From a virus, in the IMG/VR virus record IMGVR_UViG_3300035696_000005, positions 64,001 to 128,000 of that record: a stretch of DNA of 64,000 bases; one strand, written 5' to 3'. Position numbers and translations under genes: made by a program. This document shows positions 1 through 64,000 of the stretch, piece after piece. Numbering within the stretch: the stretch's first letter is position 1; each line of letters begins with the position of its first letter. The notes under the pieces were generated by a model, which searched no databases, was not told where the DNA came from, and saw nothing but the letters and a program-made list of their open reading frames with translations.

Positions 1-13
1 GTAGGGAATTTTA

Positions 14-706
14 ATGTTCGTAAACGGCTTCACCAAAACAGCCCAAGTCAAAGTCATCAAAACACTTGGCAAAGGTGGAGAGGGAATCGCTCATCTTGTG
101 AGACATCCAAAACACGGGTTAGTTGTGAGAAAGACTTACAACATCACGGGAAAGCTTTTTTCGAAGCCTTTGTTTGAAAAGAAGCTTGAGATCTTGCGTA
201 AAGTAAAAAGCCCGCTTTTAGCTAAGTTCTACGGTCAGGAAGGTAATAAGCCCATTACCTACCATGAATACGTCCGCTTCAATAAAAAGCGTGCTTATCC
301 CACTGTTGCTCGCGAAAAAGCAGTTAGACTCCTTAACAGGCAGGTAAGAGAAGCAACTGGCGTGGGAATCAAAGACCTGGCTAGCGACAACTTTGTTAAA
401 GACAAACAGGGCAACTACAAGGCAATCGATTTCCTGATCGATGGTCCTTTGAGTCGCACTTCTCGCAGAGGCCAGCTAAGACATGTCGGAAAAGGCATCT
501 ACGAGAAAGCAATGAAGGCTGGTCTTGGTAAGAAGCAAGCGGTTAACCTAAAGCGTTCTGCCATCATGAAGATGAGGGGTCTTTTTGATCAAAGCGCGAT
601 CAAACATAAATCGCGCCGTGAGATTATGAGGAATGCACTCCTACCTAGGCATGAGCGTGATAAACTCGTTGAGAGGGCAACAAGACCCGGGGTAAATCAT
701 GTTTAG
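14..706 (+). CDS. Protein kinase-like fold protein with N-terminal F-x-x-G-F-x-K-x-A motif
   Basis: Gly-loop LGKGGEG, Lys in VVRK, catalytic loop KDLASDN, DFG-like AIDF; N-terminus MFVNGFTKTA. Confidence 0.7.
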   Translation: MFVNGFTKTAQVKVIKTLGKGGEGIAHLVRHPKHGLVVRKTYNITGKLFSKPLFEKKLEILRKVKSPLLAKFYGQEGNKPITYHEYVRFNKKRAYPTVAREKAVRLLNRQVREATGVGIKDLASDNFVKDKQGNYKAIDFLIDGPLSRTSRRGQLRHVGKGIYEKAMKAGLGKKQAVNLKRSAIMKMRGLFDQSAIKHKSRREIMRNALLPRHERDKLVERATRPGVNHV

Positions 707-896
707 AGTCGGCTTCGAAAAAAGAGCGATGATTGGCCAAGGACCGGGCCAACGCCAAGTCAACCCAATTACTGCCCAGGATGCCTTAGGTGCTTCGAAA
801 GCCGCGCCCTTTTCTAAGCCCATTTCCCGATTCGCTAGCGGGCATCACCCGCGTTTAGGGCTAAAAGCGATGTCAAAGGTGCGTCGTGGCGCTTAG
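699..896 (+). CDS. Small basic protein with shared N-terminal motif
   Basis: MFRVGFEKRA start; overlaps stop of the upstream gene. Confidence 0.6.
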   Translation: MFRVGFEKRAMIGQGPGQRQVNPITAQDALGASKAAPFSKPISRFASGHHPRLGLKAMSKVRRGA

Positions 897-1197
897 CGTA
901 ACATTATCACCACTTGTGAGTCTTTTTGATGAGAAGAACCCAGTTCAGAAGGAACTGCTCAAAGAGCACGTCGTGGATAACTTCAAACAGACTAACCTCA
1001 TCGGGGTACCTGACGCATTGGTTAGGATTAACTTTAACCCAGAAGAGGGGGATGATATACTCATCCACAGGATAGACCCGGAAAACGCTCTCGGCTATTC
1101 CGTCCACGCGAGCGAAGAGGACTATTTCAATCATCTATCGCAAAGCCTTTACGAACCAACCGAAGAAGATATTTTGGGAGGTTTGAATGACTACTGA
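886..1197 (+). CDS. Hypothetical protein (structural region)
   Basis: Operon-contiguous ORF, coupled to next gene. Confidence 0.6.
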   Translation: MALSVTLSPLVSLFDEKNPVQKELLKEHVVDNFKQTNLIGVPDALVRINFNPEEGDDILIHRIDPENALGYSVHASEEDYFNHLSQSLYEPTEEDILGGLNDY

Positions 1198-1807
1198 GCG
1201 GGACAGTCGTTTTCCAAACAGGCGTTATCCTAATACGCTGCTTTTCTTGGAGAACTCCTTCTTGGCGTTCTTCCAGGCTGTGTTTAGTACCTTTCCCCCA
1301 GGGGAAGATCCCAAGCTTTTTCATTACGATGATAATCCGGAAACCACCGAGATCTTCATCGAAGGGCAAAACACAGACAACCTAACGACCGTAGATGTAA
1401 GGCCCAAGATTGTCGTATCTCGTGGGCCTGTAGGTTGGAACAAGACGCATATTGGAAACTTCGTTGGATCAAAGAACCTTTCCAGAGAAAGACAGCGCTA
1501 CGCCAGCATTTATAGCGCTACGGTGGGCGTGAGCTGCTTTTCTAGGGAAGATCTTGAGGCTGATCATCTAGCACAGCTCTGCTTTGATATGGTCGAAGCC
1601 TTCCAGTTCCAACTCCATAAGATCGGTTACCTCTCAGTCAATTCCGTACAGATTGGCCAGAGGGGGCTGATTAAGCAAGACGCAAGGCCCGATCTAAGCG
1701 TCACTCCAGTTCTTCTGAAGGTGCAAGTCACCAAGGAATGGATGACAAAGATTGTTGACCCTGTGCAACTGAGAGAAATTTTTGTACAATTTATTATCAA
1801 ACCGTAA
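1187..1807 (+). CDS. Putative tail completion/terminator protein
   Basis: About 200 aa gene immediately upstream of the sheath, GGAGG RBS; function inferred from position. Confidence 0.5.
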   Translation: MTTERDSRFPNRRYPNTLLFLENSFLAFFQAVFSTFPPGEDPKLFHYDDNPETTEIFIEGQNTDNLTTVDVRPKIVVSRGPVGWNKTHIGNFVGSKNLSRERQRYASIYSATVGVSCFSREDLEADHLAQLCFDMVEAFQFQLHKIGYLSVNSVQIGQRGLIKQDARPDLSVTPVLLKVQVTKEWMTKIVDPVQLREIFVQFIIKP

Positions 1808-1826
1808 GGTGGTCTTGGAGGTATAA

Positions 1827-3746
1827 ATGGCGTATCGTCAGCCCGGAGTAACAGTTACGCAGGAATTTGTGAGTGCTCTTCCAGCACTTGCGGTATTCTC
1901 GCTCCCTAACGTCATTGTCGGTCCAGTGTTTTATGTTGCATCTCAAGCTTCAGCAGGTCCTGGAACCTACACGGGCGCGCCAGCAACACTCAGCTATCCC
2001 GGGCAGCCTCTTGGAAGCTACGTTGACACTAGGGCATATGATCCAACCGATCTAATTTCATATCCAGTTCAGATTAATTTCAAAAACACGATCGTTCAGC
2101 TCTTCATGTCGACCACTGGTTCGGTCATTAGCCCAAACTTCAATACGTTTGTGGACCTCACTGGCTCACCGTTCACGGGTGTTGTTGCGGGTGACATGAT
2201 TGTAATCACATCGGGAGCTGATGCTGGAACGTACACAATCCGAAGCGTAACTGATGCCAATCACGTACAAACGAACGAAACATTCCCAAGTGCACTGACC
2301 GGGATTAGTTACTATGTTCAGAGAAACATCGGTCTTTTGAATATCCCAACTAGCACAGTTGGCGTGGTTATTACTCAAGCAAGCGTTACTCTTCCAACAG
2401 GACTTACCACAACGGTTGCTCCGTTTGGCTCGGTCATGATCCTTCTTGCCGAGGTTCTGATCACTTATCGCGCTCAGATGATTAATCGCTCAAACGATAT
2501 CTACGAGTACGCGAACGTCACGGCGCTTGAGGCTGACTTCGGTGCAGCTCAGATTCTTCCACAAAACCCGGCAGTCTTTGGAGCCTTCCTTGCGCTCAAC
2601 AACGCAGTCACTCCAACAAATATTCTGGGACTAGACGCCAACTACCTCTCAAACGAGCTTCTCTCTTACGATGACGCATTCGTGATTTTGTCCATGAACG
2701 ACATCTATGCGATTAGCGTAATGACTCAGAATACGGCGGTACACACAGCACTCAAGACGCACGTTGACGGCTACTCTCAACCGAACGAGAAGCTTGAGCG
2801 CGTGGGTATCATCAACCGCCAACTTGTTACAACTGCGATGGTCGATGGTCCTTTCACTAATGGCTCGACGGATGCAACAGGGTTTTTACTGACCTCAACT
2901 GGGGCTACGTTTATCACCGATGGTGTTGTTCCGGGTGATTTCGTTCAGGTGACGTCTCCTACGTTGTATGCTGGTAGCTACGAAGTCGGTGCTGTATTGT
3001 CACAGACTGTGCTTCAGCTTGTGACTGAGATTGCTCCCACGCTCTCCTCGCTGCACTTCTACACCTATCAGGAGCTTCAGAACAGCGAGCAGGCTGCTAC
3101 GATTGCTGCTTATGCAACGAGCTTTGGTGACAGCCGCATGGTCCTTACTTGGCCGGATATTGTCAGTATCCCTGTTGGAAACACGATCCAACAACTTCCT
3201 GGCTACTTTCTGAACTGCGCAGTCGGAGCCTTGACGACAGGTCTTCCAACACAGCAAGGTCTTACGAACCTCTCGGTTGCCGTGTACTCTGGTGTTGTTC
3301 ACAGCACAAAGTACTTCAGTAACGATGACCTCAACACGATTGCCGATGGCGGCGTGATGATCTTCGTTCAAGATATCTTGAACCAGACTCCTCTGTATAT
3401 CCGCCATCAGTTGACGACCAACAGAACCTCGGTTCTCTTTCAGGAATACTCTGTTACAAAGAACGTCGACTTCATTGCGAAGTTTATTCGTAACAACCAC
3501 AAGCAGTTCATTGGTCAGTACAACATTGTCGAGCAAACCTTTGATGACCTTAAGACCAATGCAAAAGGCATCATTAACTACTTGGTTGAAGGAACGAAGC
3601 TTCCTAGAATCGGTGGAGTTCTTGTAAGTGGTCAACTTACGAGTATCGAACAGAACCCAGATGAGCTGGATGGAATCCTTGAAACATGGACGATCACCGT
3701 TCCAGTACCGCTCAACTATCTGGACATCACCCTCGTTATTTCTTAA
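1827..3746 (+). CDS. Tail sheath protein
   Basis: 639 aa; N-terminal PGVTVTQE and C-terminal VPVPLNYLDITL typical of contractile sheaths. Confidence 0.9.
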   Translation: MAYRQPGVTVTQEFVSALPALAVFSLPNVIVGPVFYVASQASAGPGTYTGAPATLSYPGQPLGSYVDTRAYDPTDLISYPVQINFKNTIVQLFMSTTGSVISPNFNTFVDLTGSPFTGVVAGDMIVITSGADAGTYTIRSVTDANHVQTNETFPSALTGISYYVQRNIGLLNIPTSTVGVVITQASVTLPTGLTTTVAPFGSVMILLAEVLITYRAQMINRSNDIYEYANVTALEADFGAAQILPQNPAVFGAFLALNNAVTPTNILGLDANYLSNELLSYDDAFVILSMNDIYAISVMTQNTAVHTALKTHVDGYSQPNEKLERVGIINRQLVTTAMVDGPFTNGSTDATGFLLTSTGATFITDGVVPGDFVQVTSPTLYAGSYEVGAVLSQTVLQLVTEIAPTLSSLHFYTYQELQNSEQAATIAAYATSFGDSRMVLTWPDIVSIPVGNTIQQLPGYFLNCAVGALTTGLPTQQGLTNLSVAVYSGVVHSTKYFSNDDLNTIADGGVMIFVQDILNQTPLYIRHQLTTNRTSVLFQEYSVTKNVDFIAKFIRNNHKQFIGQYNIVEQTFDDLKTNAKGIINYLVEGTKLPRIGGVLVSGQLTSIEQNPDELDGILETWTITVPVPLNYLDITLVIS

Positions 3747-3757
3747 GGAGAATCTAA

Positions 3758-4102
3758 ATGGCTTTCGGTAAGGGATTTAAAAAGTCGACGGGATCTAAAG
3801 GGGTTGCTCTTAATCTAGCCACTTTGGGAATACCGAAGAAGGCAAGCGCGATGGGTGGTTTTCAGAAAGCAGCTAAAGTGCTTACAACGAAGGAAAGAAA
3901 AGAGCTTCCGAGTAGCGAACTCGCTAACCCCAAGAAAGAGGGAGAAGAGTCTGGCTCTTACCCGATCCCGGATAAGGCTCATGCTAGGAACGCCCTGGCT
4001 CGCGTTTCTCAGTTCGGAAGCCCTGCGATGAAGAAAAAAGTTCGAGCTAAAGTACACAAAGAGTTTCCGGAAATCGGAAAGTCGTCTGACAAGAGCTCGT
4101 AA
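3758..4102 (+). CDS. Basic protein with YPIPDKAHARNALARV domain (DUF6582-like) and shared N-terminal motif
   Basis: MAFGKGFKK start, internal GGFQKAA; domain recognised from memory. Confidence 0.6.
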   Translation: MAFGKGFKKSTGSKGVALNLATLGIPKKASAMGGFQKAAKVLTTKERKELPSSELANPKKEGEESGSYPIPDKAHARNALARVSQFGSPAMKKKVRAKVHKEFPEIGKSSDKSS

Positions 4103-4122
4103 GTAATTAGGAGGATCGCTCA

Positions 4123-4842
4123 ATGGCGGTAACAGATTTTTCAAACTGGGACTTCAGCAATCTGCACGTCCAACAAGAATTGACTCACGGTCAGTTCGTA
4201 TCCGCTGAAACGAGCTTGGTCGCATCCGGCCTTCCTCAAGTAGGTGGGTCAAGTGCTTACAGTGAAGTTCCTGTGGCAAGTGTGGGTACGGTCTATCCGA
4301 TCGGACTGATTGAGAACGCAGGCATTAGCCAAAGTAAGCAGATCCAAAAGATCTTCGAAGTTGGCTCTAGCCGTTCTTACTTCATCCCTGGTCGCGTGAT
4401 TGGTTCTGTGAGCCTTGGACGTATCTTCTATTATGGCCCATCACTCCTGCGCGTTTTGTATGCTTATTACTACAACACCGCAAACGGAATCAATATCGGT
4501 ACTGCAGATCAGGCGGCTACGATTACCCTAGAGGATGGCAGCCAAGCGGTTAGTCCTCTTGCCCGTCTTTTGAACGCGGGCGGAACTAGCTTTCACCAGG
4601 TTCGTATGGACCCAGGTGAAGACTACTTCTTCATTAACCTTGCCTCCGATCTCTTCAACCAAGCAACGGGTCTTGCATTCTACTTCAAGGATGCAAACTT
4701 CAACTCGGTTGGCGCTTTCTATCTTGAGTGGGTTTACATGCAAGGTCACCAGTTCTCGATTTCTTCTGGGTCCGTTCTTGTCATGGAAGGTGCTTCTGCT
4801 CAGTACGATCGTATCGTTCCGATTAAGCTTCTGAACGCTTAA
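4123..4842 (+). CDS. Tail tube protein
   Basis: 239 aa near the sheath; IGLIENAGISQ...IFEVGS...YFIPG pattern of tube proteins. Confidence 0.75.
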   Translation: MAVTDFSNWDFSNLHVQQELTHGQFVSAETSLVASGLPQVGGSSAYSEVPVASVGTVYPIGLIENAGISQSKQIQKIFEVGSSRSYFIPGRVIGSVSLGRIFYYGPSLLRVLYAYYYNTANGINIGTADQAATITLEDGSQAVSPLARLLNAGGTSFHQVRMDPGEDYFFINLASDLFNQATGLAFYFKDANFNSVGAFYLEWVYMQGHQFSISSGSVLVMEGASAQYDRIVPIKLLNA

Positions 4843-4852
4843 GGAGATTCAC

Positions 4853-5251
4853 GTGGCTTTTAAAAGTGGATTTGAAAAAGTCGCGGACTTCTTTAGTCAG
4901 ACAGCCCAGCTTGCAGCGAAGGCTGCGAAGCCTGCAGCATCAAAGCCAGGTGCAGCTATGAAATCCTTCAAAGCCCTGGCTGGATCTTCTCCAGACGTGA
5001 AGCGTGGTCCTGCTCTGAAGACTCCTGCTTCTAGCCACGATACGTTCATGAAGCAAACTAAAAGCCTGGCTTCAAAAGCGCCTGCCGCTAAACCTGCGGC
5101 AGCAGCTCCAGCGGCGGCAGCATCACATGCAGCCCCAGTGGTTGAAAAGCCCGCCCCAGGTAAACTTGGTCTAAGGCACGTTGTTGGGGCTGGGGTAGGC
5201 GGGGCTCTTGCCGGTCGTATGCTTAGCGGAAACAACCAGCAGCAGAGGTAA
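4853..5251 (+). CDS. Ala/Lys/Pro-rich protein with shared N-terminal motif
   Basis: GTG start after AAGGAG; MAFKSGFEKVA. Confidence 0.7.
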   Translation: MAFKSGFEKVADFFSQTAQLAAKAAKPAASKPGAAMKSFKALAGSSPDVKRGPALKTPASSHDTFMKQTKSLASKAPAAKPAAAAPAAAASHAAPVVEKPAPGKLGLRHVVGAGVGGALAGRMLSGNNQQQR

Positions 5252-5254
5252 TTC

Positions 5255-5653
5255 ATGGCATTCGCAAAGGGGATTCAAAAATTAGCCGAGAAAAAACCCA
5301 GTGTTGAAACAATGAAACACAAGGGTGGACCCATCAAGACAGAAGGCAAAAAGCACCCGAAAGAAACAGGGCTCATGGAAGATGAGGGTGTGACCAAGCC
5401 CCGTGAAGTGAAGTCTCTTGCGGATCGTCTTAGAGCAAAAGATTCCAGCATGGATGACGAAAAGGCTTACCGCATTGCCTGGGATATTTACGAAAAGCAC
5501 ACTTCTGAGGGTAAGAAATACAAACCCATCCACGGGAAGCACCATAAGCCGTCAGACATTGAAGGCGAAAGGAAAAAGAAAAGTCCTTTTCATCCTCATG
5601 TTAAAGTAGGGTTTATCCATGGGCTTCAGCGCAGGCTTTCAAAAGATAGCTAA
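5255..5653 (+). CDS. Charged protein with shared N-terminal motif
   Basis: MAFAKGIQKLA. Confidence 0.65.
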   Translation: MAFAKGIQKLAEKKPSVETMKHKGGPIKTEGKKHPKETGLMEDEGVTKPREVKSLADRLRAKDSSMDDEKAYRIAWDIYEKHTSEGKKYKPIHGKHHKPSDIEGERKKKSPFHPHVKVGFIHGLQRRLSKDS

Positions 5654-6059
5654 CGAACATCACCACGCAGGAATGCTATCGCTCATGGTGCATCCTGGAG
5701 CGTCTGCAGTCTATTCCCACATGAAGGCTCCCAAGCACAAACAAAAGGAGCCAGAGAAGAATTACCTTAAGCACAGGCTTCATACGATGAAGGGTTGGGC
5801 TATTGGAGGCGCTGCGGGCGGCACTGCCGGAGCGGGGCTCGGACATGCCGCTGAAAGAGCCTACGCTCATGCCAGAGGAAAGCCAAAAATTAAGCTTAGG
5901 ATTCGGCTTCCAAAAACTCTGGCTAAGTCTATGGGTGAAAAGTCTGTACCGTTCTTTCTTGTTCCTGCCGCTATGGGCTCAATCGTCGGCAGCAACATAG
6001 GTCAGTACTACGGCTCAAGAAAAGGACACGAAGAAGTTACGGGGAGGAAAGCGAGATGA
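5619..6059 (+). CDS. Basic Gly-rich protein with shared N-terminal motif
   Basis: MGFSAGFQKIA. Confidence 0.65.
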   Translation: MGFSAGFQKIANEHHHAGMLSLMVHPGASAVYSHMKAPKHKQKEPEKNYLKHRLHTMKGWAIGGAAGGTAGAGLGHAAERAYAHARGKPKIKLRIRLPKTLAKSMGEKSVPFFLVPAAMGSIVGSNIGQYYGSRKGHEEVTGRKAR

Positions 6060-6952
6060 GTTTTTCTCTGGGCTTCCTAAAAAAAGCCGACTCAGAAGAA
6101 GAGCATCCCGCAAGAAAAGCCTTTGGCATCGGCACTGGTTTGGGCGCTGCTGCCAATATCGCACACAATACTTACCTTGATCGAAAAGAAAAAAGAGTTC
6201 CACACGCTAGAACTGTCCACAAGTTTAGACGGAATCTAAAGCCTGGTGACATCATTCTGAGTGGTTCTACAGCAAGACACGCTGACGGGATCGCAGGAGA
6301 GGATCTCCCAAAGGTAGTTCAAAAACTACTCACTCGGTATAAGATCCCGTTAGATAAGACTCTCATCAATAACAGCACACTTCTTACCTCTGTAGGTGCT
6401 GGAGGCAAGTATCATGCTTCAGTTTATCTCGGTAAGAACAGGGTTGGCGAAATGTCCACAGACATGGGAGCGACTACAAGCTCTCTGAAAGAGCTTCTTG
6501 AGGGACAGAACGCAACTGCTTATCGCTTTACGGGCGCTGGGAAACGAGAGACCGGAAGCGCTGTGAGCTTTGCTAAACGCATGGCTAAAAAACATCACCC
6601 TTACAAGAGCGAACTCGGATCTGCGGCCATTGCCCTTGGAAACATAGCAACTCCTTTTGGATCTAAAGTATGCAGGAAAACTAAGAGCGGCATGGTTTGC
6701 AGTACCCTTCCTATACGTGCTTATCATAAGCGTCAATTTCCTAAAGGCGAGTGGACTTATCCCGGTGACATCAGAAAAGCAAAAGGACTGCATCCTGTTG
6801 TCAGGCGAGAATCCGTTAAGCTTCCGTTTGTATTACGTGCTAGAACCACTGCTGGGCAGGCTCTTAAAGGCGTTAAGTGGGGGCTGGGGGCTGCGGGGTT
6901 AGCAGCCGCTCACCACTATCTCAAGAATCGTCTGAAGCCTTCTGAGCGGTAA
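6056..6952 (+). CDS. Permuted papain-like (NlpC/P60, YiiX-like) amidase with shared N-terminal motif
   Basis: LKPGDIILS, YHASVYLG (His), downstream VCSTL (Cys) in permuted order; MSFSLGFLKKA. Confidence 0.7.
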   Translation: MSFSLGFLKKADSEEEHPARKAFGIGTGLGAAANIAHNTYLDRKEKRVPHARTVHKFRRNLKPGDIILSGSTARHADGIAGEDLPKVVQKLLTRYKIPLDKTLINNSTLLTSVGAGGKYHASVYLGKNRVGEMSTDMGATTSSLKELLEGQNATAYRFTGAGKRETGSAVSFAKRMAKKHHPYKSELGSAAIALGNIATPFGSKVCRKTKSGMVCSTLPIRAYHKRQFPKGEWTYPGDIRKAKGLHPVVRRESVKLPFVLRARTTAGQALKGVKWGLGAAGLAAAHHYLKNRLKPSER

Positions 6953-7688
6953 GATTACCGATCTGTCTTTTGGCATTCTCCCTAATGAAGCGTTCCTTAT
7001 CTAGGTGCTTTTCTTTTCTGTCTGAATCGTAGACGCAAGTTCCCTGTGGGATAAAGAGCATTGGGATGGGCTCTTCCATGTTGAGATAATTATTATCGTA
7101 GCCGTAGATCCAAATCTTCTGCTGCATATAAACGGGAAGGGCTTTAAGCCCTTCGGAATAAGAGTGCAAGATGATCTCAGCTGGCATCCCGTGGCGGTGG
7201 AGGAACTCGTCGTTTACCGGTGTTTCTCCTGAGATAAAGATTTCAGATTCATCTAGGCTGAGTCCGTAGCTAGGTTGGATAGATAAGTGGTTTCTAATGA
7301 ATGTCACAGTTTCAGTAAGGTGTTCCTCATTGATTGTGATCTTGGTGGATGCTCTCATCTCAAAATGATTCTTTAGCTTCTTTACCAAACCAGATTCAGA
7401 GAGCCTCTTTTCCACTTGGCTTAAGAGATCGGACGGTGCTACAAGGTAAGGCTTTTTACTACTTCGCAGCGCAACTTCTTCCAAGCCAGCTACTTCGCTG
7501 GAAAGTGAGTTGAGAGGAATCCACATATCAATCTGATCGATACTCAGATTGATTGTCTCAAGCTTTGCGGGGATATTGAACCCGCAACCAATAATGACGT
7601 TACTATTCTCGGATTGAACCAAGAAAGATGAGGTGACAAGAGGGTGTCTGCAGTAGGGACTGCCAGTCCCAATAGCCCTAATCTTCAT
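6921..7688 (-). CDS. Metallo-beta-lactamase/RNase Z-like fold protein, metal ligands apparently lost
   Basis: IRAIGTGS...SSFLV...IIGCG start and GLEE motif, but no HxHxDH. Confidence 0.6.
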   Translation of the reverse strand: MKIRAIGTGSPYCRHPLVTSSFLVQSENSNVIIGCGFNIPAKLETINLSIDQIDMWIPLNSLSSEVAGLEEVALRSSKKPYLVAPSDLLSQVEKRLSESGLVKKLKNHFEMRASTKITINEEHLTETVTFIRNHLSIQPSYGLSLDESEIFISGETPVNDEFLHRHGMPAEIILHSYSEGLKALPVYMQQKIWIYGYDNNYLNMEEPIPMLFIPQGTCVYDSDRKEKHLDKERFIRENAKRQIGNLTAQKASDDS

Positions 7689-7906
7689 GATTCCTTATGA
7701 CAGCCTTCTTTTGGATGAGCGCTGATTCGAACCCATCCCCAGATATTGTACTCCCAGTCTGTTCGCTCATATCGCTCGACAACGTAAATCTTTTCAAGCC
7801 ATCTAACCATTCCGTCTGAGCATTTTGTAGGCAGCCACGCAACTGCAGCTCTGCCCCTGGTTTGCCCTTCCTTTGGACGACTGCTTTCTTTATATCTCCA
7901 CTTCAC
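7685..7906 (-). CDS. Hypothetical protein
   Basis: Coupled ORF; AWLPTKCSDG..RWLE motif of small phage proteins. Confidence 0.6.
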   Translation of the reverse strand: MKWRYKESSRPKEGQTRGRAAVAWLPTKCSDGMVRWLEKIYVVERYERTDWEYNIWGWVRISAHPKEGCHKES

Positions 7907-8430
7907 GACCGCACCTCCATGATCACCTTCTCAACACCTTGAAAAAGGGCTGGGATGCCCTCCTCTTCGAGCTTCTTGATATCGAGCGCCCAAGCCTGCT
8001 CCCAATCTTTAATGACAGCTGATATCACTTTCATCTGCCAATCTTTTCTGGGTAAGAACAGGTCGACTTGAACCGTTTGAGGCACGTAATCATGAAGAAT
8101 CTTTACGAGTTCCCAAAGGGCTCGCTCTACATCTGCCTGCGACTTGAGATTCTTTTGCGGATGGGTTGGCGTGATGTGGATAGCGTAGTTGGCTTGATAG
8201 GTCCCGTACTCAACACAGAGAACTTTGTTCTCCACCTTCCTCATAGCAGCATCAGCTTCGACCTTCTGCTCATCAAGATCCTTAAGAGGAGCCTCTTGAA
8301 TGATTCCTGCTGCCTGAAGAGTGCTAAAAAAAGAATCCGCATGCTCCTGAGAAGAAAGTGAATATTCCTCAGATTGATTGTCTGCTTCAAAGAAAAACTT
8401 AGGTTTGTCGGTCATCGATACATCTCCCAA
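7903..8430 (-). CDS. Hypothetical protein
   Basis: Operon-contiguous ORF; true start may be MTDKPK. Confidence 0.6.
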   Translation of the reverse strand: MGDVSMTDKPKFFFEADNQSEEYSLSSQEHADSFFSTLQAAGIIQEAPLKDLDEQKVEADAAMRKVENKVLCVEYGTYQANYAIHITPTHPQKNLKSQADVERALWELVKILHDYVPQTVQVDLFLPRKDWQMKVISAVIKDWEQAWALDIKKLEEEGIPALFQGVEKVIMEVRS

Positions 8431-8911
8431 AAAAATCGGTTACAACCCAGCCACTCGACTGTCTAGTAAATCCGGTAGTGCTTCTTAGAAATTTCACCTG
8501 CTGAAGAGTGATGTTGGTATCAGGAATATTGTCGATCATGCCCCACTTACTGAACGGAACAGCGACAGCGATATCTGGAAATCCAATTAGGACAATGCTA
8601 TGTCCGCCTGATTTCTGGACCTTGTAAAGGAACTCTGCTTGAATTGGGGTGAGCTCGTGAGCAAGAACTTTAGAGGAATCTCTTACTGGAGGAGCCTTAA
8701 CGAACTTAGCTTCAACAGCGTAGAACTTACCTTCATAGACAGCACTGAAGTCGGGGAGTCCGCAACGGAACATATCGTTGTTAGTCCAGATCGTTGCGCG
8801 CTCACCATAACATCTAGAGAGGGCTTTTTTGAATTCCCTTTTGAAGTCGCTTTCATTTGTCGCCATCGTCTTCATCCTGATTTTTACTCGGTCCAAAAAT
8901 GAGGTAATCAA
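8399..8911 (-). CDS. PD-(D/E)xK nuclease (VRR-NUC/Holliday junction resolvase-like)
   Basis: NESDF...GLPDF...YAVEAK...LTPIQ; probable start MATNESDF. Confidence 0.7.
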   Translation of the reverse strand: MITSFLDRVKIRMKTMATNESDFKREFKKALSRCYGERATIWTNNDMFRCGLPDFSAVYEGKFYAVEAKFVKAPPVRDSSKVLAHELTPIQAEFLYKVQKSGGHSIVLIGFPDIAVAVPFSKWGMIDNIPDTNITLQQVKFLRSTTGFTRQSSGWVVTDFFGRCIDDRQT

Positions 8912-8996
8912 GAGCCACGATTACTAACCCGACCAGACACAAATTGCAGACCAGATCAGCAATCTGTCCAACCTGGCTAGCCTGATCATCCACAAA

Positions 8997-9308
8997 TTAC
9001 TCCTTCTCGATGTAGTAGGCTCTCACTCTAACTTTCTCGATACCACTGACGTCATCCACCCGAAGATAACCATGAACGATCACGCGGTCTCCACGCTGAA
9101 CATCCTTCATGCACTTATCCACGTTCTTACCCAAAGCTTCGATAGTTAAAAAATTGTCGTGCTGGGCAGGACGCCCATCGGCAAGGTGATACTTCTCAAC
9201 AACTTTCATGTCGAAAAGGCAGATTCGTTTATTGTTTCGAGTGGTCACAACCGTTGGGTTGTTATCAATAGTACCGCTGATGATCGCAATATTCGTGTCA
9301 CGAGCCAT
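8997..9308 (-). CDS. ssb: Single-stranded DNA-binding protein (OB fold, no acidic tail)
   Basis: NIAIISG...P......T.N...F...E.LG......KGDRVIVHGYLR pattern. Confidence 0.75.
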   Translation of the reverse strand: MARDTNIAIISGTIDNNPTVVTTRNNKRICLFDMKVVEKYHLADGRPAQHDNFLTIEALGKNVDKCMKDVQRGDRVIVHGYLRVDDVSGIEKVRVRAYYIEKE

Positions 9309-9355
9309 AGGTTGTGGATCTCCGGGAGGGGATGAGCCCCCTCCCGGATAGTCTA

Positions 9356-10699
9356 TTACTGAATGTGCCGATGCGTCAACATCATCGTACGGCGCTTGGT
9401 CAGCTCATAGGCAAGCGCCCTGCTACCGATGTGATGAGGACAGTCTGTGGCTGGACAGATCGCTCTCGGGCACTTGGTCTCATTAGGCTTCCTATGATTG
9501 ACTGCGGCATACATGCACTTCTGGCATACAAACGCATTGAAGGGTGGATGAGCTGCAAGATATGCACTGCAGTCGCCCCTCCAATCGTGCCCGTGAAAGT
9601 CAGTGTCTTCCACAGGCACTGGCTGACCACACGAACAATCAGGATGAAAGAGCGCCTGAGCGTTTACATACTTCGTACAATGAAGCGTGGTCTTACAACT
9701 CTCACATGTTCCTGGAGGATTGTTCTCCTCCACGATCAGATGCTCTCGTGTGTAGATATCCCAACCATCCACGATCACTTCTCCGCCACTCTCTGGGATA
9801 ACTACCATCTTTTGAGTTTTCTCATCCCACCTAAGAAGCTTCATATAGACGGGATGATACTCAGACAAGAAGCGAAGTGAATAGGGGCTCTTAAACCACA
9901 TCAGAGCCGAAAGCGTTACTGCACACCAGAAAAGCGAGTCCAGCTGCCTTGCTGAATCGAGATTGAAGATCTCTTCATCAGTTAGGACATGACTACTTTC
10001 AAGCGAGCAATAATACGTGAAAAGCCATTGCTCCATCTCTGCCATCAGAGCACCATAGTCACCGTAGAGGATTGTAGACATCTTTTCCATAATGTCGCTT
10101 AAGGTGATCGGCTCTCTTTTGGTGCTATGAAGAACGGTCTGCCCAGCTAAAACCGCTTTGATACTGGGATGACCTAAGAACTCGCAACAGGCTTTATAGT
10201 GCGGAAAATCGTAGCTTCGACTCACGCCGAAGCATTCCAAATTACTTGGAGAAAGAACTGCACCATCTTTCTTGAATCGATAAGTAAACTTCAGTTGATT
10301 GCAAGACTGCTGCACAGCGGACCCGAAGAGAAGAAAGTAAAACTCGCCGAAGTCTAGCCACCTCATCACCCGAAATAAAACCTCTTCGATGGACGAGTAC
10401 TTGGAAGGAACGACCCCAAAAGACTTCACAGCATCCTGAACATAGATCAATAACCCTTTAGGAAGGGGTGCTGATTCCAGAGGACCTGCGATGCTCTTTT
10501 CAATGACGGAGTCTAGATAGGGAGAGGAGTCGCTGATAAACCTCTCCCCGGGCTTATGAAGCTCAGAATCATCCACACGCCAGAGCTTCTGCGTGTAGTT
10601 GGCTGGCTTTTGAGAGCTACTGAAGTAATCTCTCTTTTCTTGGATCTGCTGTGCAAACATGAGGAACTCCTTAAACGGCAAAACTGAACAGTCGATCAA
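9356..10699 (-). CDS. Hypothetical protein with Cys-rich C-terminus
   Basis: 447 aa; multiple CxxC pairs at the C-terminus. Confidence 0.7.
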   Translation of the reverse strand: MIDCSVLPFKEFLMFAQQIQEKRDYFSSSQKPANYTQKLWRVDDSELHKPGERFISDSSPYLDSVIEKSIAGPLESAPLPKGLLIYVQDAVKSFGVVPSKYSSIEEVLFRVMRWLDFGEFYFLLFGSAVQQSCNQLKFTYRFKKDGAVLSPSNLECFGVSRSYDFPHYKACCEFLGHPSIKAVLAGQTVLHSTKREPITLSDIMEKMSTILYGDYGALMAEMEQWLFTYYCSLESSHVLTDEEIFNLDSARQLDSLFWCAVTLSALMWFKSPYSLRFLSEYHPVYMKLLRWDEKTQKMVVIPESGGEVIVDGWDIYTREHLIVEENNPPGTCESCKTTLHCTKYVNAQALFHPDCSCGQPVPVEDTDFHGHDWRGDCSAYLAAHPPFNAFVCQKCMYAAVNHRKPNETKCPRAICPATDCPHHIGSRALAYELTKRRTMMLTHRHIQ

Positions 10700-10961
10700 T
10701 GAAGGACTTCTCCCTCACTGTCTGTGCCAGTTCAATCTCGTCTTCTTCAAAGGGATCACGAACCGAATCGCAAGCGGTGCAGTTATGAAAATATTCACCA
10801 GCGCCTTGGTGGTATGCCTTCATGGGCATCTCACACCTCGGACAAAGGCGAACCTTCAAAAGTCCCACCTGCGTTGTCGGGTTACTCCGTTCGCTAGCGT
10901 TATCGATCGGGGTAAGCGTACTTCCAGTACTGCTGACGGTATTCGTGTTCGTTGTTGACAT
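10671..10961 (-). CDS. Zinc-ribbon protein
   Basis: CPRC...CTAC; GAGGAGG RBS. Confidence 0.65.
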   Translation of the reverse strand: MSTTNTNTVSSTGSTLTPIDNASERSNPTTQVGLLKVRLCPRCEMPMKAYHQGAGEYFHNCTACDSVRDPFEEDEIELAQTVREKSFIDRLFSFAV

Positions 10962-10983
10962 TGTTAATGTCCTCCTCGAACAC

Positions 10984-11005
10984 CTTATACCTAATTTAAG
11001 GGTAA
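10984..11005 (-). promoter_or_regulatory. TTACCC-N10-TATAAG promoter/operator motif copy 1
   Basis: Intergenic; same motif and spacing at 34175, 40043 and 50122. Confidence 0.6.
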
Positions 11006-11017
11006 TTTTGCTTTAGC

Positions 11018-11494
11018 TTAGCCGGAAGCTTTGTCGACCATCTTCCGCTTCTTTACACCAGCAGGAAGCTTCTCTTCAACGGCGACGGCTACCGGTGCGG
11101 CTTCGACTTTAGGAGCGTGTGTCTGCGGATTGCCGGAAATAGGCTGGATCTCACAATCAACAATCGCAATATCCGGGGCACCATGCTCATCTTTGGAGCT
11201 CTTGTAATGCACCTTGAAGGAATGGTTTTTAGCCACATGGAACTTATCGGTCGCTACGTCGGTGTAGCCAACATTAGCCGTGCCGGTAATCCAAGCTTCA
11301 TAGCTATCAGGGGTACCTTGGTGTGAGGAGAATGACCCAACCTTAATGGACTTCTTCAGCACCCAGAAGATCTTTTCTTTGGTATTGGTTGCCTTAACTG
11401 CGCGCTCAACAGCAAACGGTGCGGCCTCCTCTGCCGTGTAAAGAATCGGAGTTCCTCTTTGCGGTCCTTTTTTAATTACGTTTTTGATCAGCAT
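11018..11494 (-). CDS. Hypothetical protein
   Basis: RBS plus ORF. Confidence 0.6.
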   Translation of the reverse strand: MLIKNVIKKGPQRGTPILYTAEEAAPFAVERAVKATNTKEKIFWVLKKSIKVGSFSSHQGTPDSYEAWITGTANVGYTDVATDKFHVAKNHSFKVHYKSSKDEHGAPDIAIVDCEIQPISGNPQTHAPKVEAAPVAVAVEEKLPAGVKKRKMVDKASG

Positions 11495-11504
11495 TTCATT
11501 CTCC

Positions 11505-11936
11505 TTATTTGGGACTGAACTTATTGGACTTCTTGAGTTCTTCTTTCATGGCTTTGGTTCTAACTTCAGAGGCTGACTTTTCTTTAGCGTCTACATGTCT
11601 TTGGTAATCTTTGGTATAGACTGACTTCGCCTTATCGTTTCCCATCTTCTGAAGATCTTTGGTTGTCCTATTTCCAACGGTATGCTCATGCTGCTCACGG
11701 GTAGCTGAGCGGTGAAACTTCTTACCGTCGCCAAGGTCGTATTTGAATCCAACGCGACCGTTCTGATCGTACTTAATTTTGAAATAGCCCGGAAGAGCGA
11801 CACGGTACTCAGCCTTACCGCCGCAGCAAGGGCAGGGCACTTCTTTAGGCTTCTCGCTATATTTGAAGATGTGCTCAACTAGCTCGTCACAAGTTGTGCA
11901 GACGAATTCATATAGAGGCATGGATCTTGTTCCCAA
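11505..11936 (-). CDS. FmdB-family zinc-ribbon protein
   Basis: MPLYEFVCTTC...CPCCGG. Confidence 0.75.
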   Translation of the reverse strand: MGTRSMPLYEFVCTTCDELVEHIFKYSEKPKEVPCPCCGGKAEYRVALPGYFKIKYDQNGRVGFKYDLGDGKKFHRSATREQHEHTVGNRTTKDLQKMGNDKAKSVYTKDYQRHVDAKEKSASEVRTKAMKEELKKSNKFSPK

Positions 11937-12114
11937 TATCAGGAAGAATCAGATTGCCAGGAGCTTTGGCAATTAATTTCACCTGCTCAAGCAGGTAGCC
12001 ATGAGGAAGCGTGGTGGTCTTAAGGATTTCAGCCGCATCTGTAGCAACCACGTACCAAAATAGATTTTCATCGTGTGGGTCTTTTGGGGTGAGGACGAGT
12101 TCGTAAAGGCGCAT
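11908..12114 (-). CDS. Hypothetical protein
   Basis: GGAG RBS plus ORF. Confidence 0.55.
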   Translation of the reverse strand: MRLYELVLTPKDPHDENLFWYVVATDAAEILKTTTLPHGYLLEQVKLIAKAPGNLILPDIGNKIHASI

Positions 12115-12168
12115 TGTGAATCTCCTAGGAAAATCCTACCCGAAATACACCCATGATACAATAGAGTT

Positions 12169-12408
12169 ATGGCCGAATCTTATGGACCGATCGCGCATCA
12201 GAGGATCAATCAGGATACCTCTATTAAGTTAGCGAACGGTGAGTCTAAAACACTCAGGCAAGGCACCTTTGTCAAAGCTATCCATAAAAGATACATGCCA
12301 GTTAACCATCCCCTTGAAGAGTATGACGACAGCTTTTACGTGGCTGTCTTTTCACCTTATGGACTCGGGCTTGTGGTTCGCTATGCAGTGGATTGGAACG
12401 TATTCTGA
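12169..12408 (+). CDS. Hypothetical protein, lone plus-strand, probably leaderless
   Basis: TG-A-TACAAT then 6 nt then ATG; no SD; followed by hairpin. Confidence 0.65.
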   Translation: MAESYGPIAHQRINQDTSIKLANGESKTLRQGTFVKAIHKRYMPVNHPLEEYDDSFYVAVFSPYGLGLVVRYAVDWNVF

Positions 12409-12419
12409 TATCTAAAAAA

Positions 12420-12447
12420 TGGGGGCTGTGCGTAGTATCAGCCCCCA
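12420..12447. terminator. Terminator hairpin between convergent genes
   Basis: 9-bp stem TGGGGGCTG/CAGCCCCCA with A-tract on left. Confidence 0.7.
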
Positions 12448-12457
12448 CTCTCAAAAC

Positions 12458-12631
12458 TTACTTCTTCTTCGCTTTTTTAGCGACTTTCTTCTTGGTCGCA
12501 GCTTTTTTCTTGGTTGCCATTTTGTTTCTCCTTTCTTTACACTTCGGGCACGACTCTTTGTAGTAATACCAGGTTCCAGGAGTACCGTTGTAGAGATAAT
12601 CCTTCCTGTGCTCAATACAAAGATCTGTCAT
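12458..12631 (-). CDS. 57-aa Zn-finger/Lys-rich protein with internal start giving 20-aa MATKKKAATKKKVAKKAKKK
   Basis: Below ORF-track cutoff; ATGA-coupled to upstream gene; internal AAAGGAG RBS before ATG at 12520. Confidence 0.65.
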   Translation of the reverse strand: MTDLCIEHRKDYLYNGTPGTWYYYKESCPKCKERRNKMATKKKAATKKKVAKKAKKK

Positions 12632-13950
12632 ATTTTGTGTCCCCCAAACCGTGTATCGCGATCCTTCACAATAAACGCCCTGAGTTCGTCAATGAGTTCG
12701 GGCTTATTCAGTTTGAACAGTGCTTTAAGTTTCTCCCCACGCCATTCTTTGAATGCATTGGGATCAACCCCGTGTTTTTTCAGAATGGCATCAAGACCCA
12801 CATCATCCATTCCCTGAACTTCCGGATGCCTCGGAGCGCTTTCTCTGATCTTTCTATCTGTCGCAACCCAATCGACTTTCTCATCACTTGGCTTGAACCC
12901 GTACCAAAGCCCCTCAATCGCAACCCCGCTATCCGGACACAGATTCTCAATTGACTCTTTAAGCTTCCTGTTCAGAAGATCATAAAGAGATCCTGTAACT
13001 TTAAGCTGCTTTGCGATTCTTACCATGTCGTCGACCGACGATACGTTGAGGCTGATTTCACCGCGTGCATTCTGCTCTTGGATCCTTCGGTTCTCAGGGC
13101 AGAGCTGAACCATGTGACAGTAATCACAATGAGAGCCCGGAAGAGCCGGATAGTCACTGAAGTTCTCGATCGCCATGACACGAAGCCTGATCTCTTCTTC
13201 AACCTCAGCCAGATCCTCGTCGCTCCAATAAACCGGTGGAGCATAGAAGTTTAGTCTGGGCTGCGCGTAATGAATCACCGTTCTTACGTGATAACCCGGG
13301 TAATGGATTGCCGCCATCCAAGCGTAGCAACCCATCTGGAAAGTATGGTCGCTATTGTGGTTAGCACTTGGGGTGCTCTTATGATCCACCACCGTGATGA
13401 TTCGGTTGTGATGATCAATGGAGATCTGATCATATTTGGCGGTGAAAAAGATACCGTATCTGTGCTCGGTTGTGTAAACCGGCATATCATCGGCAACGGG
13501 CACTTTCACATATTGAAAGCTTGGAGCCACATCATCAATGAAAGTTTCTTCTTCGTAGAGACTCACAGCAAGCGTGATCTCGCAGCGGGTTGTTTCGTTC
13601 AGGTATGGACTTGGGTTGCCCGCGTAGGCTGCAGCTGATTCTTTGATGAGTTTGATTTGCTCATAAGAGGCTGGAAACTTTCCAACCGCCTCTTCAACCC
13701 AGCGATCCAAGAGTTGAGGTGTGATTACAGTTTTCTGAACATGCGCTTCAGAAATTCTTTGAAGAACTTCATGAATCGCGCTCCCACGAGCGGAAGCCAG
13801 TGTATCAGAAACAATGCTATCGCGCAGGACATACTTACTTTGAAAGCGAGAAGGACAGCGGGCCACAATAAGTCGAGAGGCAGAATAAGGGCCATATTTT
13901 AATCTCACATGATGGTAGCCAGATGGAGCAGCATTGAGTGCTGGACGCAT
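12628..13950 (-). CDS. PD-(D/E)xK exonuclease (RecB/Cas4-like)
   Basis: YSAS...CP, GSAIHEVL, AKYD...VVDHKS, QMGCYA, PG.HC.YC. Confidence 0.8.
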   Translation of the reverse strand: MRPALNAAPSGYHHVRLKYGPYSASRLIVARCPSRFQSKYVLRDSIVSDTLASARGSAIHEVLQRISEAHVQKTVITPQLLDRWVEEAVGKFPASYEQIKLIKESAAAYAGNPSPYLNETTRCEITLAVSLYEEETFIDDVAPSFQYVKVPVADDMPVYTTEHRYGIFFTAKYDQISIDHHNRIITVVDHKSTPSANHNSDHTFQMGCYAWMAAIHYPGYHVRTVIHYAQPRLNFYAPPVYWSDEDLAEVEEEIRLRVMAIENFSDYPALPGSHCDYCHMVQLCPENRRIQEQNARGEISLNVSSVDDMVRIAKQLKVTGSLYDLLNRKLKESIENLCPDSGVAIEGLWYGFKPSDEKVDWVATDRKIRESAPRHPEVQGMDDVGLDAILKKHGVDPNAFKEWRGEKLKALFKLNKPELIDELRAFIVKDRDTRFGGHKI

Positions 13951-13999
13951 AGTGATTCTCCTTAAAATGAGAAGGGTGGGATTACCCCACCCTTACAAA

Positions 14000-14200
14000 C
14001 TACAGATCAAATAAATCGCCGCCGTCGTCATCCTCGTCATACTCAGGCAGTGGTGTTGCGTAATCGTCATCACCATCGTCTTCGTAGATTTCAGTTCCAC
14101 CGAGAAGATCGTCTAGACCTTCATCGGATTGATTCATAATACCTTGGGCGATGTCTTCAGGGTTTCGCTCCCGTCCATCCCCCGGACCTAGATGTTGCAT
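14000..14200 (-). CDS. Small highly acidic protein
   Basis: Asp/Glu-rich; probable start MQHLG. Confidence 0.5.
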   Translation of the reverse strand: MQHLGPGDGRERNPEDIAQGIMNQSDEGLDDLLGGTEIYEDDGDDDYATPLPEYDEDDDGGDLFDL

Positions 14201-14777
14201 AGGCAAACTCCTCCTTGAGTGTTCTGCACTCTTCACTAAAAACATCTAGTATTTTTTGTCTCCCGTCAATGCCTAAGGCACTCAGGAGAAGGAGGTCGTT
14301 CTCGCCTACAGTACTCATCAGAAGATGACTCAACGCAGCCCTAACCTTGCTCTTTAGGTTATCCTCAAGAGCAGTGGTAAGCTTCGATAGTTCAGGGAAC
14401 TTGGCAGTAGACTCAGTATCGGCAACAGCGATCTCAGGCGGTGTGAAGATTGGAGCGTCTCCGGTAGGCGGAAACGCCGGAACTTCATCAGTCTCGTCAG
14501 GCTCCAATGCAGCCATAAGAGCCGCATCGATCGTGTCTCCTGCTTTCTTAAGCTGCTCTTGGGTAACCGGGCTATTGCAGTGGATTGTGGGCTCCAGATC
14601 TGAAACCTGAAGTGATTTCCTGCCAGTGCCCTCCGCGTAGACGAAGCGGAAGTTAGCCCCAAAGCTATGAAAGTCTTCCCAGTCCTTGAAGCTATCATTG
14701 AAGGCTTTTACAATGTCTTCCAGGTCAGCCTTAGCCAGATCCCTTTCTGCTTCTTGTACAAATTGTTTGTGATCCAT
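14157..14777 (-). CDS. Hypothetical protein
   Basis: AGGAGAATCACG RBS plus ORF. Confidence 0.7.
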   Translation of the reverse strand: MDHKQFVQEAERDLAKADLEDIVKAFNDSFKDWEDFHSFGANFRFVYAEGTGRKSLQVSDLEPTIHCNSPVTQEQLKKAGDTIDAALMAALEPDETDEVPAFPPTGDAPIFTPPEIAVADTESTAKFPELSKLTTALEDNLKSKVRAALSHLLMSTVGENDLLLLSALGIDGRQKILDVFSEECRTLKEEFAYATSRSGGWTGAKP

Positions 14778-14796
14778 CGTGATTCTCCTAAAAAGT

Positions 14797-14827
14797 GGAG
14801 CACACCCCTTAGCACGGGGTGTGCTCC
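14797..14827 (-). terminator. Intrinsic terminator
   Basis: 12-bp stem GGAGCACACCCC/GGGGTGTGCTCC then U-tract. Confidence 0.75.
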
Positions 14828-14845
14828 TTCCGCGTCACACGGAGG

Positions 14846-15961
14846 TCAAAACAGTGTTCCGCCTGCAGCTGCTGCTGCGTTAACCGGCTTATGATCCACT
14901 TGAGGCGGTGTCATTTTGTCAGTGACAGGATCTGTTGCTGCCTTCTCCTTTTTGGCTTTAGCGATCCGACTATTCACATAGGTGACGATGCCTTCAACAG
15001 TCGGAGGATTCACATTTCTGGCAAGCTTGATCCGGTTCTCCTCGGTATTGGGGACGCCGGTCATTGCCGAAAGCTGATCCAGAAGCTTCACAACGGTTTC
15101 GTTGTTTGCCCGGGCAAGAACTTCGCCTTCGATCTTATCTTGTTCGTCAGGACTCGGAAGCGATGCTCTTTGAGGAGCCGCCTCGATTTGAGCTGCCTCA
15201 TCGCTACCGATTTCATACTCAGTGCTGATTGCACCCGAGCGAAGCCCCATGAGAGCGCTCCAGTTCTCAATTGAGATCTTTCCTTGAAACTTCTTTTCAT
15301 ACGTTTCGAAAGGAATGTGCTCCAGATGGATGACTGCCTGATCTCGATTAAACTTCTTCATCTTCTCCAGGTCAGCGAAAGACACCGGGATTTCTTTCTT
15401 GTAGAGCCTAAAGATTTCGCCCTGTAGGCGACCCATGCTTGCCCTCACAGCGCCTTGAATGGCGGAATAGACGTTCATGATGGCAAGAAGGGAGGTGTTA
15501 TCGAGTTGAAACACCGGACCCAGAGAATACTGTGGGATGATCATATCAAGAAAGAAATGCTCGCCACACTTACCTTCCAGATATTGCGGGCAGCTCTTAT
15601 AAAGACAGGAGCGCTCGCGTGCTTTTGGGAACGCTGGGTGAGGTGTATTCTTCACACCGGGAGCGTCGTTAAACGACATGTAGGCTGCAGTGGGAGCCTT
15701 TCCTTTTTCGTGGGTGGAGACGCACATGAGTTCATTCTTACTGTACCAGCGAAGATCATCTCGGAAGAAGTCTTGGTAGCGGTTCGAAAGAACCGTGAAG
15801 TAGATCTCGGTTGGTTTTTCACCCAACACCGGAATGAGCTGAGGGGCATCATGAAGAAGGAAGTGCGGCGTATTAATCATCTTGCCACCTTCTTCGCGCT
15901 TTCCTGCTCTGATTTTGCCAGCCCTACGAACAATAATTTTATCAGTCAAACCTGCGATCAT
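14846..15961 (-). CDS. Putative recombination protein (Gp3-like/annealing-type)
   Basis: GKIRAG...PHF, LRWYS...LMC pattern recognised from memory; near the exonuclease. Confidence 0.5.
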   Translation of the reverse strand: MIAGLTDKIIVRRAGKIRAGKREEGGKMINTPHFLLHDAPQLIPVLGEKPTEIYFTVLSNRYQDFFRDDLRWYSKNELMCVSTHEKGKAPTAAYMSFNDAPGVKNTPHPAFPKARERSCLYKSCPQYLEGKCGEHFFLDMIIPQYSLGPVFQLDNTSLLAIMNVYSAIQGAVRASMGRLQGEIFRLYKKEIPVSFADLEKMKKFNRDQAVIHLEHIPFETYEKKFQGKISIENWSALMGLRSGAISTEYEIGSDEAAQIEAAPQRASLPSPDEQDKIEGEVLARANNETVVKLLDQLSAMTGVPNTEENRIKLARNVNPPTVEGIVTYVNSRIAKAKKEKAATDPVTDKMTPPQVDHKPVNAAAAAGGTLF

Positions 15962-16011
15962 GTGAATCTCCTTATTCTTAGCTTATAACTTAAAACGCTA
16001 TGAGTTTTCCA

Positions 16012-16323
16012 TTACTCTTTGACTTGGATGTTGACCTTGCCGAGCGATCCTTCGACTTGCCTAAAATCCAAATCCATATCATCGATTGCAATGTCGGGTT
16101 GAAACGATCCTTTCATTACAACTTTAGCGGACATAAGTCCCAACTTATCTCTCCAGCGACGAGCGTAGTCGATTCCGCCGCCCGACCATACGTACATTTC
16201 ACATCCGAATCCTTCAAGAAGTTTGTAGAGCTGAACTACGTCATAGCGCGGGGTATCTTCGTTAACACCAACCTGATGAATGAGCGTGCCGTCGATATCA
16301 AACGCGACAGTAACACGAGCCAT
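16012..16323 (-). CDS. HAD-superfamily protein
   Basis: FDIDGTL, VWSGGG, AIDD motifs. Confidence 0.75.
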   Translation of the reverse strand: MARVTVAFDIDGTLIHQVGVNEDTPRYDVVQLYKLLEGFGCEMYVWSGGGIDYARRWRDKLGLMSAKVVMKGSFQPDIAIDDMDLDFRQVEGSLGKVNIQVKE

Positions 16324-16426
16324 ATTGAATCTCCTTATTCAGTACTCTTTATGCCCACACAAATCACAAGTGCGAGGACCTACTTCAAAGTCTGCATCAG
16401 GATATGTGTGAATTCCCTTTTCGCAG

Positions 16427-16726
16427 TCAGACTTTTCCTTTTCCATTTTCAGCAGCCTCCAGTTCATCGATCTTTTCTCTGACCCCTTCCATTTGGGATC
16501 GTACAGTCAGTGTCGATCGAGATCCTTCTTTAAGCAAGCTTGCTTCTTTCTCTTTCAGCGTTTTGTAGGTTTCTCTGAGTTCCTTCAAAAGATCTGCGTT
16601 TGCAATGCCAAGTTTTTCCATGTTTGCTCCTTCTAACCATTTTGGATTGATTGCTGTGATGTCGCAACCTTCTTCCAGTGTGGCTGCTTCTCGAATCCAG
16701 CGATCTGTGGCTTTGAATTTAAACAT
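16427..16726 (-). CDS. Hypothetical coiled-coil protein
   Basis: Operon-contiguous ORF. Confidence 0.55.
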   Translation of the reverse strand: MFKFKATDRWIREAATLEEGCDITAINPKWLEGANMEKLGIANADLLKELRETYKTLKEKEASLLKEGSRSTLTVRSQMEGVREKIDELEAAENGKGKV

Positions 16727-16728
16727 AG

Positions 16729-16950
16729 TTAATGCTTTGTGTCATTCTTGCTTGACATGATGTGAACCTCAACCTCGTCTGAAAGGATCGACTTCATAAG
16801 ACCGCCTAGAATCAAAATTGACTCTCCAAGCCTCGCCTGATTGTCTAGGATTGCCTTTAAAAGCTCTTTGTCGTCCTTCTCATAGCGTACCCCTTCGATG
16901 CTGTCATTGATCTGTTTTAGGATTCCCTGGAGCGTCTGATACAGGTCCAT
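16729..16950 (-). CDS. Hypothetical protein
   Basis: Probable start MDLYQ. Confidence 0.5.
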   Translation of the reverse strand: MDLYQTLQGILKQINDSIEGVRYEKDDKELLKAILDNQARLGESILILGGLMKSILSDEVEVHIMSSKNDTKH

Positions 16951-17287
16951 GAGCCTTCTCCGTGCTAAGGGGCTCCCCCGGACGCATATCCTGGCTATAA
17001 GCGAGTAAGACACCGTCCTTTAGACCCTGCAGATAACAGTCCCATAGACCGGCCATCAGAAATACCTCTAGCGCAGTACGCGTAACCGGAGCTGCCTCCG
17101 CGTTCGTCTTCTCAATAATACCACGCGCCCGCTTAAGGGGATCAAAACCGCTGGTTAATTCTGCGCTGGTCATCTCTAAATGGCCTTCTTTGGAATACCT
17201 GAGCTTACAGACACGGCACAGATTAAAGCAGAAATGCCCTCCACGAACAATAGGCTCTAATTGACCCTGGCATTTGCGGCATCTCAT
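16904..17287 (-). CDS. Zn-ribbon-containing hypothetical protein
   Basis: CRKC...CRVC; ATGA coupling. Confidence 0.55.
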   Translation of the reverse strand: MRCRKCQGQLEPIVRGGHFCFNLCRVCKLRYSKEGHLEMTSAELTSGFDPLKRARGIIEKTNAEAAPVTRTALEVFLMAGLWDCYLQGLKDGVLLAYSQDMRPGEPLSTEKAHGPVSDAPGNPKTDQ

Positions 17288-17958
17288 TTTCTCACCGGTA
17301 TTTCTTTGATCGGGGTTTCGATTGGGTATGTGACTCCTTTAGCGAAGCTGGCGGGCTTGAATTCTTTTATCGCTTTCCTTAATGCAGCAAGCTTTGCACC
17401 TTCAAGTAGAGCCACACAAATAGCTTCAGCGAGGCTTTCGCGAGTAACACATACGTCCGTTTTATGGATAGACGTTCTTCCAATCTCTAATGTGAGTTTC
17501 ACGTCATAGCAGTAAGCATAATCAGAAGAAATATCCATGCAGCAGTACAGTGGTCCACGAACCATTTTAAAGAGATCGAGCGCCGCATGATCGCTAGTTG
17601 AGAAGAGAGGAAGGACTCGATTCTGCCCTAGTGGCAAGTTCTCACCAGGAGCCTTGCAGAAGATAAGTTTTTTCTCATTCCCCTCTTTATTGGCGGGAAG
17701 ATCACCCACGATCTTCCAACCCAAAACTTCGGTAGCGACAAGCTTGTCCATCTCTTGCCCTGGACTAAGTTTGATCGATTGACCCCTCAGAACTATCTCT
17801 TTTTTCGTATCTGCCACATGCTGGCCAGTTGACTCGGTGATCGGAGCCTGCCCCACGAGTTTCACGCCTGAGCCTACATTTATAGTAACGTTTGCCCCTT
17901 TCTCGAAAATATAGGTTCTTGCAGTTTTTGCACGTTTCTTTTTTTGGGCCTTTGCCAT
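17284..17958 (-). CDS. Hypothetical protein
   Basis: GAGG RBS, 224 aa. Confidence 0.6.
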   Translation of the reverse strand: MAKAQKKKRAKTARTYIFEKGANVTINVGSGVKLVGQAPITESTGQHVADTKKEIVLRGQSIKLSPGQEMDKLVATEVLGWKIVGDLPANKEGNEKKLIFCKAPGENLPLGQNRVLPLFSTSDHAALDLFKMVRGPLYCCMDISSDYAYCYDVKLTLEIGRTSIHKTDVCVTRESLAEAICVALLEGAKLAALRKAIKEFKPASFAKGVTYPIETPIKEIPVRK

Positions 17959-17990
17959 AAATCCTCACACAAGGGTTTGCGATCTTTTTT

Positions 17991-18272
17991 TTAAGACGTT
18001 CCTTCTCCAGTTCCTTCTCTAGCCACAGCTGGTGCTGCTCGTCCAAATCCATGACTCTTTCCTTTCACGGCCTGGTGATGAATAGTCCTGATCACATCAA
18101 GAACAGACTCGATCTCCTCAGGATCTTCACTCTCTGCTTGTATCACGTAGGTCTTATGAATCCCAGGACCGGCTGCGCGAACAATGAAGCCATTGTCTAC
18201 GTAAGCAACGGCAATTTCCTTAATCTCAACCGGACCCGTATGTACTTCTGGCATTCCCATTTCAGCATGCAT
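17991..18272 (-). CDS. Hypothetical protein
   Basis: Operon-contiguous ORF. Confidence 0.5.
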   Translation of the reverse strand: MHAEMGMPEVHTGPVEIKEIAVAYVDNGFIVRAAGPGIHKTYVIQAESEDPEEIESVLDVIRTIHHQAVKGKSHGFGRAAPAVAREGTGEGTS

Positions 18273-18747
18273 GAATAAGCCTCCAAACGATGTAATAATG
18301 GGTTAGGTGGTGGACCATTTGATCGATCCCAAGACTTCTCCAGAATTTCTTGTTACTTCTTACCTTTCTGGCCCACTCTTCAGGAGCCATTGAGTCTTTG
18401 TATTGGAAGTTGTGACTACAGAGGGACTTATACTTGCCCAACATCTTAGGGCTCGCCTTGATTCGATCCATTGTGAAGTGGGTGGCGAAGTCGAAGAGTG
18501 CAAGCCCAAATACCAAAAGTAAGTGTTTTGGACTAGTGTCCAGCAATGCGAAATAGATGCTGCAAATAAAGCCAGTAAAGCAAGCGTGCACTCCCGCATG
18601 CGCAGCGAGTGGCTTAACCCAGCCCTTTTCGTTGAACTTGCCAAGCATCCACGGAGTTTGAAGAGGGAAGTCGGCGAGATAGTGCTTTAGCTGGTAGATT
18701 GCTAGAAGTACAAACGTAAGTGTAATCCTATCCATTATTTCACCCAC
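18262..18747 (-). CDS. DUF3307-like membrane protein
   Basis: HYLADFPLQ, HAGVH, HFTMD, GIDQMVH His pattern. Confidence 0.7.
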   Translation of the reverse strand: MGEIMDRITLTFVLLAIYQLKHYLADFPLQTPWMLGKFNEKGWVKPLAAHAGVHACFTGFICSIYFALLDTSPKHLLLVFGLALFDFATHFTMDRIKASPKMLGKYKSLCSHNFQYKDSMAPEEWARKVRSNKKFWRSLGIDQMVHHLTHYYIVWRLIHAC

Positions 18748-18977
18748 TCTGGTTTATGTTTCTCTTCCATGCGCCAATTAGCCACCCACTCAACAAAAAT
18801 TTCAGTTTCCTTGCAAAGCTGGTTAGCCGACCACCGACCCATCGCGTGACCGTTTACTTCGAGTGCGAAAGCCATTCCGGCGATAACCGCTGATACAGGA
18901 TTATAGGTATCCTCCCGAGCACACCTAAACGGAAGCGCGACGCGAACGAGTTCTATGAATTTTTCTTTATTGCTCAT
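18735..18977 (-). CDS. Hypothetical protein
   Basis: Coupled ORF. Confidence 0.5.
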   Translation of the reverse strand: MSNKEKFIELVRVALPFRCAREDTYNPVSAVIAGMAFALEVNGHAMGRWSANQLCKETEIFVEWVANWRMEEKHKPEWVK

Positions 18978-19261
18978 GATTTTCCTTTCGGTTTAAGAAC
19001 CGCCACCCCCATCTCTTTTAGGAACTTCTCACGTACGGCTGCATCAACTTTCTTCGCACCGTCTTTACGGTAGAAGTAAATCATATTTGCCATAAGCCTG
19101 AGATGGTTCGTTACTTCGAGACTTGCCTTAACTTCGGCATCAGTGAGGCGACAAAGTTCTTGGATATCTTCAAAGATCTCCAAAAATTCCTTGTAGCTGT
19201 CTTTCATTTTAGTCTTCGATATAGAAACGTCCTGTCGGGTGCGGGTAAATGCGCTCGCCAC
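18974..19261 (-). CDS. Hypothetical protein
   Basis: Probable start MKDSY. Confidence 0.5.
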   Translation of the reverse strand: MASAFTRTRQDVSISKTKMKDSYKEFLEIFEDIQELCRLTDAEVKASLEVTNHLRLMANMIYFYRKDGAKKVDAAVREKFLKEMGVAVLKPKGKS

Positions 19262-19394
19262 TATCCAGGACGATTGCTTTGATTCCTCTTTTGTCCCACT
19301 CGATTTTTGTAATCGTGCGACCGCGTAGAACCTCGTTCCAGAACTCTTTGTTCAATGAGTAGGGTTTCCATTTTGTTCTATATTTAGAAGTCAT
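19209..19394 (-). CDS. Hypothetical protein
   Basis: Operon-contiguous ORF. Confidence 0.5.
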   Translation of the reverse strand: MTSKYRTKWKPYSLNKEFWNEVLRGRTITKIEWDKRGIKAIVLDSGERIYPHPTGRFYIED

Positions 19395-19952
19395 TTAGTT
19401 GTCCCCAGTAAACTCAGCCACACTTGCACGCGGCTTGTTTGGATTGAAGCCTTTGCCAGCCGATCTCAAATTCCCAGTCATTCCCCCAATATTGACCATT
19501 TGTTGAGCGGCTGATTGTGTTTGTTCGGGAGCGAGAGCTGCGTCCAGGAACGCATCAGCATTCCCGCCTGCATTCGGTGCCGTGTACTGAGGAGGCTGAA
19601 TTTCATCCTCAACTGTCTCAGCAGTTGATTTCACTTCTTCAGGTAGATCATCCTCAGAGAGATCGTGTGCATTTGGATCTTCCCCCTCCGCCTCCTCAAG
19701 AGCCTCTTCTCTTTCCTTATAAACGGTCGGTGGCTTTAGCGCGGTGGACTCCTGAGGTTCCCCGCCCAGGATCACTTCAGTACCGTCGAGTTCGGAAAGA
19801 ATCGATGCGATATTTTCTGAGAGCATGCGATCGAAGTAATCTGCAAATTCTTTTTCAAGCTGGTCCACAGTTGAGCCAGAGAGCATTGCTAGGGCACGAA
19901 GTTTCTTGAGGGTTTTATCTGAGAGCTGAAGGGTGAGGGTAGGCGAAGCCAT
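19395..19952 (-). CDS. Hypothetical protein, possible ribbon-helix-helix N-terminus
   Basis: LTLQLSDKTLKKLRALA; strong RBS. Confidence 0.6.
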   Translation of the reverse strand: MASPTLTLQLSDKTLKKLRALAMLSGSTVDQLEKEFADYFDRMLSENIASILSELDGTEVILGGEPQESTALKPPTVYKEREEALEEAEGEDPNAHDLSEDDLPEEVKSTAETVEDEIQPPQYTAPNAGGNADAFLDAALAPEQTQSAAQQMVNIGGMTGNLRSAGKGFNPNKPRASVAEFTGDN

Positions 19953-20011
19953 ATTGAGTCTCCTTACCCCTAGCCTATCAAAAGAATAGGCTAGGGGAAA
20001 GAAATTCCTAA

Positions 20012-20350
20012 TTAGAGCTTTTCCCAGTTGGCTTCAATAACGTCGGCGATGTGCTTAAACGGCGCACCAGCATCATTGAGCGCGGCGAGGTTGGTGTATA
20101 CTTTGCCTCTATAGGTTACTGGTTCCTCTAGCTCACCATCCTCAGTACCAATACCAGTCAGCTTCATTTTTTCATCATCCAGGACTTCCTCATCCCATGA
20201 ATGGAGCTCCATTCCCATCACTTCACAAAGAACGCCTAGACAGCAGAACTGATTACCGTCTTCATCGTGTTTCTTGAGGTAGCCGTCTCCTTGTCGGTAC
20301 TTATCGCTTCTTAGCGCCTTTACCCAGCTTTCCGCTATTTCTTTTCTCAT
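20012..20350 (-). CDS. W-x-x-ALRS...FCCLGVL family protein (paralogue 1 of 3)
   Basis: Aligns by eye with 44740-45114 and 45099-45449. Confidence 0.75.
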   Translation of the reverse strand: MRKEIAESWVKALRSDKYRQGDGYLKKHDEDGNQFCCLGVLCEVMGMELHSWDEEVLDDEKMKLTGIGTEDGELEEPVTYRGKVYTNLAALNDAGAPFKHIADVIEANWEKL

Positions 20351-20570
20351 CGTGTTTCCTTTCCATAAGCTTGAGGTGGTAAGTGATTCTAAGTTTAATA
20401 TCTTCTTCTATTAGGCAATGTCCTCCGTCGCCATAGTCACATTCTTTGCACGGTTGCTTCCAGTGATCCCATAGAAGCGAAACCAACGCATGAAGGTAGA
20501 TATAGTCTTTAAGACGTTTAAGTACTTGAATTCCTTTTGTCTCGCACGAGTCGAATAAGCCCATTCTCAA
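20301..20570 (-). CDS. Hypothetical protein
   Basis: Contains CKEC; overlaps neighbours. Confidence 0.4.
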   Translation of the reverse strand: MRMGLFDSCETKGIQVLKRLKDYIYLHALVSLLWDHWKQPCKECDYGDGGHCLIEEDIKLRITYHLKLMERKHDEKRNSGKLGKGAKKR

Positions 20571-21192
20571 TCCTCAGTTGCTGATAGCAGTCATATAGTG
20601 CATCGTGTGGTTTGCCGGGAGGCATCTCAATTTCCGGATACGACTCAAACGCCAGGTTGACGAGTTCGTTCCGATTCTCCATTCCAAGAACACACATGGC
20701 TAGACTGATACTTCCACTTTGCTCGTAGACCCTATAGTGATAATCCCCAGTCGGTATATCAACGCCGTTGACTGTTTCCCTATAGAACGGCCTGAGATAC
20801 TGCTGCTCTTCAAGAAATGGAATATCCATCATTGTGGCGTTCCAGCCCATAAAATAGACATAGGGCGGGCGCACTTTGCACTCTTTGAAGAACGCCAGCA
20901 TCTCTTGCCTGATTTCTTCTGCGGTGTTGGGAGCGACAGAGTTGCAGAGCTTGAAGAGTTCTACCATGTTCTCTTTAGCAAACTGTGACTCAGGCTGACA
21001 ACTTGTATGAAGAAACCTATTATAAAATTTCCCTGGTTTCCAAAATCCGTCTATAAAGTCAGCTTCAAGAAGAGCAATCTGTAGAATGTCGTCTCTTTTT
21101 TTATCTGTATTTACCGCTTCAATATCTAAAACGAAATGTTTTTCTCTCATCCTTGAGCTCCTTAAAGATGGGTGCCCGTGGTTAGCGGGCAC
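20518..21192 (-). CDS. DEDDh 3'-5' exonuclease (DnaQ-like)
   Basis: VLDIEA, GWNATMMDIPFL, HDALYD. Confidence 0.8.
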   Translation of the reverse strand: MPANHGHPSLRSSRMREKHFVLDIEAVNTDKKRDDILQIALLEADFIDGFWKPGKFYNRFLHTSCQPESQFAKENMVELFKLCNSVAPNTAEEIRQEMLAFFKECKVRPPYVYFMGWNATMMDIPFLEEQQYLRPFYRETVNGVDIPTGDYHYRVYEQSGSISLAMCVLGMENRNELVNLAFESYPEIEMPPGKPHDALYDCYQQLRIENGLIRLVRDKRNSST

Positions 21193-21201
21193 CCAATTTG
21201 A

Positions 21202-21438
21202 TTACTTAGCGGGCTTAGCTTTAGGAGCCGGAGCTTTCGCCTGAGCCGCTTGCGGGCTAGGCGCAGGCTTAGGCCAACACGGCATGCCCCCATTCGAAGT
21301 ATAGCAAACAACCTCGGCTGTTTCGCATCGAGCAAATCCCAGACTATCATCCAGGTGAACGCAGTAGTCGTTCTTCTTTGCACTTGCACAGCCAGCTAAT
21401 ACCACAACAGCCAAAACTAACAGATATTTCAGTTTCAT
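21202..21438 (-). CDS. Lipoprotein
   Basis: Signal peptide with lipobox LAGC. Confidence 0.7.
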   Translation of the reverse strand: MKLKYLLVLAVVVLAGCASAKKNDYCVHLDDSLGFARCETAEVVCYTSNGGMPCWPKPAPSPQAAQAKAPAPKAKPAK

Positions 21439-21450
21439 TCGTTTCTCCTT

Positions 21451-22044
21451 TTAGTCTTTGTACTGAATTCTAGGACAGATTTTCGACTTAGCCGCTACAG
21501 CATACTGAACTGCTACGGCTACTCCAGATAGCCCTTCACTGGAAGGTTTTGATTTAACATCACTGACATAGTCACCCAGCTTGTCGAGACCGAAGGCGAC
21601 ACCCCAGATAACTGCAACGAGTACCGCTATGGCAGCAAAAAGAAACAGTATAGCCTCCGCATTATGACTATGATTATGAAGCCACGACCAGAGAAGTCCT
21701 GGAATCAAACCGATCAGTACGACGACCGTAGCAAAGATGCCAACAGAGAAGATGAGAAACCACGGCACGTACCAAACCCAGCTCCAGAAGTATCCACAGA
21801 TGGACCCTGGATCGGGCTTTCTCACACCAAAGAAGTCTCTGGCTGTTTCATAGAGTCGGTAATGCCAGCTTTTCCGACTAATCACGAGATTATCCATCGA
21901 GAACACTCCCGCCCTTTGGGGGCTTGCTGACTGATTGGTATGCAGGCTGTGGCTGGGGTGTGACTTGTGCTGGCTGTGCCTGAGCCTGGCTTTGAGTTTG
22001 GTTCGCATTGGGTTTGTCCTTGAAAAGAACGATACTGTCACCAT
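21451..22044 (-). CDS. Membrane protein
   Basis: Probable start MDNLVISRKSWHY; hydrophobic segments. Confidence 0.6.
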   Translation of the reverse strand: MVTVSFFSRTNPMRTKLKARLRHSQHKSHPSHSLHTNQSASPQRAGVFSMDNLVISRKSWHYRLYETARDFFGVRKPDPGSICGYFWSWVWYVPWFLIFSVGIFATVVVLIGLIPGLLWSWLHNHSHNAEAILFLFAAIAVLVAVIWGVAFGLDKLGDYVSDVKSKPSSEGLSGVAVAVQYAVAAKSKICPRIQYKD

Positions 22045-22213
22045 CGTTTGAAATCACATAGACGGCGCTCACAATCCCACCCATGAAGAAACCAAGGGCT
22101 GTCGCAGCACTCTTGGCTGTGATCTGACCGTCGCGTTTCAAGGCTTGCTTGATCATGTAATAAGCCGAGAAGCCACCACAGATCAGCCATGCAAATTCAA
22201 GAAAGTTCCACAT
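21890..22213 (-). CDS. Membrane protein with Gln/Pro tail
   Basis: Two hydrophobic helices. Confidence 0.55.
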   Translation of the reverse strand: MWNFLEFAWLICGGFSAYYMIKQALKRDGQITAKSAATALGFFMGGIVSAVYVISNDGDSIVLFKDKPNANQTQSQAQAQPAQVTPQPQPAYQSVSKPPKGGSVLDG

Positions 22214-22215
22214 AA

Positions 22216-22587
22216 CTATTTCTTCCTTCCTGCTTCAAGAATAGGAAGACCCGCTTCTGTTGGCAGATAGATGATCTGCGCATTGGGGTTTTCCTTGAGT
22301 CCTTCGATGTAAAGCCATCGAAGGTAAGCCTCATTGTTTTTCAGGGAATCGCCGATGATAGCATTGGCTTTTGCCACACCTTCGGCACGAGCAATCTCTG
22401 CTGATGCCAAGTGGGTTGCGGCCTGTTCTTTTGCAAGCGCCTCCTGAACAGCAACTTTGGTGTTGTACTCGGCCTTGGAGAGTTCAGCCTTACCATCCAT
22501 CTCGGATTCCCAAACATGGTAGGGAGGCCAGATGCCGCACCCACTGACGGATACAGACAGCAAAAGCAGTGCAATTAGCTTTTTCAT
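22216..22587 (-). CDS. SPFH/stomatin-associated-like lipoprotein
   Basis: Lipobox VSGC; G.AEL...E, AEIARAEGVAKAN.IIG.SL..NEAYLRWLYI...IYLPTEAGLPILEAG. Confidence 0.7.
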   Translation of the reverse strand: MKKLIALLLLSVSVSGCGIWPPYHVWESEMDGKAELSKAEYNTKVAVQEALAKEQAATHLASAEIARAEGVAKANAIIGDSLKNNEAYLRWLYIEGLKENPNAQIIYLPTEAGLPILEAGRKK

Positions 22588-22850
22588 CGTGTGCTTCCTC
22601 TTTCTTCGAGTTCATGGGTAACAGGCGGATCGACCAATTTGATCGAACAAGTGCTGTACTTACGACCAACGACTGCGTCGCAGATGCGAGCGTTAAAGCC
22701 AGTGTCGAGCTCTACCTTACAGAAGTTCTCGCACATAGTGCTTACGCGACAGCTGATGATTTTCTTCACCTGAACAATGTCGCAGCTCTTGCTTGATGGA
22801 TCGTGTGCGCAGCCAGAAAGTAATACCAGAAACAACCAATACTTTTTCAT
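22584..22850 (-). CDS. Cys-rich lipoprotein
   Basis: Lipobox LSGC. Confidence 0.6.
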   Translation of the reverse strand: MKKYWLFLVLLSGCAHDPSSKSCDIVQVKKIISCRVSTMCENFCKVELDTGFNARICDAVVGRKYSTCSIKLVDPPVTHELEERGSTR

Positions 22851-23111
22851 TCATCCTCTTCTTTCTTGTATCTCGGGACGGTTTGCTTTTCGGAGAAGCA
22901 TGGTAGCTCCTGCTTCAGGCATTGGATCAAAAAATATATCTTGAAACTCTCCTGCTCCGTGCGTTGCGTGTCCAAGAACGTACCACGGGTGACGAGCATC
23001 TCCACTCTGAGCAATACCCATCACAACAGCAAACTCTCCTCTACGAAACCACCCCGATGGGTGATCTTGGTTGAACTTAATCATATCTCCTGGAAGATAT
23101 CCTGCGGTCAT
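22851..23111 (-). CDS. Hypothetical protein
   Basis: Operon-contiguous ORF. Confidence 0.5.
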   Translation of the reverse strand: MTAGYLPGDMIKFNQDHPSGWFRRGEFAVVMGIAQSGDARHPWYVLGHATHGAGEFQDIFFDPMPEAGATMLLRKANRPEIQERRG

Positions 23112-23114
23112 TTC

Positions 23115-23378
23115 TTACCTCGGTGAAATCAAACAAACCCAACCACTAGCTTGCGGAAACTTCTCCCGACAAGCTTCGTAGTGAAGGTAATGCATGAGAG
23201 CCCAAAAGCCAATACCAATCGCCAAGGAAAGATAAAGCTTCTTTTTCCAGCGAGGCATTGGATGGTTTTTTCGTTTTGCTTTCTCAACGTAGGCAGCGAC
23301 ATGATCGAGCGCCTCTGGGGAGAGTGCGTGGATTGAAGCTTCGAGCTCCTTAAGAGCCATCTCTTTTTCTGTACTCAT
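23115..23378 (-). CDS. Membrane-anchored hypothetical protein
   Basis: ATGA-coupled to terC. Confidence 0.55.
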   Translation of the reverse strand: MSTEKEMALKELEASIHALSPEALDHVAAYVEKAKRKNHPMPRWKKKLYLSLAIGIGFWALMHYLHYEACREKFPQASGWVCLISPR

Positions 23379-24058
23379 ACAATTCCTTTCACTTGATCAG
23401 TTGTGCAAGCCTGAACTTTCTCGGTAAAACCAGAAAGAAGAGCTAGCGCCATTCCTCCCCAGAAAACCCAGAAACTCAGGTGTGCTGAGGATTCAAAGTT
23501 TGCTCCTTGGATCTTAGCTCCTTCCATGACCATCTTAAGACCTACGATCAATACAAGAAGATAAGCACTTCGTTCAAGCTTCGGGAAAACCTCAATAGCT
23601 CGAATGAAGAGTCCGGATACAAATCGCATCATAGTGATGCCTAAAACGCCACCAGTGAAAACAACCCAAAACTTCTTACTCACAGCAACAGAAGCCAAGA
23701 TCGAGTCCATGGAAAAGGTGATGTCCGTGAGTTCCACGAACACCACCATCTTCCAGAACTTTCTAGAAAGTGCCTGCGCATCTGTCTTGGATTCATCCTC
23801 TTCGGGAGGACCGAAGAAGTGGTGCATTGCCATCCAAATCAAGTAACCGCCTCCCAGGAACTTCACCCAGTAAGAGCGCATCAAATAGGTTAGAAAGGCT
23901 AATGCAGTAAAGCGAAAACCATAGGCTCCGAAGATCCCGTAGGTTAACGCTTTCTTTTGTTGATTGTGAGGAAGGTGTTTCACCATGGCTGCAAGAGCCA
24001 GAGCATTATCAAAAGACAGGAGCCCTTCGAGAATGATCAAAAAACCAATAGCAACCAA
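23375..24058 (-). CDS. terC: TerC-family membrane protein; native start apparently lost at the 24068 junction
   Basis: LEGLLSFDNA, AYGFRF, VELTDITFSMDSILA; upstream codons AGG TCA CTT CAA GAC where ATG is expected, no RBS. Confidence 0.8.
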   Translation of the reverse strand: MVAIGFLIILEGLLSFDNALALAAMVKHLPHNQQKKALTYGIFGAYGFRFTALAFLTYLMRSYWVKFLGGGYLIWMAMHHFFGPPEEDESKTDAQALSRKFWKMVVFVELTDITFSMDSILASVAVSKKFWVVFTGGVLGITMMRFVSGLFIRAIEVFPKLERSAYLLVLIVGLKMVMEGAKIQGANFESSAHLSFWVFWGGMALALLSGFTEKVQACTTDQVKGIV

Positions 24059-24066
24059 GTCTTGAA

Positions 24067-24156
24067 GTGACCTACAACAAGCAGGACAACTCCGCTGAAA
24101 TCACCGAAGGCGCTCTTGAAGCCGAGTGCCATCTCGAAGCTCCGGACGCTCAGTAA
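24067..24156 (+). pseudogene. Headless 3' gene fragment (VTYNKQ...PDAQ*) followed by terminator
   Basis: GC3-rich codons, no RBS, in-frame stop at 24049; hairpin with U-tract at 24184-24220. Confidence 0.5.
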
Positions 24157-24511
24157 TCCGCTTCGTTTCATTTACGATGGGGCAAAGGGGCGGGCTCAGG
24201 CTTGCCCCTTTTTCTTTTCCCTTTCCGCCATTTTCCCGATTTTAAATAGCCCTAAACCAAACTGGCATCGTCCGCTGTGCAAAAGAGAACTGTGTAATTA
24301 CATGGACTTAGGAAGCAACTCTGAAATTCAAGCGCGGTACATATAAACTAAATTAGCTGCACTGAGGCCAACAGTTAATGATTTGCCGCGCATTCTGAAT
24401 GTCCTTCACAATGACATATTAGTTGAATACGGCTGTACCTTGGATATGGCAGGTCGGAGAACGGCGTTTGGCGAATTAGCGTAATCCACTGATTTCCGCT
24501 ATAATAGAAAT

Positions 24512-24745
24512 ATGTCGAACGAACGGCGTAAGCAACTCAAAGAGCTAAAAGAGAGTACAGGCGGCTACATGTCCGTAGATCGCCGCCAGGCACTTCGCCA
24601 GAATGCTGCTGACATTCAACGTCTAGTAAGACCCTTAGTTAGTCCCCAGCAACCCGCTCGCCCAGCCCCTCAGGCTGCAACTACACCGCCTACGACAACC
24701 CCTCCCCCAGCTTCCGGCACTGGCCCAGGCACAAGAAGGCAATAG
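24512..24745 (+). CDS. Small Pro/Thr-rich protein, leaderless
   Basis: TATAAT then 6 nt then ATG; ends in TAG. Confidence 0.6.
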   Translation: MSNERRKQLKELKESTGGYMSVDRRQALRQNAADIQRLVRPLVSPQQPARPAPQAATTPPTTTPPPASGTGPGTRRQ

Positions 24746-25037
24746 CTTATTTCTCCAATATCGCTCACCCAAACGTTAGTCCTGTGGGGCGTACCAGGAT
24801 TTTTCGCTCTATTCCTTTTTCAAGTGGGGATGCAGGCGAGAAATCGAAATGGGTGGGACTTCGTTGCTCAAGCCGCCGCGTTTGCGATGCTTTGCTTCGC
24901 CGTTTCCCGAATTGAACAAATTCTTCTCAAGCACATTCTGTGTGAACACTTCTATGCTTCTTTGAAAGGTTTTTGGAATTCTACCTTTCCCTACGAAGGC
25001 TCAGCTCAATATTTTCTCGCATCAGTTACTGCGGTCA
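24746..25037 (+). pseudogene. 5' part of a membrane-protein gene (PGF motif, DUF6338-like) truncated at the 25037 junction
   Basis: LISPISLTQTLVLWGVPGFFALFLFQ in frame after the TAG of 24512-24745; runs into antisense of the vWA gene. Confidence 0.4.
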
Positions 25038-25635
25038 GGTTTTTCTTCCCGATCGATTCCACCGTCAAGGTGTCCACGATGTCATACTTCGCGCCTTCTT
25101 TTTCGAGATCGTCGTCGAGACGATTCAAGAAAGCAGTCGCTTTGTCGTCGTGTCCGACCTGCACGAAAGTGATGTTGAGCTCATCCGGATTCGTGAGGCG
25201 GTTGGCCGCGTTCACGATCACTTTGGCGACCTTAGCTTGGTCGTCCGGCTCACCATCGGTCACGACGAAGATGGCTTCGCCGTTTGCTTTGGTCTTGCCT
25301 GCGGCTTTGCGGACGAGGTAGTCGTCCAGCTCAGCTGCGAGGGCAAGGTGCAGCGCAGTGCTGCCACCCGGCTCGGTGGTCTTGAAGATCTGCTCGACTT
25401 TGTCCGCTTTCACGCCAGTGTAGCGAACGGGGGCAGTCGAGAAGACTTGGAAGAAGATGCCTTCCGGCGACAGCTCAGCGAGTTTCGAAGCAACGCCAAT
25501 GGACGTTTCTTCGACAGCGGCCCAGCGGCTTTGAGTGCCGGTAGAGCCCGCGTCAGCAGTTCGCATGCTTCCGCTACGATCGATGAGAAGAGCGTAGTCG
25601 CGATTCAAGAGTGCCGGGTTAAGTGCCATAGTCAT
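25006..25635 (-). CDS. vWA domain protein; C-terminus probably replaced at 25033
   Basis: MIDAS DRSGS, GGST, VTDGEPD. Confidence 0.85.
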   Translation of the reverse strand: MTMALNPALLNRDYALLIDRSGSMRTADAGSTGTQSRWAAVEETSIGVASKLAELSPEGIFFQVFSTAPVRYTGVKADKVEQIFKTTEPGGSTALHLALAAELDDYLVRKAAGKTKANGEAIFVVTDGEPDDQAKVAKVIVNAANRLTNPDELNITFVQVGHDDKATAFLNRLDDDLEKEGAKYDIVDTLTVESIGKKNLTAVTDARKY

Positions 25636-25723
25636 TCTGATTCTCCTTTGATTGGTACTTCATTGATTAGCTAATCGAGTGGATAATCCACCCCTTTGTA
25701 GATGATCGATCACCTACAAAACT

Positions 25724-25951
25724 TTACGCAGCCGGAGGTAGATCCGGCTCTTCAGTCTTTTTGTCCTTCAGGTACTGAAGAAGCTTCTGGTAACACTCAA
25801 CTTCAGTGTCTGCAAGAAGCGATATCGGGCTCATTTTGAAATCAAGAAACTTAGGAATGCACTTCCCACTTTTTGTCCTCTCGATCTCAACATCCCGACC
25901 AGCAAGTCTACGAACCTGCCTTTTTAAAAACTCAAGATTGGGTTCCGCCAT
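25724..25951 (-). CDS. Hypothetical protein
   Basis: Operon-contiguous ORF. Confidence 0.55.
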   Translation of the reverse strand: MAEPNLEFLKRQVRRLAGRDVEIERTKSGKCIPKFLDFKMSPISLLADTEVECYQKLLQYLKDKKTEEPDLPPAA

Positions 25952-26183
25952 CTTTTACCTCGCTAAGAACTTTCGCAAGAGCAAGAACATCCTTCGCTGA
26001 ATCGAAGTTCTCGGATACGAATTGTTTGAGTGTACTTGTATCTGTTTTGATGAGACTAGGTCCCCCATCGAAGGCGAAAGAGGTTCCATCTTCAAACAAA
26101 AAATAGAGGACACCGTTACTCTCATCTTTGCCGACCCAGGCAAGTTTATTGCCGATCAGCTTCCTCAGCTCACTTATATCCAT
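25932..26183 (-). CDS. Hypothetical protein
   Basis: AAGGAG RBS. Confidence 0.55.
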   Translation of the reverse strand: MDISELRKLIGNKLAWVGKDESNGVLYFLFEDGTSFAFDGGPSLIKTDTSTLKQFVSENFDSAKDVLALAKVLSEVKDGGTQS

Positions 26184-26279
26184 TTATGGCTCCTTTTTGT
26201 TCGCATAAAGCGCGATCTGTGTCATCCAATGCACCACATTTCTGACACGATTTTGTGGTGAGCACAAGAAATAGGACGA

Positions 26280-27263
26280 CTAAGAAGACGACGTAGGTGT
26301 AGTTGCTTCCCGCTCTTCGCACGCTCTCAAAACCTCGCTGAACCGCACCGTGATGAGTTGCCTATCTGAGTGCTTGATGTACTCCTCATGAGTACTTGTG
26401 GCAATCTTCTGAATCCAGCCAAAGACATCGCCATGAAGATTATCCACATGGTGAACAAAGGCTGCCTCAGGAGTTGCCATGTCTACTGGGCTTCCGTAAG
26501 CAAGCTTACCGTGGTGGGCAAGAATCACATGACACATATGATCTCTGATCACTTCAGGTACGCCAAATTTGTTGCAGGTCTCAAAAACCAGCTGGCTCGT
26601 CATCGGGATGTGAGGAACTAATAGCCCCTGTACAGTCTTTTTGAACCCGGCTGATTGCTGGTACTCAAACATTTTACCGAAGTCGTGAAACAACACGCCA
26701 AACATGCAGAGATCTTTGTTAAGAGCATCTCTATAAAACGGAAGAGTAAAGAGCTTCTCGACGGTTTCACACATCTGAGAGGTATGCTCAAGAAGCCCTC
26801 CCACGAAAGCGTGGTGCATGTAGCTTGCTGCAGGGCTGATCCTAAAGCCTTCCTCAAAGCCTTGCTGGTGCATAAGATCAAACGCCACAGTCCTGAAGTA
26901 AGTGCTCTCAAAGCCTTCGATATAGCCGCAAACTTTAGCCCACATCTCCTCAACCGAGTAAGATGAAGTAACTGCGAAGTCTTCGTCATCGGTGCTCTCC
27001 CTAGGAGCGAGGCGTTCAATTTTGATCTGGGGTTTTCCTTCGTATTCACTCACACTTCCAGTAACGTGATAGATCGTATCTACGGCTGGAATAGAAGGTC
27101 CTAGATCCCACATGACAAAGACAACTGAACCGCTCTTATCGGAAAGTGTTCCCCTGGCGAACTGCGTATTTCTTTTAGTGACTCCTGTCTTAACTTCTTT
27201 AAACAGAAAGTCCGCTTGGATTTGCTGACCCATCTGAAGGTCTTTGACCATGAGTTTCGCCAT
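26280..27263 (-). CDS. OB-fold + HD-domain protein (YhaM/Cbf1-like 3'-5' exoribonuclease)
   Basis: N-terminal OB fold, PAA..MHHAFVGGLLEHT, FHDFGK, LAHHG, HHVD. Confidence 0.85.
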   Translation of the reverse strand: MAKLMVKDLQMGQQIQADFLFKEVKTGVTKRNTQFARGTLSDKSGSVVFVMWDLGPSIPAVDTIYHVTGSVSEYEGKPQIKIERLAPRESTDDEDFAVTSSYSVEEMWAKVCGYIEGFESTYFRTVAFDLMHQQGFEEGFRISPAASYMHHAFVGGLLEHTSQMCETVEKLFTLPFYRDALNKDLCMFGVLFHDFGKMFEYQQSAGFKKTVQGLLVPHIPMTSQLVFETCNKFGVPEVIRDHMCHVILAHHGKLAYGSPVDMATPEAAFVHHVDNLHGDVFGWIQKIATSTHEEYIKHSDRQLITVRFSEVLRACEEREATTPTSSS

Positions 27264-27693
27264 CTTTTCCTTCTTCCTTTTGAATCTCTTTTTCGTACTC
27301 GTTTACGAGCTTCTTGATGTTCTCGAACGACGTAGCGAATACCTTTTCTTTATCAAGCTCAGGCAAGCCATGCAGAACGATTGCGATCTGTTGAGCCATC
27401 AAGTGAAACGTGACGTTTGCCACCATATTGCACTGGGCAATAGGTTGCACAGCTGCTGCCGGGTTGACCTCCTCACCTTTGAAGAAAAGAAGGTTCTGAA
27501 GCACAGTAGGAAGTGGTTGATACTGATTCTCACCCACCTTCTGGTAGAGATTTCTCAGCTCGCCTGCATCCTTCTGCGCTTCGTTCCAGGGAGTATAAAG
27601 GGGTTTAAAGTCAGCGAAAAAATCGTGAAGGCTCTCACCAAGGCTGGTGAGTAGTTTGGCCTCCGTCACTTGCAAGAACTGTTTTGGGTGCAT
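27199..27693 (-). CDS. Hypothetical protein
   Basis: Operon-contiguous ORF; start uncertain. Confidence 0.5.
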   Translation of the reverse strand: MHPKQFLQVTEAKLLTSLGESLHDFFADFKPLYTPWNEAQKDAGELRNLYQKVGENQYQPLPTVLQNLLFFKGEEVNPAAAVQPIAQCNMVANVTFHLMAQQIAIVLHGLPELDKEKVFATSFENIKKLVNEYEKEIQKEEGKDGETHGQRPSDGSANPSGLSV

Positions 27694-27988
27694 ATTGAGT
27701 CTCCTGGCCCAATTCTTTCATTGCTTCACGTAGTAAGTCAACGGAAACTAAGCTAAAGAACTCAACTTGTTCCTTTCCAGTAGTGGGTTTCGTCGTGTAG
27801 ATCATGAGTTCACCCGAGGCATGCTTGGCAATTCTCAAGTTAGGTCCAATCTGTTTACTTCGGGATTGCATCACAAACGAGTTAATTTCTTGACTCACCT
27901 GCTCCAGAGAAAGCTGGAGCTGCTGCTTTCTTTGTCTTAGGCTCTTCAGTTGGGAACGGGATTCTGATTCAAAGAAATCGGGTTGCAT
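27635..27988 (-). CDS. Hypothetical protein
   Basis: GGAGGT RBS. Confidence 0.55.
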   Translation of the reverse strand: MQPDFFESESRSQLKSLRQRKQQLQLSLEQVSQEINSFVMQSRSKQIGPNLRIAKHASGELMIYTTKPTTGKEQVEFFSLVSVDLLREAMKELGQETQYAPKTVLASDGGQTTHQPW

Positions 27989-27991
27989 AGG

Positions 27992-28240
27992 TTACCTCCG
28001 AGGGGCGTTACGAACAGCAACAATAATTGCGTTAATGCGTGTACGAAGCGGACTTGGGTTGGACCCACTACTGAACTTCCAAAGCTCTTTTTTGAACTTA
28101 TTCAGGCAATGCATACATGTGACATTGCTGATCTCTGCAGTACTCGGCGCAGTCGCAACATAACTGTTGCATGCAACATAGGACGCTAGGCTGTTGTCAA
28201 TCATCGCGGATAGTTTAAGATGGACCTTTGGTCTGGCCAT
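27992..28240 (-). CDS. Hypothetical Cys-containing protein
   Basis: VTCMHC motif. Confidence 0.55.
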   Translation of the reverse strand: MARPKVHLKLSAMIDNSLASYVACNSYVATAPSTAEISNVTCMHCLNKFKKELWKFSSGSNPSPLRTRINAIIVAVRNAPRR

Positions 28241-28415
28241 TTTGTGTCTCCTTTTGAATTAGTAACAAATACGATCTGAGTTTACATTCAAGGCAATTTG
28301 GGAACATTACGTCCTTATGCCTGTGTCTATACAACAAGTATTCGATTGCTTCTTCGGTTAGTTGCTTAATTTGATTCATAGAAGAAAGAGGTACCCCTGA
28401 GTCGGATTCGCTCAT
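28215..28415 (-). CDS. Hypothetical protein
   Basis: ORF downstream of promoter. Confidence 0.45.
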   Translation of the reverse strand: MSESDSGVPLSSMNQIKQLTEEAIEYLLYRHRHKDVMFPNCLECKLRSYLLLIQKETQNGQTKGPS

Positions 28416-28472
28416 AAAAATTGCCCGTGCCTTGTGACTAAGCTCTTCGAACGAAGAGCGAAGGTATCTTTT

Positions 28473-28501
28473 AGTGTATGAAGAAGTGAGTAACCCGTCA
28501 A
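28473..28501 (-). promoter_or_regulatory. sigma70-like promoter
   Basis: TTGACG-N17-TACACT, intergenic. Confidence 0.65.
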
Positions 28502-28843
28502 TCAGTGCGACGACGAATTTTTTTCGTCTTTGTCTTTAAGAACTTCGATGAAGTTCTCTCGGCACTTTGCAAACAAATGCGCCATAGATTCAAAGATCTT
28601 TTCTAAGTAGCGCTCGTAATCGAACTGAGGGTTTTTTGCTGAGTGATAGGCCAGTTGTTTGACGAAGAGTGTAACAAGAGCCCCACCCATAATATCGAGC
28701 TCGACCGTTGATTTAAGCTTGTATTTTTTAATTTCATCGCTCTTAAAAAACTTATCAACTTCGGCTGCAACAAGTTTTTCAAGCTCACTTTGTACGAGGT
28801 CGGTGGGAAGCGCAGTATTCTTTTCTCTGACCCGAGCATTCAT
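28502..28843 (-). CDS. Hypothetical protein
   Basis: Operon-contiguous ORF. Confidence 0.55.
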   Translation of the reverse strand: MNARVREKNTALPTDLVQSELEKLVAAEVDKFFKSDEIKKYKLKSTVELDIMGGALVTLFVKQLAYHSAKNPQFDYERYLEKIFESMAHLFAKCRENFIEVLKDKDEKNSSSH

Positions 28844-28856
28844 CCCTGCTTATCCC

Positions 28857-29465
28857 TTATACCGACTGAGGCTTCTTTTGAGACTCATCAAATTTCTTCC
28901 ACACAGCTGCCATACCGCCTTGGTTATAGATTGGAAGAAGATTCTCGCACAAAAATCCATAGAGAAATTCTGAGTGTGGAATGTCTGGAAACTTAACCCA
29001 AAGATAGCCTGCATCAAGTCCGAGGCTCTTACTGAGTTCGGCTAGTTGTTTCCAAGGATGGCTAGGAGCCCAACTCCACTGCCAAGGCTGCCCAGAAGCA
29101 GCACTAGAAAACACAAGGTCAACAGCAGCCCCGTACTGATGAGCAGAGTGACCAGGAGGCGCATCAGTAACAACTTTAGAGCGGTCCACCACGTTACCGG
29201 TTTCGTCTCGTCCTTCGGCATAGAGTTCCTTCTGACGACCCATCGTCCGAAGACCCTCGAAAATTCTTACTTCCATTCCCTGTTCGTGAGCCTTCGTAAT
29301 TAATTGTCGCACGATGGCTGCAAACGGCGGATAAAGTTCGGTTAGTTTTTGCTCGTCTTCCAGGCAAAGGGTAAACGTCGGAGTGGCTTGAGGTAGCGGC
29401 TGAGGAGTGGGCTTTGGCCTGTAGGTAAAAAGAGAAAGGATGAGCCGGATTAACTTCTGAAGCAT
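28857..29465 (-). CDS. Endolysin, M15 family L-Ala-D-Glu peptidase
   Basis: EGLRT..RQ..LY, SAHQYGAAVD, DIPHSE; start MLQK 6 nt after TATACT (alternative ATG at 29480). Confidence 0.85.
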   Translation of the reverse strand: MLQKLIRLILSLFTYRPKPTPQPLPQATPTFTLCLEDEQKLTELYPPFAAIVRQLITKAHEQGMEVRIFEGLRTMGRQKELYAEGRDETGNVVDRSKVVTDAPPGHSAHQYGAAVDLVFSSAASGQPWQWSWAPSHPWKQLAELSKSLGLDAGYLWVKFPDIPHSEFLYGFLCENLLPIYNQGGMAAVWKKFDESQKKPQSV

Positions 29466-29619
29466 AGATACAGTATACATGAGTTTGTCAAATCAGAATA
29501 GCTAAAGAAAACGCTAGCTTGTAAGTCGCCCGGGCAATACTAACTGGTCACGTTAGCGTAAGCCCGGGCCAAGCCGCGAATTTTTACTCAGGAACCACCC
29601 CTTTCAGCAGCGGCACATC

Positions 29620-29856
29620 TTATTTCTTCGATGTCAGATACATGTAGTGCTTTCCGGGCTTGTATTCGATCATCACGGGCTGATCATTCTCAATGGCGGC
29701 ATAGCAACCATTGATGAAGTCATCACTTAGATAACCCTTCATTGCCCAGGTTTTCATGTGAAGCTGAATATCGGAAAGGGATCGTTTGTCTGTTCCCTGT
29801 GCGTGGTGAACGTTTGCAATCACCTTCACTTTTTCAAGTTTACCTAGTTCTGCCAC
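29620..29856 (-). CDS. Hypothetical protein
   Basis: GGAGG RBS. Confidence 0.55.
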   Translation of the reverse strand: MAELGKLEKVKVIANVHHAQGTDKRSLSDIQLHMKTWAMKGYLSDDFINGCYAAIENDQPVMIEYKPGKHYMYLTSKK

Positions 29857-29864
29857 CTAACCTC

Positions 29865-30290
29865 CTAATTCCCGTGCGGCGCTGACTTCATCAAATTCGC
29901 AAAGTACTCGATGAGAAATACCTTCGGTGCAACATAGCACTTCAGTATGTCGAGTAGATTTGAAATGAAGAAGCCAGTCCCGACAGCCAGACTAATAATA
30001 CCCATCACGATAGAGCCGCCTTGCACTCCATCGTCCGGACTGTCCTTAGCGGCTTCCCTCCTAAAGATCCTAAAGCACCAAATGCTAAAAACCAGGAAGG
30101 CAACCCCGAAGAATAGCCAAACCATTGCCTCAGCAATGTTCCACTGAATGATTTGCTTCAGCACATCTGGAGCCTGATCCAATACGAAGTTTTTAGCGCT
30201 TCGCAAGGAATCCAGAGTGTCCTTGATGAATTGCTCCGTGAGTCCGTTTTTATCCATCGCTCTTCTCCTTGTGCCAATCGCCTCGCCCAT
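29865..30290 (-). CDS. Membrane protein
   Basis: Two TM segments, APKVFLIEY end; probable start MDKNG. Confidence 0.65.
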   Translation of the reverse strand: MGEAIGTRRRAMDKNGLTEQFIKDTLDSLRSAKNFVLDQAPDVLKQIIQWNIAEAMVWLFFGVAFLVFSIWCFRIFRREAAKDSPDDGVQGGSIVMGIISLAVGTGFFISNLLDILKCYVAPKVFLIEYFANLMKSAPHGN

Positions 30291-30687
30291 AGATCTGTTG
30301 AGTGATCGGAAGCTTAGAGAAGCTCCGATGAGTCTCTAGCTTAAGGTCAACAAATTCCTTGAGGCGTTCATGCCAGCGCTGAAATTCTTCCAAAGTCTTG
30401 GGTGTTCCGTCTCTGAAAAAATGAAGCTGCAGCCTCTGGTACACAGAGAGCTTCTCGCAGTGACCGTATTTCTTGATGATCGCCTCAACTGCATGAATCT
30501 GTCCCAGCCCTTCGCGGCCCACCATCGGTACGGACAGCACTTGCTTGGCCACGCCAAAGTAAGTGTCGTCTGGAGCTTCGTTGGGCACCTTGGTGATCGT
30601 GATAGAAGCACCGCCCTCAGTCTTCTCACTCGTTACATTAAACTTAGAGGGGCCACCTTTTACTGCTTCGTCTTCAATAACACACAT
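30250..30687 (-). CDS. Hypothetical protein
   Basis: AAGGAG RBS. Confidence 0.55.
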   Translation of the reverse strand: MCVIEDEAVKGGPSKFNVTSEKTEGGASITITKVPNEAPDDTYFGVAKQVLSVPMVGREGLGQIHAVEAIIKKYGHCEKLSVYQRLQLHFFRDGTPKTLEEFQRWHERLKEFVDLKLETHRSFSKLPITQQIYGRGDWHKEKSDG

Positions 30688-30711
30688 AAATAAATCTCCT
30701 TCTCAAAACAA

Positions 30712-30744
30712 CTACGCCCGGAGGTCATAAACCGCCGGGCGTAG
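30712..30744 (-). terminator. Intrinsic terminator downstream of tmRNA
   Basis: 10-bp stem CTACGCCCGG/CCGGGCGTAG then TTGTTTT. Confidence 0.7.
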
Positions 30745-30843
30745 GATTTGCTGCGCAGCCCCCCTTTTTACGGGGTGGTACCTGCTGCTACAGCTGAAGC
30801 GCTACCGGGGCAGATCAATGCCATGTCGATAACGCATCAAAAT

Positions 30844-31271
30844 TGGTGGAGCCGCAGGGGAGCCGCCCCCCTGGTCCAAAACTCTTCGCCTCAATTCATC
30901 TACATGCTTAGCTTGTTTTGCGGTCAAGCAACCGTAATTCAGGCCCGACCTGGTTAGAGGTCGATCCACCAGCCACCAAGTTTTTTACGAGGCAAGGTAG
31001 CTATCCTCGGAGCCGATTTATTTCCACCAACCGGCATGGCAGTTTGCTGGATTCTGTTGCTAGGTCCTCAGCACCCCGACTGCTTCATTAGCTTGTGCTA
31101 ATTAGGCAGCCATACGGACTTCGCGGGCAGCGTCGCGAGCTTGGCGAGCAGCAGCGAAATCCACGTGAATGACATTGTCATTTACATTTTGATCAATTTT
31201 TAAGGAGACCACTTGATCAACCTCCGCATGCAAACCGAGCCTCTCTAGTTCTGTCGAATCTAATCGGCCCC
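30844..31271 (-). ncRNA. ssrA: tmRNA (one-piece, about 428 nt)
   Basis: 5' GGGGCCGATTAGATTCGAC, 3' CGGCTCCACCA; 7-bp acceptor with G3:U70; internal tag ORF ...VNDNVIHVDFAAARQARDAAREVRMAA* (stop 31102-31104); TATAAG just upstream. Confidence 0.92.
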
Positions 31272-31280
31272 ATACAGAAC

Positions 31281-31778
31281 TTATACCACAGGTTCTGTTA
31301 AATCGCACTCAGGAATGGAAGGCGGAGTCCAGACAATCCAAGTCACCTTGGGGAAGTCTAAGAGCACGCCTTTCAGTGCTGTTTCCGTATGCTCCCACGG
31401 CACGTTAAATAGCCCTGAGTTAAAGCGGTTCGAATGAATCTCAATCGGGACATCAGTATCGAGGTAGGCTTTGAAAAGATCTTTCAAAGCCAGAATCGTA
31501 TTACCGATAATCGCCGGTCGCTCATCCAAACTCTTTGCAAATCCACCTGAAGTGATCAGGCAACCTACGTTCTCCGAAGTGAGAAACGTTGTGCCAGACA
31601 CCTTTGAATCGTGGTGTTCACAATAGTCTCTGTATTCTTTGTGGGACTTAGGAAACCGCTTCCTAAATTCTACAGCAATACCTGAACCCCATACCCCGTA
31701 TGAGTTGCAGGCATGCACCAGAATACTTCCTGTAGGAGCCTCAAAAAGGCTCCCTGTTTTGTGTCTTACTTGGGTCAT
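31281..31778 (-). CDS. Macrodomain (ADP-ribose-binding/hydrolase) protein
   Basis: LVHACN..G.WGSGIA..F, IHSNRFNSGLF.VPW. Confidence 0.85.
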   Translation of the reverse strand: MTQVRHKTGSLFEAPTGSILVHACNSYGVWGSGIAVEFRKRFPKSHKEYRDYCEHHDSKVSGTTFLTSENVGCLITSGGFAKSLDERPAIIGNTILALKDLFKAYLDTDVPIEIHSNRFNSGLFNVPWEHTETALKGVLLDFPKVTWIVWTPPSIPECDLTEPVV

Positions 31779-31780
31779 AA

Positions 31781-33265
31781 TTAGCTCCTTTGCGATGCAA
31801 GGCGATTGCGAATGGTCTCGAAAGTCTCGATATTACACATCCCCCCATCGTTGAAGATAGGGCGCAGCAGATCGCCAGTCACTTCACAATCCAGAGTCAT
31901 TCCGTCTTTCCAGTGAACGTGGCCTTCGGAATCCCTCCAAACAGCGACTTTGCCTTTCTGAGACTTCTTGATTCCATTGTCCGTCTTGGGATCTTTGAAG
32001 ATCTGCTTTTCTTTCCCATCAATCACACATGCAGTAGACTTCAGAGCAAATCCGAAGGTATCACGCGTGTTGTACTGATAGGTGTAAGAACCAATCCCAA
32101 AGACCACGTTTGTAGATGCGAATCCCTTTGCTTCGAGCCTCTGAGTAATCTCTTCGGCCCTTTTCAGAGTGATCGCATCTCCATAGATGAGCCCGATGTG
32201 GGAATCGAGTTGCTTGAAGCCTTTGGCAGTTTTAGTTCCACCAAAGATATCATAAAGAGCTTCAACAGCACCTTTACGCTCAAGCTCAGTCTTCCCATTA
32301 GGATCACCGCAGACAATGAGAACCGGATCGCCCGAGTCAGGACGAATAACAACCTTATCCAGACCCAGCGGATGACCTTTGCGAGCCATGATCTTATCCT
32401 TCAATGCGGGAAGAACATGACCAATGACGCCCCAGAAGTCATAGCCATCAGATACAATCGAGACCGGACCACTCGGATGAACCCGACAGATCACATTCTC
32501 AAAGTAGGCCATATCATCGCCGTAGGCGCACTGAATGGAGTGCTCCGTTGCCGCGATAGAGGTTCCGATGAGCTCCTTCTCCACATTACCACCATAGTAA
32601 TACTCGATGGCAGGAATGGCAGGAACCGTATCGGTACCAACGAAGCTCGTCAGATGCCCGATACCAGTCAACTTCGCAGCCTCAAGACCCATCATTCCAC
32701 GCATGGAAAAATCATGACCTTGGAACTGAACAAAGCTCGTATCGCCCACAGTTCTCATTGCTGCCGCATCGAGAAGCTTACGATACTGGTGAGCAATGGT
32801 TGCTGCCGTGTAAGTAGGCCAGAGCTCAGAAGACATCAGAGTTTCGACGTAGTTGGTCAGCCAAAAGAATTCAGGCTTCGTGTTTTGGATCGTAAGGCTC
32901 GGAGTCCGAAGAGGAAGAATCGTTCCTTCAGGAACTGCCTTAACCAGAAGCGGAAGATATCCAAGCTTGTGAAGTGCTTCGATATGCTCCGTCTCAGGCT
33001 TCTCTTGCCCCAGCGTATACTTCACGATCCTGGAATACTCGGCAACCACTTTAGCCATAGGTCTGCTGAAGAAGTGCTCTTGGAAGTAGTCCTTCAGGAA
33101 CTTAACGAAGCGCTGATTACCGGCAACGACAACCTCTTCCACATCCTTCATCCGGCTAGCGCGGTGAGTCCACGTGGAATAGACAACTTCAGTTTTTTGG
33201 GGGTACATCGGACGGTGGAACAGCTTATAAAAATCGGCCAACAACATTGCAGAAGTGCGTTCCAT
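31781..33265 (-). CDS. nadV: Nicotinamide phosphoribosyltransferase-like (NadV/Namat-like)
   Basis: LLADFYK, HDFSMRG, ATEHS, SIVSDGYD, IRPDSGDP, YGDAIT, FALKST. Confidence 0.92.
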   Translation of the reverse strand: MERTSAMLLADFYKLFHRPMYPQKTEVVYSTWTHRASRMKDVEEVVVAGNQRFVKFLKDYFQEHFFSRPMAKVVAEYSRIVKYTLGQEKPETEHIEALHKLGYLPLLVKAVPEGTILPLRTPSLTIQNTKPEFFWLTNYVETLMSSELWPTYTAATIAHQYRKLLDAAAMRTVGDTSFVQFQGHDFSMRGMMGLEAAKLTGIGHLTSFVGTDTVPAIPAIEYYYGGNVEKELIGTSIAATEHSIQCAYGDDMAYFENVICRVHPSGPVSIVSDGYDFWGVIGHVLPALKDKIMARKGHPLGLDKVVIRPDSGDPVLIVCGDPNGKTELERKGAVEALYDIFGGTKTAKGFKQLDSHIGLIYGDAITLKRAEEITQRLEAKGFASTNVVFGIGSYTYQYNTRDTFGFALKSTACVIDGKEKQIFKDPKTDNGIKKSQKGKVAVWRDSEGHVHWKDGMTLDCEVTGDLLRPIFNDGGMCNIETFETIRNRLASQRS

Positions 33266-33351
33266 ATAATCTCCTTTGATATGGAATATGTTTTGTTACT
33301 CAATCTCCATCGCGAGTAACTATTCAAGCATAAAGGCAATTTTTTCTTACG

Positions 33352-34155
33352 TCAAACCTCGATTCCGTCCGTGTTCTTACACAGACTGTTGGTTGTAAAA
33401 AGTTTGATCCCGGCTTTTTCAAGGACCTCACGGCCCTTACTGAAGATACCGTGAGTGACAAACAGATTGATGGTATGGCTGTTCTCGTACTTTTGATTCA
33501 GTGTCTTTGCAACACTTAAGAAAGTTGCTCCGCCGTCGCAAAGGTCATCGAGAATAAGAAAACGCGTGTTGGGCTTACACTCGTAGCTTTCTCCGTCAAC
33601 CATCCTATGCCCAGTGATGTTGCCATTCGATTGTTCACGCACCTTTTCAAATGTCATTGTCGGTATGCCACAGTACCTACCCTCTCTTGAAGTGATTGGT
33701 AAATATCTTTTCCTTGCCCCGTAGTCTGGGAACACAATGAAATGCGGCGATAGCAGAGTAACGGTGGCGTGGTGAATGAAATACATTTCTTCGTTTCTGA
33801 AGTTTCTGATCAAATCCCGAGTTAGACTTGGGTTATGAACGTCAACCGACGTGACCTCCGCAAACTCAAGACCATTGATCAGATCAGCGAAAACTCTGAG
33901 ATTGAAAGTTGAATCGTTCGACACACCCTTGTCCTGCCTGCCGTACGGTAAGAACGGAACATGAAGATGAATCGCGGCATCCTTTCTTAGGAGCTTTCTC
34001 AGGCTGTAGAGATCGATAATTTCCCTCTCAGCCTCAAATCGCCAGTCAATCTGAAGCACTTTTGTATTAAGAATTTTATCAGGAAGATTCCAGACCTGAG
34101 AGGTTCCGTCTGGAAAGATCGTAGGCTTAATCAGATGCCCGTTTACTTTAATCAT
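33352..34155 (-). CDS. Ribose-phosphate pyrophosphokinase-like (Prs/Adps-like)
   Basis: FPDG, PFLPYGRQD, DVH, FPD.GA, ILDDLCDGGATF, VTHGIFS. Confidence 0.88.
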   Translation of the reverse strand: MIKVNGHLIKPTIFPDGTSQVWNLPDKILNTKVLQIDWRFEAEREIIDLYSLRKLLRKDAAIHLHVPFLPYGRQDKGVSNDSTFNLRVFADLINGLEFAEVTSVDVHNPSLTRDLIRNFRNEEMYFIHHATVTLLSPHFIVFPDYGARKRYLPITSREGRYCGIPTMTFEKVREQSNGNITGHRMVDGESYECKPNTRFLILDDLCDGGATFLSVAKTLNQKYENSHTINLFVTHGIFSKGREVLEKAGIKLFTTNSLCKNTDGIEV

Positions 34156-34174
34156 AAAAGTCTCCTTCTAACTT

Positions 34175-34196
34175 CTTATACCCTCAAAATGGGTAA
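34175..34196 (-). promoter_or_regulatory. TTACCC-N10-TATAAG motif copy 2
   Basis: Directly after a terminator, upstream of the prs-like gene. Confidence 0.65.
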
Positions 34197-34200
34197 ATAA

Positions 34201-34227
34201 AACCGGGGTGCGTTCTGCACCCCGGTT
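34201..34227 (-). terminator. Intrinsic terminator
   Basis: 11-bp stem then TTTATTT. Confidence 0.75.
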
Positions 34228-34231
34228 GAGC

Positions 34232-34738
34232 TTAGCTATGGTTAACCGCAGCACTCTTGTCGATGTAGGCGTGAAGACCGCTCTCACATTGGTCATTACC
34301 AGGATTGAACGGATGATGCGGAGTGTGCCAACGCTTCAGCTTCCACCTGAATTTGTTGTTTCCACGTTTATTCTTCCGAACCACTGACTCAAACGTGTGA
34401 AGTGGACAAAACTTCTTAGACACTACAGGTCCCGTCTGGTAGGCGTATTCAGCGCCCACAACGTAGGCTTCGGACACACGAAGCTTATCAAACCTATTGA
34501 CTCCGTTTCTTCTAGCAGCATCTCCTGGGACAAAAAGCGTTAGCACAACATCCCTACTGCCGTTGTACTCACCTCTTTTGAAGAACACCTCACGAACTTT
34601 CTTGTAGCAGATGAACGGTTTACCGATATCAGGAATCTTCGTGAGGGTTTGATTTTCCTCAGCTAGACTTCTGATCAAAGCCTCGTTCGGTGCTTTTTTG
34701 AAATAGTCTGAGATTTTTTGAAATAGTCTTTTGATCAT
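34232..34738 (-). CDS. Hypothetical protein, tandem paralogue B
   Basis: Shares LTLFVP.DA.RRNG...DKLRVS, FRW...WH, QC..GLHA with 34750-35226. Confidence 0.75.
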   Translation of the reverse strand: MIKRLFQKISDYFKKAPNEALIRSLAEENQTLTKIPDIGKPFICYKKVREVFFKRGEYNGSRDVVLTLFVPGDAARRNGVNRFDKLRVSEAYVVGAEYAYQTGPVVSKKFCPLHTFESVVRKNKRGNNKFRWKLKRWHTPHHPFNPGNDQCESGLHAYIDKSAAVNHS

Positions 34739-34749
34739 GAGCGGTTCTC

Positions 34750-35226
34750 CTAGAGGTAATACTTCTTAGCCGAGGCTTTGGAAATAAATGCATGAAGCCC
34801 GTGAGAGCACTGACCAGCCGCTGCCGCAAACTTATACGCCGGTTTATGCCATTTACCAACCACCCAGCGAAATTTCCCCTCCGCAGATTTCTTTTTCTTG
34901 TTCAGTTGGGAATAAATGATATTGTAGGTGTGGCCGGGGAAGAATTCTTTCTCACTGATCGGGTTTCCACTGCGGCTTTCTGCTTTGACAACAAACGCGG
35001 CAGAAACTCTGAGCTTGTCGTGGCGACTGTTACCATTCCTTCTCTTTGCATCCGCAGGAACATAAAGAGTCAGGATCGCAACATTTTTTCTGCGCCCATT
35101 CTGATCAGGGACAATCACTTTCTTAAATGCGATGAAATCCTTACCTACCTGTGGCACCCGTGCCATTCTTTCATTTTCTTTAAGCAACTTCTTAATCAGT
35201 GCGCTGCTTGGTTTTTTTCTTGTCAT
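34750..35226 (-). CDS. Hypothetical protein, tandem paralogue A
   Basis: Same motifs as 34232-34738; AAGGAG RBS. Confidence 0.75.
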   Translation of the reverse strand: MTRKKPSSALIKKLLKENERMARVPQVGKDFIAFKKVIVPDQNGRRKNVAILTLYVPADAKRRNGNSRHDKLRVSAAFVVKAESRSGNPISEKEFFPGHTYNIIYSQLNKKKKSAEGKFRWVVGKWHKPAYKFAAAAGQCSHGLHAFISKASAKKYYL

Positions 35227-35246
35227 CTGAATCTCCTTTTTTAAAT

Positions 35247-35405
35247 CAGTGAGGTGAGGAACTCAGCTCATGTACACTCGCACACTAGTTCCCCACCACC
35301 AAAGACATCCGTGGTTTCGCTCCACAGACTACCGGTACAACAATTCCCGGAGTGCTTACCTCTTTACACCAATGTCACCTGCCAGCCAGGATACGCCTGG
35401 CACGC
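35247..35405 (-). ncRNA. Candidate structured RNA with tRNA-like cloverleaf
   Basis: No credible ORF; 73-nt domain 35304-35376 closed by GACAT/ATGTC with three hairpins, plus GGGGAACT/AGTTCCTC stem. Confidence 0.4.
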
Positions 35406-35624
35406 CTATTGAAATCGCATGCTTCTACACTCGTATTCCTTATGCCCGTCTGTGATGCATTGACGAACGAGGCGTTCCCTCTCTGTCACGCTTTTGGGCG
35501 TGACGCTCAGAAACACAAGTCCCATCGACAGAAGAAACGTAAGGAATGCGATAACGACCAAAAGCTCTCCGATTTTCTTTTTCTTTTCAATTCTCGCCAA
35601 ATCCTCCCTCATTCCCGGTCCCAC
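35406..35624 (-). CDS. Small membrane protein
   Basis: One TM helix, C...G....EC end. Confidence 0.55.
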   Translation of the reverse strand: MGPGMREDLARIEKKKKIGELLVVIAFLTFLLSMGLVFLSVTPKSVTERERLVRQCITDGHKEYECRSMRFQ

Positions 35625-36694
35625 CCTTCAACTTCATACAGAAACTTCGTCCTACCCAAGAGCTTGCGGGTGTAAGAAGTACTCTGGACGAACGGAGTAT
35701 ACTGCTCCAGGCTTGTCGGACGAATACGAACAGTTCCGTGTTCAGGCAAACCAAGAAGCTCACGAGCCCTGCGACCCGTGTACATATCGCCCGTTCTCTT
35801 ATCGAGAAGGACGATCTCCTTATGGGCTTGGATGTTTTCCGACTTCGTGAATTCATAGAAACCACGGCCCTTTACATAAGGAATGCCGTTTGCCTCAACG
35901 AATCCTTTGATCGTCGTATCGCTATCCACATCCATGACTTGGAAGCGCCCCGCAGGAACAGCAGAAAAATCAGCTGCCCCGAACGCAGTTCTTCCGCCGG
36001 AGCGATTCAGAAGCGTGTTAAACACACGCTCCATGCTTCGATTCATGCGGTGACTGCGAACGATTTCCTGCTCGAAGTTCTGGAGCTGTTCTTCACCCAC
36101 CTGACGGTAGCAGATCGCCATGATCATGTCCGTCACTTGAGAGAACTGGTCCAGGTTCAAGTGAAAGCCTCCGGTCTTCTCCGCAATCTCACGGTAGAAG
36201 CTTGTGGCATGACGATGGTTCAGTGCCTGAACGCCGTAGACATGGATGCCAGACTCCAAAAGAAGACCCAGCTCGTTTCTCCAGTTGATTTTCTTTTTGT
36301 TCTGACGGTCGGTAGGTCCGTGCGGAATGTCATCCCCGATCATCGCAAGGACCTTGGATTTGCCAGATGTCCAGGAGATATCGGTGCGTGCCTCGTGAAG
36401 GACGAGCTCATAGCATTCCTCAGAGTCGCCACCACCCGTTGCCTCCACTGTATCCACAAAGCGACAGATCGCACGGACATCGTCCGAGAGATCAAAATGC
36501 TTTGTGACATAAGTTGAGCCCGCGTCACAGTAATCCCCGTGAGCGATAATCCCAATACGGATATTGGGGATCTCCCGGAAAAGGCGGGTGACGTTTTCCT
36601 TCAGGGTTCGACGTACCTGAGTCAAGCATGGGTACATCGATCCTGTGGTATCGAACGAAAATACGACTTCAATGTTTTCAGTTGGCCTACTCAT
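35609..36694 (-). CDS. vWA domain protein with C-terminal accessory domain
   Basis: FSFDTTGSM, HGDYCD, GGGD..ECYE, GDDIPH. Confidence 0.85.
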   Translation of the reverse strand: MSRPTENIEVVFSFDTTGSMYPCLTQVRRTLKENVTRLFREIPNIRIGIIAHGDYCDAGSTYVTKHFDLSDDVRAICRFVDTVEATGGGDSEECYELVLHEARTDISWTSGKSKVLAMIGDDIPHGPTDRQNKKKINWRNELGLLLESGIHVYGVQALNHRHATSFYREIAEKTGGFHLNLDQFSQVTDMIMAICYRQVGEEQLQNFEQEIVRSHRMNRSMERVFNTLLNRSGGRTAFGAADFSAVPAGRFQVMDVDSDTTIKGFVEANGIPYVKGRGFYEFTKSENIQAHKEIVLLDKRTGDMYTGRRARELLGLPEHGTVRIRPTSLEQYTPFVQSTSYTRKLLGRTKFLYEVEGWDRE

Positions 36695-36954
36695 GTATGT
36701 TCCTTTTGATCACTAATTGCAGCTCGGTATCCGAGCCGAAAGGCGTTTTGAATCTCTGCTCCGTGAGGAGCGCCCAGACATCTTCGAGTATCAATGAAAC
36801 GAAGAAGCGCAAGATGCTCTGGTCTCAAGCGCTCTTCAATTTTACTTATGTCTATGTACTCCTTCTCAGTAAGAGGAGTGAAGTGTTTCTTTATCTCTTC
36901 CTTGGCGCTAGCTAGCTCATCGTAGCCAACGATTTTGCCTGTCTTTGTATCCAT
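36691..36954 (-). CDS. Hypothetical protein
   Basis: GGAGG RBS; ATGA coupling. Confidence 0.55.
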   Translation of the reverse strand: MDTKTGKIVGYDELASAKEEIKKHFTPLTEKEYIDISKIEERLRPEHLALLRFIDTRRCLGAPHGAEIQNAFRLGYRAAISDQKEHT

Positions 36955-36962
36955 TCGTCCTC

Positions 36963-38174
36963 CTACAAATGAAATTCCCGAACATCCTTACGAGTCGGGC
37001 CATACGAAATTAAGCCACTTTCCGCATCAAGACTATCCAGAAGTAACTTCATGAAGTTTTCCACTGAAGTTGACTGAAGAGAACTGCTAACGTTAAAGCC
37101 GTTACCGACGTTACAGTTGTAGATGACTCCACGATCCCCTACCTGATCGGCGCAGGTGATTGCGTAGTGAGGGCGGGCTATAAGTCCTCCTCCCCTAAAC
37201 AAATCATCCATTACTCGGGCGGTTAGATAATCGAAGTCGATGATTCCGAATCTGAGATCCCCCTGATGGGCGTTCGTCACATTCGTTGTGTCAGAGGCTT
37301 TGTCGTACGGAAGCTTTTCCATCTCCTCAGGAAAGGGTCCAGCTCCGTGCCGAGTGACGTAAGTCCTTGTTACGTAGTAAACATCGATCGGGGTAGCGAT
37401 ACTCCGAGCCGCGAGCAACTTAGCCACATTTTTTAGACCCGTCTTCGACCTGGTAACATGTGGAAAGAAGGTATGATCTTCATCCAACATGAGTCCTTGA
37501 GCACCCTCAAACACAACGTTCTCGTGATCTAGCTCCAGATCCTCCCACTTGCAAATATTTGTGAGAAAAACCATCTTCTCGCAATCTCCAAGAAAGTTCT
37601 CAAGGAGCTGAGGATGGTTGAGATAAGGAAGCTTACTGTCCGAAATCTTCAGCTGATCCAATCGAGCAGGAACATACTTCTCTCGAATGTGCTTCAGCTT
37701 ATCCATAAGATCTTTTGAGAAAAGATCCTTAAAGCTTAAGGTGAAGTCGGGGTCCTGATTGCGGTGAACGGTCTCGTTAAAACCCATGCCGCAACTTCCG
37801 TGCTTCTTATCCCCCCGAGATTCCTCGGCTGCCTGGTTGATCATGATGTCAAAAGGAGTCGTAATAGGGCAGCGATGGTCGATGTAGGTGTTTGGAGCAA
37901 AGCCCATCGCAGACAGGACTTTAAGTTCCTCAACAAAGAAAATTGGGCATGCAACAAAATATTGGCTTAAGAAGGTTTCAGCTTTAGCCAGGGTACCTGA
38001 TCCGAAATGATGAAACACGTGGCGTTTTCCTTCCGGGGTAACAACGGTGTGCCCGGCTTGCGCTCCGCCATTGAAGCGAACAACCATAGAACTCGACTGA
38101 GACGAGAGATAGTCAGTGATTAATCCTTTGCCTTCGTCCCCGTAGTTTGCACCGATAACTGTTGAAATTTTCAT
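36963..38174 (-). CDS. purA: Adenylosuccinate synthetase-like protein (divergent PurA clade)
   Basis: GDEGKG, RFNGGAQAGHT, EGAQG..LD, TRHGAGPF. Confidence 0.85.
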   Translation of the reverse strand: MKISTVIGANYGDEGKGLITDYLSSQSSSMVVRFNGGAQAGHTVVTPEGKRHVFHHFGSGTLAKAETFLSQYFVACPIFFVEELKVLSAMGFAPNTYIDHRCPITTPFDIMINQAAEESRGDKKHGSCGMGFNETVHRNQDPDFTLSFKDLFSKDLMDKLKHIREKYVPARLDQLKISDSKLPYLNHPQLLENFLGDCEKMVFLTNICKWEDLELDHENVVFEGAQGLMLDEDHTFFPHVTRSKTGLKNVAKLLAARSIATPIDVYYVTRTYVTRHGAGPFPEEMEKLPYDKASDTTNVTNAHQGDLRFGIIDFDYLTARVMDDLFRGGGLIARPHYAITCADQVGDRGVIYNCNVGNGFNVSSSLQSTSVENFMKLLLDSLDAESGLISYGPTRKDVREFHL

Positions 38175-38446
38175 ACTAACTCCTTATGCCCGCAAGGTTC
38201 CCCGCAGGCGCAAAAACATCCGAGAGGGCCAAAGCCAATAACGGATCGATGGACGAACACAAAATCACCGTCAGACAGTTCAGCAGTCTTTGGTGTGGGT
38301 TCTCCATTTATCCCATAGCCCCAACAGGGATACTTGGTCATAGCCTGAGTGAATTCTGGAACTGCCGCTATAGCCTCACCCACGGTATTCGCACAAACGA
38401 CGTGTTTGTCCTTCCCAAGCATCTGCACTACGATGTTCTTAGCCAC
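38171..38446 (-). CDS. Ubiquitin-like (beta-grasp) protein 2, no di-Gly, Cys-rich tail
   Basis: Aligns with 44412-44612 (MAK, Q.LG.D, TVG, NGEP, LSD..FV); ends IGFG-PLGCFCACGEPCGH. Confidence 0.65.
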   Translation of the reverse strand: MAKNIVVQMLGKDKHVVCANTVGEAIAAVPEFTQAMTKYPCWGYGINGEPTPKTAELSDGDFVFVHRSVIGFGPLGCFCACGEPCGHKELV

Positions 38447-38645
38447 TTTTGTTTTCTACTGCTTTTTTATGGATGTCAGATCCGACGAACGTTTCCACAG
38501 AGCCAAAACAAGGCTCACCCCAGCCTTCGTCCATGCCGCGCTGGTCCTTTTCTGCTTCTTTTGCCGACAAAAACCACGACGGGAAAGCTGAGCCATCCCC
38601 ACCATTTTGAATTGAGTACCAGACAATTACTTTCTTGAGTGCCAT
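38439..38645 (-). CDS. Hypothetical protein
   Basis: WYSIQNGGDGSA...W motif of small phage proteins. Confidence 0.65.
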   Translation of the reverse strand: MALKKVIVWYSIQNGGDGSAFPSWFLSAKEAEKDQRGMDEGWGEPCFGSVETFVGSDIHKKAVENKSG

Positions 38646-38664
38646 GCTTCCTCCAAAATAAAAA

Positions 38665-38692
38665 ATGCGGGCAAGGTTTCCCCTGCCCGCAT
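38665..38692 (-). terminator. Intrinsic terminator
   Basis: ATGCGGGCA/TGCCCGCAT stem then U-tract. Confidence 0.7.
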
Positions 38693-38697
38693 CAAAT

Positions 38698-39612
38698 TTA
38701 CAGGGACGCGGTTCCCGAGCCCCTACCTGCCGAAAGAGAACTTACGGCATTTCTTACAACTACTGCGGTGTTACCTTCCCAGCTTGAGGCAACATCGTCG
38801 TGATCGTGTCCTTCATTGACCTGAATGGCGCTGACGATCACTTCAGCAAGTTTAGTGTGATCCGCAAGACGGATCGCACGTTGCGGAAGAATTCGGTTCC
38901 AGTCTTGGAAAACCTGATCTGTTCTTCCGCGAGCATAACTACCTTCTTCCACAATAATGTGGAATACCTCATAGACCCGAGAGACTTCAGTGAGAAGCTC
39001 ACGTGCCGAAATATCGGTATGAGCATTATCACCAAAGAAGTTATTCAGGTCCCTGGCTCGAAGCATTGGGGTAGGCAGCTCGTCACCGATGGTGAAGAGA
39101 TAACCTTTCTTGCCCCGCTTCTCAACGCAGTCCGTACTGGTATGGCGAGCTCCCATGTACCAGGCAGCGATATAGGACTCGTAAGGATTCCCACCACCTC
39201 CGCCTTCCAGGTAGAACTTCTCCAGCTGCTGGGCGATCCTGAGATCGGCTTCAAACTGGGTTGCCTGGACAGGAGCACGGTCGCATTCCATATCACCGAT
39301 AGCCATGCACATAATGTGCGGATCAGTGACGGGTCTACGCTGGTAGATCTCCGATACCAGAGTTGGAACCCCTTTGCGAGCCATGTGATCTGAGATCATT
39401 CCCATTGATCCGGTAACGTCCTGAGCGATGATGATCGCTGTAGACTGCGGATTATCAGAGGAATCTCTGGATTCACGGACTCTGACGCCCTTCACATCCA
39501 GAGCGGCATCGATCCTCCGGCTGGTGAAAATCTCGTCCGTGGTCTTCGTTTCGTAGCTATTTGTCGTAGCGTAGGCTTCCCAATCCTTCGGATTAAACCT
39601 TCCTGATCCCAT
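38698..39612 (-). CDS. vWA-like domain protein
   Basis: IAQDVTGSMG, AIGD, EGGGGGNPYESY, FTIGDE. Confidence 0.8.
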   Translation of the reverse strand: MGSGRFNPKDWEAYATTNSYETKTTDEIFTSRRIDAALDVKGVRVRESRDSSDNPQSTAIIIAQDVTGSMGMISDHMARKGVPTLVSEIYQRRPVTDPHIMCMAIGDMECDRAPVQATQFEADLRIAQQLEKFYLEGGGGGNPYESYIAAWYMGARHTSTDCVEKRGKKGYLFTIGDELPTPMLRARDLNNFFGDNAHTDISARELLTEVSRVYEVFHIIVEEGSYARGRTDQVFQDWNRILPQRAIRLADHTKLAEVIVSAIQVNEGHDHDDVASSWEGNTAVVVRNAVSSLSAGRGSGTASL

Positions 39613-39614
39613 CG

Positions 39615-39782
39615 TTAGCTCTCCTTAGCAGGCGAATGACCGCCTTCGTTTTCCATTGCTTCAGCCGGGGTGGCTTCAGCGGGTGTGGCCTCGATAGCGG
39701 CAGGTGCTGCTTCAGCAGGCTTTGCCTCACCTTCCGGTGCCTTTGCATATTCTTCCATCGTTGTACTAGATACTCCGCCCAT
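39615..39782 (-). CDS. 55-aa Ala/Glu/Pro-rich peptide
   Basis: GGAG RBS; PAEA repeats; below ORF cutoff. Confidence 0.55.
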   Translation of the reverse strand: MGGVSSTTMEEYAKAPEGEAKPAEAAPAAIEATPAEATPAEAMENEGGHSPAKES

Positions 39783-39817
39783 AAATTCTCCTATTGGTGA
39801 CTACGTTTTAAATCTAC

Positions 39818-40036
39818 AAATAAAGAGAGGACACCGGGTCAAGGTCGGTGTCCTCTCCATCTTCTCGGGTCAGATTCCTGTCCGGCCCTTAACAGGCTCC
39901 TTTAAGGACAGCCGCCACTACCCTCCATTGGACTGACAGCCGGGCGACACTTCACAGAAAATCCCCCGTAATGGGATTTTGTTTTCTGTGGATAGGGTGA
40001 TGCTCGTATTACGCCGCCGAGAAAATACTTTTGCCC
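39818..40036 (-). ncRNA. Candidate standalone structured ncRNA or leader (about 220 nt) ending in terminator 39825-39857
   Basis: Own promoter motif at 40043-40064, no ORF, nested stems and a loop-loop complement, 12-bp terminator. Confidence 0.6.
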
Positions 40037-40042
40037 CAAAGA

Positions 40043-40064
40043 CTTATACCCATATCTTGGGTAT
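40043..40064 (-). promoter_or_regulatory. ATACCC-N10-TATAAG motif copy 3 (inverted repeat ATACCCA/TGGGTAT)
   Basis: Intergenic, upstream of candidate ncRNA. Confidence 0.65.
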
Positions 40065-40065
40065 T

Positions 40066-40278
40066 TTAGAATCCCTTTCTGGTTGGAACCGACTGCTCAA
40101 TTCCCATACCGCTATTGGCTACTGTCTGAAGGTGCTTAGAACAAGATTCACAAAACCTATGCGACTTATCGGTCTTAATCATCTTGCCACCACACCATCC
40201 AAGACACGGTCTATATTTAACTCCCTTCTGTTTATGAGCAACATTTCTCGACATGTTCTTAGAGGTTTTAGAGCTCAT
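40066..40278 (-). CDS. Small Zn-finger protein (end of Ubl operon)
   Basis: CLGWC...CESC. Confidence 0.65.
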   Translation of the reverse strand: MSSKTSKNMSRNVAHKQKGVKYRPCLGWCGGKMIKTDKSHRFCESCSKHLQTVANSGMGIEQSVPTRKGF

Positions 40279-40976
40279 CGAGGGGCTCCGGAAGTCAGTC
40301 CCTGAACAAACAGATCCATCACGTTGCGTCTCTGCGAGGGTGGAACGGGGAAGTGATCAAGAGCATTCTGAAATGCCGTAGCAACCGCTTCAGGACTGAG
40401 CCCAGGCGTTCTTGGGATTGTCGTTGGACCGCCTAGCGCACCGGTGACACGTGCCGCGAACTCCACCGCAGAAGTAGGTTCTCTAAAGAAGACTCTTTGT
40501 TCTTCGCTGCTGATACCCCACTCTTCGCGCTCATCGTTCCAGTAAGGTCCGCGATATTCTCTCTCCAACTTCTCAACCCAGTTGGCTGAATGACGTATCA
40601 AGGCCGACATACCCCCGCTAAAGCCACGGGAAAAGACAAGCGAGCCTCTCATTAGCTCTGGAAATGAGACACGGTTAACAATGTCGTAAATCTTTACGAC
40701 CATCATGTCAGCCGTTCCCATGACAATCTGCCTTTCGGCAATAATGTGGTTTTTGAAAATCAGTTCGGTAAACATATTCACCTCCGTAGCGGGTAATATT
40801 TGTCGAGCAACACTTTCGCCGAGCATATCCGGAAACATCAGCTCGTACATATCTCGGATATTAAACCCAGTAGTCGACTCAAACGGCTTTAAGAAAATAT
40901 CATCGAGAATAAGGTCTAGACCTTCAAGTCTTCTTCCACGCGATGAATTGGTCATCCTTAATGCTCCATTGGGCAA
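40275..40976 (-). CDS. Hypothetical protein in Ubl operon
   Basis: Contiguous with E1; start probably MTNSSR. Confidence 0.6.
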   Translation of the reverse strand: MPNGALRMTNSSRGRRLEGLDLILDDIFLKPFESTTGFNIRDMYELMFPDMLGESVARQILPATEVNMFTELIFKNHIIAERQIVMGTADMMVVKIYDIVNRVSFPELMRGSLVFSRGFSGGMSALIRHSANWVEKLEREYRGPYWNDEREEWGISSEEQRVFFREPTSAVEFAARVTGALGGPTTIPRTPGLSPEAVATAFQNALDHFPVPPSQRRNVMDLFVQGLTSGAPR

Positions 40977-41748
40977 GCCTGAGATACTTCCCAGGACTTG
41001 TCACAAGATCTTTGACTGCCTTAGCTACCAGCCCAGACAGCATATTTGCGGTGTAAATTGTAGCTTTTGCCGTGCATCTCTCTTGGACCGCTGAATCGTC
41101 CGTATAGAGGGTCTTCTCATAACTCTCGATATCCCTCTCATCCATCGGGCTCATGACGTAAAGCAGTGCCGTCTCAGCCCCCATCCTAGGATCGATGATT
41201 GCCTTTGTGAACGGAGCCTGATTTTTGTGGTTCATCCAGATGCGCTTACGCACTTCCATTGAATCCACAGCCGAGATCACAATGCCTGGGAATGTGCCGC
41301 GCTCATAACGTTCATCGCGTGCAGCGATCTCAGTCTTGGTGAAATCAGCCACAAGCTTCTGAAGAGCAGTGACCTTCTTTGTTCCGATGTCGCTATAGCG
41401 ATAAAATTGGCTATTCATGTTCTCTTCTTCGATCTTATCGAAGTCGATAATAGTAATATCGCCGAAACCCATCTTAGCCAAAGCGAGAGCGGTGAATGAG
41501 CCAATGGCCCCTGCCCCAATGATCGTGATCTTTTCTCCTAACACTTCGAGGGGAATCAAATCCAACTGACGCGTCAAATTGACATTCTTAAGTTCCATAT
41601 TTCCTCCATAAAACCATTCTGTTGTGCAGATGTCTCCACAGAGCATGTCTCCTACGGACCAAATGACTGAGCCGCAATTTTTGCAATGCTCCTTCAAATG
41701 AATCCGTAGGAGAAATCTATCGAGTCTGCCGAGCTTCTTACCAACCAC
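40924..41748 (-). CDS. E1-like (ThiF/MoeB family) Ubl-activating enzyme; main start 41598, optional in-frame N-terminal Zn finger
   Basis: RQLD, IIGAGAIGS, DFDKIEEEN..SQ, K, SAVDS, IDPRMG, catalytic-like ERCT. Confidence 0.9.
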   Translation of the reverse strand: MVGKKLGRLDRFLLRIHLKEHCKNCGSVIWSVGDMLCGDICTTEWFYGGNMELKNVNLTRQLDLIPLEVLGEKITIIGAGAIGSFTALALAKMGFGDITIIDFDKIEEENMNSQFYRYSDIGTKKVTALQKLVADFTKTEIAARDERYERGTFPGIVISAVDSMEVRKRIWMNHKNQAPFTKAIIDPRMGAETALLYVMSPMDERDIESYEKTLYTDDSAVQERCTAKATIYTANMLSGLVAKAVKDLVTSPGKYLRLAQWSIKDDQFIAWKKT

Positions 41749-42514
41749 CCGAGTGGCCGTTTCTCATCGGCGGCCCTGCCTTGGGCGCGCCGATTGTTCG
41801 TCGTTCCTCCAAATACTCCTGAATTTCTTCAGGAGTCATGGGTGGAATCCGATCCTCGATCCCTGGACCATCATCCTCAACGGTGCGGCTTGGGTGGTGC
41901 GGAAGGAGAGGAAGCTGCCCACCTTCCCCACTTCTGAAGTCGCTTGAGCTTCTTCCGCTCTCGCTTGGATAGCGACTTTCCGACTTTCCCCAGGTGTAAG
42001 TCCTCATGAGATTAGTCACATTCTTCTCATAATCATCATCCCATTTCTTGACCGCTTCAGGATCAAGATACTGGATTTGCTGAGTAGGAATGTTATCGAT
42101 GAATCCCAAAGGAAGTGGGCTTACCATGCTCAATGCAGAGCGCATTTCATGCCTCTTATTGAATACGGTGGAAACAAACCAACCCCCTTGAGTGATCTTA
42201 TCGATTGTGTCGCGATCCGTTCCACTCCAGAAGACATCCATGTTGACGTGGCTATGCCACCACCAACGAAGATCTCCGGGAGTATCCTTAAGAAGGAACA
42301 TCGCCTTACCAACATCAGCACCCTCGATGTCGGTATGCGCTGAACCGTTCTTTTGAGGAAGAAGAATCGCATCGATCACCGTGATCCTTCCGTCCTTGTA
42401 GGTGATCTTACCGAGACCGGAAACTTCATAGCTCGACTTGTTCACCCAGTGCATGATCTTATGGTAGACCATGCTCTCAATCATAATGTGCGTTCCAACT
42501 ACTTCATTTGCCAT
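41738..42514 (-). CDS. JAB/JAMM metallopeptidase (deubiquitinase-like)
   Basis: YEVSG (Glu), WWHSH...FWSGTD JAMM motif. Confidence 0.9.
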   Translation of the reverse strand: MANEVVGTHIMIESMVYHKIMHWVNKSSYEVSGLGKITYKDGRITVIDAILLPQKNGSAHTDIEGADVGKAMFLLKDTPGDLRWWWHSHVNMDVFWSGTDRDTIDKITQGGWFVSTVFNKRHEMRSALSMVSPLPLGFIDNIPTQQIQYLDPEAVKKWDDDYEKNVTNLMRTYTWGKSESRYPSESGRSSSDFRSGEGGQLPLLPHHPSRTVEDDGPGIEDRIPPMTPEEIQEYLEERRTIGAPKAGPPMRNGHSGGW

Positions 42515-42529
42515 GAATGATTCCTTTCA

Positions 42530-43885
42530 TTAATCACGGTTGTCTTCACGACGTTCAGGTGCTGCGCTCATAAACGCCTCTACGTTAGCAGAGGGTGTTA
42601 GAGGAGGATTCAGGTTCGGTCCAACAAAGATTGGATTAAGAGCTCCCCTGAGCCTACTAAATTCCTCCTGTCTACGAGCTGACTCACGAGACACCCTGCA
42701 GATATCGCACTCACACCCATCCATTGCGGGTTGAGTTGAATCTGTCGGGTGACCTGGCGGAGGTGTTACCCTATCCAATGAGATTCCCCTAAGAGCCTGA
42801 AGGAGGGCTTCGTTTTCGGAGAATGACCCGATCGATACCTCTACGGGACTGGTAAGACCCTCTAGAATACTAATCCCAGGATGCCTCGCGTAACCCATTA
42901 CTGGCGGTGCCGGACGAACTTCCGTTGCAGCAGCAGCCGCACGAGCTCTCCCGGCCTCCATCTCAGGGGGAAGGGGCGGCGGAGCATCTTTAGGAGGTGC
43001 GTCTCTCTCTGCCTTTTTCTGAAATTCAGCCAATGATCTGTAGGGGTTTCCATCGTTATAGTTCGTTAGAACGCTAGCGAGGAGCCTCAGAACATCGGCA
43101 ATTTCTCCTTTCGGTAGTTTTTGAGCCACAGTAGTTGCGGCAGTTCCCCAACAGATGTTTCCGGAAGGGTTAATGTGTGGGTGATAGTAGCCTCCCTCAA
43201 GTTCGATGTTCCCTTCATACTTAAGAACGCTTACCGTCATAGCACGAAGATTGATGATTGCGCGAACCTTCCCAAAGTTCACGCGAAGATCAATGCTTGC
43301 AGCCGCGTTCCGTTGTGTTAGAAGAATATCGTTCCTGGTAGTGAGTTCCAGATTCTCACCTGTCAGCTGGTGAAAATCCCAGAAGTTCTCCTGAAGAATC
43401 TGGGCAATCTGACCCGAAGCCGTTGATTCGCGACGCTCCAAAGCCATGATGTTTACTTCAACCCTGTGGGCTTCCGTAAGGTCGGCGTTGGCTCGCTCGA
43501 ACGAACGAATCGCGTTTGAGATATAGGAATCTCTGTTCTTCCTAAGATTCAAGATCTCCCGATCAGTCTGAGTTCTGGTCAGCGCGTCGATTTGATCACT
43601 GATCCGCTGCTCTAGAGCAAAGACCTGAGCCGGGGTCTTAGTCTTGATTTCCTCAACCTTCGCAAAAAATCTTTTGTTGATCTCCGTCTTATCGGTAATG
43701 AGTTCATTGCCCTTACCAGCACCAAAGACCTGAAGAAGATCCCAGGGCTCCATTTTGGTGCCAGTCTGGTTGGCAAGAAGCTCGATGTATTGAACTGCCA
43801 GGATGTGTGCCTTTTGCTTTTCGGCACCCATCCTGGAGAACGGCTTATAGCCTGAACGAATAACTTCACGTAGATTCATGACCAT
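42530..43885 (-). CDS. E2-like Ubl-conjugating enzyme with long helical N-terminus
   Basis: YYHPHINPSGNICWG (HPH...G.IC active site), LL..VL..YN...PY. Confidence 0.82.
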   Translation of the reverse strand: MVMNLREVIRSGYKPFSRMGAEKQKAHILAVQYIELLANQTGTKMEPWDLLQVFGAGKGNELITDKTEINKRFFAKVEEIKTKTPAQVFALEQRISDQIDALTRTQTDREILNLRKNRDSYISNAIRSFERANADLTEAHRVEVNIMALERRESTASGQIAQILQENFWDFHQLTGENLELTTRNDILLTQRNAAASIDLRVNFGKVRAIINLRAMTVSVLKYEGNIELEGGYYHPHINPSGNICWGTAATTVAQKLPKGEIADVLRLLASVLTNYNDGNPYRSLAEFQKKAERDAPPKDAPPPLPPEMEAGRARAAAAATEVRPAPPVMGYARHPGISILEGLTSPVEVSIGSFSENEALLQALRGISLDRVTPPPGHPTDSTQPAMDGCECDICRVSRESARRQEEFSRLRGALNPIFVGPNLNPPLTPSANVEAFMSAAPERREDNRD

Positions 43886-44343
43886 CTCCCCACTTTCTCG
43901 GCATAGTATTCATCGCCATTACTGTCGAAGTAAGTTAGTTCCAAGGAGTCAGGAGCTCTTGGAATATCGTACCCACCGTAGTTGCAGTGCCCAAGGTCAA
44001 GCAAATAGTCCCTAGCAGCGTCCGTCATCGCCTTTAGATCTTTTTGCTCTTCCTCGGAAATATTAAACTTTTTAGCCACTGCTGCCACTAGAACTGGGTT
44101 ATTAGCAAACTTTTTGGCAGTATCATCCAACAGCTCGTCGCAGTCATCGCCACCAAGACCACGGCTGGCAACCTTAATTTGCTCCCTGTAAAGCTTCATC
44201 AGCTCTTCGATCTCGCCCTCATACTTATCCGAATATACAAGGCCGGTCTTGTATCCGTCCGCATCACCCTCCATGAAGGTAATGGCAAGACGATACTGAT
44301 TTTTTCGGCAAGCCTGCTTAAGTTTTAATTTAGAAACGTCCAT
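43876..44343 (-). CDS. Hypothetical protein between Ubl and E2
   Basis: Contains MEGDAD motif; overlaps E2 start. Confidence 0.65.
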   Translation of the reverse strand: MDVSKLKLKQACRKNQYRLAITFMEGDADGYKTGLVYSDKYEGEIEELMKLYREQIKVASRGLGGDDCDELLDDTAKKFANNPVLVAAVAKKFNISEEEQKDLKAMTDAARDYLLDLGHCNYGGYDIPRAPDSLELTYFDSNGDEYYAEKVGRWS

Positions 44344-44366
44344 GCACGCGCCCCCTAAAAAATAAA

Positions 44367-44392
44367 AGGGACGCCTGAAACCAGGCGTCCCT
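44367..44392 (-). terminator. Intrinsic terminator after Ubl gene
   Basis: 11-bp stem AGGGACGCCTG/CAGGCGTCCCT then TTTATTTTT. Confidence 0.75.
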
Positions 44393-44411
44393 CAATTCCC
44401 TTCGACCTAAA

Positions 44412-44612
44412 TTAGATCTTGCCGCCCTTGACTGCCGGGCTCAGCGAGACGAATTCGAAGTCAGACAGCTGGTAGCTATCTTCAGCCGGTTCGCCGTTGA
44501 CGGTGGCGGTGTGGGTCGCTACACCGAGGCGAGACTTAACCTGGCCTACGGTCCCGCAATCATCGAGAACCTTCGGGTCGCCGCCCAGGACTTGTGCAGT
44601 TACTTTTGCCAT
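44412..44612 (-). CDS. Ubiquitin-like (ThiS/MoaD fold) modifier, C-terminal GG followed by KI
   Basis: 66 aa; TVGQV, VNGEPA, L.D...V.L...VKGG; first gene of E2/JAB/E1 operon. Confidence 0.88.
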   Translation of the reverse strand: MAKVTAQVLGGDPKVLDDCGTVGQVKSRLGVATHTATVNGEPAEDSYQLSDFEFVSLSPAVKGGKI

Positions 44613-44708
44613 TTTGTTTCTCCTTCTTTCTTGTACAAGTTACAACGAGAGATCTATCCCTCGCACCAGTCTTATATCTCACACTAGGAAGAATTTGCCT
44701 AGCTAAAA

Positions 44709-44737
44709 AAAGACCCCGCTAAGTACGCGGGGTCTTT
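44709..44737 (-). terminator. Intrinsic terminator upstream of Ubl operon
   Basis: AAAGACCCCGC/GCGGGGTCTTT stem plus U-tract. Confidence 0.7.
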
Positions 44738-44739
44738 GA

Positions 44740-45114
44740 CTAAAGCTCCTCCCAGTGTTTCTCGATGATGTCAGCGATTTCGTTGAAAGTATGCCCCTCA
44801 TCATTTAGCCTGGTGAGAACAAAACGATTGTTTCCTTCCGTGAACTCCCCGTAACTACTCTTAAGATCACACTGTTTCATATGATCTGGTGCTAGGACAC
44901 CAAATGGATTAGTGACACCAGGTCCTTCGTGCGCATATTTGTAAGCATCCGTGCCTTTGTCCATCGGCTTAATTCCGTTGATATCCAAGAGAACCCCCAG
45001 ACAACAGAACTTTCCGTCAAGACTTTGCAGAAAAGATTTTCCCTGTTCGTATTTCTTAGAGCGAAGGGCTGTGACCCACTTATCTGCGTTTTCTTTTTTC
45101 ACAGAGCCTCCCAA
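44740..45114 (-). CDS. W-x-x-ALRS...FCCLGVL family protein (paralogue 2)
   Basis: Tandem with 45099-45449. Confidence 0.75.
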   Translation of the reverse strand: MGGSVKKENADKWVTALRSKKYEQGKSFLQSLDGKFCCLGVLLDINGIKPMDKGTDAYKYAHEGPGVTNPFGVLAPDHMKQCDLKSSYGEFTEGNNRFVLTRLNDEGHTFNEIADIIEKHWEEL

Positions 45115-45449
45115 TGCTTCTCGATGATATCGGCAATTTGGTTGAAGGTCTTCCCGCTGTCGTTCAGTCTGGTAAGGAAGGTCGCCTCCCCATCATCTCC
45201 GACAAATTCCCCGTGTGCGCTTCTAATGCCACACTTTTTACGAATATCTAGGTCTACGATTGCCCCGTATGAGTTATCCCCAAATGTGTTTCTGGCATCT
45301 TGTGTCTTCTTGGATTTAAACCCGTTAATATCAAGAAGAACCCCAAGGCAGCAGAACTCGCCTTTGCCGTTCTTCAGTTCTCCGGTACCTTGCTTATAGT
45401 TGCCGCTCCGAAGAGCGGCAACCCACTTATCAGCAACTTCCTTATTCAT
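45099..45449 (-). CDS. W-x-x-ALRS...FCCLGVL family protein (paralogue 3)
   Basis: Shares LTRLND.G.TFN.IADIIEKHWE end. Confidence 0.75.
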   Translation of the reverse strand: MNKEVADKWVAALRSGNYKQGTGELKNGKGEFCCLGVLLDINGFKSKKTQDARNTFGDNSYGAIVDLDIRKKCGIRSAHGEFVGDDGEATFLTRLNDSGKTFNQIADIIEKHWEAL

Positions 45450-45801
45450 CGATCTCGTCCTCCAAAGAAATCCTAAGCTCCCTGTGTCCGTTGGGCATCT
45501 TGAAGTGGTGGGTGCTATCCCAATATTCGAACCACCAGCAATACTTCACGCCCTCAAATGTCACCGCCCCAAACTCCCGCTTGGGTCCTTGAGCGTGAGG
45601 AGTATGCCTGATCAGATCAAGAAGCTTATTGTACCTGTCTGTACTGTCGTTCAGAAGTTCTGCGACCCCATCCGACAGTGTGATTCGCCTTAAATACTTA
45701 GGACCAAATTCCGTATGCACCATCGGCCCAGGGTTAAGCCCCCTTCTGATGATGTCGTTAATGTCTGCAATATTCTCATCCTTCGCAAGAGGTGCTGGCA
45801 T
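45442..45801 (-). CDS. Hypothetical protein
   Basis: AAGGAG RBS. Confidence 0.6.
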   Translation of the reverse strand: MPAPLAKDENIADINDIIRRGLNPGPMVHTEFGPKYLRRITLSDGVAELLNDSTDRYNKLLDLIRHTPHAQGPKREFGAVTFEGVKYCWWFEYWDSTHHFKMPNGHRELRISLEDEIDE

Positions 45802-45810
45802 AGATCTCCT

Positions 45811-46572
45811 TTAGTGAAAATCAAATAAAGTTTCTTTCCTAACCGTTGGAACAAGCTTGTCGTTATATTTGAAGATCCCTTTATGGACCTCAAACACAAA
45901 CAAAAGCATTGGAGTTGAACGAGCCTTACGAATCGAATCTTTGTAGTAAGTTCTGCTCTGTAAGACCAGGGTATGATCATGAGTCTGAGCCACACGGTTA
46001 AGTTCCCTTGGAATCCCGTAGTGCCTTGCAAACCCAAGCTCATCTTTCAACTCAACGCTCTTAACTGCTGACTTGTAGAAATCGGAGATAACGAGTGACC
46101 GCAGATACTCGCTGTTCTCATGGGTTTCCCTAGCAGCTAAGACAGTCAATGCAATAATCGGATTGCCGTTCTTAAAGGAAAGATGTCCATTCTCAAAGAT
46201 AAGGTCCAGTGAGTAAGGAACATCCGAACAATAAGGAGAGCAACGATCGAGCCAAATGAAATCAAGCTTATTCTGAGCAGGACGATCCCAGTAGTCCAGG
46301 TCATACATCCTCTCAAGCGTCAGCGGAAGCCCAAGCTTAGCCGCCTTATCCCAAGCCCTTGCATAAGTTTGCTTGTCTTTTTCAACTCCGAAAAACTCGA
46401 CTTTGCCCCGGTGATAGCGCATGAGGCGCGCTTCGAATTCAAGAACATCTGCAGGCAAAGTCCAGATGTTCAGGCTCGCTGTATCCCCGAACTGATCAAA
46501 AATCTTATCGGTCAGATCGCGGCGAGTTTGGTGTTTCAAAACAGAATCATGAAATTTTTGAGTGGTATTCAT
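45811..46572 (-). CDS. Class I SAM-methyltransferase-like protein
   Basis: TLPA, FFGVE, LDFIWLDRC pattern. Confidence 0.5.
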   Translation of the reverse strand: MNTTQKFHDSVLKHQTRRDLTDKIFDQFGDTASLNIWTLPADVLEFEARLMRYHRGKVEFFGVEKDKQTYARAWDKAAKLGLPLTLERMYDLDYWDRPAQNKLDFIWLDRCSPYCSDVPYSLDLIFENGHLSFKNGNPIIALTVLAARETHENSEYLRSLVISDFYKSAVKSVELKDELGFARHYGIPRELNRVAQTHDHTLVLQSRTYYKDSIRKARSTPMLLFVFEVHKGIFKYNDKLVPTVRKETLFDFH

Positions 46573-46639
46573 TGTGTTCCCCCGAACCTCTCATAACTGC
46601 TTTTCTTGAAAAGGGGAGAGGGAACATCTCCCCTCTCCC

Positions 46640-48382
46640 TTATGACTGGATGACTTGAAGCTCGGTAACGCTGTTATCCACTTTGGCGATGAGAACTTGA
46701 GCGCGAGGAAGCCTACTTGCGTATTCATCCATCAGCTCAACGTCATCAATGAAATAGAATTGTGGGGCTTTTGCAACGAGCCTTTGAAAGGTTTTGCAAA
46801 GCTCCAAGCCGATTTTCTTTCTTCTGCCACGGGATAAAGATGTGTACGGAACGAGCCTCTCATCCGTAACCAAGAATTCCTCGTCAACGAAACTGAACAA
46901 AACTCCAGGAGTTTTAAGCATCTCAAGCGTTTGCTTGACTTCAAGCTCAGGCATCTTAAGGAGGGCTGCCTCAAATTTCTTGAGTTCCTCCGTAAGCTTC
47001 AGCTTCTGCTCAATCGCCGTCTTGTACATCTTTTCACGGGCTACCAGTTGTTCTTTCTTTTGTTGAAAGAGCTGATGCGCGTGAAATTTTGCTCTGAGAT
47101 CCGAAAGCTTCGTTCTTAACGCCTGCTCGTCTCCTTCTGGCTTTGGCGGAGGGGTTGGCTTTCTAACTTCCTTGGGCTGAAGTGAGGTGAGCCTCTCCTG
47201 AAGAATTCTTCGTTTTGAGTCATTAACTGCCGATAACGTACGATGTGAGGAAATCTGCTGAAATAGTTCTCTAATACTGTTTTCGCAGATGCGTATCCGC
47301 TCAGATCGCCCCTGGTTACGGTCTTGGATTTCCCTCGCTTTTTGATTGTACTCATTGATTGCTTTCTCCCTTGCACGAGCCGCTGTTTCTCTGAGTTTTG
47401 GTGGAACCAGTTGCCCACACTTTGGACAGCTTCCCTCCGGCATCTCCGTAAAGGTCGGTGCAGGAGGAACAGTTTCCATCTCGCTTAAAAGACGAGTCTT
47501 CTCAGTCTCCAGGGAGCTATTCTGTGCCTCAAGATCAGTGACCCGAGTTTGAGACGTAGTTCCCAAAGACTTAAGTTCAGTCTCAATTTTCTTCTTTTCA
47601 CCATCAAGTTTAAGGTTGTCCTCATGATTCTCCCTGGCTTTGGTCATGGCAGTCTGGTATTTAGAAAGTTCCGATGTGTAAAGATCAAACAGGTCCACCT
47701 GTGCGGTGAGCTGTTCAATCTCAAGGCGTGCTCCATCCAGATCCATCGAGGCAAGATCGCCCTTGAAATCAGAAAGCTGCGTTTCAATCTGAGCTAAAGC
47801 CCCCTGATCCGCAGCCAACTGGTTCTGAGCAATCCGCCTCTCAGTTGCAATGACTTGGGCGTCAACTCTCAAGTTCTCAAATTTGATCTTAGGATGAAGA
47901 GTCATCCCAGAAACGAGAGAACTTAAAAGTGCCTTACGATCCACCTTGGCCACTTGACCAATAACCTCAAGCCTTTTTGCCTGAGACAATGTATCCATGA
48001 AGAAGCCTTCGTTATAACAACTTGCGAAGACTTCAAAAGAGATACCAAGCAGCGCCGTAAGCTCAGTTTGATTAAGCTTAATGGGTGGAACGCCGTTACG
48101 GATTAAGTTGACCGTAGCCGTCTGGCCTCGCCTTTTGATCCTTTCAAACGAGGCTTTGTCGGTAGTGATGATGACACCACCAACCTCTTCTCCAGTAGAG
48201 ATCAAATGATCCGGATTTTTGCTTCCTGCAGAATCAGTTCCAAAGAAGCCAAACGAGATCCCTTCGTTGATTGAGGTTTTACCAATCTCGTTCGGACCTT
48301 TAATGACATTCAGTCCTGGACCAAAGTGAACGGTCTTGTCACGATGGCCACGGAAATTCTTAAAAGTCATGGAAAGGATCAT
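46640..48382 (-). CDS. SMC/Rad50(SbcC)-like ATPase
   Basis: F.NFRGH, Walker A GPNEIGKT, coiled coil with CPKC hook, LSRG signature, Walker B FIDD. Confidence 0.88.
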   Translation of the reverse strand: MILSMTFKNFRGHRDKTVHFGPGLNVIKGPNEIGKTSINEGISFGFFGTDSAGSKNPDHLISTGEEVGGVIITTDKASFERIKRRGQTATVNLIRNGVPPIKLNQTELTALLGISFEVFASCYNEGFFMDTLSQAKRLEVIGQVAKVDRKALLSSLVSGMTLHPKIKFENLRVDAQVIATERRIAQNQLAADQGALAQIETQLSDFKGDLASMDLDGARLEIEQLTAQVDLFDLYTSELSKYQTAMTKARENHEDNLKLDGEKKKIETELKSLGTTSQTRVTDLEAQNSSLETEKTRLLSEMETVPPAPTFTEMPEGSCPKCGQLVPPKLRETAARAREKAINEYNQKAREIQDRNQGRSERIRICENSIRELFQQISSHRTLSAVNDSKRRILQERLTSLQPKEVRKPTPPPKPEGDEQALRTKLSDLRAKFHAHQLFQQKKEQLVAREKMYKTAIEQKLKLTEELKKFEAALLKMPELEVKQTLEMLKTPGVLFSFVDEEFLVTDERLVPYTSLSRGRRKKIGLELCKTFQRLVAKAPQFYFIDDVELMDEYASRLPRAQVLIAKVDNSVTELQVIQS

Positions 48383-48396
48383 ATGGATCTCCTTAG

Positions 48397-48597
48397 TTAT
48401 TTTTGCAAGCGATCATGCAGCTTGCCTGCTATGTCACGCCAGCTTTCGGCTTCCTTCTCGGCATCAATAAGCTCACTACGAAGCGACTTGATCTCATCAA
48501 AAAGTTCCTCAGCCTCGGACGGATAAAGAACCCGATTGAGATCGAGACTTGTTTTAAGAAGCTCCTCCCGCTCCAGGGTGAGCCTGAGTTTCCTCAC
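48397..48597 (-). CDS. Hypothetical coiled-coil protein
   Basis: Operon-contiguous ORF. Confidence 0.5.
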   Translation of the reverse strand: MRKLRLTLEREELLKTSLDLNRVLYPSEAEELFDEIKSLRSELIDAEKEAESWRDIAGKLHDRLQK

Positions 48598-48938
48598 AGC
48601 ACATCCTCCGGATAAGCAGGAACACTTGACGCGAGATCAGCATTCTCGTTACAGCTTTCACAAGGAACCCACTGTCCGCTCGTCATGTCATTGTTGTTAT
48701 AGTGCCTTCCCGGATAATCCGAATTCTTACACTCCGGGCACTGATACTCCATGAAGACGTGATCATAGGCATCAAGAGCCACGATCTCGTCATCTTCTAC
48801 TGCGTCGATGACGAGTCCTTCATCTTCGACTTTAATTTGATATCGACACACTTCCGCTTCTGATGTGCCTTTGTTACGGAACACTTCAACGTGGATGTAT
48901 TCTTTATCGACTTTGATGGTTTTTGTGATGGTGGACAT
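48594..48938 (-). CDS. Zn-finger-containing protein
   Basis: CPEC...CESC. Confidence 0.55.
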   Translation of the reverse strand: MSTITKTIKVDKEYIHVEVFRNKGTSEAEVCRYQIKVEDEGLVIDAVEDDEIVALDAYDHVFMEYQCPECKNSDYPGRHYNNNDMTSGQWVPCESCNENADLASSVPAYPEDVL

Positions 48939-49047
48939 TGGATCTCCTCAACTCGAATGATACCCGAGATGTAATACGGATGGATGAAACAGATGTTTTT
49001 GTTGGTTGAACAAGCACTGAAAAAGAATAATGAAACCGTCAGCCACC

Positions 49048-49266
49048 TCATTCTTTCTTCTTCTCCTCTTCTAGCTCATTAGCCTCAATTCCGGCGACAA
49101 CGCAGCCACCAACAAATGTGGCCAGTGCCCCATAGAACCATCGGGTATCAATCTGGTTCTGAGTTGTATTGGGTTCAGAGATCCCAACCGACCACAGAAC
49201 ATTAACAGTTAGAATAAGCAAGCCCGAACCAAGTAAATAGAGAGCAGCCAGTTTAAAGTATTTCAT
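49048..49266 (-). CDS. Small membrane protein
   Basis: Two TM helices. Confidence 0.55.
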   Translation of the reverse strand: MKYFKLAALYLLGSGLLILTVNVLWSVGISEPNTTQNQIDTRWFYGALATFVGGCVVAGIEANELEEEKKKE

Positions 49267-49556
49267 TCTTCTTCATCTCCTGAATAATCGTCGTTGTTAA
49301 TGAGCTCCCCGTCTTCATCAAAGTCGTGCTCTTCTGGTACGTAGTCCATCTTTCTCAGCTCACGCATAGCCTGAGGACCTGAGATAGACTTTGAAGACTG
49401 AAGACGCCCACTTAGAAAAGGATTGTTAATGCAGCAACCCACCCCGTCCTTGTGGAGATCCTGAACCATATAATTGATGTCGGTTTGGTCAAGTTTCTCG
49501 TTGACCGTAATCACTTCAAGAACGACGGTGTGCTTATAGAACTTGTTATGAGCCAT
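49263..49556 (-). CDS. Hypothetical protein
   Basis: Coupled ORF. Confidence 0.55.
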   Translation of the reverse strand: MAHNKFYKHTVVLEVITVNEKLDQTDINYMVQDLHKDGVGCCINNPFLSGRLQSSKSISGPQAMRELRKMDYVPEEHDFDEDGELINNDDYSGDEEE

Positions 49557-49843
49557 TAGAGTCTCCTTGGGGTGACAGTATAATCCAGTTTAAGCCCAGA
49601 AAGCCTTTTAAGTCTCTCTCCTTCCTGAGTTAAAAGATGGATATAGATTAAATCCGGCAAAATGCCCAAAGCTCTCGCCCATGGAACGATTTTTGCCGCA
49701 GGAAAAGGTCGCACCCCATTCTCCACATCCCAGATGTGTTGAGGGGATTGATCAATCTTTTTTCCTAGTTCTAACAGAGTTAAACCTTTGGCTTCTCTCC
49801 CGTCTTTAAGGAGAGATCCAAGGCGTGCGCTGGGTTGAGACAT
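49556..49843 (-). CDS. XRE-family HTH transcriptional regulator
   Basis: LKDGREAKGLTLLELGKKIDQSPQHIWDVENG. Confidence 0.85.
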   Translation of the reverse strand: MSQPSARLGSLLKDGREAKGLTLLELGKKIDQSPQHIWDVENGVRPFPAAKIVPWARALGILPDLIYIHLLTQEGERLKRLSGLKLDYTVTPRRL

Positions 49844-50103
49844 ACTGAATTTTCCTTTGGTACAAATTTGAGTTCACAAGACTTCTTGAATTCGATCTCT
49901 TCGCCCGGATTATCATCAGCAGCGGTCATATCGAATTCGCCTAAGACCATACCCTCCAGATCCAGCACTAGAATTTCTACGTGCTCGTCTTTTTTCCAGG
50001 GTCCGAAGTCTTGTTTAAAGGTGACATCCGAAAAGTCAGAACCGCCACAATAGGGTGACTGACTACGAAACGAAAATATTTCTGAAAAGCCTTTGGTGGT
50101 CAT
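49780..50103 (-). CDS. Hypothetical protein
   Basis: First gene after promoter motif; GGAGGGAG RBS. Confidence 0.55.
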   Translation of the reverse strand: MTTKGFSEIFSFRSQSPYCGGSDFSDVTFKQDFGPWKKDEHVEILVLDLEGMVLGEFDMTAADDNPGEEIEFKKSCELKFVPKENSVCLNPAHALDLSLKTGEKPKV

Positions 50104-50121
50104 AAAACTCCCTCCAGAGAT

Positions 50122-50143
50122 CTTATAACCAGAAAATGGGTAA
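50122..50143 (-). promoter_or_regulatory. TTACCC-N10-TATAAG motif copy 4
   Basis: Directly after terminator hairpin 50149-50182. Confidence 0.65.
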
Positions 50144-50207
50144 AAAAGAAAAGCCCCACTCCGTTTCCAGAGTGAGGCTTTTCCAATGTCGGGTCGGGTC
50201 TTCTATC

Positions 50208-50831
50208 TTAGCTGCTGCTGACCCAGTGTCCTGCAGCGGCATCCGTGAGTCTGATCGACTCAGCGGCAGCCCACAGCTGGTACTGAGAGCCAACAGTCAG
50301 AGCATCGATTTGATCCCCTGCTTGAGGATAGATATTCAAAACCGTGGAAGGCGGCTGAATAACGAATTCGATAGATCGCCCGCTTCCAGTTGCTGCCGGA
50401 AGATTGGTGACCTGGTTATCGATGTTCTCAACAATGAATGAGTCAGTCGCCTCAACCATGTAAGGATTAGCTGGGTGATAGACTACGTTCTGGTAGTTGC
50501 CGGGAAGAGGAGCGCCTGGCGGAACAAGGTTATTGCCAGCATCAAAACTCATCAAAGCAATCATTGGTAGCTTCTGTCCGCCTGCCGTAACGAAAAATGG
50601 CGGGCGGGACTTCTCTTCAATGGTGCTCGCAGGGTGAACTTCCACGTGTGCAGCAGAAACGGTCCCAGCGCCCTGAAATGCGGTCAAGGTGTTGCTTGCG
50701 GTCGGGACGACTGCGACTGCAGCAGGAACCTTATTCCCTAATGCGTCGGTGTAATAAGCAACATCATCGTCATCGAGAATAATGTTGTGCGCCGGATTGG
50801 CGACTTCAGATGGGTTAAATGCCATATGCAT
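50208..50831 (-). CDS. Monocistronic protein with virion decoration/fibre-like C-terminal beta domain
   Basis: TNLPAATGSGR...IYPQAGDQID...SIRL.D...G.W pattern; own promoter and terminator. Confidence 0.5.
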   Translation of the reverse strand: MHMAFNPSEVANPAHNIILDDDDVAYYTDALGNKVPAAVAVVPTASNTLTAFQGAGTVSAAHVEVHPASTIEEKSRPPFFVTAGGQKLPMIALMSFDAGNNLVPPGAPLPGNYQNVVYHPANPYMVEATDSFIVENIDNQVTNLPAATGSGRSIEFVIQPPSTVLNIYPQAGDQIDALTVGSQYQLWAAAESIRLTDAAAGHWVSSS

Positions 50832-50854
50832 ACTCCTTATTTTTAGATGATTAG

Positions 50855-50883
50855 AGTATGGATAGTGACGAAGCCTATGTCAA
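50855..50883 (-). promoter_or_regulatory. sigma70-like promoter
   Basis: TTGACA-N17-CATACT. Confidence 0.65.
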
Positions 50884-50917
50884 CCGGAATTAGATTCCGC
50901 ATAAAAGTGTAGTAAAA

Positions 50918-50995
50918 TGGCGCGCCCGTTCGGACTCGAACCGAAAACTAGCCTTTTTTAGAGAAAGGCTCCTCTACCAATTGAGGTACGGGCGC
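50918..50995 (-). tRNA. Amber suppressor tRNA (anticodon CUA), 6-bp anticodon stem, encoded CCA
   Basis: GCGCCCG/CGGGCGC acceptor, CCTC/GAGG D-stem, GCCTTT-CTCTAAA-AAAGGC, TTCGG-TTCGAGT-CCGAA, G73-CCA. Confidence 0.88.
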
Positions 50996-51005
50996 ACCGA
51001 CTACG

Positions 51006-51302
51006 TTACAACAAGGGAAGGTCTTTGACCAGTGTGTCTGCTCCAAGTACTGCTACTGCCGTGAGTTGATTACCAATATCTGGCTCATAAAATGAAGAGT
51101 AAAGCTTCTCACGATATGCAAATAGATCTTGATAGTACTCAAGCTCGTCTTCACTTTTTACTACGAGGAAAACTAAAGTGCCATTATCCCAGCCAGGAGT
51201 TTTACCATACTCCAAGAGAAACTCTGCTACGGCATGCCCAGCCTGAACTGCTTTGTAGCCGGGCGTCTTTAGGTCATCCCGCACTAGCACATACAGTTTC
51301 AT
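51006..51302 (-). CDS. Peptidyl-tRNA hydrolase II (Pth2-like)
   Basis: KLYVLVRDDL..G..AVQAGHA...F, V.S..EL, F.EPDIGNQLTA, LPLL. Confidence 0.8.
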   Translation of the reverse strand: MKLYVLVRDDLKTPGYKAVQAGHAVAEFLLEYGKTPGWDNGTLVFLVVKSEDELEYYQDLFAYREKLYSSFYEPDIGNQLTAVAVLGADTLVKDLPLL

Positions 51303-51684
51303 GGCAAACCTCTTTGGTTTCCTCTGCAATCAATTGCGTGTAGTGGTTCAAGAGCTCATGGATCTTCTTCTCACTGGGCTTATTGCAGCAATGAGGGTTG
51401 TCCTCACATTTGCCGTACACTGGCTTACACGGAACTCTCTTCTCAATTTGCTCACGAGTCCTACCACGAATCAGACAGTACACGATGTGCCTATGGCGAA
51501 AATCAAAACGGAGCTTAGCAAGCTCAGCTTCAATCGCTCCAAGCTCTTTATTGTGCCAGCTGGTATCGCCGCCCGCCTTAGTAGTAACGCTGACCGCTTG
51601 TCTAAAGATGGGCTTCTTTTGTTTGATCAGATCTGCGGTGAGCTTGAGCTCGTTTTTGAGTTTGAGTAACGTCATCGATTTCAT
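51274..51684 (-). CDS. Hypothetical protein
   Basis: AAGGAG RBS before MKSMTLL; RHRHIVYCLIRGRT.EQIE motif. Confidence 0.7.
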   Translation of the reverse strand: MKSMTLLKLKNELKLTADLIKQKKPIFRQAVSVTTKAGGDTSWHNKELGAIEAELAKLRFDFRHRHIVYCLIRGRTREQIEKRVPCKPVYGKCEDNPHCCNKPSEKKIHELLNHYTQLIAEETKEVCHETVCASAG

Positions 51685-52021
51685 TTTTGTTCTCCTTAGC
51701 CCGAAAAGTAATAATCGCCTCTGAGACCTGCCGGGTGTCATAGTCACAAAGGAGTTCAGCAATTTCTTGATTGAGTGGAACACGAAGTATCCGGTTTTTC
51801 CGGACAGTTGAAAGAGCGTAAAAACCAGTGCTGCTCTTTTCGCCTTGAGAAAGATTTCGCCCAAGCGAAATATCCACCGGCCTGATCTCATAAGAGGGAT
51901 CAAGCTTCGTTAGAATATGCTGGGCAAGGGAGCGACTAAAAGTGATTCGAAAGATGAGCGACCCTTTGCAGATCGCGTATCCTGAGTTTCCAGAACAACC
52001 TAAACAAACCTAATGTTCCAT
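51602..52021 (-). CDS. Hypothetical protein interrupted by in-frame TAG at codon 4 (52010-52012); readthrough-dependent gene or pseudogene
   Basis: AAGGAG RBS and TTGACA upstream of ATG GAA CAT TAG; then open to TAG at 51602; internal two-fold repeat. Confidence 0.55.
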
Positions 52022-52562
52022 AAGCTATTTATCTCCTTCATAAAAATATTTGTCAATCGCGCCTCTTATTTAGCTCTGCAACGAGACGTAAGTTTCACCA
52101 GTCTTAGTTTGTTAGTATTTCGATAACAAACTAATACCTGCAAAACCAGTTTGTTTTTCTTGCGTCAAATCCATGCTGCGGCGCGACTGTGGGAATGTGT
52201 GGTCCTATAGCGAAGAAGGTCCGATAGACAATGAAAATTACGGACGAGGGTTCTTATAATAAAAAATGTTTGTAGAGTCAGCGTTATTGCTTAGGGTTGC
52301 ACATTATGCACATTGCGCATAAGGTCAGTTGTAAGCGCCTGTTTTTATTTCTTTTCCTTAGAGCACCGAATGTGTAGAAAAATGTGTAAAAAACGTCAAT
52401 GTGTGGCTACCCCACGCCGCGTTATAAAGCAAATCAATCGATTAAGCTATATTTTGGTTAACAATCAACTAAAGTGCTTTTGACACACTTCTCAGACCCG
52501 CTGTGTTGAATTACACATTGAGGGTATTTCGCGCACACGCCTACACAGTACTAAAATGGTTT
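52022..52562. promoter_or_regulatory. Largest non-coding region: AATGTGY repeats, inverted repeat, promoters (origin or regulatory hub candidate)
   Basis: Seven AATGTGY/RCACATT copies; 11-bp IR 52104-52134; TTGACA at 52051-52056; TTGACG-N17-TACACA at 52371-52399. Confidence 0.5.
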
Positions 52563-52811
52563 TTAACGCGTTGCTTCGGAGCTCATCTTCTTGAGCTTGT
52601 GAGCTATCTTCCTAAACCAGCGGTGGTCTTCACCTTGGACCTTTTCCAAGATAGGGCAGAGCGCAAGCGCTGTGATCGCGACGATCTCTTCGGGATCTTC
52701 TGTCTTTTCTAGGTAAAGAAGAAGGGCGCTGGCGATAGCCGCCAAGTTCCCTTCTTCTAAAGCGACACGGTACTCTGGAACGGCAAAGGGCAACTTTTCA
52801 AGGAACTTCAC
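52563..52811 (-). CDS. Hypothetical protein
   Basis: GTG start. Confidence 0.5.
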   Translation of the reverse strand: MKFLEKLPFAVPEYRVALEEGNLAAIASALLLYLEKTEDPEEIVAITALALCPILEKVQGEDHRWFRKIAHKLKKMSSEATR

Positions 52812-52828
52812 TTTCCCATTTTCTCACC

Positions 52829-53173
52829 TTACTTGATCGGGATCAATCGGGGTCCGGCTATCTTCTGCTTCTTGAATCTGAGTTCCAAAACTCCATCTTC
52901 TAGGTGAGCGTCAATGGAGAGAGGATCTGCGCCCAAAGGGATGTCGAATATCCGCTTCAGTTCTTGGTCTCCCCTTTTTCCAGAAACAGTGATGTTTTCC
53001 CCGTTCACTTCAACTTTCAGATTCTCCTTTTTAATGCCTGGAACTTCGATTTGAAAACTGTAGCCGTCGCCTGTGTCATTATGTGGAACTATTGGAGCAA
53101 AAGGACTTCCCGGTCCAAAGAACTTTTCAGTAGCCTTCCAAAAGTCATCGAAAAAATCGTTATTATGGGACAT
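52829..53173 (-). CDS. Small heat-shock protein (Hsp20/alpha-crystallin)
   Basis: EVPGIKKENLKVEV, ITVSG, F.IP, A.LEDGVLELRF; start MSHNNDF after GAGGAGG. Confidence 0.85.
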   Translation of the reverse strand: MSHNNDFFDDFWKATEKFFGPGSPFAPIVPHNDTGDGYSFQIEVPGIKKENLKVEVNGENITVSGKRGDQELKRIFDIPLGADPLSIDAHLEDGVLELRFKKQKIAGPRLIPIK

Positions 53174-53204
53174 GGTAGCTTCCTCCTCTTGGTAATTTGA
53201 GTTT

Positions 53205-53432
53205 TCATTCATCGTTGTCAAGCATCGCCTTTTGGTCACGGATACGCAGCACCGGAGCAAACCCATATTTATGTGGTTTGCAGTGTGCGCATCCGCAACC
53301 ATAGTGATCTTTTTTAAGATGTCCAATGTGCTGGGATTTGTTGATTGTCTTCCAACAAGTGGCGCGAAGATCTCTCAATCTTCGCGCCTGCACTCGTTTG
53401 GTTTGTTCTCTTCTCCAGGCTCGATTACGCAT
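53205..53432 (-). CDS. Small basic Cys/His protein
   Basis: MRNRAWRR...CGCAHCKPHK. Confidence 0.65.
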   Translation of the reverse strand: MRNRAWRREQTKRVQARRLRDLRATCWKTINKSQHIGHLKKDHYGCGCAHCKPHKYGFAPVLRIRDQKAMLDNDE

Positions 53433-53433
53433 A

Positions 53434-54060
53434 TCAATCCCACATCCAAGGATCAAAGTAATCCTTGCGCTTACCGGTGAAGAGCTTCTCATGATTCCCT
53501 ATGTGAACCATTTGATTCTCATAGTGACGGAAGCACTTGTTGCTTGTTCGCTTAGCCCAGGTGCGTGGTCCCCAGTGACGGCGGCGTCCTCTCGCCTTGT
53601 CGCGATCAATGCCCCTCTCCTTACGCCATTCCTTCTTCTGAAGATACCTCTCAGAACGCACCTTCTTTTCGGTGATGTTCAGAGGGGTTTTGCAGCGGAA
53701 GTGAGCGCCGTTACGAGGATACCAGTCTTCGTACTTGTTACTGGTGTAGCGGCGTTTCTGACGATTCCAGAACGGTGGCTGGTATGGGACTGCGGCGCTG
53801 TGGTTGTAACGCTTTTCGACAGGCTCAATCCAAGCCCAGAACTCATCCATGCTTTTGTGCATGACGTAGTGCGATCTGCCAATACGCCAGATGCGATAAG
53901 CAAGGTGCCAGCAGTGGTAGCGGTCACGGCGGTTTTTACGGTGTGGGTGGCTATCGTGCTTGTCTTGGGAATAGAGCTCGCGAGCCCAGCTGAGGAAATG
54001 AATGTGGTCGCATCCGTCCCATTGACGAACGAATGGCGCGACCGGTTCTTTTTGTAGCAT
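53434..54060 (-). CDS. Basic Trp/His/Arg-rich hypothetical protein
   Basis: AAGGAG RBS, 208 aa. Confidence 0.65.
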   Translation of the reverse strand: MLQKEPVAPFVRQWDGCDHIHFLSWARELYSQDKHDSHPHRKNRRDRYHCWHLAYRIWRIGRSHYVMHKSMDEFWAWIEPVEKRYNHSAAVPYQPPFWNRQKRRYTSNKYEDWYPRNGAHFRCKTPLNITEKKVRSERYLQKKEWRKERGIDRDKARGRRRHWGPRTWAKRTSNKCFRHYENQMVHIGNHEKLFTGKRKDYFDPWMWD

Positions 54061-54284
54061 AGATTATAGTCTCCTTCACAATCGACCTATAATCATGACC
54101 ATCTCCTTTCGTTTAGGGTTTAGAGTGCAGCCATCCATGGCTGAGAATTCCATCCTTGGTAGGTTCAGTATTCCATAAGAAGGCAAGAATTGCTAGTCGG
54201 CGAGCCAAAATACGCCGTCTTTTTCGCAAAGCCAAACGACTTTCCTTATGCGGGAACCATCTTCATACCACAGGCTGATTTGTT

Positions 54285-54551
54285 TCATATTGGCTCTATA
54301 TGTGCTGGTTCATAAGTCTCATGGAAGATATCGGGCTTACAGGCGTAGTACTCACCCTTTACTCCGCAGATGATGTAGTCACCGACAGATACCTTCATTG
54401 CCCCTTCCATGGTGTGGATCTTGAGGTCTTCTCCTTCACGGTAGAGATAGGTGCCCGTGCTAGGAGCGTAACTCGCCCACCCCATGGCTGCTTCCCAATC
54501 CCCCGTGTAGTGGTAGGCTTCAACTTCAACCGGCTTTTTTCTGTATAGCAT
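54285..54551 (-). CDS. Conserved phage protein (YRKKPVEVEA family)
   Basis: KIHTMEG...GDYII.GVKGE.Y.CKPDIF..TY. Confidence 0.85.
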   Translation of the reverse strand: MLYRKKPVEVEAYHYTGDWEAAMGWASYAPSTGTYLYREGEDLKIHTMEGAMKVSVGDYIICGVKGEYYACKPDIFHETYEPAHIEPI

Positions 54552-54736
54552 TAATCCTCCTTAGCTTGTGCACGCTCGGCATCAGCGTGGCGTAAATTCT
54601 CAGGGCTTATTCCATATACGTGTCCATCGAAATCAACCCGCACGCGCCCATCTTTCCAAAATCCGATAACCGTTCCCACTCGGTCACGACCACAGGTGAA
54701 TCGACAAATTACCACGTCAAATAGTCCAAACATCAC
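54551..54736 (-). CDS. Small SH3/KOW-like protein
   Basis: GTVIG...GRVRVDFD. Confidence 0.5.
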   Translation of the reverse strand: MMFGLFDVVICRFTCGRDRVGTVIGFWKDGRVRVDFDGHVYGISPENLRHADAERAQAKED

Positions 54737-54767
54737 TCGCCCCCTTTTGCCTGCTGGGCAGTGGTGT

Positions 54768-54959
54768 TTACCATCGGTAATTCATGTCATCGTACAGTTT
54801 TCGTTCTTCATCTTGCTGGCGCTCATACTCGGCACCGAATTTTCGCCATTCAAACCACCATTCTTTTAACTTAGCCCACATCAACAACCTCCGGGGTTTG
54901 GCATACTGGTCCACACTCAATATCATCATCCGGCGCATCTGCGTCCGGCGGCAATTCAT
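54768..54959 (-). CDS. Hypothetical protein
   Basis: ORF; start uncertain. Confidence 0.45.
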   Translation of the reverse strand: MNCRRTQMRRMMILSVDQYAKPRRLLMWAKLKEWWFEWRKFGAEYERQQDEERKLYDDMNYRW

Positions 54960-55128
54960 CGAGAAAGATTCGCACGCCTTTGACCCGCACTAGGCGCACG
55001 CCGAGAAGTCTGCTCTGTCTTGCCCGACGCTCAAAAACTTCGTCCCTAGTCTCTTCAACAACCTTATGTTTTTCTCCGCCTCTAAAAACAAACTTATCCA
55101 TCCTTGCTCCCCTTGGACTGTTGGGCAT
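54871..55128 (-). CDS. Hypothetical protein
   Basis: Probable start MDKF. Confidence 0.45.
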   Translation of the reverse strand: MPNSPRGARMDKFVFRGGEKHKVVEETRDEVFERRARQSRLLGVRLVRVKGVRIFLDELPPDADAPDDDIECGPVCQTPEVVDVG

Positions 55129-55345
55129 CCGTGCCGCTATCCGGTCGAGCGTAAAAGCGTTTCACATCGCACATAGTTCTTACAAAGGGTGAAATGGTGA
55201 AACTATCTAGCTGGTTGATCTCGGCTAGAAAATCATAAGCATCTGCCTGTGTTCCGGTGAACTGCGCAGCTTTTTTGCGCCAGCTTTCGTCAAGTTGACC
55301 GGTGGGTGCAGAAACCAACATAGCTACCATCTTTACAAAATCCAT
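55094..55345 (-). CDS. Hypothetical protein
   Basis: AAGGAG RBS. Confidence 0.55.
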   Translation of the reverse strand: MDFVKMVAMLVSAPTGQLDESWRKKAAQFTGTQADAYDFLAEINQLDSFTISPFVRTMCDVKRFYARPDSGTDAQQSKGSKDG

Positions 55346-55347
55346 AG

Positions 55348-55569
55348 TTACTCCTTCTTGACAGTGCGAACGTAGTTATGTGAGCCATCCCAATGAACCA
55401 CAACGCCGCCGCCACCTGTCCCGCCGTAGTAAACCCAAGCCACCATTTCCATACCCACTCCTTCACTTAATCGTTTGTCACACAAGTAGTCGTGTCTTCT
55501 TTCTTTAGTAGGGCATCGATCTCCTTTTTGGTGCAAAAGTAGTACTGAATCAATAACCCGTCCGGACAC
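55348..55569 (-). CDS. Hypothetical protein
   Basis: ORF. Confidence 0.45.
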   Translation of the reverse strand: MSGRVIDSVLLLHQKGDRCPTKERRHDYLCDKRLSEGVGMEMVAWVYYGGTGGGGVVVHWDGSHNYVRTVKKE

Positions 55570-55606
55570 CCAAATTCGCGAAGTTCTTCGAAGGTGTAGC
55601 TATCCA

Positions 55607-56638
55607 TCAGTTATAATTCTCCCCATGTTCTTTATAGACAGCTCCCGTAAACGCCATCACTTCTTCTCCATAGTGGTGGCAGATCAGTTTATTGCACCAT
55701 TCCAGATCCGGCGTTTCGTGGAGAGTTGACTTAAGCCTAGCCTCTTCGAGTTCCACCAATCCTTGCTCGATCTTTTCAAAGATCTCCTTGGAGTGGATCT
55801 CTTTGTTTCTGATCTTAAGCAAATATTCTGCATCAGGTCTTGGGAAAGTGATCCTTCCAGTCAATAGAAGCTCCTTAGCTTGAGAAGCAACACGGATTGC
55901 GTGCATGCAGGCTTTAAAATCAATACCCTCATTCTTTTCCGCCTGGAGAGCGCGTTCTCCGTATTCGTCCACCCACTTAGCCGCCATCGTAAGTGCAAGA
56001 GGGAGTTTCGTGCTGAAAGGAATCATCTTTCCGCAGACATCGAGGTGTTTGATCATTTGGGTAGAAGGCATTAGATCCATCTTTCGGGTCTTTTGTTCCA
56101 CTTCAACGATCTTAATGAAAGTGTTTTCGAGTGCCCTTGTAGCCCAAAGTGATTCCATGTCCCCAACAGTATGTGGCGTTCCGCTGGCTGCAAGAAGGTC
56201 ATCTCGAACAATACGAAACGCCGCTACCCGCGATCCTTTGATCCCGTATTTGTCCGCCTGCCCTTTGCAGTACTCAGCAAACTTAGCCGTTCCTTTGTGG
56301 ATGAACTTTTGTTTGTTGAACCGAATTTCTACCCACCAGCCCGGGACATGTTGGCTGGTGTAGAATTTTGCTGGTGTGAACAGCATATCAAGCGCCATCG
56401 TATCCCCAGCCAAAAGAAGACCCATATACTTCTTAAGTGAGTAGAAGTCGCGGTCTGTATCGTTTTTCGTGTTCTTGGCGTGCTCATCTTCCTTCGTATG
56501 GGTCCGGTAAGCATCGACTACCCTCTGAAGAAGGATGTCTTCAGCTTTGGGGATGAAAACAGTTTTGTAATCAGTGTCGCTTTCCGTGGTATTGGTTCCG
56601 TAAACGTGGCTCCCAAACTGCATTGTGATTTCGTCCAT
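55607..56638 (-). CDS. Pol-beta superfamily nucleotidyltransferase (T4 NrdC.11/RlaP-like)
   Basis: FGSHVYGTNT.ESDTDYK, Y..KACMHAIR, FPRP....L..I. Confidence 0.85.
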   Translation of the reverse strand: MDEITMQFGSHVYGTNTTESDTDYKTVFIPKAEDILLQRVVDAYRTHTKEDEHAKNTKNDTDRDFYSLKKYMGLLLAGDTMALDMLFTPAKFYTSQHVPGWWVEIRFNKQKFIHKGTAKFAEYCKGQADKYGIKGSRVAAFRIVRDDLLAASGTPHTVGDMESLWATRALENTFIKIVEVEQKTRKMDLMPSTQMIKHLDVCGKMIPFSTKLPLALTMAAKWVDEYGERALQAEKNEGIDFKACMHAIRVASQAKELLLTGRITFPRPDAEYLLKIRNKEIHSKEIFEKIEQGLVELEEARLKSTLHETPDLEWCNKLICHHYGEEVMAFTGAVYKEHGENYN

Positions 56639-56895
56639 TAATCCTCCCAGTCTTCTGCGTCTGCGTCGTAAACGTTGCCGTTACCATCATCAAGGTAGGT
56701 GAGAGCACCATGTTCATAGTGGACCTCTCCGGTGCCAATTTGTGGTTGAACGCCGTGGAGATCGCCACGCAAATTCCTATTTCCGAATTCCCTTTTCACT
56801 GGAACGCCCTCGTCATAGCCACAGCAAATCAATCTTCCATCTACCGGTTTGACTTCTTTTCCACAAGTTTTACACCCAAAGCGTGGGTTTGACAT
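56638..56895 (-). CDS. Zn-ribbon protein
   Basis: CKTC...CC; AAGGAGAATCACT RBS. Confidence 0.6.
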   Translation of the reverse strand: MSNPRFGCKTCGKEVKPVDGRLICCGYDEGVPVKREFGNRNLRGDLHGVQPQIGTGEVHYEHGALTYLDDGNGNVYDADAEDWED

Positions 56896-57157
56896 AGTGA
56901 TTCTCCTTGAAGAAACGGCGGCTCGGAGTAGGTGTTCTTCAGTCCCCGCCGAACCGCCGCCTTTTGCTCGTGCTTTAGAAGTTTAAAGAAGCTTGTTCTT
57001 TATCCTACCGAGCAAACTTAGTAATAGAATACGTGAAAGAGCCTTTTTCCCTTCCTCCGAATGTCGACGACCTTTAGGAGCTTGAAGCCCTCGTTGCGGA
57101 CTCGCTCCAAAACTTCGTCGTACATATCCTCGTAAGCCACGATCATTTTGACTTGAT

Positions 57158-57448
57158 TCATGATTTTATTCCTTTCAATTGTTGGTTTTCCTTCAGCAGT
57201 ACTTGAATCTTTTTATCTAAATTGATCACGGTTGCAATCAGGATATTTTCAAAATCATCGGGATCAAGTAGCCCAGTATACTGGTCATCTTCCACAAGCA
57301 TGTCAAAGAATTCTTCCCTGCTGAGCGGTGCTATCTCCCCGAGAAGCACTCCTTCACTCATGAAGTCCATATCTGCAAGTGCTTGCTCTTGGCAGTCGCA
57401 AGCCTCTCCTGGTTCCAACCCGTATGCTCCACAGTTTTCACAGTTCAT
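57158..57448 (-). CDS. Hypothetical protein
   Basis: CENC...CDC N-terminus. Confidence 0.55.
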   Translation of the reverse strand: MNCENCGAYGLEPGEACDCQEQALADMDFMSEGVLLGEIAPLSREEFFDMLVEDDQYTGLLDPDDFENILIATVINLDKKIQVLLKENQQLKGIKS

Positions 57449-57451
57449 AGA

Positions 57452-57625
57452 TTATTCCTCGCAGCACAAATCATTGTCAGTGCCATGATAGTAGTGGTCC
57501 CCGTATCCGCAGCTTATGACTGAGGGGACATAGCGGCAGTAGGGTTTAGCTTTAATCTCACCACCTCCGATCGATAAAGCGCATCCGGTAAGAGAAGTTA
57601 TGCTTAATATCAGTAACAGCTTCAT
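57452..57625 (-). CDS. 57-aa Cys-rich lipoprotein
   Basis: AAGGAGG RBS, MKLLLILSITSLTGC lipobox; below ORF cutoff. Confidence 0.6.
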   Translation of the reverse strand: MKLLLILSITSLTGCALSIGGGEIKAKPYCRYVPSVISCGYGDHYYHGTDNDLCCEE

Positions 57626-57669
57626 TGTGCCTCCTTGCTAAATTAGGTACATTGCCTCAAAATTTTAAG

Positions 57670-57972
57670 ATGAGGGTGTTCTTTTTATTGATGCTCCTAG
57701 CCATTTCCGCCCAGGCTTTCGATCGAGACAGCTTCTGTAAGGGCGTTTGTCACGATCGGTATCACGACGGAATGGCTACCTCTGACCAAAGTAATCTTGC
57801 TGAAAACGAGGTGCGTTGTTTCTGCGGTGATTACCGCGTTATTACTTTGGGAAGACAGCTTCCGGTTCCTCATAGGAAAAACCAAAATCCCTCTGAACCT
57901 ACTGTTTATTACGGGGTCGACGAAATGCACTATGCTCCCGCCGACCCTCCTTCTGTCAATGTTACTTTTTAG
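57670..57972 (+). CDS. Secreted Cys-rich protein, lone plus-strand, leaderless
   Basis: TTGCTA-N17-CAAAAT-N6-ATG; signal peptide MRVFFLLMLLAISAQA. Confidence 0.65.
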   Translation: MRVFFLLMLLAISAQAFDRDSFCKGVCHDRYHDGMATSDQSNLAENEVRCFCGDYRVITLGRQLPVPHRKNQNPSEPTVYYGVDEMHYAPADPPSVNVTF

Positions 57973-58751
57973 ACATCCTCGGTTCTCCACCCTTCTGGAT
58001 CATAATACTGCTTTGCTGCCTTAACCGTATGGTAGCTTTCCGCGCTATCATCCGCCTCAATAACCACAGCACGTAAGTGTCCTCCATAAACACAACCTGC
58101 ATCCAAAGCCCTCGCATAGGGGAAGTAGTATTGCTCACCTACGTTGTGCACATTATGTCCGAAGTAGATCGTTTCAGGACCGTGCCAGGAGTTGTACCAT
58201 GGTGGACAATCATCCGAGTTATATGAGCCTTTTTTGTCGGGGCTATAAGTTCGGATCAGCCTGCAGGCAAAAGGATCTTGTTTGTAGACCGGAAATCGTG
58301 AGTCGATGCCCGCGTGCGCGACATACTTTGTATCCCGAAACCGAATGATCTGTGGCAGCTGATCGAGCCACTCAAAAAGCTCTTGTTTGTGTCTCGGCTG
58401 TTCGAGCTCCCACTTGAATTGGGTGAGTGTTGAGAGGAGCGACCCAACTTTAACGTTATTTCCTTTGAGAAAACGCTTGAGCTTATTTTCATGGTTTCCC
58501 TCGCAGCAGTAGATGTTCTCGATAAACCTGGCAAAGTTAACGAGCCTGGCAATACCAGGACCACGGTCAATGAGATCTCCCGTGAAGATCAGAATGTCGT
58601 TTGTCATCTTCCAATCCACGAGTTTTAGGAGTTGGTGGACTTCAGCGTCGCAACCGTGGGGATCTCCGATAATGATGACGCGCTTATCTTTACAGACCTC
58701 GCGGAGGTCTAGGATCTTTGCGTATTCCTTTGGTTTCATAAGACTCCCCAA
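57969..58751 (-). CDS. PPP-family metallophosphoesterase (Ser/Thr phosphatase/ApaH-like)
   Basis: GDPHG, GDLIDRG, GNHE, HAG, FGH, LDAGCVYGG.L. Confidence 0.9.
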   Translation of the reverse strand: MGSLMKPKEYAKILDLREVCKDKRVIIIGDPHGCDAEVHQLLKLVDWKMTNDILIFTGDLIDRGPGIARLVNFARFIENIYCCEGNHENKLKRFLKGNNVKVGSLLSTLTQFKWELEQPRHKQELFEWLDQLPQIIRFRDTKYVAHAGIDSRFPVYKQDPFACRLIRTYSPDKKGSYNSDDCPPWYNSWHGPETIYFGHNVHNVGEQYYFPYARALDAGCVYGGHLRAVVIEADDSAESYHTVKAAKQYYDPEGWRTEDV

Positions 58752-59094
58752 TGAGTTTTTTTAGCTCATAAAGCTCGTTGGTAAACTGGCAAACGTCTGC
58801 TCCAACATCGCCTTCGTGTTCCATATACCAAATGATCTCCGGAATGACCCAAAGAGCCTCTTTGAGCTTATCTAGTTTTTCCCGGGCTTCGTGCCAAAGA
58901 TCGTGCTTAGCTTGCGCTTCTCTTGCAAAGCTTTCTTTGTCGCCCAGCGTAAGCCACATTGCTTCAGCCCGATGCTTGGCCATTTCAAGTTCTTCTTTGC
59001 TGAAGGTATTGGCTGCTTCGCGTAGCTCATCTGCTTCTCTTGGCGTAAGGACATTCACATACTTTGTACCACACTCGTCACATTCGAAAACCAT
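58690..59094 (-). CDS. Hypothetical protein
   Basis: FECDECG N-terminus; GAGG RBS. Confidence 0.55.
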   Translation of the reverse strand: MVFECDECGTKYVNVLTPREADELREAANTFSKEELEMAKHRAEAMWLTLGDKESFAREAQAKHDLWHEAREKLDKLKEALWVIPEIIWYMEHEGDVGADVCQFTNELYELKKLIGESYETKGIRKDPRPPRGL

Positions 59095-59113
59095 AGCATC
59101 CTCAAAATAAAAA

Positions 59114-59139
59114 AGGCGGGGCGCATAAGCACCCCGCCT
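59114..59139 (-). terminator. Intrinsic terminator
   Basis: GC-rich stem plus TTTTTTATTTT. Confidence 0.75.
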
Positions 59140-59145
59140 GATTGG

Positions 59146-59964
59146 TTAATTCACCGCCGTGTAACTTGAGATCATGATATTCAGTCGATCAAGCCTATTG
59201 AGCCTGCTTGTCTCCTGAATCCTCCGACTGGAGTTGCCGATCACATAGGTGAAGGCGTTGTAAATGTCCCAAACCGTGGTAGCAGATTGGAAGCGTACCT
59301 TCTCCTTCTCGATATCCCTTGGGCTTGCAATACCATATTCTTTGGCTGCCATCTCTGTAAGCCTTTCGATCTCATGGGGTCTAAGGGTAAGATCCGCCCA
59401 TTGTTCCCAGATGCGACCCGTACGCTGGAACGCAGCAATGACCGCCTCAGGTGTAGGAAGGTTGATCTCAGGCTCTCCGTGCCCAACGTGTTTGATGTTG
59501 AGCCCGAAGATACTATCCATCGCCGTCGCACCATTCATGCAGCGAAGAACAAGACATCCCACTCGCAGGGTCAACGGAGTGGTTGTGTTGTAGGAATTGG
59601 TTCCCCAGGTACGAAGAGCAACGACGTCGCCCAGGCCCCGACCAACGCCCGGAATGTTATGGCCTGGCATATTGAACGTGATGCTTCGGAATGTATGCTG
59701 GACGATGACTCTGGCACCGTCTTTTTCCTGGAAGAACTGGGTGTCAGGATTTACTCCGCCCAGAGCGCGAGCAAACGGCTCGAAAGCATCGATCATGCGC
59801 TCGTGTTTAATCAGCTTGTAGCGATCACTCACGATAGCCAGATGTTTTCTTGTGTCAGTTCTAGTGACACTTTTGACTCGTGGAATTTCCCGGTCAAACT
59901 CGTCGAACACAGGACGAAGGGCGACCGGGAAGTTATAAACGGAAGGGTTTGTAGTAGGAAGCAT
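59146..59964 (-). CDS. DUF932-family protein
   Basis: LAIVSDRYKLIKHE, NSYN, RC.NG, HVG, TVWD.YNAFT. Confidence 0.8.
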   Translation of the reverse strand: MLPTTNPSVYNFPVALRPVFDEFDREIPRVKSVTRTDTRKHLAIVSDRYKLIKHERMIDAFEPFARALGGVNPDTQFFQEKDGARVIVQHTFRSITFNMPGHNIPGVGRGLGDVVALRTWGTNSYNTTTPLTLRVGCLVLRCMNGATAMDSIFGLNIKHVGHGEPEINLPTPEAVIAAFQRTGRIWEQWADLTLRPHEIERLTEMAAKEYGIASPRDIEKEKVRFQSATTVWDIYNAFTYVIGNSSRRIQETSRLNRLDRLNIMISSYTAVN

Positions 59965-60008
59965 AGTGATTCTCCTTGATACAATACTTATAACAGAGAA
60001 ATAAGGCG

Positions 60009-60191
60009 CTATTCCTGGATTTTGGCTTCTTTCTTCGCTACAGCCGCAAGAAGTTGATTGAGCTGATTGATCTCGTTAAGCACAGCATGATAGCCAGGAT
60101 TGTGTTCTTGGCTTATGCCACGGTATTCAAAATCTTGTAGCTCATTGTGAAGTCTAATCAATTCCCGGTCGATTGCTTCAATGATGGTCAT
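60009..60191 (-). CDS. Hypothetical protein
   Basis: AAGGAG RBS. Confidence 0.5.
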   Translation of the reverse strand: MTIIEAIDRELIRLHNELQDFEYRGISQEHNPGYHAVLNEINQLNQLLAAVAKKEAKIQE

Positions 60192-60487
60192 TGTTTCTCC
60201 TTATCTAGTTCGCTGAGCGCTTCCCTCAAATCAGACAGAGCCTCTGAGTACGAGGTGAACGGTGCCTGCTTGATCACCCCTGACTCCATCGCTTTTCGAG
60301 CCAGATTAACAACTCTTTGGAGGGAATCACGCTCTTTTACGAGCTGACATAAACCATGCTTCTCCCAAATGGCGTGCTCCATTTCCATCTCTTCCACGCG
60401 AGCCTGGAGTCGCCTAAAGCAGTTCTTCGACGGGTAGTGAAGTGGAAGTCCCCCGCATCTGCAATCTAAAGTATCTTCGTTACTCAT
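60188..60487 (-). CDS. Coiled-coil protein, paralogue of 60768-61103
   Basis: Shared LQARVEE and LQRVV..AR. Confidence 0.55.
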   Translation of the reverse strand: MSNEDTLDCRCGGLPLHYPSKNCFRRLQARVEEMEMEHAIWEKHGLCQLVKERDSLQRVVNLARKAMESGVIKQAPFTSYSEALSDLREALSELDKEKQ

Positions 60488-60849
60488 TTACTAGACTCCT
60501 TTAGTGCACGAATTTCTTTCTCAATGGCTTTTTGGGCATTTTCCCAGCCTTCCATGGAGTGATCTCCGAAATAAGGGTCTTTTTCATCTTCTGGCCAGAC
60601 TCCAGCGCACAGACTGGCTGCTTCCTCTAGTGCCTCGTTGCGAATTTCGCGGAGTACCCCAAGCAGATATGGACTGAAGTCAGCCGGGAGACACAAAACT
60701 CCGTCCTTGTCTGCGTAGACATTGCATAGAAACATCATCGTCACTTTGTCTGCACGTTCTTTCAGTTTCACTTGCTCTCCTTGTTCAGCTCTTGAAGAGC
60801 TTCTGTGAATTCTGGAAATTTCTTGTGGTACTGAAATCCCTTCATCCAT
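60484..60849 (-). CDS. Hypothetical protein (RNEALEEAA motif)
   Basis: Probable start near VKLKER. Confidence 0.5.
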   Translation of the reverse strand: MDEGISVPQEISRIHRSSSRAEQGEQVKLKERADKVTMMFLCNVYADKDGVLCLPADFSPYLLGVLREIRNEALEEAASLCAGVWPEDEKDPYFGDHSMEGWENAQKAIEKEIRALKESSK

Positions 60850-61103
60850 TCAAACACGCCTCGTGCAGCATCCACCACACGCTGAAGCTTGGCGTTTTTC
60901 TTGGCAAGCTTTCGATTTGTTTCCTTTAGTTCAACTGGGAAATCTCGATTAGCCAGTGTCTTCCAATTCTGTCTATCTCGGGCAAGTTCTTCACATTCCT
61001 TTTCGAGTTCCTCCACGCGGGCTTGAAGTGAACGAATCATTTCAGATCGTTCATCTCCTGAAGTCTCTGGAAACGCCCCACCCCACGGACTGTCCCAACC
61101 CAT
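60768..61103 (-). CDS. Coiled-coil protein
   Basis: Probable start MIRSLQARVEE. Confidence 0.5.
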   Translation of the reverse strand: MGWDSPWGGAFPETSGDERSEMIRSLQARVEELEKECEELARDRQNWKTLANRDFPVELKETNRKLAKKNAKLQRVVDAARGVFEWMKGFQYHKKFPEFTEALQELNKESK

Positions 61104-61106
61104 AAG

Positions 61107-61460
61107 CTATTCCTCCATATTAAAGTTCTGTCCGCAATCCTCGCATAAGAATTGTTTCTTAAGTTTCCTCCCTTTGGAGAAATAATCGATCCGTTTCTGG
61201 ATGTGTTCTTGCGGGTCTGCCTGGTCCAGGATGTTCTGACTTTTACATTCAGGACAACGCTCCTCTGGACCATTCAGTACTAGCGTCCTATCTTTTGAGG
61301 CTCGCGAGTTGGAATTGATTAGGTCCGCAATGTAACCAGCATCTTGTTCTCCTCCGCCGTCGTTGTACCAGGCAAGCCAGCAGTCTAGGTCGGAGTCTGA
61401 TTCAAATACAAGAAGCAGACTTCGTTCGTTAATGGGTTGTAGGTTCTTCTTTTTTGACAT
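61107..61460 (-). CDS. Zn-ribbon hypothetical protein
   Basis: W...DGGGEQ, CPEC...CEDC. Confidence 0.6.
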   Translation of the reverse strand: MSKKKNLQPINERSLLLVFESDSDLDCWLAWYNDGGGEQDAGYIADLINSNSRASKDRTLVLNGPEERCPECKSQNILDQADPQEHIQKRIDYFSKGRKLKKQFLCEDCGQNFNMEE

Positions 61461-61719
61461 CGGTCACCTCTGGTCCAAAGGGCATAACTTCTCCGAACTT
61501 CTTAAGCCACTTCATATCAGTGGGGCATTCAAGAACAAGTCTCAGATCGTTACATTCAGGATTATAGGCAAGTCCAATGATTGGGAAGTCGAGAAGGACA
61601 TCATAGGCTTCGCTATTTTCATCCTTCAGATCGACTGCGATAAGGCGGGAAAGCTCGACGTGTGCGTTATCCGGGTAGTCAGAGCTTGAGAGGGCTTCGA
61701 TAAATTCTTTTTTAGTCAT
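61429..61719 (-). CDS. Hypothetical protein
   Basis: AAAGGAG RBS. Confidence 0.6.
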   Translation of the reverse strand: MTKKEFIEALSSSDYPDNAHVELSRLIAVDLKDENSEAYDVLLDFPIIGLAYNPECNDLRLVLECPTDMKWLKKFGEVMPFGPEVTDVKKEEPTTH

Positions 61720-61734
61720 AGTGTTTCTCCTTTA

Positions 61735-61805
61735 TGGTACCCCCGTACAGATTCGAACTGTACAGCACGAGCTTAGAAGGCTCAGTTGGTATCCAAACCG
61801 GGGGC
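61735..61805 (-). tRNA. tRNA-Arg(UCU) with truncated D-arm, encoded CCA
   Basis: GCCCCCG/CGGGGGT acceptor, TTGG-ATA-CCAA D-arm, TGAGC-CTTCTAA-GCTCG, TACAG-TTCGAAT-CTGTA; 71 nt. Confidence 0.8.
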
Positions 61806-62102
61806 ACTGATAGTTCCTTTATAGCTATCGATTTCAACACCGTTACCTTTGCGGTAGGCGTACATTTTCACGTCCCGCACTGGGAAGATTACGATCTTCT
61901 TTCGTTCAAGTACATCGTGTACAACTTCTTGGATCATAACCGTGAAGTTTGGGTCTTCTACTGATTTAATGCCGTAGTCTTGGTATTCAACCACAAGACC
62001 GGATAGGCGCTTATGTCGCCTATTGAAGATGTAGTTGAAGAGGTCTTTGAGCTCATCGAAGAGTCTTTTTATCATCTGACTTTCCTTTCTCCCACGGCAC
62101 AC
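61782..62102 (-). CDS. Hypothetical protein
   Basis: Probable start MIKRLF; 3' end overlaps tRNA 5' end. Confidence 0.5.
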   Translation of the reverse strand: MCRGRKESQMIKRLFDELKDLFNYIFNRRHKRLSGLVVEYQDYGIKSVEDPNFTVMIQEVVHDVLERKKIVIFPVRDVKMYAYRKGNGVEIDSYKGTISAPGLDTN

Positions 62103-62241
62103 CCCTGATCAATATGATAATGCACTGACCAACAGCATAGCAGAACACGAATGCAGGAATACTTGCCTCCGGCACGATAAATTTCATGAGAGCGCCCCAG
62201 AGCGACATCCAGGCAATGTGAAAGACGAAGTAGGTTAACAT
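62053..62241 (-). CDS. Small membrane protein
   Basis: Two TM helices. Confidence 0.5.
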   Translation of the reverse strand: MLTYFVFHIAWMSLWGALMKFIVPEASIPAFVFCYAVGQCIIILIRGVPWEKGKSDDKKTLR

Positions 62242-62573
62242 TATGTGTCTCCTTTTAGAACGGTCCTGGCTTCTATTGCAACACGCCTACAAGGCCCACA
62301 GCAATTGTTTCCGTCTGTCTTTTGCAGAATCGACTTTAGGACAGTTTCGAGCTGCTCGATCCTATCTTCGTAACGATGTCTTGTCATACTCTTTCCGCGC
62401 TTGAATGCTTCCATATCAACTCTGATCAGAGCCGCTTCAGCAAAGTCAGCTATGTCACTAGGGTGATTATGTATCCAGTCTTCGCGGATTTTTTCTGCCA
62501 CCTTTCTAAGATCCATCTGAGTTCTCTTCGGTAAGTCCATCAACCCACTTTCCGCTTTCATCTCTGGTCTCAA
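62241..62573 (-). CDS. Hypothetical protein
   Basis: Probable start MDLRKV. Confidence 0.5.
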   Translation of the reverse strand: MRPEMKAESGLMDLPKRTQMDLRKVAEKIREDWIHNHPSDIADFAEAALIRVDMEAFKRGKSMTRHRYEDRIEQLETVLKSILQKTDGNNCCGPCRRVAIEARTVLKGDT

Positions 62574-62880
62574 CCTTAACCGCCTTCATTTCCTGATCGA
62601 CTTTCTCGTCGATCTTGGCAAGAACTCCAGTGACTCGGGCTGTCTCAGTCTTAAGCCAGGCTTGAAATGTTTTACTTTGAATGCAGCGTTCAAAGGCTCG
62701 TTTCTTGTTCACATGTTGGTCTCGCTCGTCACGAGCTTCGCCAACAGCACCTGAGGCTTCGTGAACTACACGAACACCTGAGTTGACCTTGTTTTGATTC
62801 TGCCCTCCCTTGCCGCCGGAGCGAAAAGTATCGACTCTAAAGTCTTTTTTGGTGACGCTGAAGAGGATTTCTTTAGCCAT
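62506..62880 (-). CDS. GGQ-domain peptidyl-tRNA hydrolase (ArfB/PrfH-like release factor homologue)
   Basis: TFRSGGKGGQNQNKVNSGVRVVH..SG....A..ERDQH.NK..A. Confidence 0.9.
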   Translation of the reverse strand: MAKEILFSVTKKDFRVDTFRSGGKGGQNQNKVNSGVRVVHEASGAVGEARDERDQHVNKKRAFERCIQSKTFQAWLKTETARVTGVLAKIDEKVDQEMKAVKVETRDESGKWVDGLTEENSDGS

Positions 62881-62968
62881 ACATCTCCTTTGGTCTCCCC
62901 ACTCCGAATCTCACGGAGATTTCAAATTTAGGAAATTTGCGTCCTGTATATTGAACGATGGGGAGGTC

Positions 62969-63169
62969 TTAATCTTCTAGCCAATGACTGAAAGGTCCGA
63001 TCTCTTCGAGTTCTCGTTCGCGTTCGATATCTTCCTTCATTGATGAGCTAATAGCCATAGAGCCCATGTCTTCAAGTTCTCGTTCGCGTTCGATATCTTC
63101 TTTCATGGATGGGCTAATTCCCATTGCTCCGAAACCATCATCCTTTTTCTTCTTTCCCGAAGACCTCAT
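62969..63169 (-). CDS. Small protein with 22-aa tandem duplication
   Basis: IS.SMKEDIERERELE twice; start uncertain. Confidence 0.45.
   Translation of the reverse strand: MRSSGKKKKDDGFGAMGISPSMKEDIERERELEDMGSMAISSSMKEDIERERELEEIGPFSHWLED
63003..63124. repeat. Imperfect direct tandem repeat, 66-bp period
   Basis: Units 63003-63058 and 63069-63124 share GTTCTCGTTCGCGTTCGATATCTTC. Confidence 0.85.
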
Positions 63170-63350
63170 ATTCTGTTCTCCCTTCTAGTAACTGTTCCAT
63201 GTCGAACTCGTTTGGAAAGTGTTTGAGACGGTAATAGGCTTCTTTCCTGATCCATTTTGGAACACCGGGAGTTTTCTTTGGGTCAAGTAATGCCCGCAGA
63301 AACTCTCTCGTATTCCTGATTGCTCTTGTTCTTTCGTAAGGTAGCGTCAT
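63138..63350 (-). CDS. Conserved small protein (BPSL0761-like)
   Basis: MTLPYERTRAI...FL..L...TP.VP..IR..A...L.HFP. Confidence 0.7.
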   Translation of the reverse strand: MTLPYERTRAIRNTREFLRALLDPKKTPGVPKWIRKEAYYRLKHFPNEFDMEQLLEGRTEYEVFGKEEKG

Positions 63351-64000
63351 AGATCAAACACAATGGGTTCGTTTTCCGGGTCGTAGCTATATGTGCAGGT
63401 ACTGGCGTTCACATAGAGCGTATCTCCCACCTTCACTTCGCCGTAAGCTTCGTGAATGTGTCCAAAGATATGAGCTTTGGGCTTAATTCGCTCCACAGCT
63501 TTTGCCAAATCCCAGCACCCCACATGTCCCGGAACCAATCCGACAGGATCATACTTGGTCCGTGTCTTCCTGAAAATATCATCCTGGATCAGATAGGGCG
63601 GTCCATGAGTGATGAGCACATCCGTATCCGTCGGGATCTTATCCCACATGATCTTGAGCGCGTTTCCCCTGGGAAGGTTAAACGCCCAGTCATAGAATTC
63701 TGGTTGCCAGGGTGAGCCATAGAACTTGAGTCCTTGAACGGTGACTGAGCTATCTTGCAGGTAGTGTCCTGCAACCTTCACCATGTCTCTGGCGAGCGTG
63801 GGGTTTTCCTCAAAGAGGAAATCGTGATTGCCACAAATCCAAACGACATCCTTGTATTTTCCTTTGTTGAGAAGGGTATCAACCCAGTCAACAAAGCGTT
63901 GAACTTCATCGATGTCTCCTCGCATACTGATATCACCCGAATGGACGAGGATATCTCCATCAGGTAGTTTTAATTTTTTGTGTAGTCCGTGAGTGTCGGA
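63347..64000 (-). CDS. Metallophosphoesterase (239FB/MPPED-like), 5' end beyond window
   Basis: SDTHG, HSGD, GNHD, GSPWQP, ITHGPP, FGHIHE; frame open to window edge. Confidence 0.9.
   Translation of the reverse strand, partial: SDTHGLHKKLKLPDGDILVHSGDISMRGDIDEVQRFVDWVDTLLNKGKYKDVVWICGNHDFLFEENPTLARDMVKVAGHYLQDSSVTVQGLKFYGSPWQPEFYDWAFNLPRGNALKIMWDKIPTDTDVLITHGPPYLIQDDIFRKTRTKYDPVGLVPGHVGCWDLAKAVERIKPKAHIFGHIHEAYGEVKVGDTLYVNASTCTYSYDPENEPIVFDL

What the first reader, a model, noticed from the sequence alone, without database searches (positions are those of the whole stretch)
39818..40036. Candidate novel pseudoknotted ncRNA with its own promoter and terminator
Seen (minus strand): promoter motif at 40043-40064, then about 220 nt with no ORF and a 12-bp terminator. 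Pairings: TTCTCGG/CCGAGAA closing helix, GTCAG/CTGAC, CTGTCC/GGACAG enclosing CCTTAA/TTAAGG, and CACAGAAAA...AAAATCCC/GGGATTTTCTGTG. The ATTACG loop of the last is exactly complementary to CGTAAT near the 5' end, and ACCC-TA-TCCA can pair with TGGAGGGT. I could not match it to 6S, SRP, RNase P or a riboswitch I recognise. Inference: a standalone structured RNA, or a riboswitch/attenuator for the downstream vWA-Ubl2-purA genes.
Basis: partly seen in the sequence, partly recalled or inferred. Interest (0 to 1): 0.7.

Follow-up and report, generated by a model that had tools for sequence, protein, structure and literature searches.

The report
New double-pseudoknot RNA gene in phage
A 182-kb peat phage carries a roughly 215-base non-coding RNA with its own phage-type promoter and terminator; its intricate fold is kept by compensating mutations in two related phages and matches no described RNA family, but its job is still unknown.

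Summary
On the minus strand, 40037-39815 is an ORF-free unit. It starts about 9 nt after one of the best copies of the phage's two-part promoter (TACCC box, 8 nt, GGTATAAG; 8 copies against 0.03 expected). It ends in a 13-bp terminator hairpin with a U-run.

Homologues lie in the same gene slot in two related uncultured phages (L004, L005). A covariance model built only from those two finds the window's copy (25.5 bits, E=1.4e-6).

On the three-sequence alignment, 96.6% of cells pair and 19 pairs carry changes on both sides. Slid controls give 1-4; 0 of 500 shuffles reach it.
- the 6-nt loop of P2 pairs with CGUAAN, itself the loop of a mini-hairpin, so this is a kissing complex;
- ACCCU pairs with AGGGU in the P3a loop.

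Neither pairing was in the model. Rfam 15 has no match.

The function is not shown. I favour a stand-alone stable RNA (about 0.5). The phage's tmRNA and its Y-RNA-like array ahead of a Ro60-like gene have the same promoter-RNA-terminator-gene layout, and relatives keep the downstream operon without this RNA. A riboswitch or attenuator leader remains possible (about 0.3). Only three distinct sequences are known.

The parts
40059..40067 (-). Upstream promoter box AAAATACCC. It overlaps the TAA stop (40068-40066) of the preceding 70-aa zinc-finger gene.
   Evidence: Read. The TAYYY box 7-10 nt before G[GT]TATAAG occurs 8 times on this strand against 0.03 expected.
40043..40050 (-). Downstream promoter element GGTATAAG
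   Evidence: 18 copies on the gene-sense strand against 3.6 expected; 11 lie 12-22 nt before an RBS and start codon. The same element sits 9 nt before the 5' end of the tmRNA.
39815..40037 (-). Whole predicted primary transcript (about 215-222 nt), from the inferred start (40037-40034) to the U-run after the terminator
   Evidence: The start is inferred by analogy with the tmRNA, whose 5' end is 9 nt after TATAAG. The end is the terminator. No transcript data were available.
40017..40024 (-). P1, 5' strand (closing helix); pairs with 39861-39868
   Evidence: 8 pairs, 100% paired in 3 sequences, 5 with changes on both sides (helix 1).
40005..40016 (-). P1a mini-hairpin (3 bp, 2 of them formed in this copy). 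Its 6-nt loop CGUAAU (40013-40008) is the 5' partner of the kissing interaction.
   Evidence: RNAalifold predicts it. The middle pair is C-G, U-A and G-C in the three sequences (helix 2).
39994..39998 (-). 5' strand of the second tertiary pairing (ACCCU); pairs with 39920-39924
   Evidence: 5 pairs, 100% paired, 2 with changes on both sides. This helix was not part of the covariance model (helix 4).
39953..39990 (-). P2 long hairpin. Its 6-nt loop AUUACG (39972-39967) is complementary to the P1a loop.
   Evidence: The stem differs in all three sequences, with 7 pairs changed on both sides (helices 5, 6). The loop-loop pairing is 6 of 6 in all three, with 2 compensatory changes (helix 3).
39933..39937 (-). 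P3, 5' strand GUCAG; pairs with CUGAC at 39869-39873, which abuts the P1 3' strand with no spacer
   Evidence: Invariant in all three sequences (helix 7). No covariation, so the support is sequence conservation only.
39920..39924 (-). AGGGU in the loop of the small P3a hairpin; 3' strand of the second tertiary pairing
   Evidence: helix 4.
39878..39911 (-). P4 arm (CUGUCC...GGACAG with an inner UUAA/UUAA helix). This is the variable peripheral arm; the relatives have a longer P4-P5 arm here.
   Evidence: Read. The relatives' P4/P5 pairs are, helices 9, 10. The only SNP between copies of this phage lies in the P4 loop.
39861..39868 (-). P1, 3' strand
   Evidence: helix 1.
39815..39858 (-). Intrinsic terminator: 13-bp stem (39858-39846 with 39836-39824), 9-nt loop, then UUUAUUUGU
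   Evidence: In the full transcript it forms with mean pair probability 0.90, independently of the upstream domain.
39615..39782 (-). First downstream gene (55 aa) with an AGGAG RBS, 40 nt after the terminator. There is no promoter motif in between.
   Evidence: The N-terminal motif MGxVxxETxxQYA is shared with the small gene that precedes the 304-aa gene in four relatives.

Best explanation
This is a gene for a stand-alone, stable, structured non-coding RNA of a family not described so far.

Shown:
- The RNA is conserved in sequence and structure in three related phages.
- It folds into a closing helix P1 that holds a compact core locked by two tertiary pairings: a 6-bp kissing complex between the loops of P1a and P2, and a 5-bp pairing between the strand before P2 and the loop of P3a.
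- It also has an invariant helix P3 and a variable arm P4.

Inferred:
- Transcription starts about 9 nt after the phage-type GGTATAAG promoter, roughly 10 nt before P1, and mostly stops at the strong hairpin terminator 3 nt after P1. That gives a discrete RNA of about 215 nt.
- The fraction of polymerases that reads through supplies the downstream genes (55-aa gene, 304-aa vWA protein, then Ubl2, PurA-like and a second vWA), which have no promoter of their own.
- By analogy with this phage's Y-RNA-like array placed ahead of its Ro60-like gene, the RNA most likely works as a protein-bound scaffold or decoy, possibly with proteins of the neighbouring operons.

The partner and the activity are unknown.
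For: Homology and structure:
- nhmmer finds a match in the same slot of L004 (E=0.0035).
- A covariance model built from L004 and L005 only finds the window's copy over its full length: 25.5 bits, E=1.4e-6 in 2 kb and 2.8e-5 in 39 kb.
- 96.6% of cells pair and 19 pairs are changed on both sides; 0 of 500 shuffles reach this and slid controls give 1-4.
- The two tertiary helices were not in the model, yet pair 100% with 2 compensatory changes each.
- G-U pairs fix the strand.

Own transcription unit:
- The element has a full two-part promoter.
- The terminator folds independently of the core.

The layout is the one this phage uses for bona fide RNA genes:
- tmRNA: TATAAG, 9 nt, tmRNA, terminator, RBS and gene, with no promoter between.
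- Four Y-RNA-like units, terminator, then a gene with a Ro60 vWA domain.

Dispensable for the operon and modular:
- L090 keeps the promoter, other RNA modules and the operon but lacks this RNA.
- L005 has a 70-nt module between this RNA and the terminator.
- L003 lacks it.

A more distant relative (L219) has a tmRNA and a tRNA in the same slot.
Against: - No transcript evidence.
- Only three distinct sequences, all in one gene context, so context cannot separate cis from trans action.
- There is no promoter between the terminator and the next gene. That is also the classic layout of a terminating riboswitch.
- In L005 the RNA lies 240 nt after the nearest promoter motif, so there it is part of a longer RNA.
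- No protein partner was identified. The 304-aa protein is a plain vWA fold with no evident RNA-binding domain.
Confidence: 0.5

Rival explanations
1. It is a cis-acting leader: a riboswitch or a protein- or tRNA-responsive attenuator. The folded core senses a ligand and sets how many polymerases pass the terminator into the 55-aa / vWA / Ubl2 / PurA-like / vWA genes.
For: The order promoter, structured domain, terminator, RBS and gene, with no promoter in between, holds here and in L004. The position ahead of the same operon is kept in three phages. The size, closing helix and tertiary locks resemble large aptamers. P1 ends 3 nt before the terminator. The P4 5' strand shares UGUCCU with the terminator's 3' arm, so it could pair with the terminator's 5' arm in place of it (read).
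Against: No conserved antiterminator was found. The terminator forms independently in all three full transcripts. The expression platform is not conserved: a plain hairpin here, a Y-shaped element in L004, and an extra 70-nt module in between in L005. L090 and L003 keep the operon without the RNA. The tmRNA and the Y-RNA-like array show the same layout, so the layout is not diagnostic.
Confidence: 0.3
2. It is an RNA element that acts on transcription or RNA decay without sensing a ligand. It could be a put-like processive antiterminator that lets polymerases from this promoter pass the two or three strong terminators of the 5.8-kb unit. Or it could be a structured 3' end that stabilises the upstream ubiquitin-like operon's mRNA.
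For: There is no phage promoter motif between 40048 and 34180, yet strong terminators lie at 39858-39824 and 38693-38664. The terminator after the 304-aa gene is conserved in relatives. The upstream operon has no terminator of its own before this RNA.
Against: L090 has the same internal terminators but lacks this RNA. Known put RNAs are two simple stem-loops, not a pseudoknotted core (from my knowledge of HK022). A stabiliser would not need this many conserved tertiary contacts.
Confidence: 0.12
3. It is not a functional RNA. The pairings are chance or a relic of a degraded gene.
For: The MFE z-score is only -2.13. Only three sequences are known. The alignment was fitted to a model.
Against: 19 compensatory pairs against 1-4 in slid controls. 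The two tertiary helices were not in the model and still pair 100%. Indels are not in multiples of three.
Confidence: 0.03

Closest known systems
Phage-encoded stable RNAs of the same genome: tmRNA (Rfam RF00023, window 30844-31271) and the Y-RNA-like array ahead of a Ro60-like gene
   Same: The same promoter type, the same order (promoter, RNA, terminator, RBS and gene with no promoter of its own), and rich structure.
   Different: No sequence or structure match to tmRNA, Y RNA or YrlA models. No tRNA-like domain, no tag reading frame, no Ro-binding stem motif. The Ro60-like gene is about 40 kb away and has its own RNAs.
Large riboswitch aptamers locked by loop-loop contacts (lysine riboswitch L2-L3, cobalamin riboswitch L5-L13 kissing loops)
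   Same: Size of about 165 nt, a closing P1 next to a terminator, and a 6-bp kissing complex that locks a multi-helix junction.
   Different: No Rfam hit even at E<=10. No conserved switching helix. The junction layout differs, and there is an added strand-to-loop pseudoknot.
Doubly pseudoknotted catalytic or regulatory RNAs (glmS ribozyme)
   Same: Two interlocked tertiary pairings in an RNA of about 170 nt that lies 5' of genes.
   Different: No match to the glmS model. There is no evidence for cleavage, and the helix order differs.
Candidate structured RNAs catalogued from IMG/VR intergenic regions (Fremin et al. 2023, PMC10690425)
   Same: The same kind of object: a phage intergenic RNA supported by covariation, of unknown function.
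   Different: That catalogue needs clusters of homologous intergenic regions within IMG/VR. My two pattern scans of IMG/VR found no other copy, so this RNA is unlikely to be in it. I could not check the catalogue itself.

Membership tests
Any Rfam 15 family | Score at or above the family's gathering threshold | tested here: not met
   Whole window at gathering score: only the tmRNA elsewhere. At E<=10 on the element and on both homologues: only chance-level hits far below threshold.
Independent small-RNA gene | Own promoter of a type used elsewhere in the genome | tested here: met
   Full two-part motif; 8 copies against 0.03 expected. The same element drives the tmRNA.
Independent small-RNA gene | Own intrinsic terminator directly after the structured part | tested here: met
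   13-bp stem plus a U-run, 3 nt after P1.
Independent small-RNA gene | A discrete transcript of the predicted size is detected | not testable with these tools
No RNA data were reached.
Conserved structured RNA | Helices kept by compensatory changes in homologues | tested here: met
   19 of 54 pairs changed on both sides, 96.6% paired, with controls far lower. Only 3 sequences, so no R-scape-type statistics.
Transcription-terminating riboswitch / attenuator | Conserved alternative pairing (antiterminator) that excludes either the aptamer or the terminator | tested here: not met
   The terminator forms independently in the MFE and ensemble of all three transcripts. The platforms differ between homologues. 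Thermodynamic folding cannot exclude a kinetic switch.
Transcription-terminating riboswitch / attenuator | Ligand binding to the conserved core | not testable with these tools
   Needs in-line probing, SHAPE or ITC.
Y RNA / YrlA | Terminal stem with a Ro-binding motif plus a tRNA-like module, encoded next to Ro60 | tested here: not met
   No Rfam match. Ro60-like gene and its own four Y-like units lie elsewhere in the genome.
HK022 put-type antiterminator RNA | Two stem-loops just after a promoter that make RNA polymerase terminator-resistant in cis | not tested
   The position after a promoter and before terminators fits. The architecture differs. The activity needs an assay.

The most novel reading that the evidence does not exclude
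The RNA is the founding member of a new functional class. It could be a new riboswitch or ribozyme fold. Or it could be the RNA subunit of a new phage ribonucleoprotein built with the very widespread, uncharacterised vWA / PurA-like (and J-domain) gene set next to it, much as Y RNA goes with Ro60.
Probability: 0.25. Interest if true: 0.75.

Novelty: new variant of a known kind. Interest (0 to 1): 0.5.

Why it matters
Large phages are turning out to carry their own RNA biology. This one has a tmRNA, tRNA clusters, a suppressor tRNA and Y-RNA-like RNAs with a Ro60-like protein.

A further RNA with a conserved fold locked in two places, its own strong promoter and no known relatives adds to that set. 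The exact helices, tertiary contacts and transcript ends are predicted, so it can be taken straight to the bench.

It sits between a phage ubiquitin-like conjugation operon and a vWA / PurA-like gene pair that occurs in thousands of phages and bacteria without a known role. Finding its partner or ligand could therefore open a way into those systems.

Against that, the family is tiny (three distinct sequences from peat, soil and wood metagenomes), and candidate structured RNAs of unknown function are common.

Tried and rejected
- blastn against GenBank phages with the element and with the L005 version: no match.
- Exact motif scan of IMG/VR: none.
- Structured pattern scans:
  - IMG/VR, 41 hits, all lacking P1 and the kissing complementarity, so random;
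  - tighter pattern, 0 hits in 185,579 prokaryote genomes and 2 coding-region chance hits in IMG/VR;
  - pattern for relatives' module C in IMG/VR: none.
- 160 loci around homologues of the 304-aa protein from IMG/VR and JGI metagenomes. nhmmer, a regex and cmsearch found no further copy. One 16-bit hit in L154-L157 lies inside a coding region and lacks the tertiary features.
- My own helix-descriptor scan was too unspecific to help.
- The genome search with model R1 failed to find even the window's own copy, so its negative results on five large IMG/VR phages say nothing.
- A three-sequence covariance model could not be calibrated within the time limit.
- The upstream 233-aa protein is an orphan, so it was useless as an anchor.
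- An earlier helix 'P1.1' (75% paired) was dropped in favour of the P1a mini-hairpin.
- NCBIfam and PADLOC gave nothing for the neighbouring proteins beyond PurA-like and a J-domain.
- Hammerhead-like CUGANGA in relatives' module B: part of a helix, no Rfam hit; rejected.
- RNase P, 6S, SRP and two-piece tmRNA readings: no Rfam support.

Full report
**Setting.** The window is bases 64001-128000 of a 182,359-bp IMG/VR phage record. Genes around the finding run on the minus strand.
- Upstream: a ThiF/E1-type gene, a 233-aa orphan and a 70-aa zinc-finger gene that ends at 40066.
- Downstream: a 55-aa gene (39782-39615), a 304-aa protein of phrog_2971, a small Ubl-like gene, a PurA-like gene and a 361-aa vWA protein.
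- The window also holds a tmRNA (30844-31271, 95.4 bits) and a suppressor tRNA with anticodon CTA.

**Observation.** The minus strand from 40067 to 39815 reads: AAAATACCC, 8 nt, GGTATAAG, about 20 nt, then roughly 165 nt of nested helices, then a 13-bp hairpin followed by UUUAUUU.

The promoter-like motif is real for this genome.
- G[GT]TATAAG occurs 18 times on the gene-sense strand against 3.6 expected from Markov simulations.
- With the TAYYY box it occurs 8 times against 0.03 expected.
- Eleven of the 18 lie 12-22 nt before an RBS and start codon.
- The same element ends 9 nt before the 5' end of the tmRNA.

The fold energy by itself is unremarkable (z = -2.13).

**Homologues.** There is no DNA match in GenBank phages.

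I anchored on the 304-aa protein. Its family is huge: 7630 proteins at E<=1e-10 among the 8000 candidates scored. I fetched the contigs of its closest relatives, at 63-68% identity.
- Four contigs (L003, L004, L005, L090) share the GGTATAAG promoters and are true relatives.
- In L004 and L005 the gap after the ubiquitin-like operon holds a sequence that nhmmer aligns to the element (E=0.0035; read).
- A covariance model built from L004 and L005 alone, with a hand-derived structure, finds the window's copy over its full length. It scores 25.5 bits, E=1.4e-6 in 2 kb and 2.8e-5 in 39 kb, and is the only significant hit.
- Identical copies of the window's RNA occur in two further samples. The single SNP lies in the P4 loop.

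**Structure.** The counts are on the model-derived alignment A6.
- The refined structure has 54 pairs. 96.6% of cells form standard pairs and 19 pairs have changes on both sides.
- No shuffle of 500 reaches this. Sliding the partners by 1-3 columns gives 33-48% pairing and 1-4 such pairs.
- P1 has 5 compensatory pairs of 8.
- The P2 stem differs in all three sequences.
- The 6-nt P2 loop is fully complementary to CGUAAN in all three (CGUAAU, CGUAAA, CGUUAA), with two compensatory changes.
- That 5' partner is itself the loop of a 3-bp mini-hairpin, whose middle pair is C-G, U-A and G-C in the three sequences. The contact is therefore a kissing complex.
- ACCCU:AGGGU here corresponds to GUCGU:ACGAU in the relatives, again with two compensatory changes.
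- These two tertiary helices were not in the covariance model, so their agreement is not an artefact of fitting.
- P3 (GUCAG/CUGAC) is invariant. P4 is a variable arm.
- Several G-U pairs would be A-C on the other strand, which fixes the RNA to the minus strand.
- Caveat: three sequences, two of them 86% identical, give no formal statistics.

**Known families.** Rfam 15 gives nothing at gathering score. At E<=10 it gives only chance-level hits for the element and both homologues.

**Distribution.** I found no further copy in any of the following:
- 160 loci around 304-aa homologues;
- pattern scans of IMG/VR;
- one genome for each of 185,579 prokaryote species.

The family is narrow, or it diverges too fast for these searches.

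**How it probably works.** Shown: a conserved, tertiary-locked fold; a genuine promoter motif; a strong hairpin with a U-run. Inferred: a discrete RNA of about 215 nt.

Four observations make me prefer a stand-alone RNA.
1. The tmRNA unit has the same order: promoter, RNA, terminator, RBS and gene, with no promoter between. So does the array of four Y-RNA-like units, followed by a terminator and a gene with a Ro60 vWA domain. In this phage that order therefore marks RNA genes and is not diagnostic of a leader.
2. Among the 18 promoters, long ORF-free stretches follow only these RNA units, this element and four other uncharacterised sites.
3. The locus is modular.
   - The window has this RNA plus a plain terminator.
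   - L004 has it plus a conserved Y-shaped terminator-like element.
   - L005 has a 240-nt stretch, this RNA, a 70-nt module, then the Y-shaped element.
   - L090 has only the 70-nt module and the Y-shaped element.

   The operon is kept without the RNA, and no fixed expression platform goes with it.
4. A 63% relative (L219) has a tmRNA and a tRNA in the same slot.

Folding of the full transcripts shows the terminator forming independently of the core.

**What keeps the cis-regulatory reading alive.** There is no promoter motif between 40048 and 34180. The 55-aa and vWA genes, and the genes after the second strong terminator at 38693-38664, therefore depend on read-through. That internal terminator is conserved in relatives, including L090, which lacks this RNA. 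All three copies of the RNA sit ahead of the same operon.

**Neighbouring protein.** The 304-aa protein models confidently (pLDDT 88) as a vWA, integrin beta-I-like fold with a DxTGS metal site. Nothing in it points to RNA binding, so a partnership with this RNA is only an analogy with Ro60.

**Verdict.** This is a real, new structured RNA family with a well-defined architecture and transcription signals. Its function is unknown: most likely a stand-alone RNA (about 0.5), possibly a leader or riboswitch (about 0.3). Interest is moderate because the family is tiny and the mechanism is open.

Noticed in passing
window 30844-31287 (-): A phage tmRNA (Rfam 95.4 bits) that ARAGORN did not report. 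GGTATAAG ends 9 nt before its 5' end. About 100 nt of structured sequence and a terminator follow, then an RBS and gene with no promoter between.
   Followed up: partly
whole genome; window copies at 50129, 40050, 34182, 10991 (-): Two-part promoter AAAATACCC, 8 nt, G[GT]TATAAG: 8 full copies against 0.03 expected, all on the gene-sense strand. Which polymerase reads this promoter is open.
   Followed up: partly
G000 139573, 45641, 43097, 30061 (-), outside the window: Four more full promoters are followed by 90-285 nt without an RBS-led ORF. These are further candidate RNA genes.
   Followed up: no
window 38698-39612 (-): The 304-aa protein belongs to a very large family without a Pfam model: 7630 hits at E<=1e-10, about 55-68% identity across phages and bacteria such as Geomonas. 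In every locus read here (about a dozen) a PurA-like gene lies within two genes downstream. The AlphaFold model (pLDDT 88) is a vWA fold with an intact DxTGS metal site. Function unknown.
   Followed up: partly
L004:2394-2456, L005:1534-1665, L090:2767-2896: Relatives carry two other conserved RNA modules in the same slot: a module of about 70 nt, and a Y-shaped, terminator-like element with conserved internal hairpins followed by a U-run and then directly an RBS. Neither has an Rfam match and neither occurs in the window's genome.
   Followed up: partly
L219:3590-4080: In a 164-kb relative, the gap ahead of the same J-domain / vWA / PurA-like operon holds a tmRNA and a tRNA with anticodon CAT. 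I read this from the sequence; no tRNA/tmRNA finder was run on this locus.
   Followed up: no
window 38664-38693 (-); L004:4959-4988; L005:4174-4204; L090:5930-5965: A strong intrinsic terminator between the 304-aa gene and the PurA-like gene is conserved in all relatives. No promoter follows it, so the PurA-like gene needs read-through or antitermination.
   Followed up: partly
window 39615-39782 (-): The low-complexity 55-aa ORF is a real gene. Its N-terminus MGxVxxETxxQYA is shared with the small gene that precedes the 304-aa gene in four relatives. Compared with them, this phage lacks the 85-aa and J-domain genes between the RNA and this gene.
   Followed up: partly
L223 (G000 140500-143000), minus strand: Four tandem Y-RNA-like units, the third with a tRNA-like insert, lie behind a GTTATAAG promoter. 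A terminator and a 570-aa protein with a Ro60 vWA domain (PF25045, 30.2 bits) follow. Rfam Y RNA models do not match.
   Followed up: partly
L154:3914-4113: The '333-aa J-domain' protein of relatives contains an HGDxSxxN stretch like a protein-kinase catalytic loop. Together with the vWA protein this recalls TerY-type vWA-kinase sets. Seen only by eye.
   Followed up: no
L005:1110-1150: Right after the promoter in L005, a strong RBS precedes a two-codon frame (ATG CGT TAA). About 200 nt of AT-rich sequence then precede the RNA.
   Followed up: no

Follow-up and report, generated by a model that had tools for sequence, protein, structure and literature searches.

A complete Ubl–E2–JAB–E1 gene set in a bacteriophage genome, and its recurrence in the same order at other viral loci

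We find that a bacteriophage genome, a 182-kb IMG/VR virus record, contains a complete four-gene set for a ubiquitin-like protein (Ubl), an E2-like protein, a JAB protease and an E1, on the minus strand at 44612–40066 of the window, by which we mean the whole 64,000-nt stretch of the record analyzed here. The Ubl–E2–JAB–E1 arrangement is far beyond chance, as it occurs in the same order at ~40 independent viral loci. Complete prokaryotic systems of this composition have so far been known as anti-phage defences of the host (Bil, CBASS Cap2/3 and Bub), and the cassette places their machinery on the virus side. From the folds, motifs and gene order that we observe, and from a modelled contact between E1 and E2, we lean slightly towards the reading that the phage encodes a self-contained cascade for conjugating Ubl to proteins, while its use for the phage's own infection cycle is suggested by the gene neighbourhood. 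We found no paper in the literature that describes a viral Ubl–E2–JAB–E1 cassette.

Results

A preliminary description of this DNA had read the region as an operon of seven genes. All seven co-oriented ORFs are found in the ORF listing on the minus strand, at the coordinates given below for each, but only Ubl, E2, JAB and E1 are conserved, and genes X, Y and ZnF fall outside this core. Gene X (43876–44343, 155 aa) gave weak PHROG matches only (phrog_8562 and phrog_2290, about 3e-6) and no match in the Atlas search; among the closest relatives it is missing in locus L052, and an E2 paralogue takes its place in L003. Gene Y (40275–40976, up to 233 aa with an uncertain start) has homologues only in these same two loci (L052, 174 aa, 39% identity; L003, 197 aa) and no match in Pfam, PHROG or PADLOC, and the Atlas search, in which the copy of the protein begins at residue 8, was likewise blank. 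ZnF (40066–40278, 70 aa) is a zinc-ribbon-like protein with four Cys in the pattern CLGWC..x17..CESC; it has homologues in L052 (62% identity) and L003, and its zinc-ribbon and RING matches in Pfam are sub-threshold only. Neither Y nor ZnF occurs outside the clade of this phage. Near the cassette in the window lie an SbcC-like gene and PurA-like and NAMPT genes. The fused RNA polymerase of the phage is nearest those of Vibrio and Salmonella phages, which hints at its probable host.

On the upstream side, a terminator-like hairpin on the minus strand (44709–44737; an 11-bp stem with 7 G-C pairs, then a T-run) closes the preceding gene, so that the cassette is probably isolated transcriptionally. 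A TATAAG hexamer does exist at 44671–44676 on the minus strand, but its earlier designation as the promoter is unsupported, since the hexamer is not enriched genome-wide (74 seen vs. ~96 expected), its context is not conserved, and a scan for sigma-70-type promoters found no site upstream of Ubl. The Ubl gene is preceded by an AAGGAG ribosome-binding site. A terminator after Ubl had also been claimed, and it is indeed there: a strong hairpin at 44366–44393 (minus strand; a 12-bp stem with 8 G-C pairs, then a T-run, TTTTATTTTTT), a terminator or attenuator by its form, sits directly 3′ of the Ubl stop codon and before the enzyme genes.

Ubl itself (44412–44612, minus strand) is a precursor of 66 aa with a predicted beta-grasp fold (AF2 mean pLDDT 89.3), and a Foldseek search with the model matched ubiquitin, MoaD, ThiS and Mth1743. 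The family profile matched SAMP2 of P. furiosus best (5LDA_B, 5e-10), and also MoaD (1VJK, 1e-5) and ThiS (2CU3, 0.011). The protein ends in ..AVKGGKI, that is, VKGG followed by KI; across 23 homologues G63 hardly varies and the next residue is G or A, which gives Ubl both the fold and the exposable C-terminal Gly of ThiS/MoaD/SAMP beta-grasp modifiers. As the two residues of the tail extend past the conserved Gly, Ubl needs trimming, in agreement with the preliminary description. If the mature end is G64, the VK-GG ending should leave a Gly-Gly remnant on modified lysines after trypsin digestion, which would suit diGly proteomics.

The post-Gly tails of the family range from 0 to ~15 residues. 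One alternative is that the cassette works chiefly on its own components or on fused cargo, the JAB releasing Ubl from its tails or the enzymes being auto-conjugated, to regulate a phage process with no broad modification of targets. The long basic tails of the Ubls in L011, L013 and L025 would fit this, as would the 130–200 residues that follow a K-S-G-G/A motif in Flavobacterium phage FpV4 gp53 and crAss001 gp79, and the GGW end that is conserved among the JABs of this phage's clade and could itself be an auto-conjugation site. Most Ubls, however, carry only 0–4 extra residues, and processing alone would not need a conserved E2 and an E1 with an invariant Cys, for which reason we regard this explanation as very improbable.

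The E2-like protein (42530–43885, minus strand, 451 aa, including YYHPHINPSGNICWG) consists of a helical N-terminus (~1–150), the long helical region that had been pointed out before, a UBC core (~150–296), and a disordered tail with an H..CxCxxC knuckle and a helix. The canonical E2 motif is HPN with the catalytic Cys 7–8 residues further on, and here we find HPH-x7-C (H235-P-H237, then C245); all of 16 homologues share H235, P236, H237, C245, W246 and G247. Across 33 diverse E2 cores the HPH..C motif is conserved with an invariant Cys, the first part being HPH in most, HPN in L012 and HPY or HPF in a few. In a profile alignment HPH..C falls on the HPN..C of UbcH7, with the Cys on the catalytic Cys, although the E-values of the E2 profile against the PDB are marginal (0.01–0.03). 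Pfam UQ_con scored 13.1 bits on this protein, under its cut-off of 27. The AF2 model of the core (pLDDT ~90) was compared with the PDB by Foldseek, where the top 50 matches were all E2s, and by VIA-align, where 267 chains reached Z≥5 and where UbcH8 (150 residues) aligned over 116 residues with rmsd 3.2 and a Z of 8.2, a score that the tool rates as middling. A UBC fold for the E2 core is thus supported by two comparisons of the predicted structure and by a profile alignment across the catalytic site.

The JAB/JAMM (MPN+) protein (41738–42514, minus strand, 258 aa, including HSHVNMDVFWSGTD) has the exact HxHx7SxxD motif with the upstream Glu in EVSGLG, and hence the E...HxHx7SxxD zinc site of JAMM/MPN+ proteases; all of 26 homologues share E30, H87, H89, S97 and D100. 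The catalytic domain takes up residues ~1–165, and the tail is variable, ending in ..GGW. The profile of the family matched the Rpn11-like protein of Caldiarchaeum (6FJV, 1.2e-5) and then Rpn11/PSMD14. Pfam Prok-JAB stayed under its cut-off of 25 on the JAB of the window (13.7 bits); several homologues are recorded with PF14464 and PF01398.

The E1 lies at 40924–41598 on the minus strand, within an ORF of 40924–41748. The most likely start is the ATG at 41598, giving 224 aa, as a GGAGG lies six bases before it and the protein has 224 aa in all close relatives; the upstream in-frame GTG at 41748 is a less likely start, since it would add an extension of 50 aa that is missing from the relatives. 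The protein is one adenylation domain, with no rhodanese or other extra domain, and matches Pfam ThiF (PF00899) at 3.8e-21 (75.8 bits vs. a cut-off of 28.1). Among 30 E1 homologues no variation is seen at R10, the GxGxxG motif (28–33, GAGAIG here), D52, D54, N60, K75, D112, R117, D136, R138, C175 or T176, and C175, in the sequence ERCT, is present in 39 of 41 aligned sequences, the other two having gaps. Sequence matches include MccB, PaaA and TcdA, and BubCD at 4e-4. Together, these results bear out what had been proposed for the four proteins: the set comprises a Ubl, an E2 of UBC fold whose Cys is conserved, a JAMM protease with its motif intact, and an E1 of the ThiF type.

A model of the core complex of two E1 chains and one E2 reached an ipSAE of 0.61 vs. 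0.00 for the best control. The contacts agree to at least 94% between runs, the partners have pLDDT of at least 85, and the modelled interface includes the E2 residues flanking the catalytic Cys. Of 80 solved complexes, 58 reached the ipSAE mark that the model passes, as did 2 of 110 mismatched pairs; self-made alignments were used, and the pass may partly reflect likeness to solved E1–E2 complexes.

An E1 of this kind could also serve a different chemistry, in which Ubl, instead of modifying proteins, is a sulfur carrier (as a thiocarboxylate) or serves as acyl-adenylate donor for some acceptor other than a protein, for example a nucleotide, a tRNA or a lipid, with the E2-like Cys as a relay. 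The Ubl profile picks up proteins of the ThiS/MoaD type besides SAMP2, the E1 has the size of minimal ThiF/MoeB enzymes in addition to its MccB, PaaA and TcdA matches, a Ubl-like paralogue 6 kb off is coupled to a PurA/PurZ-like gene, and public annotations name the E1 a thiamine biosynthesis protein. Yet the UBC-fold HPH..C protein and the JAMM isopeptidase are fixed partners in ~40 loci, and the best Ubl match, SAMP2, is an archaeal protein modifier for which a structure bound to a JAMM protease has been determined. Furthermore, in the whole genome we found neither rhodanese (PF00581) nor a PP-loop/TtuA-type ATPase (ATP_bind_3, PF01171), with searches that matched 13–14 of 14 control genomes, so that the lack of sulfur-pathway partners noted in the preliminary description extends genome-wide for rhodanese and PP-loop ATPase. 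We therefore consider the sulfur-carrier chemistry improbable.

The survey of phage genomes that had been called for recovered Ubl, E2, JAB and E1 in that order on ~40 viral contigs of 20–180 kb with unrelated flanks, and these four are the only genes common to the loci. At E≤1e-10 the E2 core profile matched 3006 protein clusters; close homologues of the JAB number 719. D5-like primase-helicases adjoin the cassette in several loci, a ClpA/B-like gene does so in L037, and an AAA ATPase is close by in the Asgard element L060. A closed Asgard archaeal genome contains a cassette of this family. Some cassettes contain two E2 paralogues. A very diverged version is found in crAss001 and FpV4, with JAB and E1 significant and Ubl and E2 recognized by motif only, so that cultured phages, among them the human-gut phage crAss001 and the group of FpV4, probably carry a diverged form of the cassette, the E1 of which is the one publicly annotated under thiamine biosynthesis. 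The distribution suggests that viruses of microbes run ubiquitin-type systems of their own.

The same chemistry could, however, have defence as its role, as a Bil-like exclusion system that tags structural or other proteins of competitor phages or triggers abortive outcomes and so shields the infected cell on behalf of the phage already in it. Gene content and order agree with BilABCD (PMC11601596; PMC10557695), the cassette is an accessory module whose flanks are unrelated between loci, the nearest cultured phages that share the fused RNA polymerase lack it, and the two E2 paralogues in some relatives would fit a diversified recognition of targets. Against this, the cassette lies in replication and early modules of apparently lytic phages, including the diverged crAss001 and FpV4 forms, other defence genes were not found adjoining it, and the E1 is a single domain of 224 aa, unlike the IAD-AAD-CYS architecture of BilD. 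In PADLOC, where the extent of the Bil models is unconfirmed, Ubl, E2 and JAB had no match and only the nucleotide-binding region of the E1 matched, at ~1e-13, the CBASS Cap2 'E1-E2' models. On balance we think a defensive role unlikely.

Discussion

The conservation of the Ubl Gly, the E2 HPH..C, the JAMM motif, and the ATP-binding residues and Cys175 of the E1 counts for a conjugation cascade, and we suggest the following course for it. Ubl would be made as a precursor, probably in excess over the enzymes owing to the terminator after its gene, and the JAB protease would trim the residues past the conserved Gly. The homodimeric minimal E1 would adenylate the exposed Gly, probably take Ubl onto Cys175, and pass it on to Cys245 of the E2. 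As the conserved core seems to offer it no E3 as a partner, the E2 may choose its targets through its lineage-variable N- and C-terminal extensions and transfer Ubl to target lysines, a modification that the JAB could also reverse. As the cassette recurs in replication and early-gene modules, which is a contextual hint, its role may be to modify host or phage proteins in the early or replication phase, in the service of take-over, of counter-defence or of controlling replication. The roles named in the preliminary description, which were modifying host proteins, pre-empting a host Ubl defence and excluding competitors, are conjectural. It speaks against the cascade that no proteasome or reader for a tag of this kind is known from bacteria.

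The cassette family is common, and among the 3006 E2 clusters and 719 JAB homologues none is named or characterized. It has also been overlooked: cultured phages probably have a diverged form, with the E1 filed under thiamine biosynthesis. If the cassette does conjugate proteins, it would add a new layer to phage–host interaction, a ubiquitin-like tag in a proteasome-free cell, and it would offer a compact E1–E2 pair working without an E3 for mechanistic studies. We also put forward, speculatively and as an unlikely proposition when taken in full, that viruses of bacteria and archaea have a large unrecognized family of compact E3-less ubiquitylation cassettes (SAMP2-like Ubl, HPH-type E2, Rpn11-like JAB and minimal E1) that tag host proteins during take-over, and that some lineages may use the tag to supply AAA+ unfoldases encoded next to the cassette or near it, as in L037 and L060. 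Were this true, an AAA+-coupled cassette would be a virus-encoded tag-and-remove system in cells without ubiquitin. The archaeal and eukaryote-like affinities of the parts, together with the Asgard copy, are relevant to the spread of the ubiquitin system, and on the same condition viruses could have been a vehicle by which E2-dependent ubiquitylation spread early on.

The closest solved relatives of the four proteins are archaeal or eukaryotic (SAMP2, Rpn11-like proteins, UBA5 and UbcH7/8) and not Bil, and sequence searches of the PDB with the cassette proteins returned no Bil chain among the matches. Bil operons (BilABCD, Types I and II) nevertheless have the same four parts in the same order, Ubl, E2, JAB protease and E1 (PMC11601596; PMC10557695), and Type II BilA is reported to carry varying residues after the conserved Gly that are trimmed by BilC (PMC10557695), as we propose for the viral Ubl. 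No E3 is encoded in Bil or, as it seems, in the viral cassette, so that the choice of targets presumably falls to the E2 itself. Bil is found in bacterial defence islands, whereas the present cassette is virus-encoded; the viral E2, with HPH-x7-C, is near the eukaryotic HPN-x-C, and the viral Ubl is most like SAMP2/MoaD. The BilD E1 is built as IAD-AAD-CYS (PMC11601596), in contrast to the single adenylation domain of the viral E1 with its putative crossover-loop Cys, and membership of the Bil family was rejected on this architecture, as all 30 homologues have 224 aa and one adenylation domain.

Chemistry of the E1, E2 and JAB type is also at work in Type II CBASS Cap2/Cap3 and Bub (6E/DUF6527), again in the conflict between phage and bacterium. 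Cap2 is an E2–E1 fusion that conjugates the CD-NTase and not a free Ubl, whereas the viral genes are separate. Bub forms Tyr/Ser oxyesters and is missing the catalytic Cys residues (PMC11601596), unlike the viral E1 and E2, which both have an invariant Cys. Among archaeal systems, SAMP/UbaA/JAMM1 shares the archaeal best matches, but SAMPylation proceeds without an E2, and the Ub-E1-E2-RING-Rpn11 operon of Caldiarchaeum subterraneum, the source of the best JAB match, includes a RING E3, and its Ubl is of the ubiquitin type; the viral cassette differs from these in combining an E2 with no conserved E3 and in being carried by viruses. An earlier-known pair of a phage Ubl-like domain and a JAB peptidase is TAPI with the JAB-NlpC protein TAPK of lambda and T1 (PMC1779556). 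These belong to tail-assembly clusters and have neither E1 nor E2, whereas the cassette described here is found in early and replication regions and has both.

Gene arrangement and transcription signals

The preliminary description gave a seven-gene operon, Ubl-X-E2-JAB-E1-Y-ZnF, and the ORF listing agrees exactly with it, showing seven ORFs on the minus strand at 44612-40066. These encode Ubl (44412-44612, 66 aa, C-terminus ..AVKGGKI), X (43876-44343, 155 aa, function unassigned), the E2-like protein (42530-43885, 451 aa, containing YYHPHINPSGNICWG), the JAB protease (41738-42514, 258 aa), in which EVSGLG and HSHVNMDVFWSGTD make up a perfect E..HxHx7SxxD JAMM motif, E1 (40924-41598, 224 aa, with GAGAIG and ERCT), Y (40275-40976, at most 233 aa, function likewise unassigned) and ZnF (40066-40278, 70 aa, with a four-Cys motif). 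On the same strand, a hairpin terminator at 44737-44709 closes the gene upstream of Ubl, and a second one (44393-44366; 12 bp with 8 G-C pairs, followed by a T-run) separates the Ubl stop from X. The latter is the terminator that had been claimed after Ubl, and it fits the idea of a modifier made in excess. The proposed TATAAG promoter finds no support: about 96 copies of the hexamer would be expected in the genome and 74 are present, and these have no common context.

Nor do the seven genes stand as a single system. All-against-all clustering of the loci found in this study leaves Ubl, E2, JAB and E1 as the only genes common across them, for which reason we do not count X as part of the system, and it restricts Y and ZnF to the clade of the window phage itself. 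Atlas searches with X and with Y gave no usable match.

Distribution of the cassette

As a module, the cassette is conserved among viruses. Two close relatives carry it in nearly the same form, namely a Logan contig of 180,793 bp with the order Ubl-E2 paralogue-E2-JAB-E1-Y-ZnF, and a 43-kb fragment with Ubl-E2-JAB-E1-Y-ZnF, without X. In a separate family of 46-kb phages, Ubl (..KGGAN), E2 (HWH..CWG), JAB and E1 adjoin a primase-helicase gene, and one JAB protein of this family is found on 24 contigs. A survey of phage genomes for the operon had been proposed, and a scan of IMG/VR with the JAB alignment added 35 loci, the contigs being about 10-183 kb long, nearly all of which loci have Ubl, E2, JAB and E1 in this fixed order according to iterated HMMs. 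Among 1.84 billion representative proteins, the E2 core profile has 7321 matches at E<=1e-3, 3006 at <=1e-10 and 306 at <=1e-30.

Blastn of the operon against 50,697 GenBank phages and tblastn of JAB and E2 against cultured GenBank phages gave no match, and Ubl, E2 and JAB retrieved nothing from PADLOC and PHROGs. Only E1 reaches cultured phages, at 26-33% identity, in the Flavobacterium psychrophilum FpV4 group and in crAss001-like Bacteroides phages, where the matches are annotated as 'thiamine biosynthesis protein ThiF'. In FpV4 (gp50-53, locus L050) and crAss001 (gp76-79, locus L051) this gene is the last of a four-gene block with a cassette-like layout, with three genes upstream of E1, adjoining genes for uracil-DNA glycosylase, primase and exonuclease. 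The Ubl-like gene encodes an N-terminal part ending in ..VKSGG or ..IKSGA followed by a long tail, the product of the gene at the E2 position has an MHSH..C-x-G motif and a length of about 420-444 aa, and the JAMM protease is found by the JAB profile (E 2e-12 and 4e-16). Apart from E1, the annotation of the block is 'hypothetical', with crAss001 gp77 as 'metalloprotease domain containing protein'. The Ubl and E2 profiles fail to detect the proteins at their respective positions, the best E2 hit on gp78/gp52 having an E of 0.09, and a BFVD search with these two gave weak structural matches to a crAss-like virus protein and a 420-aa protein. From their position, the MHSH..C-x-G motif and the BFVD matches, we tentatively regard crAss001 gp78 and FpV4 gp52 as E2-like; the block as a whole is likely to be homologous to the cassette.

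The cassette is also found in archaea. A JAB pattern scan of 185,579 species genomes (GTDB) gave matches on two contigs, which are short and belong to archaeal MAGs, and an HMM scan of 301 Asgard genomes gave five matches. One of the Asgard loci (L060; G261:C1:151000-170900) lies in a closed, single-contig genome of 4.94 Mb, with the cassette at 160-163 kb (about 9231-12388 of the locus) in a region of 34% G+C. It consists of Ubl (..IDGGSR), an E2 (HPH..CFG) whose large tail is rich in Cys and packed with CxxC repeats, JAB and E1 (E 2.5e-56), and has radical-SAM, AAA ATPase, DUF3150 and IMPDH-like genes as neighbours. A Terminase_6N search of this genome for a provirus found nothing.

The modifier, its activating enzyme and its protease

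Ubl is predicted to adopt a beta-grasp fold (mean pLDDT 89.3), and its model resembles ubiquitin, NEDD8, MoaD, ThiS and Mth1743 in a structure search; the family profile matches Pyrococcus furiosus SAMP2 (5LDA chain B) at 5e-10. Across the family the C-terminus is ..VKGG plus 0-4 residues, ..VKGA, or a longer basic tail, and the first Gly is nearly invariant. Similarly variable residues after the Gly of Type II BilA are trimmed by its JAB partner (PMC10557695).

A second Ubl-like paralogue of 91 aa (38171-38446, minus strand, 32% identity to Ubl) aligns with the Ubl family but reads ..VIGFG where Ubl has ..VKGG, and it continues into a Cys/His-rich tail. At its stop it overlaps the beginning of a PurA-like gene, an adenylosuccinate-synthetase-like one (36963-38174, minus strand; Pfam 1.5e-50), whose best PHROG is phrog_1211, named '2-aminooxy adenylosuccinate synthetase'. 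We take this PHROG to be PurZ-like, and one may ask whether the phage has a 2-aminoadenine (Z-base) genome. Between this pair and the cassette, a 304-aa protein (38698-39612, minus strand; phrog_2971 at 1.5e-51) has a DxTGS resembling a vWA MIDAS site; a homologue is also found near the cassette of the close relative L003, and the other cassette loci have none.

E1 scores 75.8 bits against Pfam ThiF (cut-off 28.1), and its adenylation-site residues and Cys175-Thr176 are invariant among 30 homologues. Among solved proteins UBA5, PaaA and MccB match it best, though over the nucleotide-binding part only. Its start is most likely the ATG at 41598 rather than a GTG 50 codons upstream, because all close relatives have an E1 of 224 aa and GGAGG stands six bases before this ATG. 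The longer form, with a 50-aa Cys-containing N-terminal extension that is not conserved, was rejected on the same grounds. The 139-nt gap between JAB and E1 (41599-41748, minus strand) is open in the E1 frame and would encode HCKNC..CGDIC; a gap of equal size is present in the closely related P0018 contig, and two other close relatives (L003 and L052) have none.

The JAB protein of the window scores under the Pfam threshold. It has 719 word-sharing homologues, and E30, H87, H89, S97 and D100 are invariant in an alignment of 26 members, the profile of which matches, among solved proteins, an Rpn11-like protein of Caldiarchaeum subterraneum (1.2e-5) and then eukaryotic Rpn11/PSMD14. All JABs of the window clade end in ..NG.(S/T)GGW preceded by GPP (41738-41760, minus strand), and this ..GGW tail may serve E1 as a further substrate, or the protease as a pseudo-substrate.

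The E2-like protein

By sequence, the E2-like protein is the weakest of the cassette, with 13.1 bits against a UQ_con cut-off of 27. In its AF2 model, residues 150-296 form a confidently predicted core, for which all of the top 50 matches in a Foldseek search of the PDB are E2 enzymes; VIA-align against UbcH8 gives Z 8.2 and an rmsd of 3.2 A over 116 of 150 residues, and 267 chains are aligned at Z>=5. A core profile of 33 sequences aligns with UbcH7 from helix 1 through the active site, such that the HPH-x7-C of the family falls on HPN-x7-C(86), and H-P-[HNYF], the Cys and a downstream YN..PY are conserved family-wide. The long helical N-terminus that had been noted is borne out by the model, in which the first 150 residues form long helices, one of about 65 residues, while the C-terminal tail is disordered except for a conserved H..CxCxxC knuckle and a helix. 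The length of the regions flanking the core differs by lineage, between about 60 and over 500 residues.

Where the window phage has X, close relatives have a second, shorter E2 paralogue (L003 5837-6730; a 285-aa gene in the P0018 contig). The L003 paralogue, of 297 aa, retains HPH..CWG, which suggests that some phages have two apparently active E2s. A 668-aa ORF at locus L018 was considered as an E2-E1 fusion and rejected, as its N-terminal part has no E2 motif or profile match.

Protein conjugation or sulfur transfer

A thioester cascade would need an exposable Gly, an adenylation site and a Cys in E1, a Cys within the UBC fold of E2 and a JAMM site; the cassette has all of these catalytic elements, and all are conserved. 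A modelled complex of two E1 chains and the E2 core supports binding between the two enzymes, with an ipSAE of 0.61 against 0.00 for the best of three controls, a mark reached by 58 of 80 solved complexes and by 2 of 110 mismatched pairs. The runs share at least 94% of contacts, the partner pLDDT is at least 85, and E1 residues 126-130 are contacted in the model by E2 residues just after the catalytic Cys. As E1-E2 complexes have already been solved, this result may partly reflect likeness to them. Alternatively, Ubl could be a sulfur carrier, but we consider this a weak option, since a search of the whole genome found neither a rhodanese nor a PP-loop ATPase, in keeping with the earlier remark that sulfur-pathway genes are missing nearby, and since E1 has no extra domain.

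The E2 would recognise its targets itself, without an E3, as has likewise been proposed for Bil, the bacterial antiphage ubiquitination operon; we suggest this because the loci have no conserved E3-like gene and because the regions flanking the E2 core vary by lineage.

The phage and its host

The source is an IMG/VR virus record (182,359 bp, completeness 100% by CheckV), of which the window covers bases 64001-128000. It encodes typical phage functions, among them an archaeo-eukaryotic primase, a baseplate J-like protein and a single-chain fused beta-beta' RNA polymerase of 2033 aa (genome 22467-28568; 2467-8568 of the polymerase region L045). Another product ends in a K1-lyase_C domain and is probably a tailspike. 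By this polymerase, the closest cultured relatives are Vibrio phages of roughly 187 kb and Salmonella phage Arash, at about 30% identity: proteins of Vibrio phages D181, D148 and D69 match 93% of its length with an identity of about 30%, and Arash matches 70% with 32%. The JAB matches in archaeal MAGs prompted us to consider an archaeal host, which does apply to some members of the cassette family. For the window phage we reject it on three grounds, the AAGGAG/GGAGG ribosome-binding sites and the hairpin-plus-T-run terminators of the genes of the region and the Vibrio/Salmonella-like polymerase, from which we take the host to be a bacterium, probably a proteobacterium. A tRNA with a CUA anticodon (50918-50995, minus strand) is labelled tRNA-Pyl by ARAGORN, and TAG still terminates genes in the genome.

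Role of the cassette and comparison with known systems

D5-like primase-helicases lie beside the cassette in at least eight loci, and nucleotide-metabolism and SbcC-like genes are its neighbours in the window. The phages that carry it differ widely in size and seem to be lytic. The cassette may have a role in exclusion like that of Bil; we read it as serving the phage's own early or middle programme, because of this replication-gene context, the neighbours in the window and its retention in seemingly lytic phages. In a 178-kb viral contig (L037) a ClpA/B-type double AAA+ ATPase (6458-8977) directly follows the cassette, and in the Asgard locus L060 an AAA ATPase (14439-15998) lies two genes past it. 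These AAA+ unfoldases hint at tag-directed unfolding, a lead and nothing more.

No account of a phage cassette of this kind came up in a full-text literature search, and the prior work found covers only the Ubl-JAB pair of lambda/T1 tail assembly (PMC1779556) and the E1-like genes of Asgard viruses (10.1101/2021.07.29.454249). BilABCD resembles the cassette in its parts list and gene order; however, the architecture of E1 sets the cassette outside Bil, and sequence searches (PADLOC, PDB profile searches) gave no link between the two. The closest solved relatives of the cassette proteins are instead archaeal and eukaryotic.

Follow-up and report, generated by a model that had tools for sequence, protein, structure and literature searches.

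On the minus strand of this viral DNA, an ATG preceded by a Shine-Dalgarno sequence runs into an amber codon almost at once, and the same frame then continues as a long open reading frame. The question raised by this locus is whether such an arrangement constitutes a functional gene and, if so, how ribosomes pass the stop codon. We analysed a window of 64,000 nucleotides, by which we mean the whole stretch of DNA under study; it spans positions 64001-128000 of a virus record of 182,359 bp rated complete by CheckV. With a probability of roughly 85%, we conclude that this is a real gene which starts at the ATG, that its UAG is read by the tRNA(CUA) which the phage itself encodes, and that its output reports the activity of this suppressor. 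An earlier note had proposed such an amber-gated gene, read by its own suppressor tRNA, and the proposal is supported by the conservation of the gate, by purifying selection, by the lack of an alternative start and by the covariation between stop codon and anticodon.

On the minus strand, AAGGAG (52033-52038) is followed by 11 nt, the ATG (52019-52021), GAA, CAT, the amber codon (codon 4, 52010-52012, with G as the next base) and GTT TGT TTA GGT TGT. The AAGGAG, the run ATG GAA CAT TAG GTT TGT and a frame that stays open to 51602 had been described in the earlier note, and each of them was confirmed in the minus-strand sequence. The gated frame is open for 135 codons and then ends at a second TAG (51604-51602). 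It comprises a conserved protein core (codons 5-106, 51704-52009), which is delimited by 127 homologues, by dN/dS values and by an AlphaFold2 model, and an unconstrained C-terminal tail (51602-51703). Homologues stop near residue 106 in the alignment, and the tail, which extends past that point, overlaps the next gene in another frame. The first in-frame ATG, GTG or TTG past the gate is a GTG at 51877, 44 codons on, exactly as had been claimed. In the 5' direction, the frame is closed by a TAG that precedes the ATG by two codons and, farther out, by a TAA; the ATG at 52021-52019 is the sole in-frame start between these upstream stops and codon 49. The post-TAG frame can thus be entered only from this ATG, which lies three codons ahead of the TAG. 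The focal genome holds one copy of the gene.

A TTGACA hexamer (52051-52056, minus strand) had also been pointed out upstream of the gene. The hexamer is present, and partly kept in a relative described below (TTGAAG), but no good -10 box accompanies it and it was not picked up in the promoter scan, so that it stands as a candidate promoter element only. A leaderless promoter made up of TTGACA and GATAAA was weighed as well, but found no support.

A relative, L002, was reached through an 86-aa database protein (P0004, 63% identity) that matches the C-terminal part, and its contig derives from a different sample and thus from an independent assembly. L002 aligns with the window from the Shine-Dalgarno sequence onward, while the DNA 5' of that point is unalignable. 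The motif AAGGAGATAA and its spacing are identical in both loci: L002 reads AAGGAGATAACTAGTCT ATG AAT CAT TAG GTT TGC CTT GGA TGT and shares the spacing, the ATG, the TAG at codon 4 and the ensuing Val-Cys-Leu-Gly-Cys, giving the conserved form ATG-NNN-CAT-TAG-GTT-TG. The comparison with homologues that the earlier note had suggested is therefore favourable to it, the TAG being kept at codon 4.

The gated protein belongs to a sizeable family. An exhaustive phmmer search returned 127 cluster representatives at E<1e-3, including 25 at E<1e-10. The family corresponds to phrog_29342, which the focal protein alone matches at E=1e-3 and which is matched by 18 of the 32 aligned relatives, with E-values down to 9e-11. 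Its members are proteins of 100-120 aa that begin with a short variable leader and share the motifs Cys-x(2-6)-Cys, RxTFSxSLA, GLYAI (GxYA), LR (LRV) and an SR-type motif. The N-terminal C-x2-C/Cys motif is present in the focal protein, where VCLGC...RITFS comes directly after the TAG. The AlphaFold2 model of the gated protein (pLDDT 89) exhibits two beta-beta-alpha-beta units. Foldseek against the PDB gave no interpretable match (best E 0.5), and a wide VIA-align search gave a best Z of 3.6 (4dim_A, rmsd 2.6, 47 residues), which is no proof of a new fold. The gated protein had no match in Pfam or NCBIfam, and PHROG gave it no functional name. No hits were obtained by blastn of the locus against the INPHARED phages or by a pattern-based IMG/VR search with the focal protein, and a scan of genome_contigs found no relative. 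The earlier note had argued that the stretch after the TAG is coding since it resembles the downstream half of the protein. BLASTP of the two halves yielded no alignment, but the conclusion that the stretch is coding was right, and a beta-beta-alpha-beta unit is indeed repeated in the AlphaFold model.

With regard to the gate itself, tblastn of cultured phages and an unbiased metagenome search keyed only on the internal motif HR[LI]TFSK agreed with what truncated database entries show (see below). When family loci were clustered at 70% identity, an in-frame TAG was found in 17 of the resulting 30 clusters, 16 times at codons 2-11 and once in the middle of the gene (L068). The Klebsiella phages KP13-26 and KP2025 read ATG TCA TAG ACT AAT TGT, in a gene that is unannotated in GenBank, Acinetobacter phage AB1I1M-1 reads ATG AAA CAT TAG ATC TGT, and Pseudomonas phage Astolliot reads ATG AAA GAA TAG. 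The TAG is codon 7 in Synechococcus phage BUCT-ZZ01 and codon 6 in Alishewanella phage Slickus01. The gate is thus a trait of the phrog_29342 family, far broader than one locus. Directly 3' of the gating TAG, 13 clusters have A, three have G and one has C, i.e. a purine in 16 out of 17, and the TAG terminators of the focal genome are followed by T (14), G (9), A (8) or C (6). Purines at position +4 favour amber suppression.

ARAGORN and Rfam both place an amber suppressor tRNA with the anticodon CUA at 50995-50918 on the same strand, about 1 kb past the gate, where it had been reported previously, and 607 nt past the end of the ORF. Its score against RF00005 (51.6 bits, for a cut-off of 29) indicates a cloverleaf with an anticodon complementary to the stop codon. 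It is a class I tRNA with discriminator G73 and an encoded CCA, and its anticodon arm is atypical (19 nt, with a 6-bp stem). The interval between the ORF and the tRNA comprises two further genes on the minus strand. The first (51274-51684) has its own AAGGAG-ATG and encodes a protein of 136 aa, to which Pfam, NCBIfam and PHROG gave no functional name; it is syntenic in L002 (79% identity by tblastn). The second (51006-51302) encodes a small protein resembling type 2 peptidyl-tRNA hydrolases (PTH2-like), with matches to PF01981 (E=3.4e-4, which misses the curated threshold), phrog_1866 (5e-9) and phrog_3668 ('hydrolase'). The claim that no evident terminator separates gene and tRNA holds, as the interval has weak terminator-like hairpins only, all inside coding sequence. 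The gated gene and tRNA(CUA) are probably co-transcribed. The focal genome encodes 19 tRNAs, the sole stop-reading one being tRNA(CUA), and the other 18 form a cluster 12-28 kb away from it. No close paralogue of the suppressor was found among these co-resident tRNAs, the best identities being ~0.6-0.7.

The association between gate and suppressor recurs across the family, in many large phages that are unrelated to each other. In 10 of the 17 TAG clusters, a same-strand tRNA(CUA) is found no more than 2.2 kb away, usually at less than 600 nt; these clusters include KP13-26/KP2025, AB1I1M-1, Astolliot, BUCT-ZZ01 and six metagenomic lineages. In the Klebsiella group the tRNA overlaps the 3' end of the family gene, whose stop codon falls within it. 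Five further TAG clusters have flanking DNA too short for a judgement on the tRNA. Two members carry an in-frame TGA instead, namely L015 (ATG TGA GTA TGT) and L013 (TGA at codon 5), and both are followed by a tRNA(UCA), at distances of 92 nt and ~3 kb. The uninterrupted members L089/L091 and L024 have no tRNA nearby. The CUA tRNAs differ across phages in their acceptor stems and discriminator bases, and are hence not one conserved gene carried along. As the type of stop matches the anticodon while the CUA tRNAs themselves differ, stop codon and anticodon covary. Read from the sequences, this covariation is the strongest evidence that the tRNA would decode the gate.

Among the other explanations, the one that survives best is that ATG-GAA-CAT-TAG is a separate minigene or uORF, that translation re-initiates on a non-canonical codon, and that the proximity of the suppressor is incidental. 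Minigenes of this kind are known from lambda, where the bar minigenes are stand-alone two-codon ORFs from which short peptidyl-tRNAs are released, and where Pth activity matters. The focal locus resembles them in having a very short ORF that ends in a stop and a PTH2-like gene in the module, and this neighbour would fit a peptidyl-tRNA drop-off of the minigene type. A near-cognate ATT, ATC or ATA directly follows the gate in 8 of the 17 TAG clusters, and two complete TAG-gated genomes are without a recognised tRNA(CUA). One is Slickus01, whose only candidate is a tRNA-like element that lacks a D arm, carries CUA in its loop and lies directly upstream of the family gene, and the other is a 381-kb phage (G002), in which no tRNA(CUA) was found. 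The focal mini-ORF differs from the bar minigenes in that it leads without a break, in the same frame, into a conserved protein. Against the minigene reading, the gate is followed in the focal phage and in L002 by GTT TGT/TGC, which is not start-like, the next codon in the Klebsiella group is ACT, and L068 has its TAG in the middle of the gene. Moreover, the matching of TAG with CUA and of TGA with UCA, together with the adjacency on the same strand in 12 lineages, is left unexplained. We therefore regard a minigene as unlikely.

Translation could also start at the GTG at 51877 or later, in which case the stretch between the TAG and the GTG would be conserved as a non-coding or RNA element, or would be the decaying rest of an ancestral gene that was once longer. 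Gene callers yield just such truncated products for many members of the family, and codon usage over the 44 codons scores as neutral (-0.1), giving coding no support by itself. The pattern of substitutions between the focal locus and L002 speaks against a late start. Synonymous sites are saturated (pS 0.62-0.75), with multi-step synonymous changes that include Leu TTA->CTT and Arg CGC->AGG, and dN/dS amounts to 0.13 in codons 5-24, directly after the TAG, compared with 0.16 in codons 49-106. Given this low ratio at saturated synonymous sites, we conclude that the stretch is translated. In the last 33 codons dN/dS is ~1.0, with a low dS that is imposed by the overlapping gene. Also encoded in the stretch are two integral elements of the confidently predicted fold, the Cys motif and the RxTFS strand. 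Uninterrupted members of the family begin with M, 2-12 residues and the same Cys motif, so that the N-terminal segment belongs to the protein. A start at or beyond the GTG thus appears very improbable.

The truncated products are themselves informative. More than half of the database representatives begin inside the conserved domain. In each truncated entry for which DNA was examined, the Cys motif continues in frame past the called start until a stop codon is reached, and a good SD-ATG lies a few codons farther 5'. Some full-length entries had been called with TAG=Q or TGA=W, and the true share of gated members must therefore be higher. Gene callers thus truncate the genes of this family or rescue them with alternative codes. 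An apparent hint of glutamine insertion, i.e. Gln at the position equivalent to the TAG (MTQQ..., MNYQVC...), was withdrawn as an artefact of this TAG=Q or TGA=W calling.

It is hardly credible that the TAG arose by misassembly or as a private nonsense mutation, or that the gene is a pseudogene. Nothing more than the presence of a stop codon speaks for this, whereas L002, from a different sample, has the same codon at the corresponding position, cultured and independently sequenced phages carry equivalent gates, and purifying selection acts downstream of the TAG. It is equally implausible that the code is reassigned for a block of genes, with TAG as an amino acid in the manner of code 15 and the gated gene as one of them. 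The genome does encode a suppressor tRNA, as recoded phages do (bioRxiv 10.1101/2021.08.26.457843). However, TAG ends 37 of the 226 high-scoring ORFs (16%), so that the genome uses UAG as a stop, and in-frame stops that join two long coding-like frames are TAG once, TAA 13 times and TGA six times. A scan of the genome for further cases of an RBS-ATG followed by a short TAG-terminated ORF and a long ORF, which the earlier note had recommended, produced no other case that stood up. In the absence of in-frame TAG enrichment, the statement that the genome otherwise uses UAG as a stop is upheld. Of the features of code 15, the suppressor tRNA(CUA) is present, but many genes with in-frame TAGs are absent and TAG is still a terminator; with one gated gene and TAG as a terminator, there is no recoding of the code-15 type. 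As a separate observation, the suppressor should also read through the 37 other TAG-terminated genes, yet back-up stops are not enriched after these terminators. The terminator of the gated ORF is also a TAG, at which suppression would add 8 residues to the protein.

For the amber-gated gene that we favour, the following mechanism can be proposed. The ribosome would start at the ATG preceded by the Shine-Dalgarno sequence and reach the UAG after three codons. Full-length protein would be produced only if charged tRNA(CUA) beats release factor 1 at the UAG; without the tRNA, a tripeptide would be released and nothing else. The protein yield would consequently be set by the competition between tRNA(CUA) and release factor 1 and would track suppressor activity. 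Given that the gate precedes the first conserved Cys and lies in a leader that is not conserved, it is expected not to matter which residue is inserted, and the decoding event itself, rather than the residue, would be what counts. The tRNA(CUA) is presumably charged and presumably decodes UAG in vivo. The gated protein may be a feedback or feed-forward component tied to suppressor activity, for example one that limits, buffers or exploits suppression. The neighbouring PTH2-like protein may recycle short peptidyl-tRNAs. In L013 and in Myxococcus phage Mx1, too, a PTH-like gene adjoins the family member, and such neighbours would fit the short peptidyl-tRNAs expected at an early stop. The gate might also serve as a timing switch, as the earlier note had it, although the sequence data bear on the dependence on the tRNA and not on kinetics.

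The focal locus shares features with several known systems. In recoded phages, a phage tRNA(CUA) decodes in-frame UAG codons and has been proposed to regulate expression (Borges et al., bioRxiv 10.1101/2021.08.26.457843; Peters et al., PMC9523058). Recoding in these phages extends to dozens of late or lytic genes, and TAG has ceased to serve as a terminator, whereas the focal genome retains the standard code and has one small gene with a single start-proximal gate near the tRNA. The prfB gene, which encodes RF2, is autoregulated by a programmed +1 frameshift (PMC12421855). The likeness consists in an early in-frame stop through which synthesis comes to reflect how active a translation component is at that stop. 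What prfB senses is a release factor, and its way past the stop is slippage in the P site, whereas the focal gene would escape by means of a dedicated suppressor tRNA.

The pyrrolysine and selenocysteine systems resemble the focal locus in that a tRNA devoted to the task decodes an in-frame stop in particular genes, and its own gene is linked with the system. The tRNAPyl has a 6-bp anticodon stem, a variable loop of 3 nt, a small D loop without GG and one base between the acceptor and D stems. Only the 6-bp anticodon stem is common to tRNAPyl and the focal tRNA(CUA), which has the D loop AAUUGGUA, a variable loop of 5 nt, an acceptor stem followed by two bases, and a canonical T loop, TTCGAGT. 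The label 'tRNA-Pyl' assigned by ARAGORN reflects the anticodon only. As PylS (TIGR02367) has no match in the 182-kb genome and the tRNA is otherwise canonical, we conclude that there is no pyrrolysine system. Unlike in the pyrrolysine and selenocysteine systems, the focal gate lies in a non-conserved leader and implies no special amino acid.

Phages with the standard code are regularly seen to carry suppressor tRNAs; a tRNA-Sup has been reported in the standard-code Klebsiella phage phiKp24, its purpose being left open (PMC8386662). Such reports of orphan suppressor tRNAs name no target gene, whereas the focal tRNA(CUA) has a specific and conserved one. Full-text literature searches found no description of the gene family or of the module. 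Suppressor tRNAs of standard-code phages gain, in this gene family, a concrete, conserved target that was previously mis-annotated or unannotated, and systematic annotation errors in the genes of this family are brought to light. What these tRNAs are for can now be put to the test with phages in culture, namely those of Klebsiella, Acinetobacter, Pseudomonas, Synechococcus and Myxococcus. The module would represent a compact natural circuit in which the synthesis of a protein reads out suppressor-tRNA activity, following a logic similar to that of prfB but by way of a tRNA.

Finally, a further class of family members, comprising L003, L006, L010 (Myxococcus phage Mx1), L017-L020 and L023, appears to be gated by a shift of frame. 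In these members the SD-ATG opens an ORF of 4-6 codons that ends in a stop, and the family frame is +1 to that ORF. The leaders of Mx1 (ATG ACC AAG CAT TGC) and of L023 (ATG CAT TGC) contain CAT-T. The tRNAs adjoining these two genes, three in number and otherwise unrelated, have in common the anticodon loop GUAAUGA, in which AAUG complements CAUU. No stop-reading tRNA was found among the 35 tRNAs of Mx1. In L006, the leader has CCA-T, and the tRNA overlapping the end of the gene has the loop (G)UAUGGA(C), which complements CCAU. These three loci suggest quadruplet or out-of-frame decoding by dedicated phage tRNAs, and possible natural +1 or quadruplet-decoding tRNAs are of interest to recoding biology and to genetic-code engineering. 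A broader and tentative idea, which we would sooner doubt than adopt, is that the family might be a general sensor of non-standard decoding tRNAs in large phages, each member being gated within its first few codons by the event that the neighbouring tRNA performs (UAG/CUA, UGA/UCA or, in Mx1, L023 and L006, +1) and feeding back on tRNA-dependent recoding. The gene and its suppressor tRNA usually sit as a module inside the tRNA clusters of large phages.

The suppressor tRNA found 607 nt downstream of the focal gene (window 50918-50995, minus strand) has an unusual anticodon arm of 19 nt, consisting of a 6-bp stem (GCCUUU/AAAGGC) and the loop CUCUAAA, whereas this arm has the usual length of 17 nt in the CUA tRNAs of the other phages. 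Upstream of the gated gene, 540 nt (window 52022-52562) contain no credible ORF. The corresponding 400 nt in L002, a relative with 63% identity, do not align, although synteny between the two loci extends to the flanking HSP20-like gene (52829-53326) as well as to a gene of 82 aa.

In Klebsiella phage KP13-26 (L007:2745-2775), the 5'-terminal part of the tRNA(CUA) doubles as the last five codons and the TAG terminator of the family gene, and the overlap is located at the same place in L008, L014 and L029-L037. As the stop codon lies within the tRNA, processing by RNase P would strip the mRNA of its stop codon. The family gene is not annotated in the GenBank records of this group. In L021, the flanks of the TAG-gated family gene hold two different tRNA(CUA) genes plus one further tRNA (1689-1767, 1772-1846 and 2258-2333), the latter being drawn by ARAGORN with an 8-nt loop and a four-base anticodon, gcaa. 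Suppressor tRNAs(CUA) were also identified in Acinetobacter phage AB1I1M-1 (L009:2326-2397) and Pseudomonas phage Astolliot (L087:2629-2704); the tRNA is absent from one of the two public records and labelled tRNA-Leu in the other.

No CUA tRNA was recognised in the genome of Alishewanella phage Slickus01, and its TAG-gated gene starts 30 nt downstream of a tRNA-like element that has no D arm (L011:2296-2365). This element has the 8-nt loop CCCCUAAC together with a T arm, CCA and an acceptor stem. On the minus strand of L015 (about 10-172), a tRNA-like gene with CTA within its anticodon loop is split by an insertion of approximately 90 nt, and a TGA-gated family gene lies directly downstream.

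Odd tRNAs also adjoin those members of the family in which the coding frame lies at +1 with respect to the short ORF opened by the SD-ATG leader. These were observed in Myxococcus phage Mx1 (OR576727; leader L010:2473-2500, tRNA L010:2904-2978), in L023 (leader about 2893-2910, two tRNAs at 2647-2722 and 2822-2892) and in L006 (leader L006:414-435, tRNA 721-794). Three of these tRNAs have the anticodon loop GUAAUGA and stand beside CAUU leaders, and one has the loop UAUGGA (6 or 8 nt) beside a CCAU leader. Judging from these sequences, the odd tRNAs may perform natural quadruplet or out-of-frame decoding. Two further leaders of this class, in L003 (2880-2930) and L017 (770-800), end with CGA CCT TGA CGC and CGA CCG TAA CGC, respectively, and thus share the motif CGA CCN stop CGC. 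Both contigs are short and contain no tRNA. L017 exhibits a perfect TTGACA-N17-TATAAT, the position of which would make the mRNA leaderless at the ATG.

The database proteins P0021 (L092) and P0006 (L088) originate from gene calls using TAG=Q or TGA=W, and the Q or W near their N-termini therefore correspond to recoded stops. L088 contains several in-frame TGA codons, and its source genome may be genuinely TGA-recoded. Finally, the family member of L068 (1410-1730) starts normally (M S C S D G S C) but carries an in-frame TAG mid-gene, within the variable linker.
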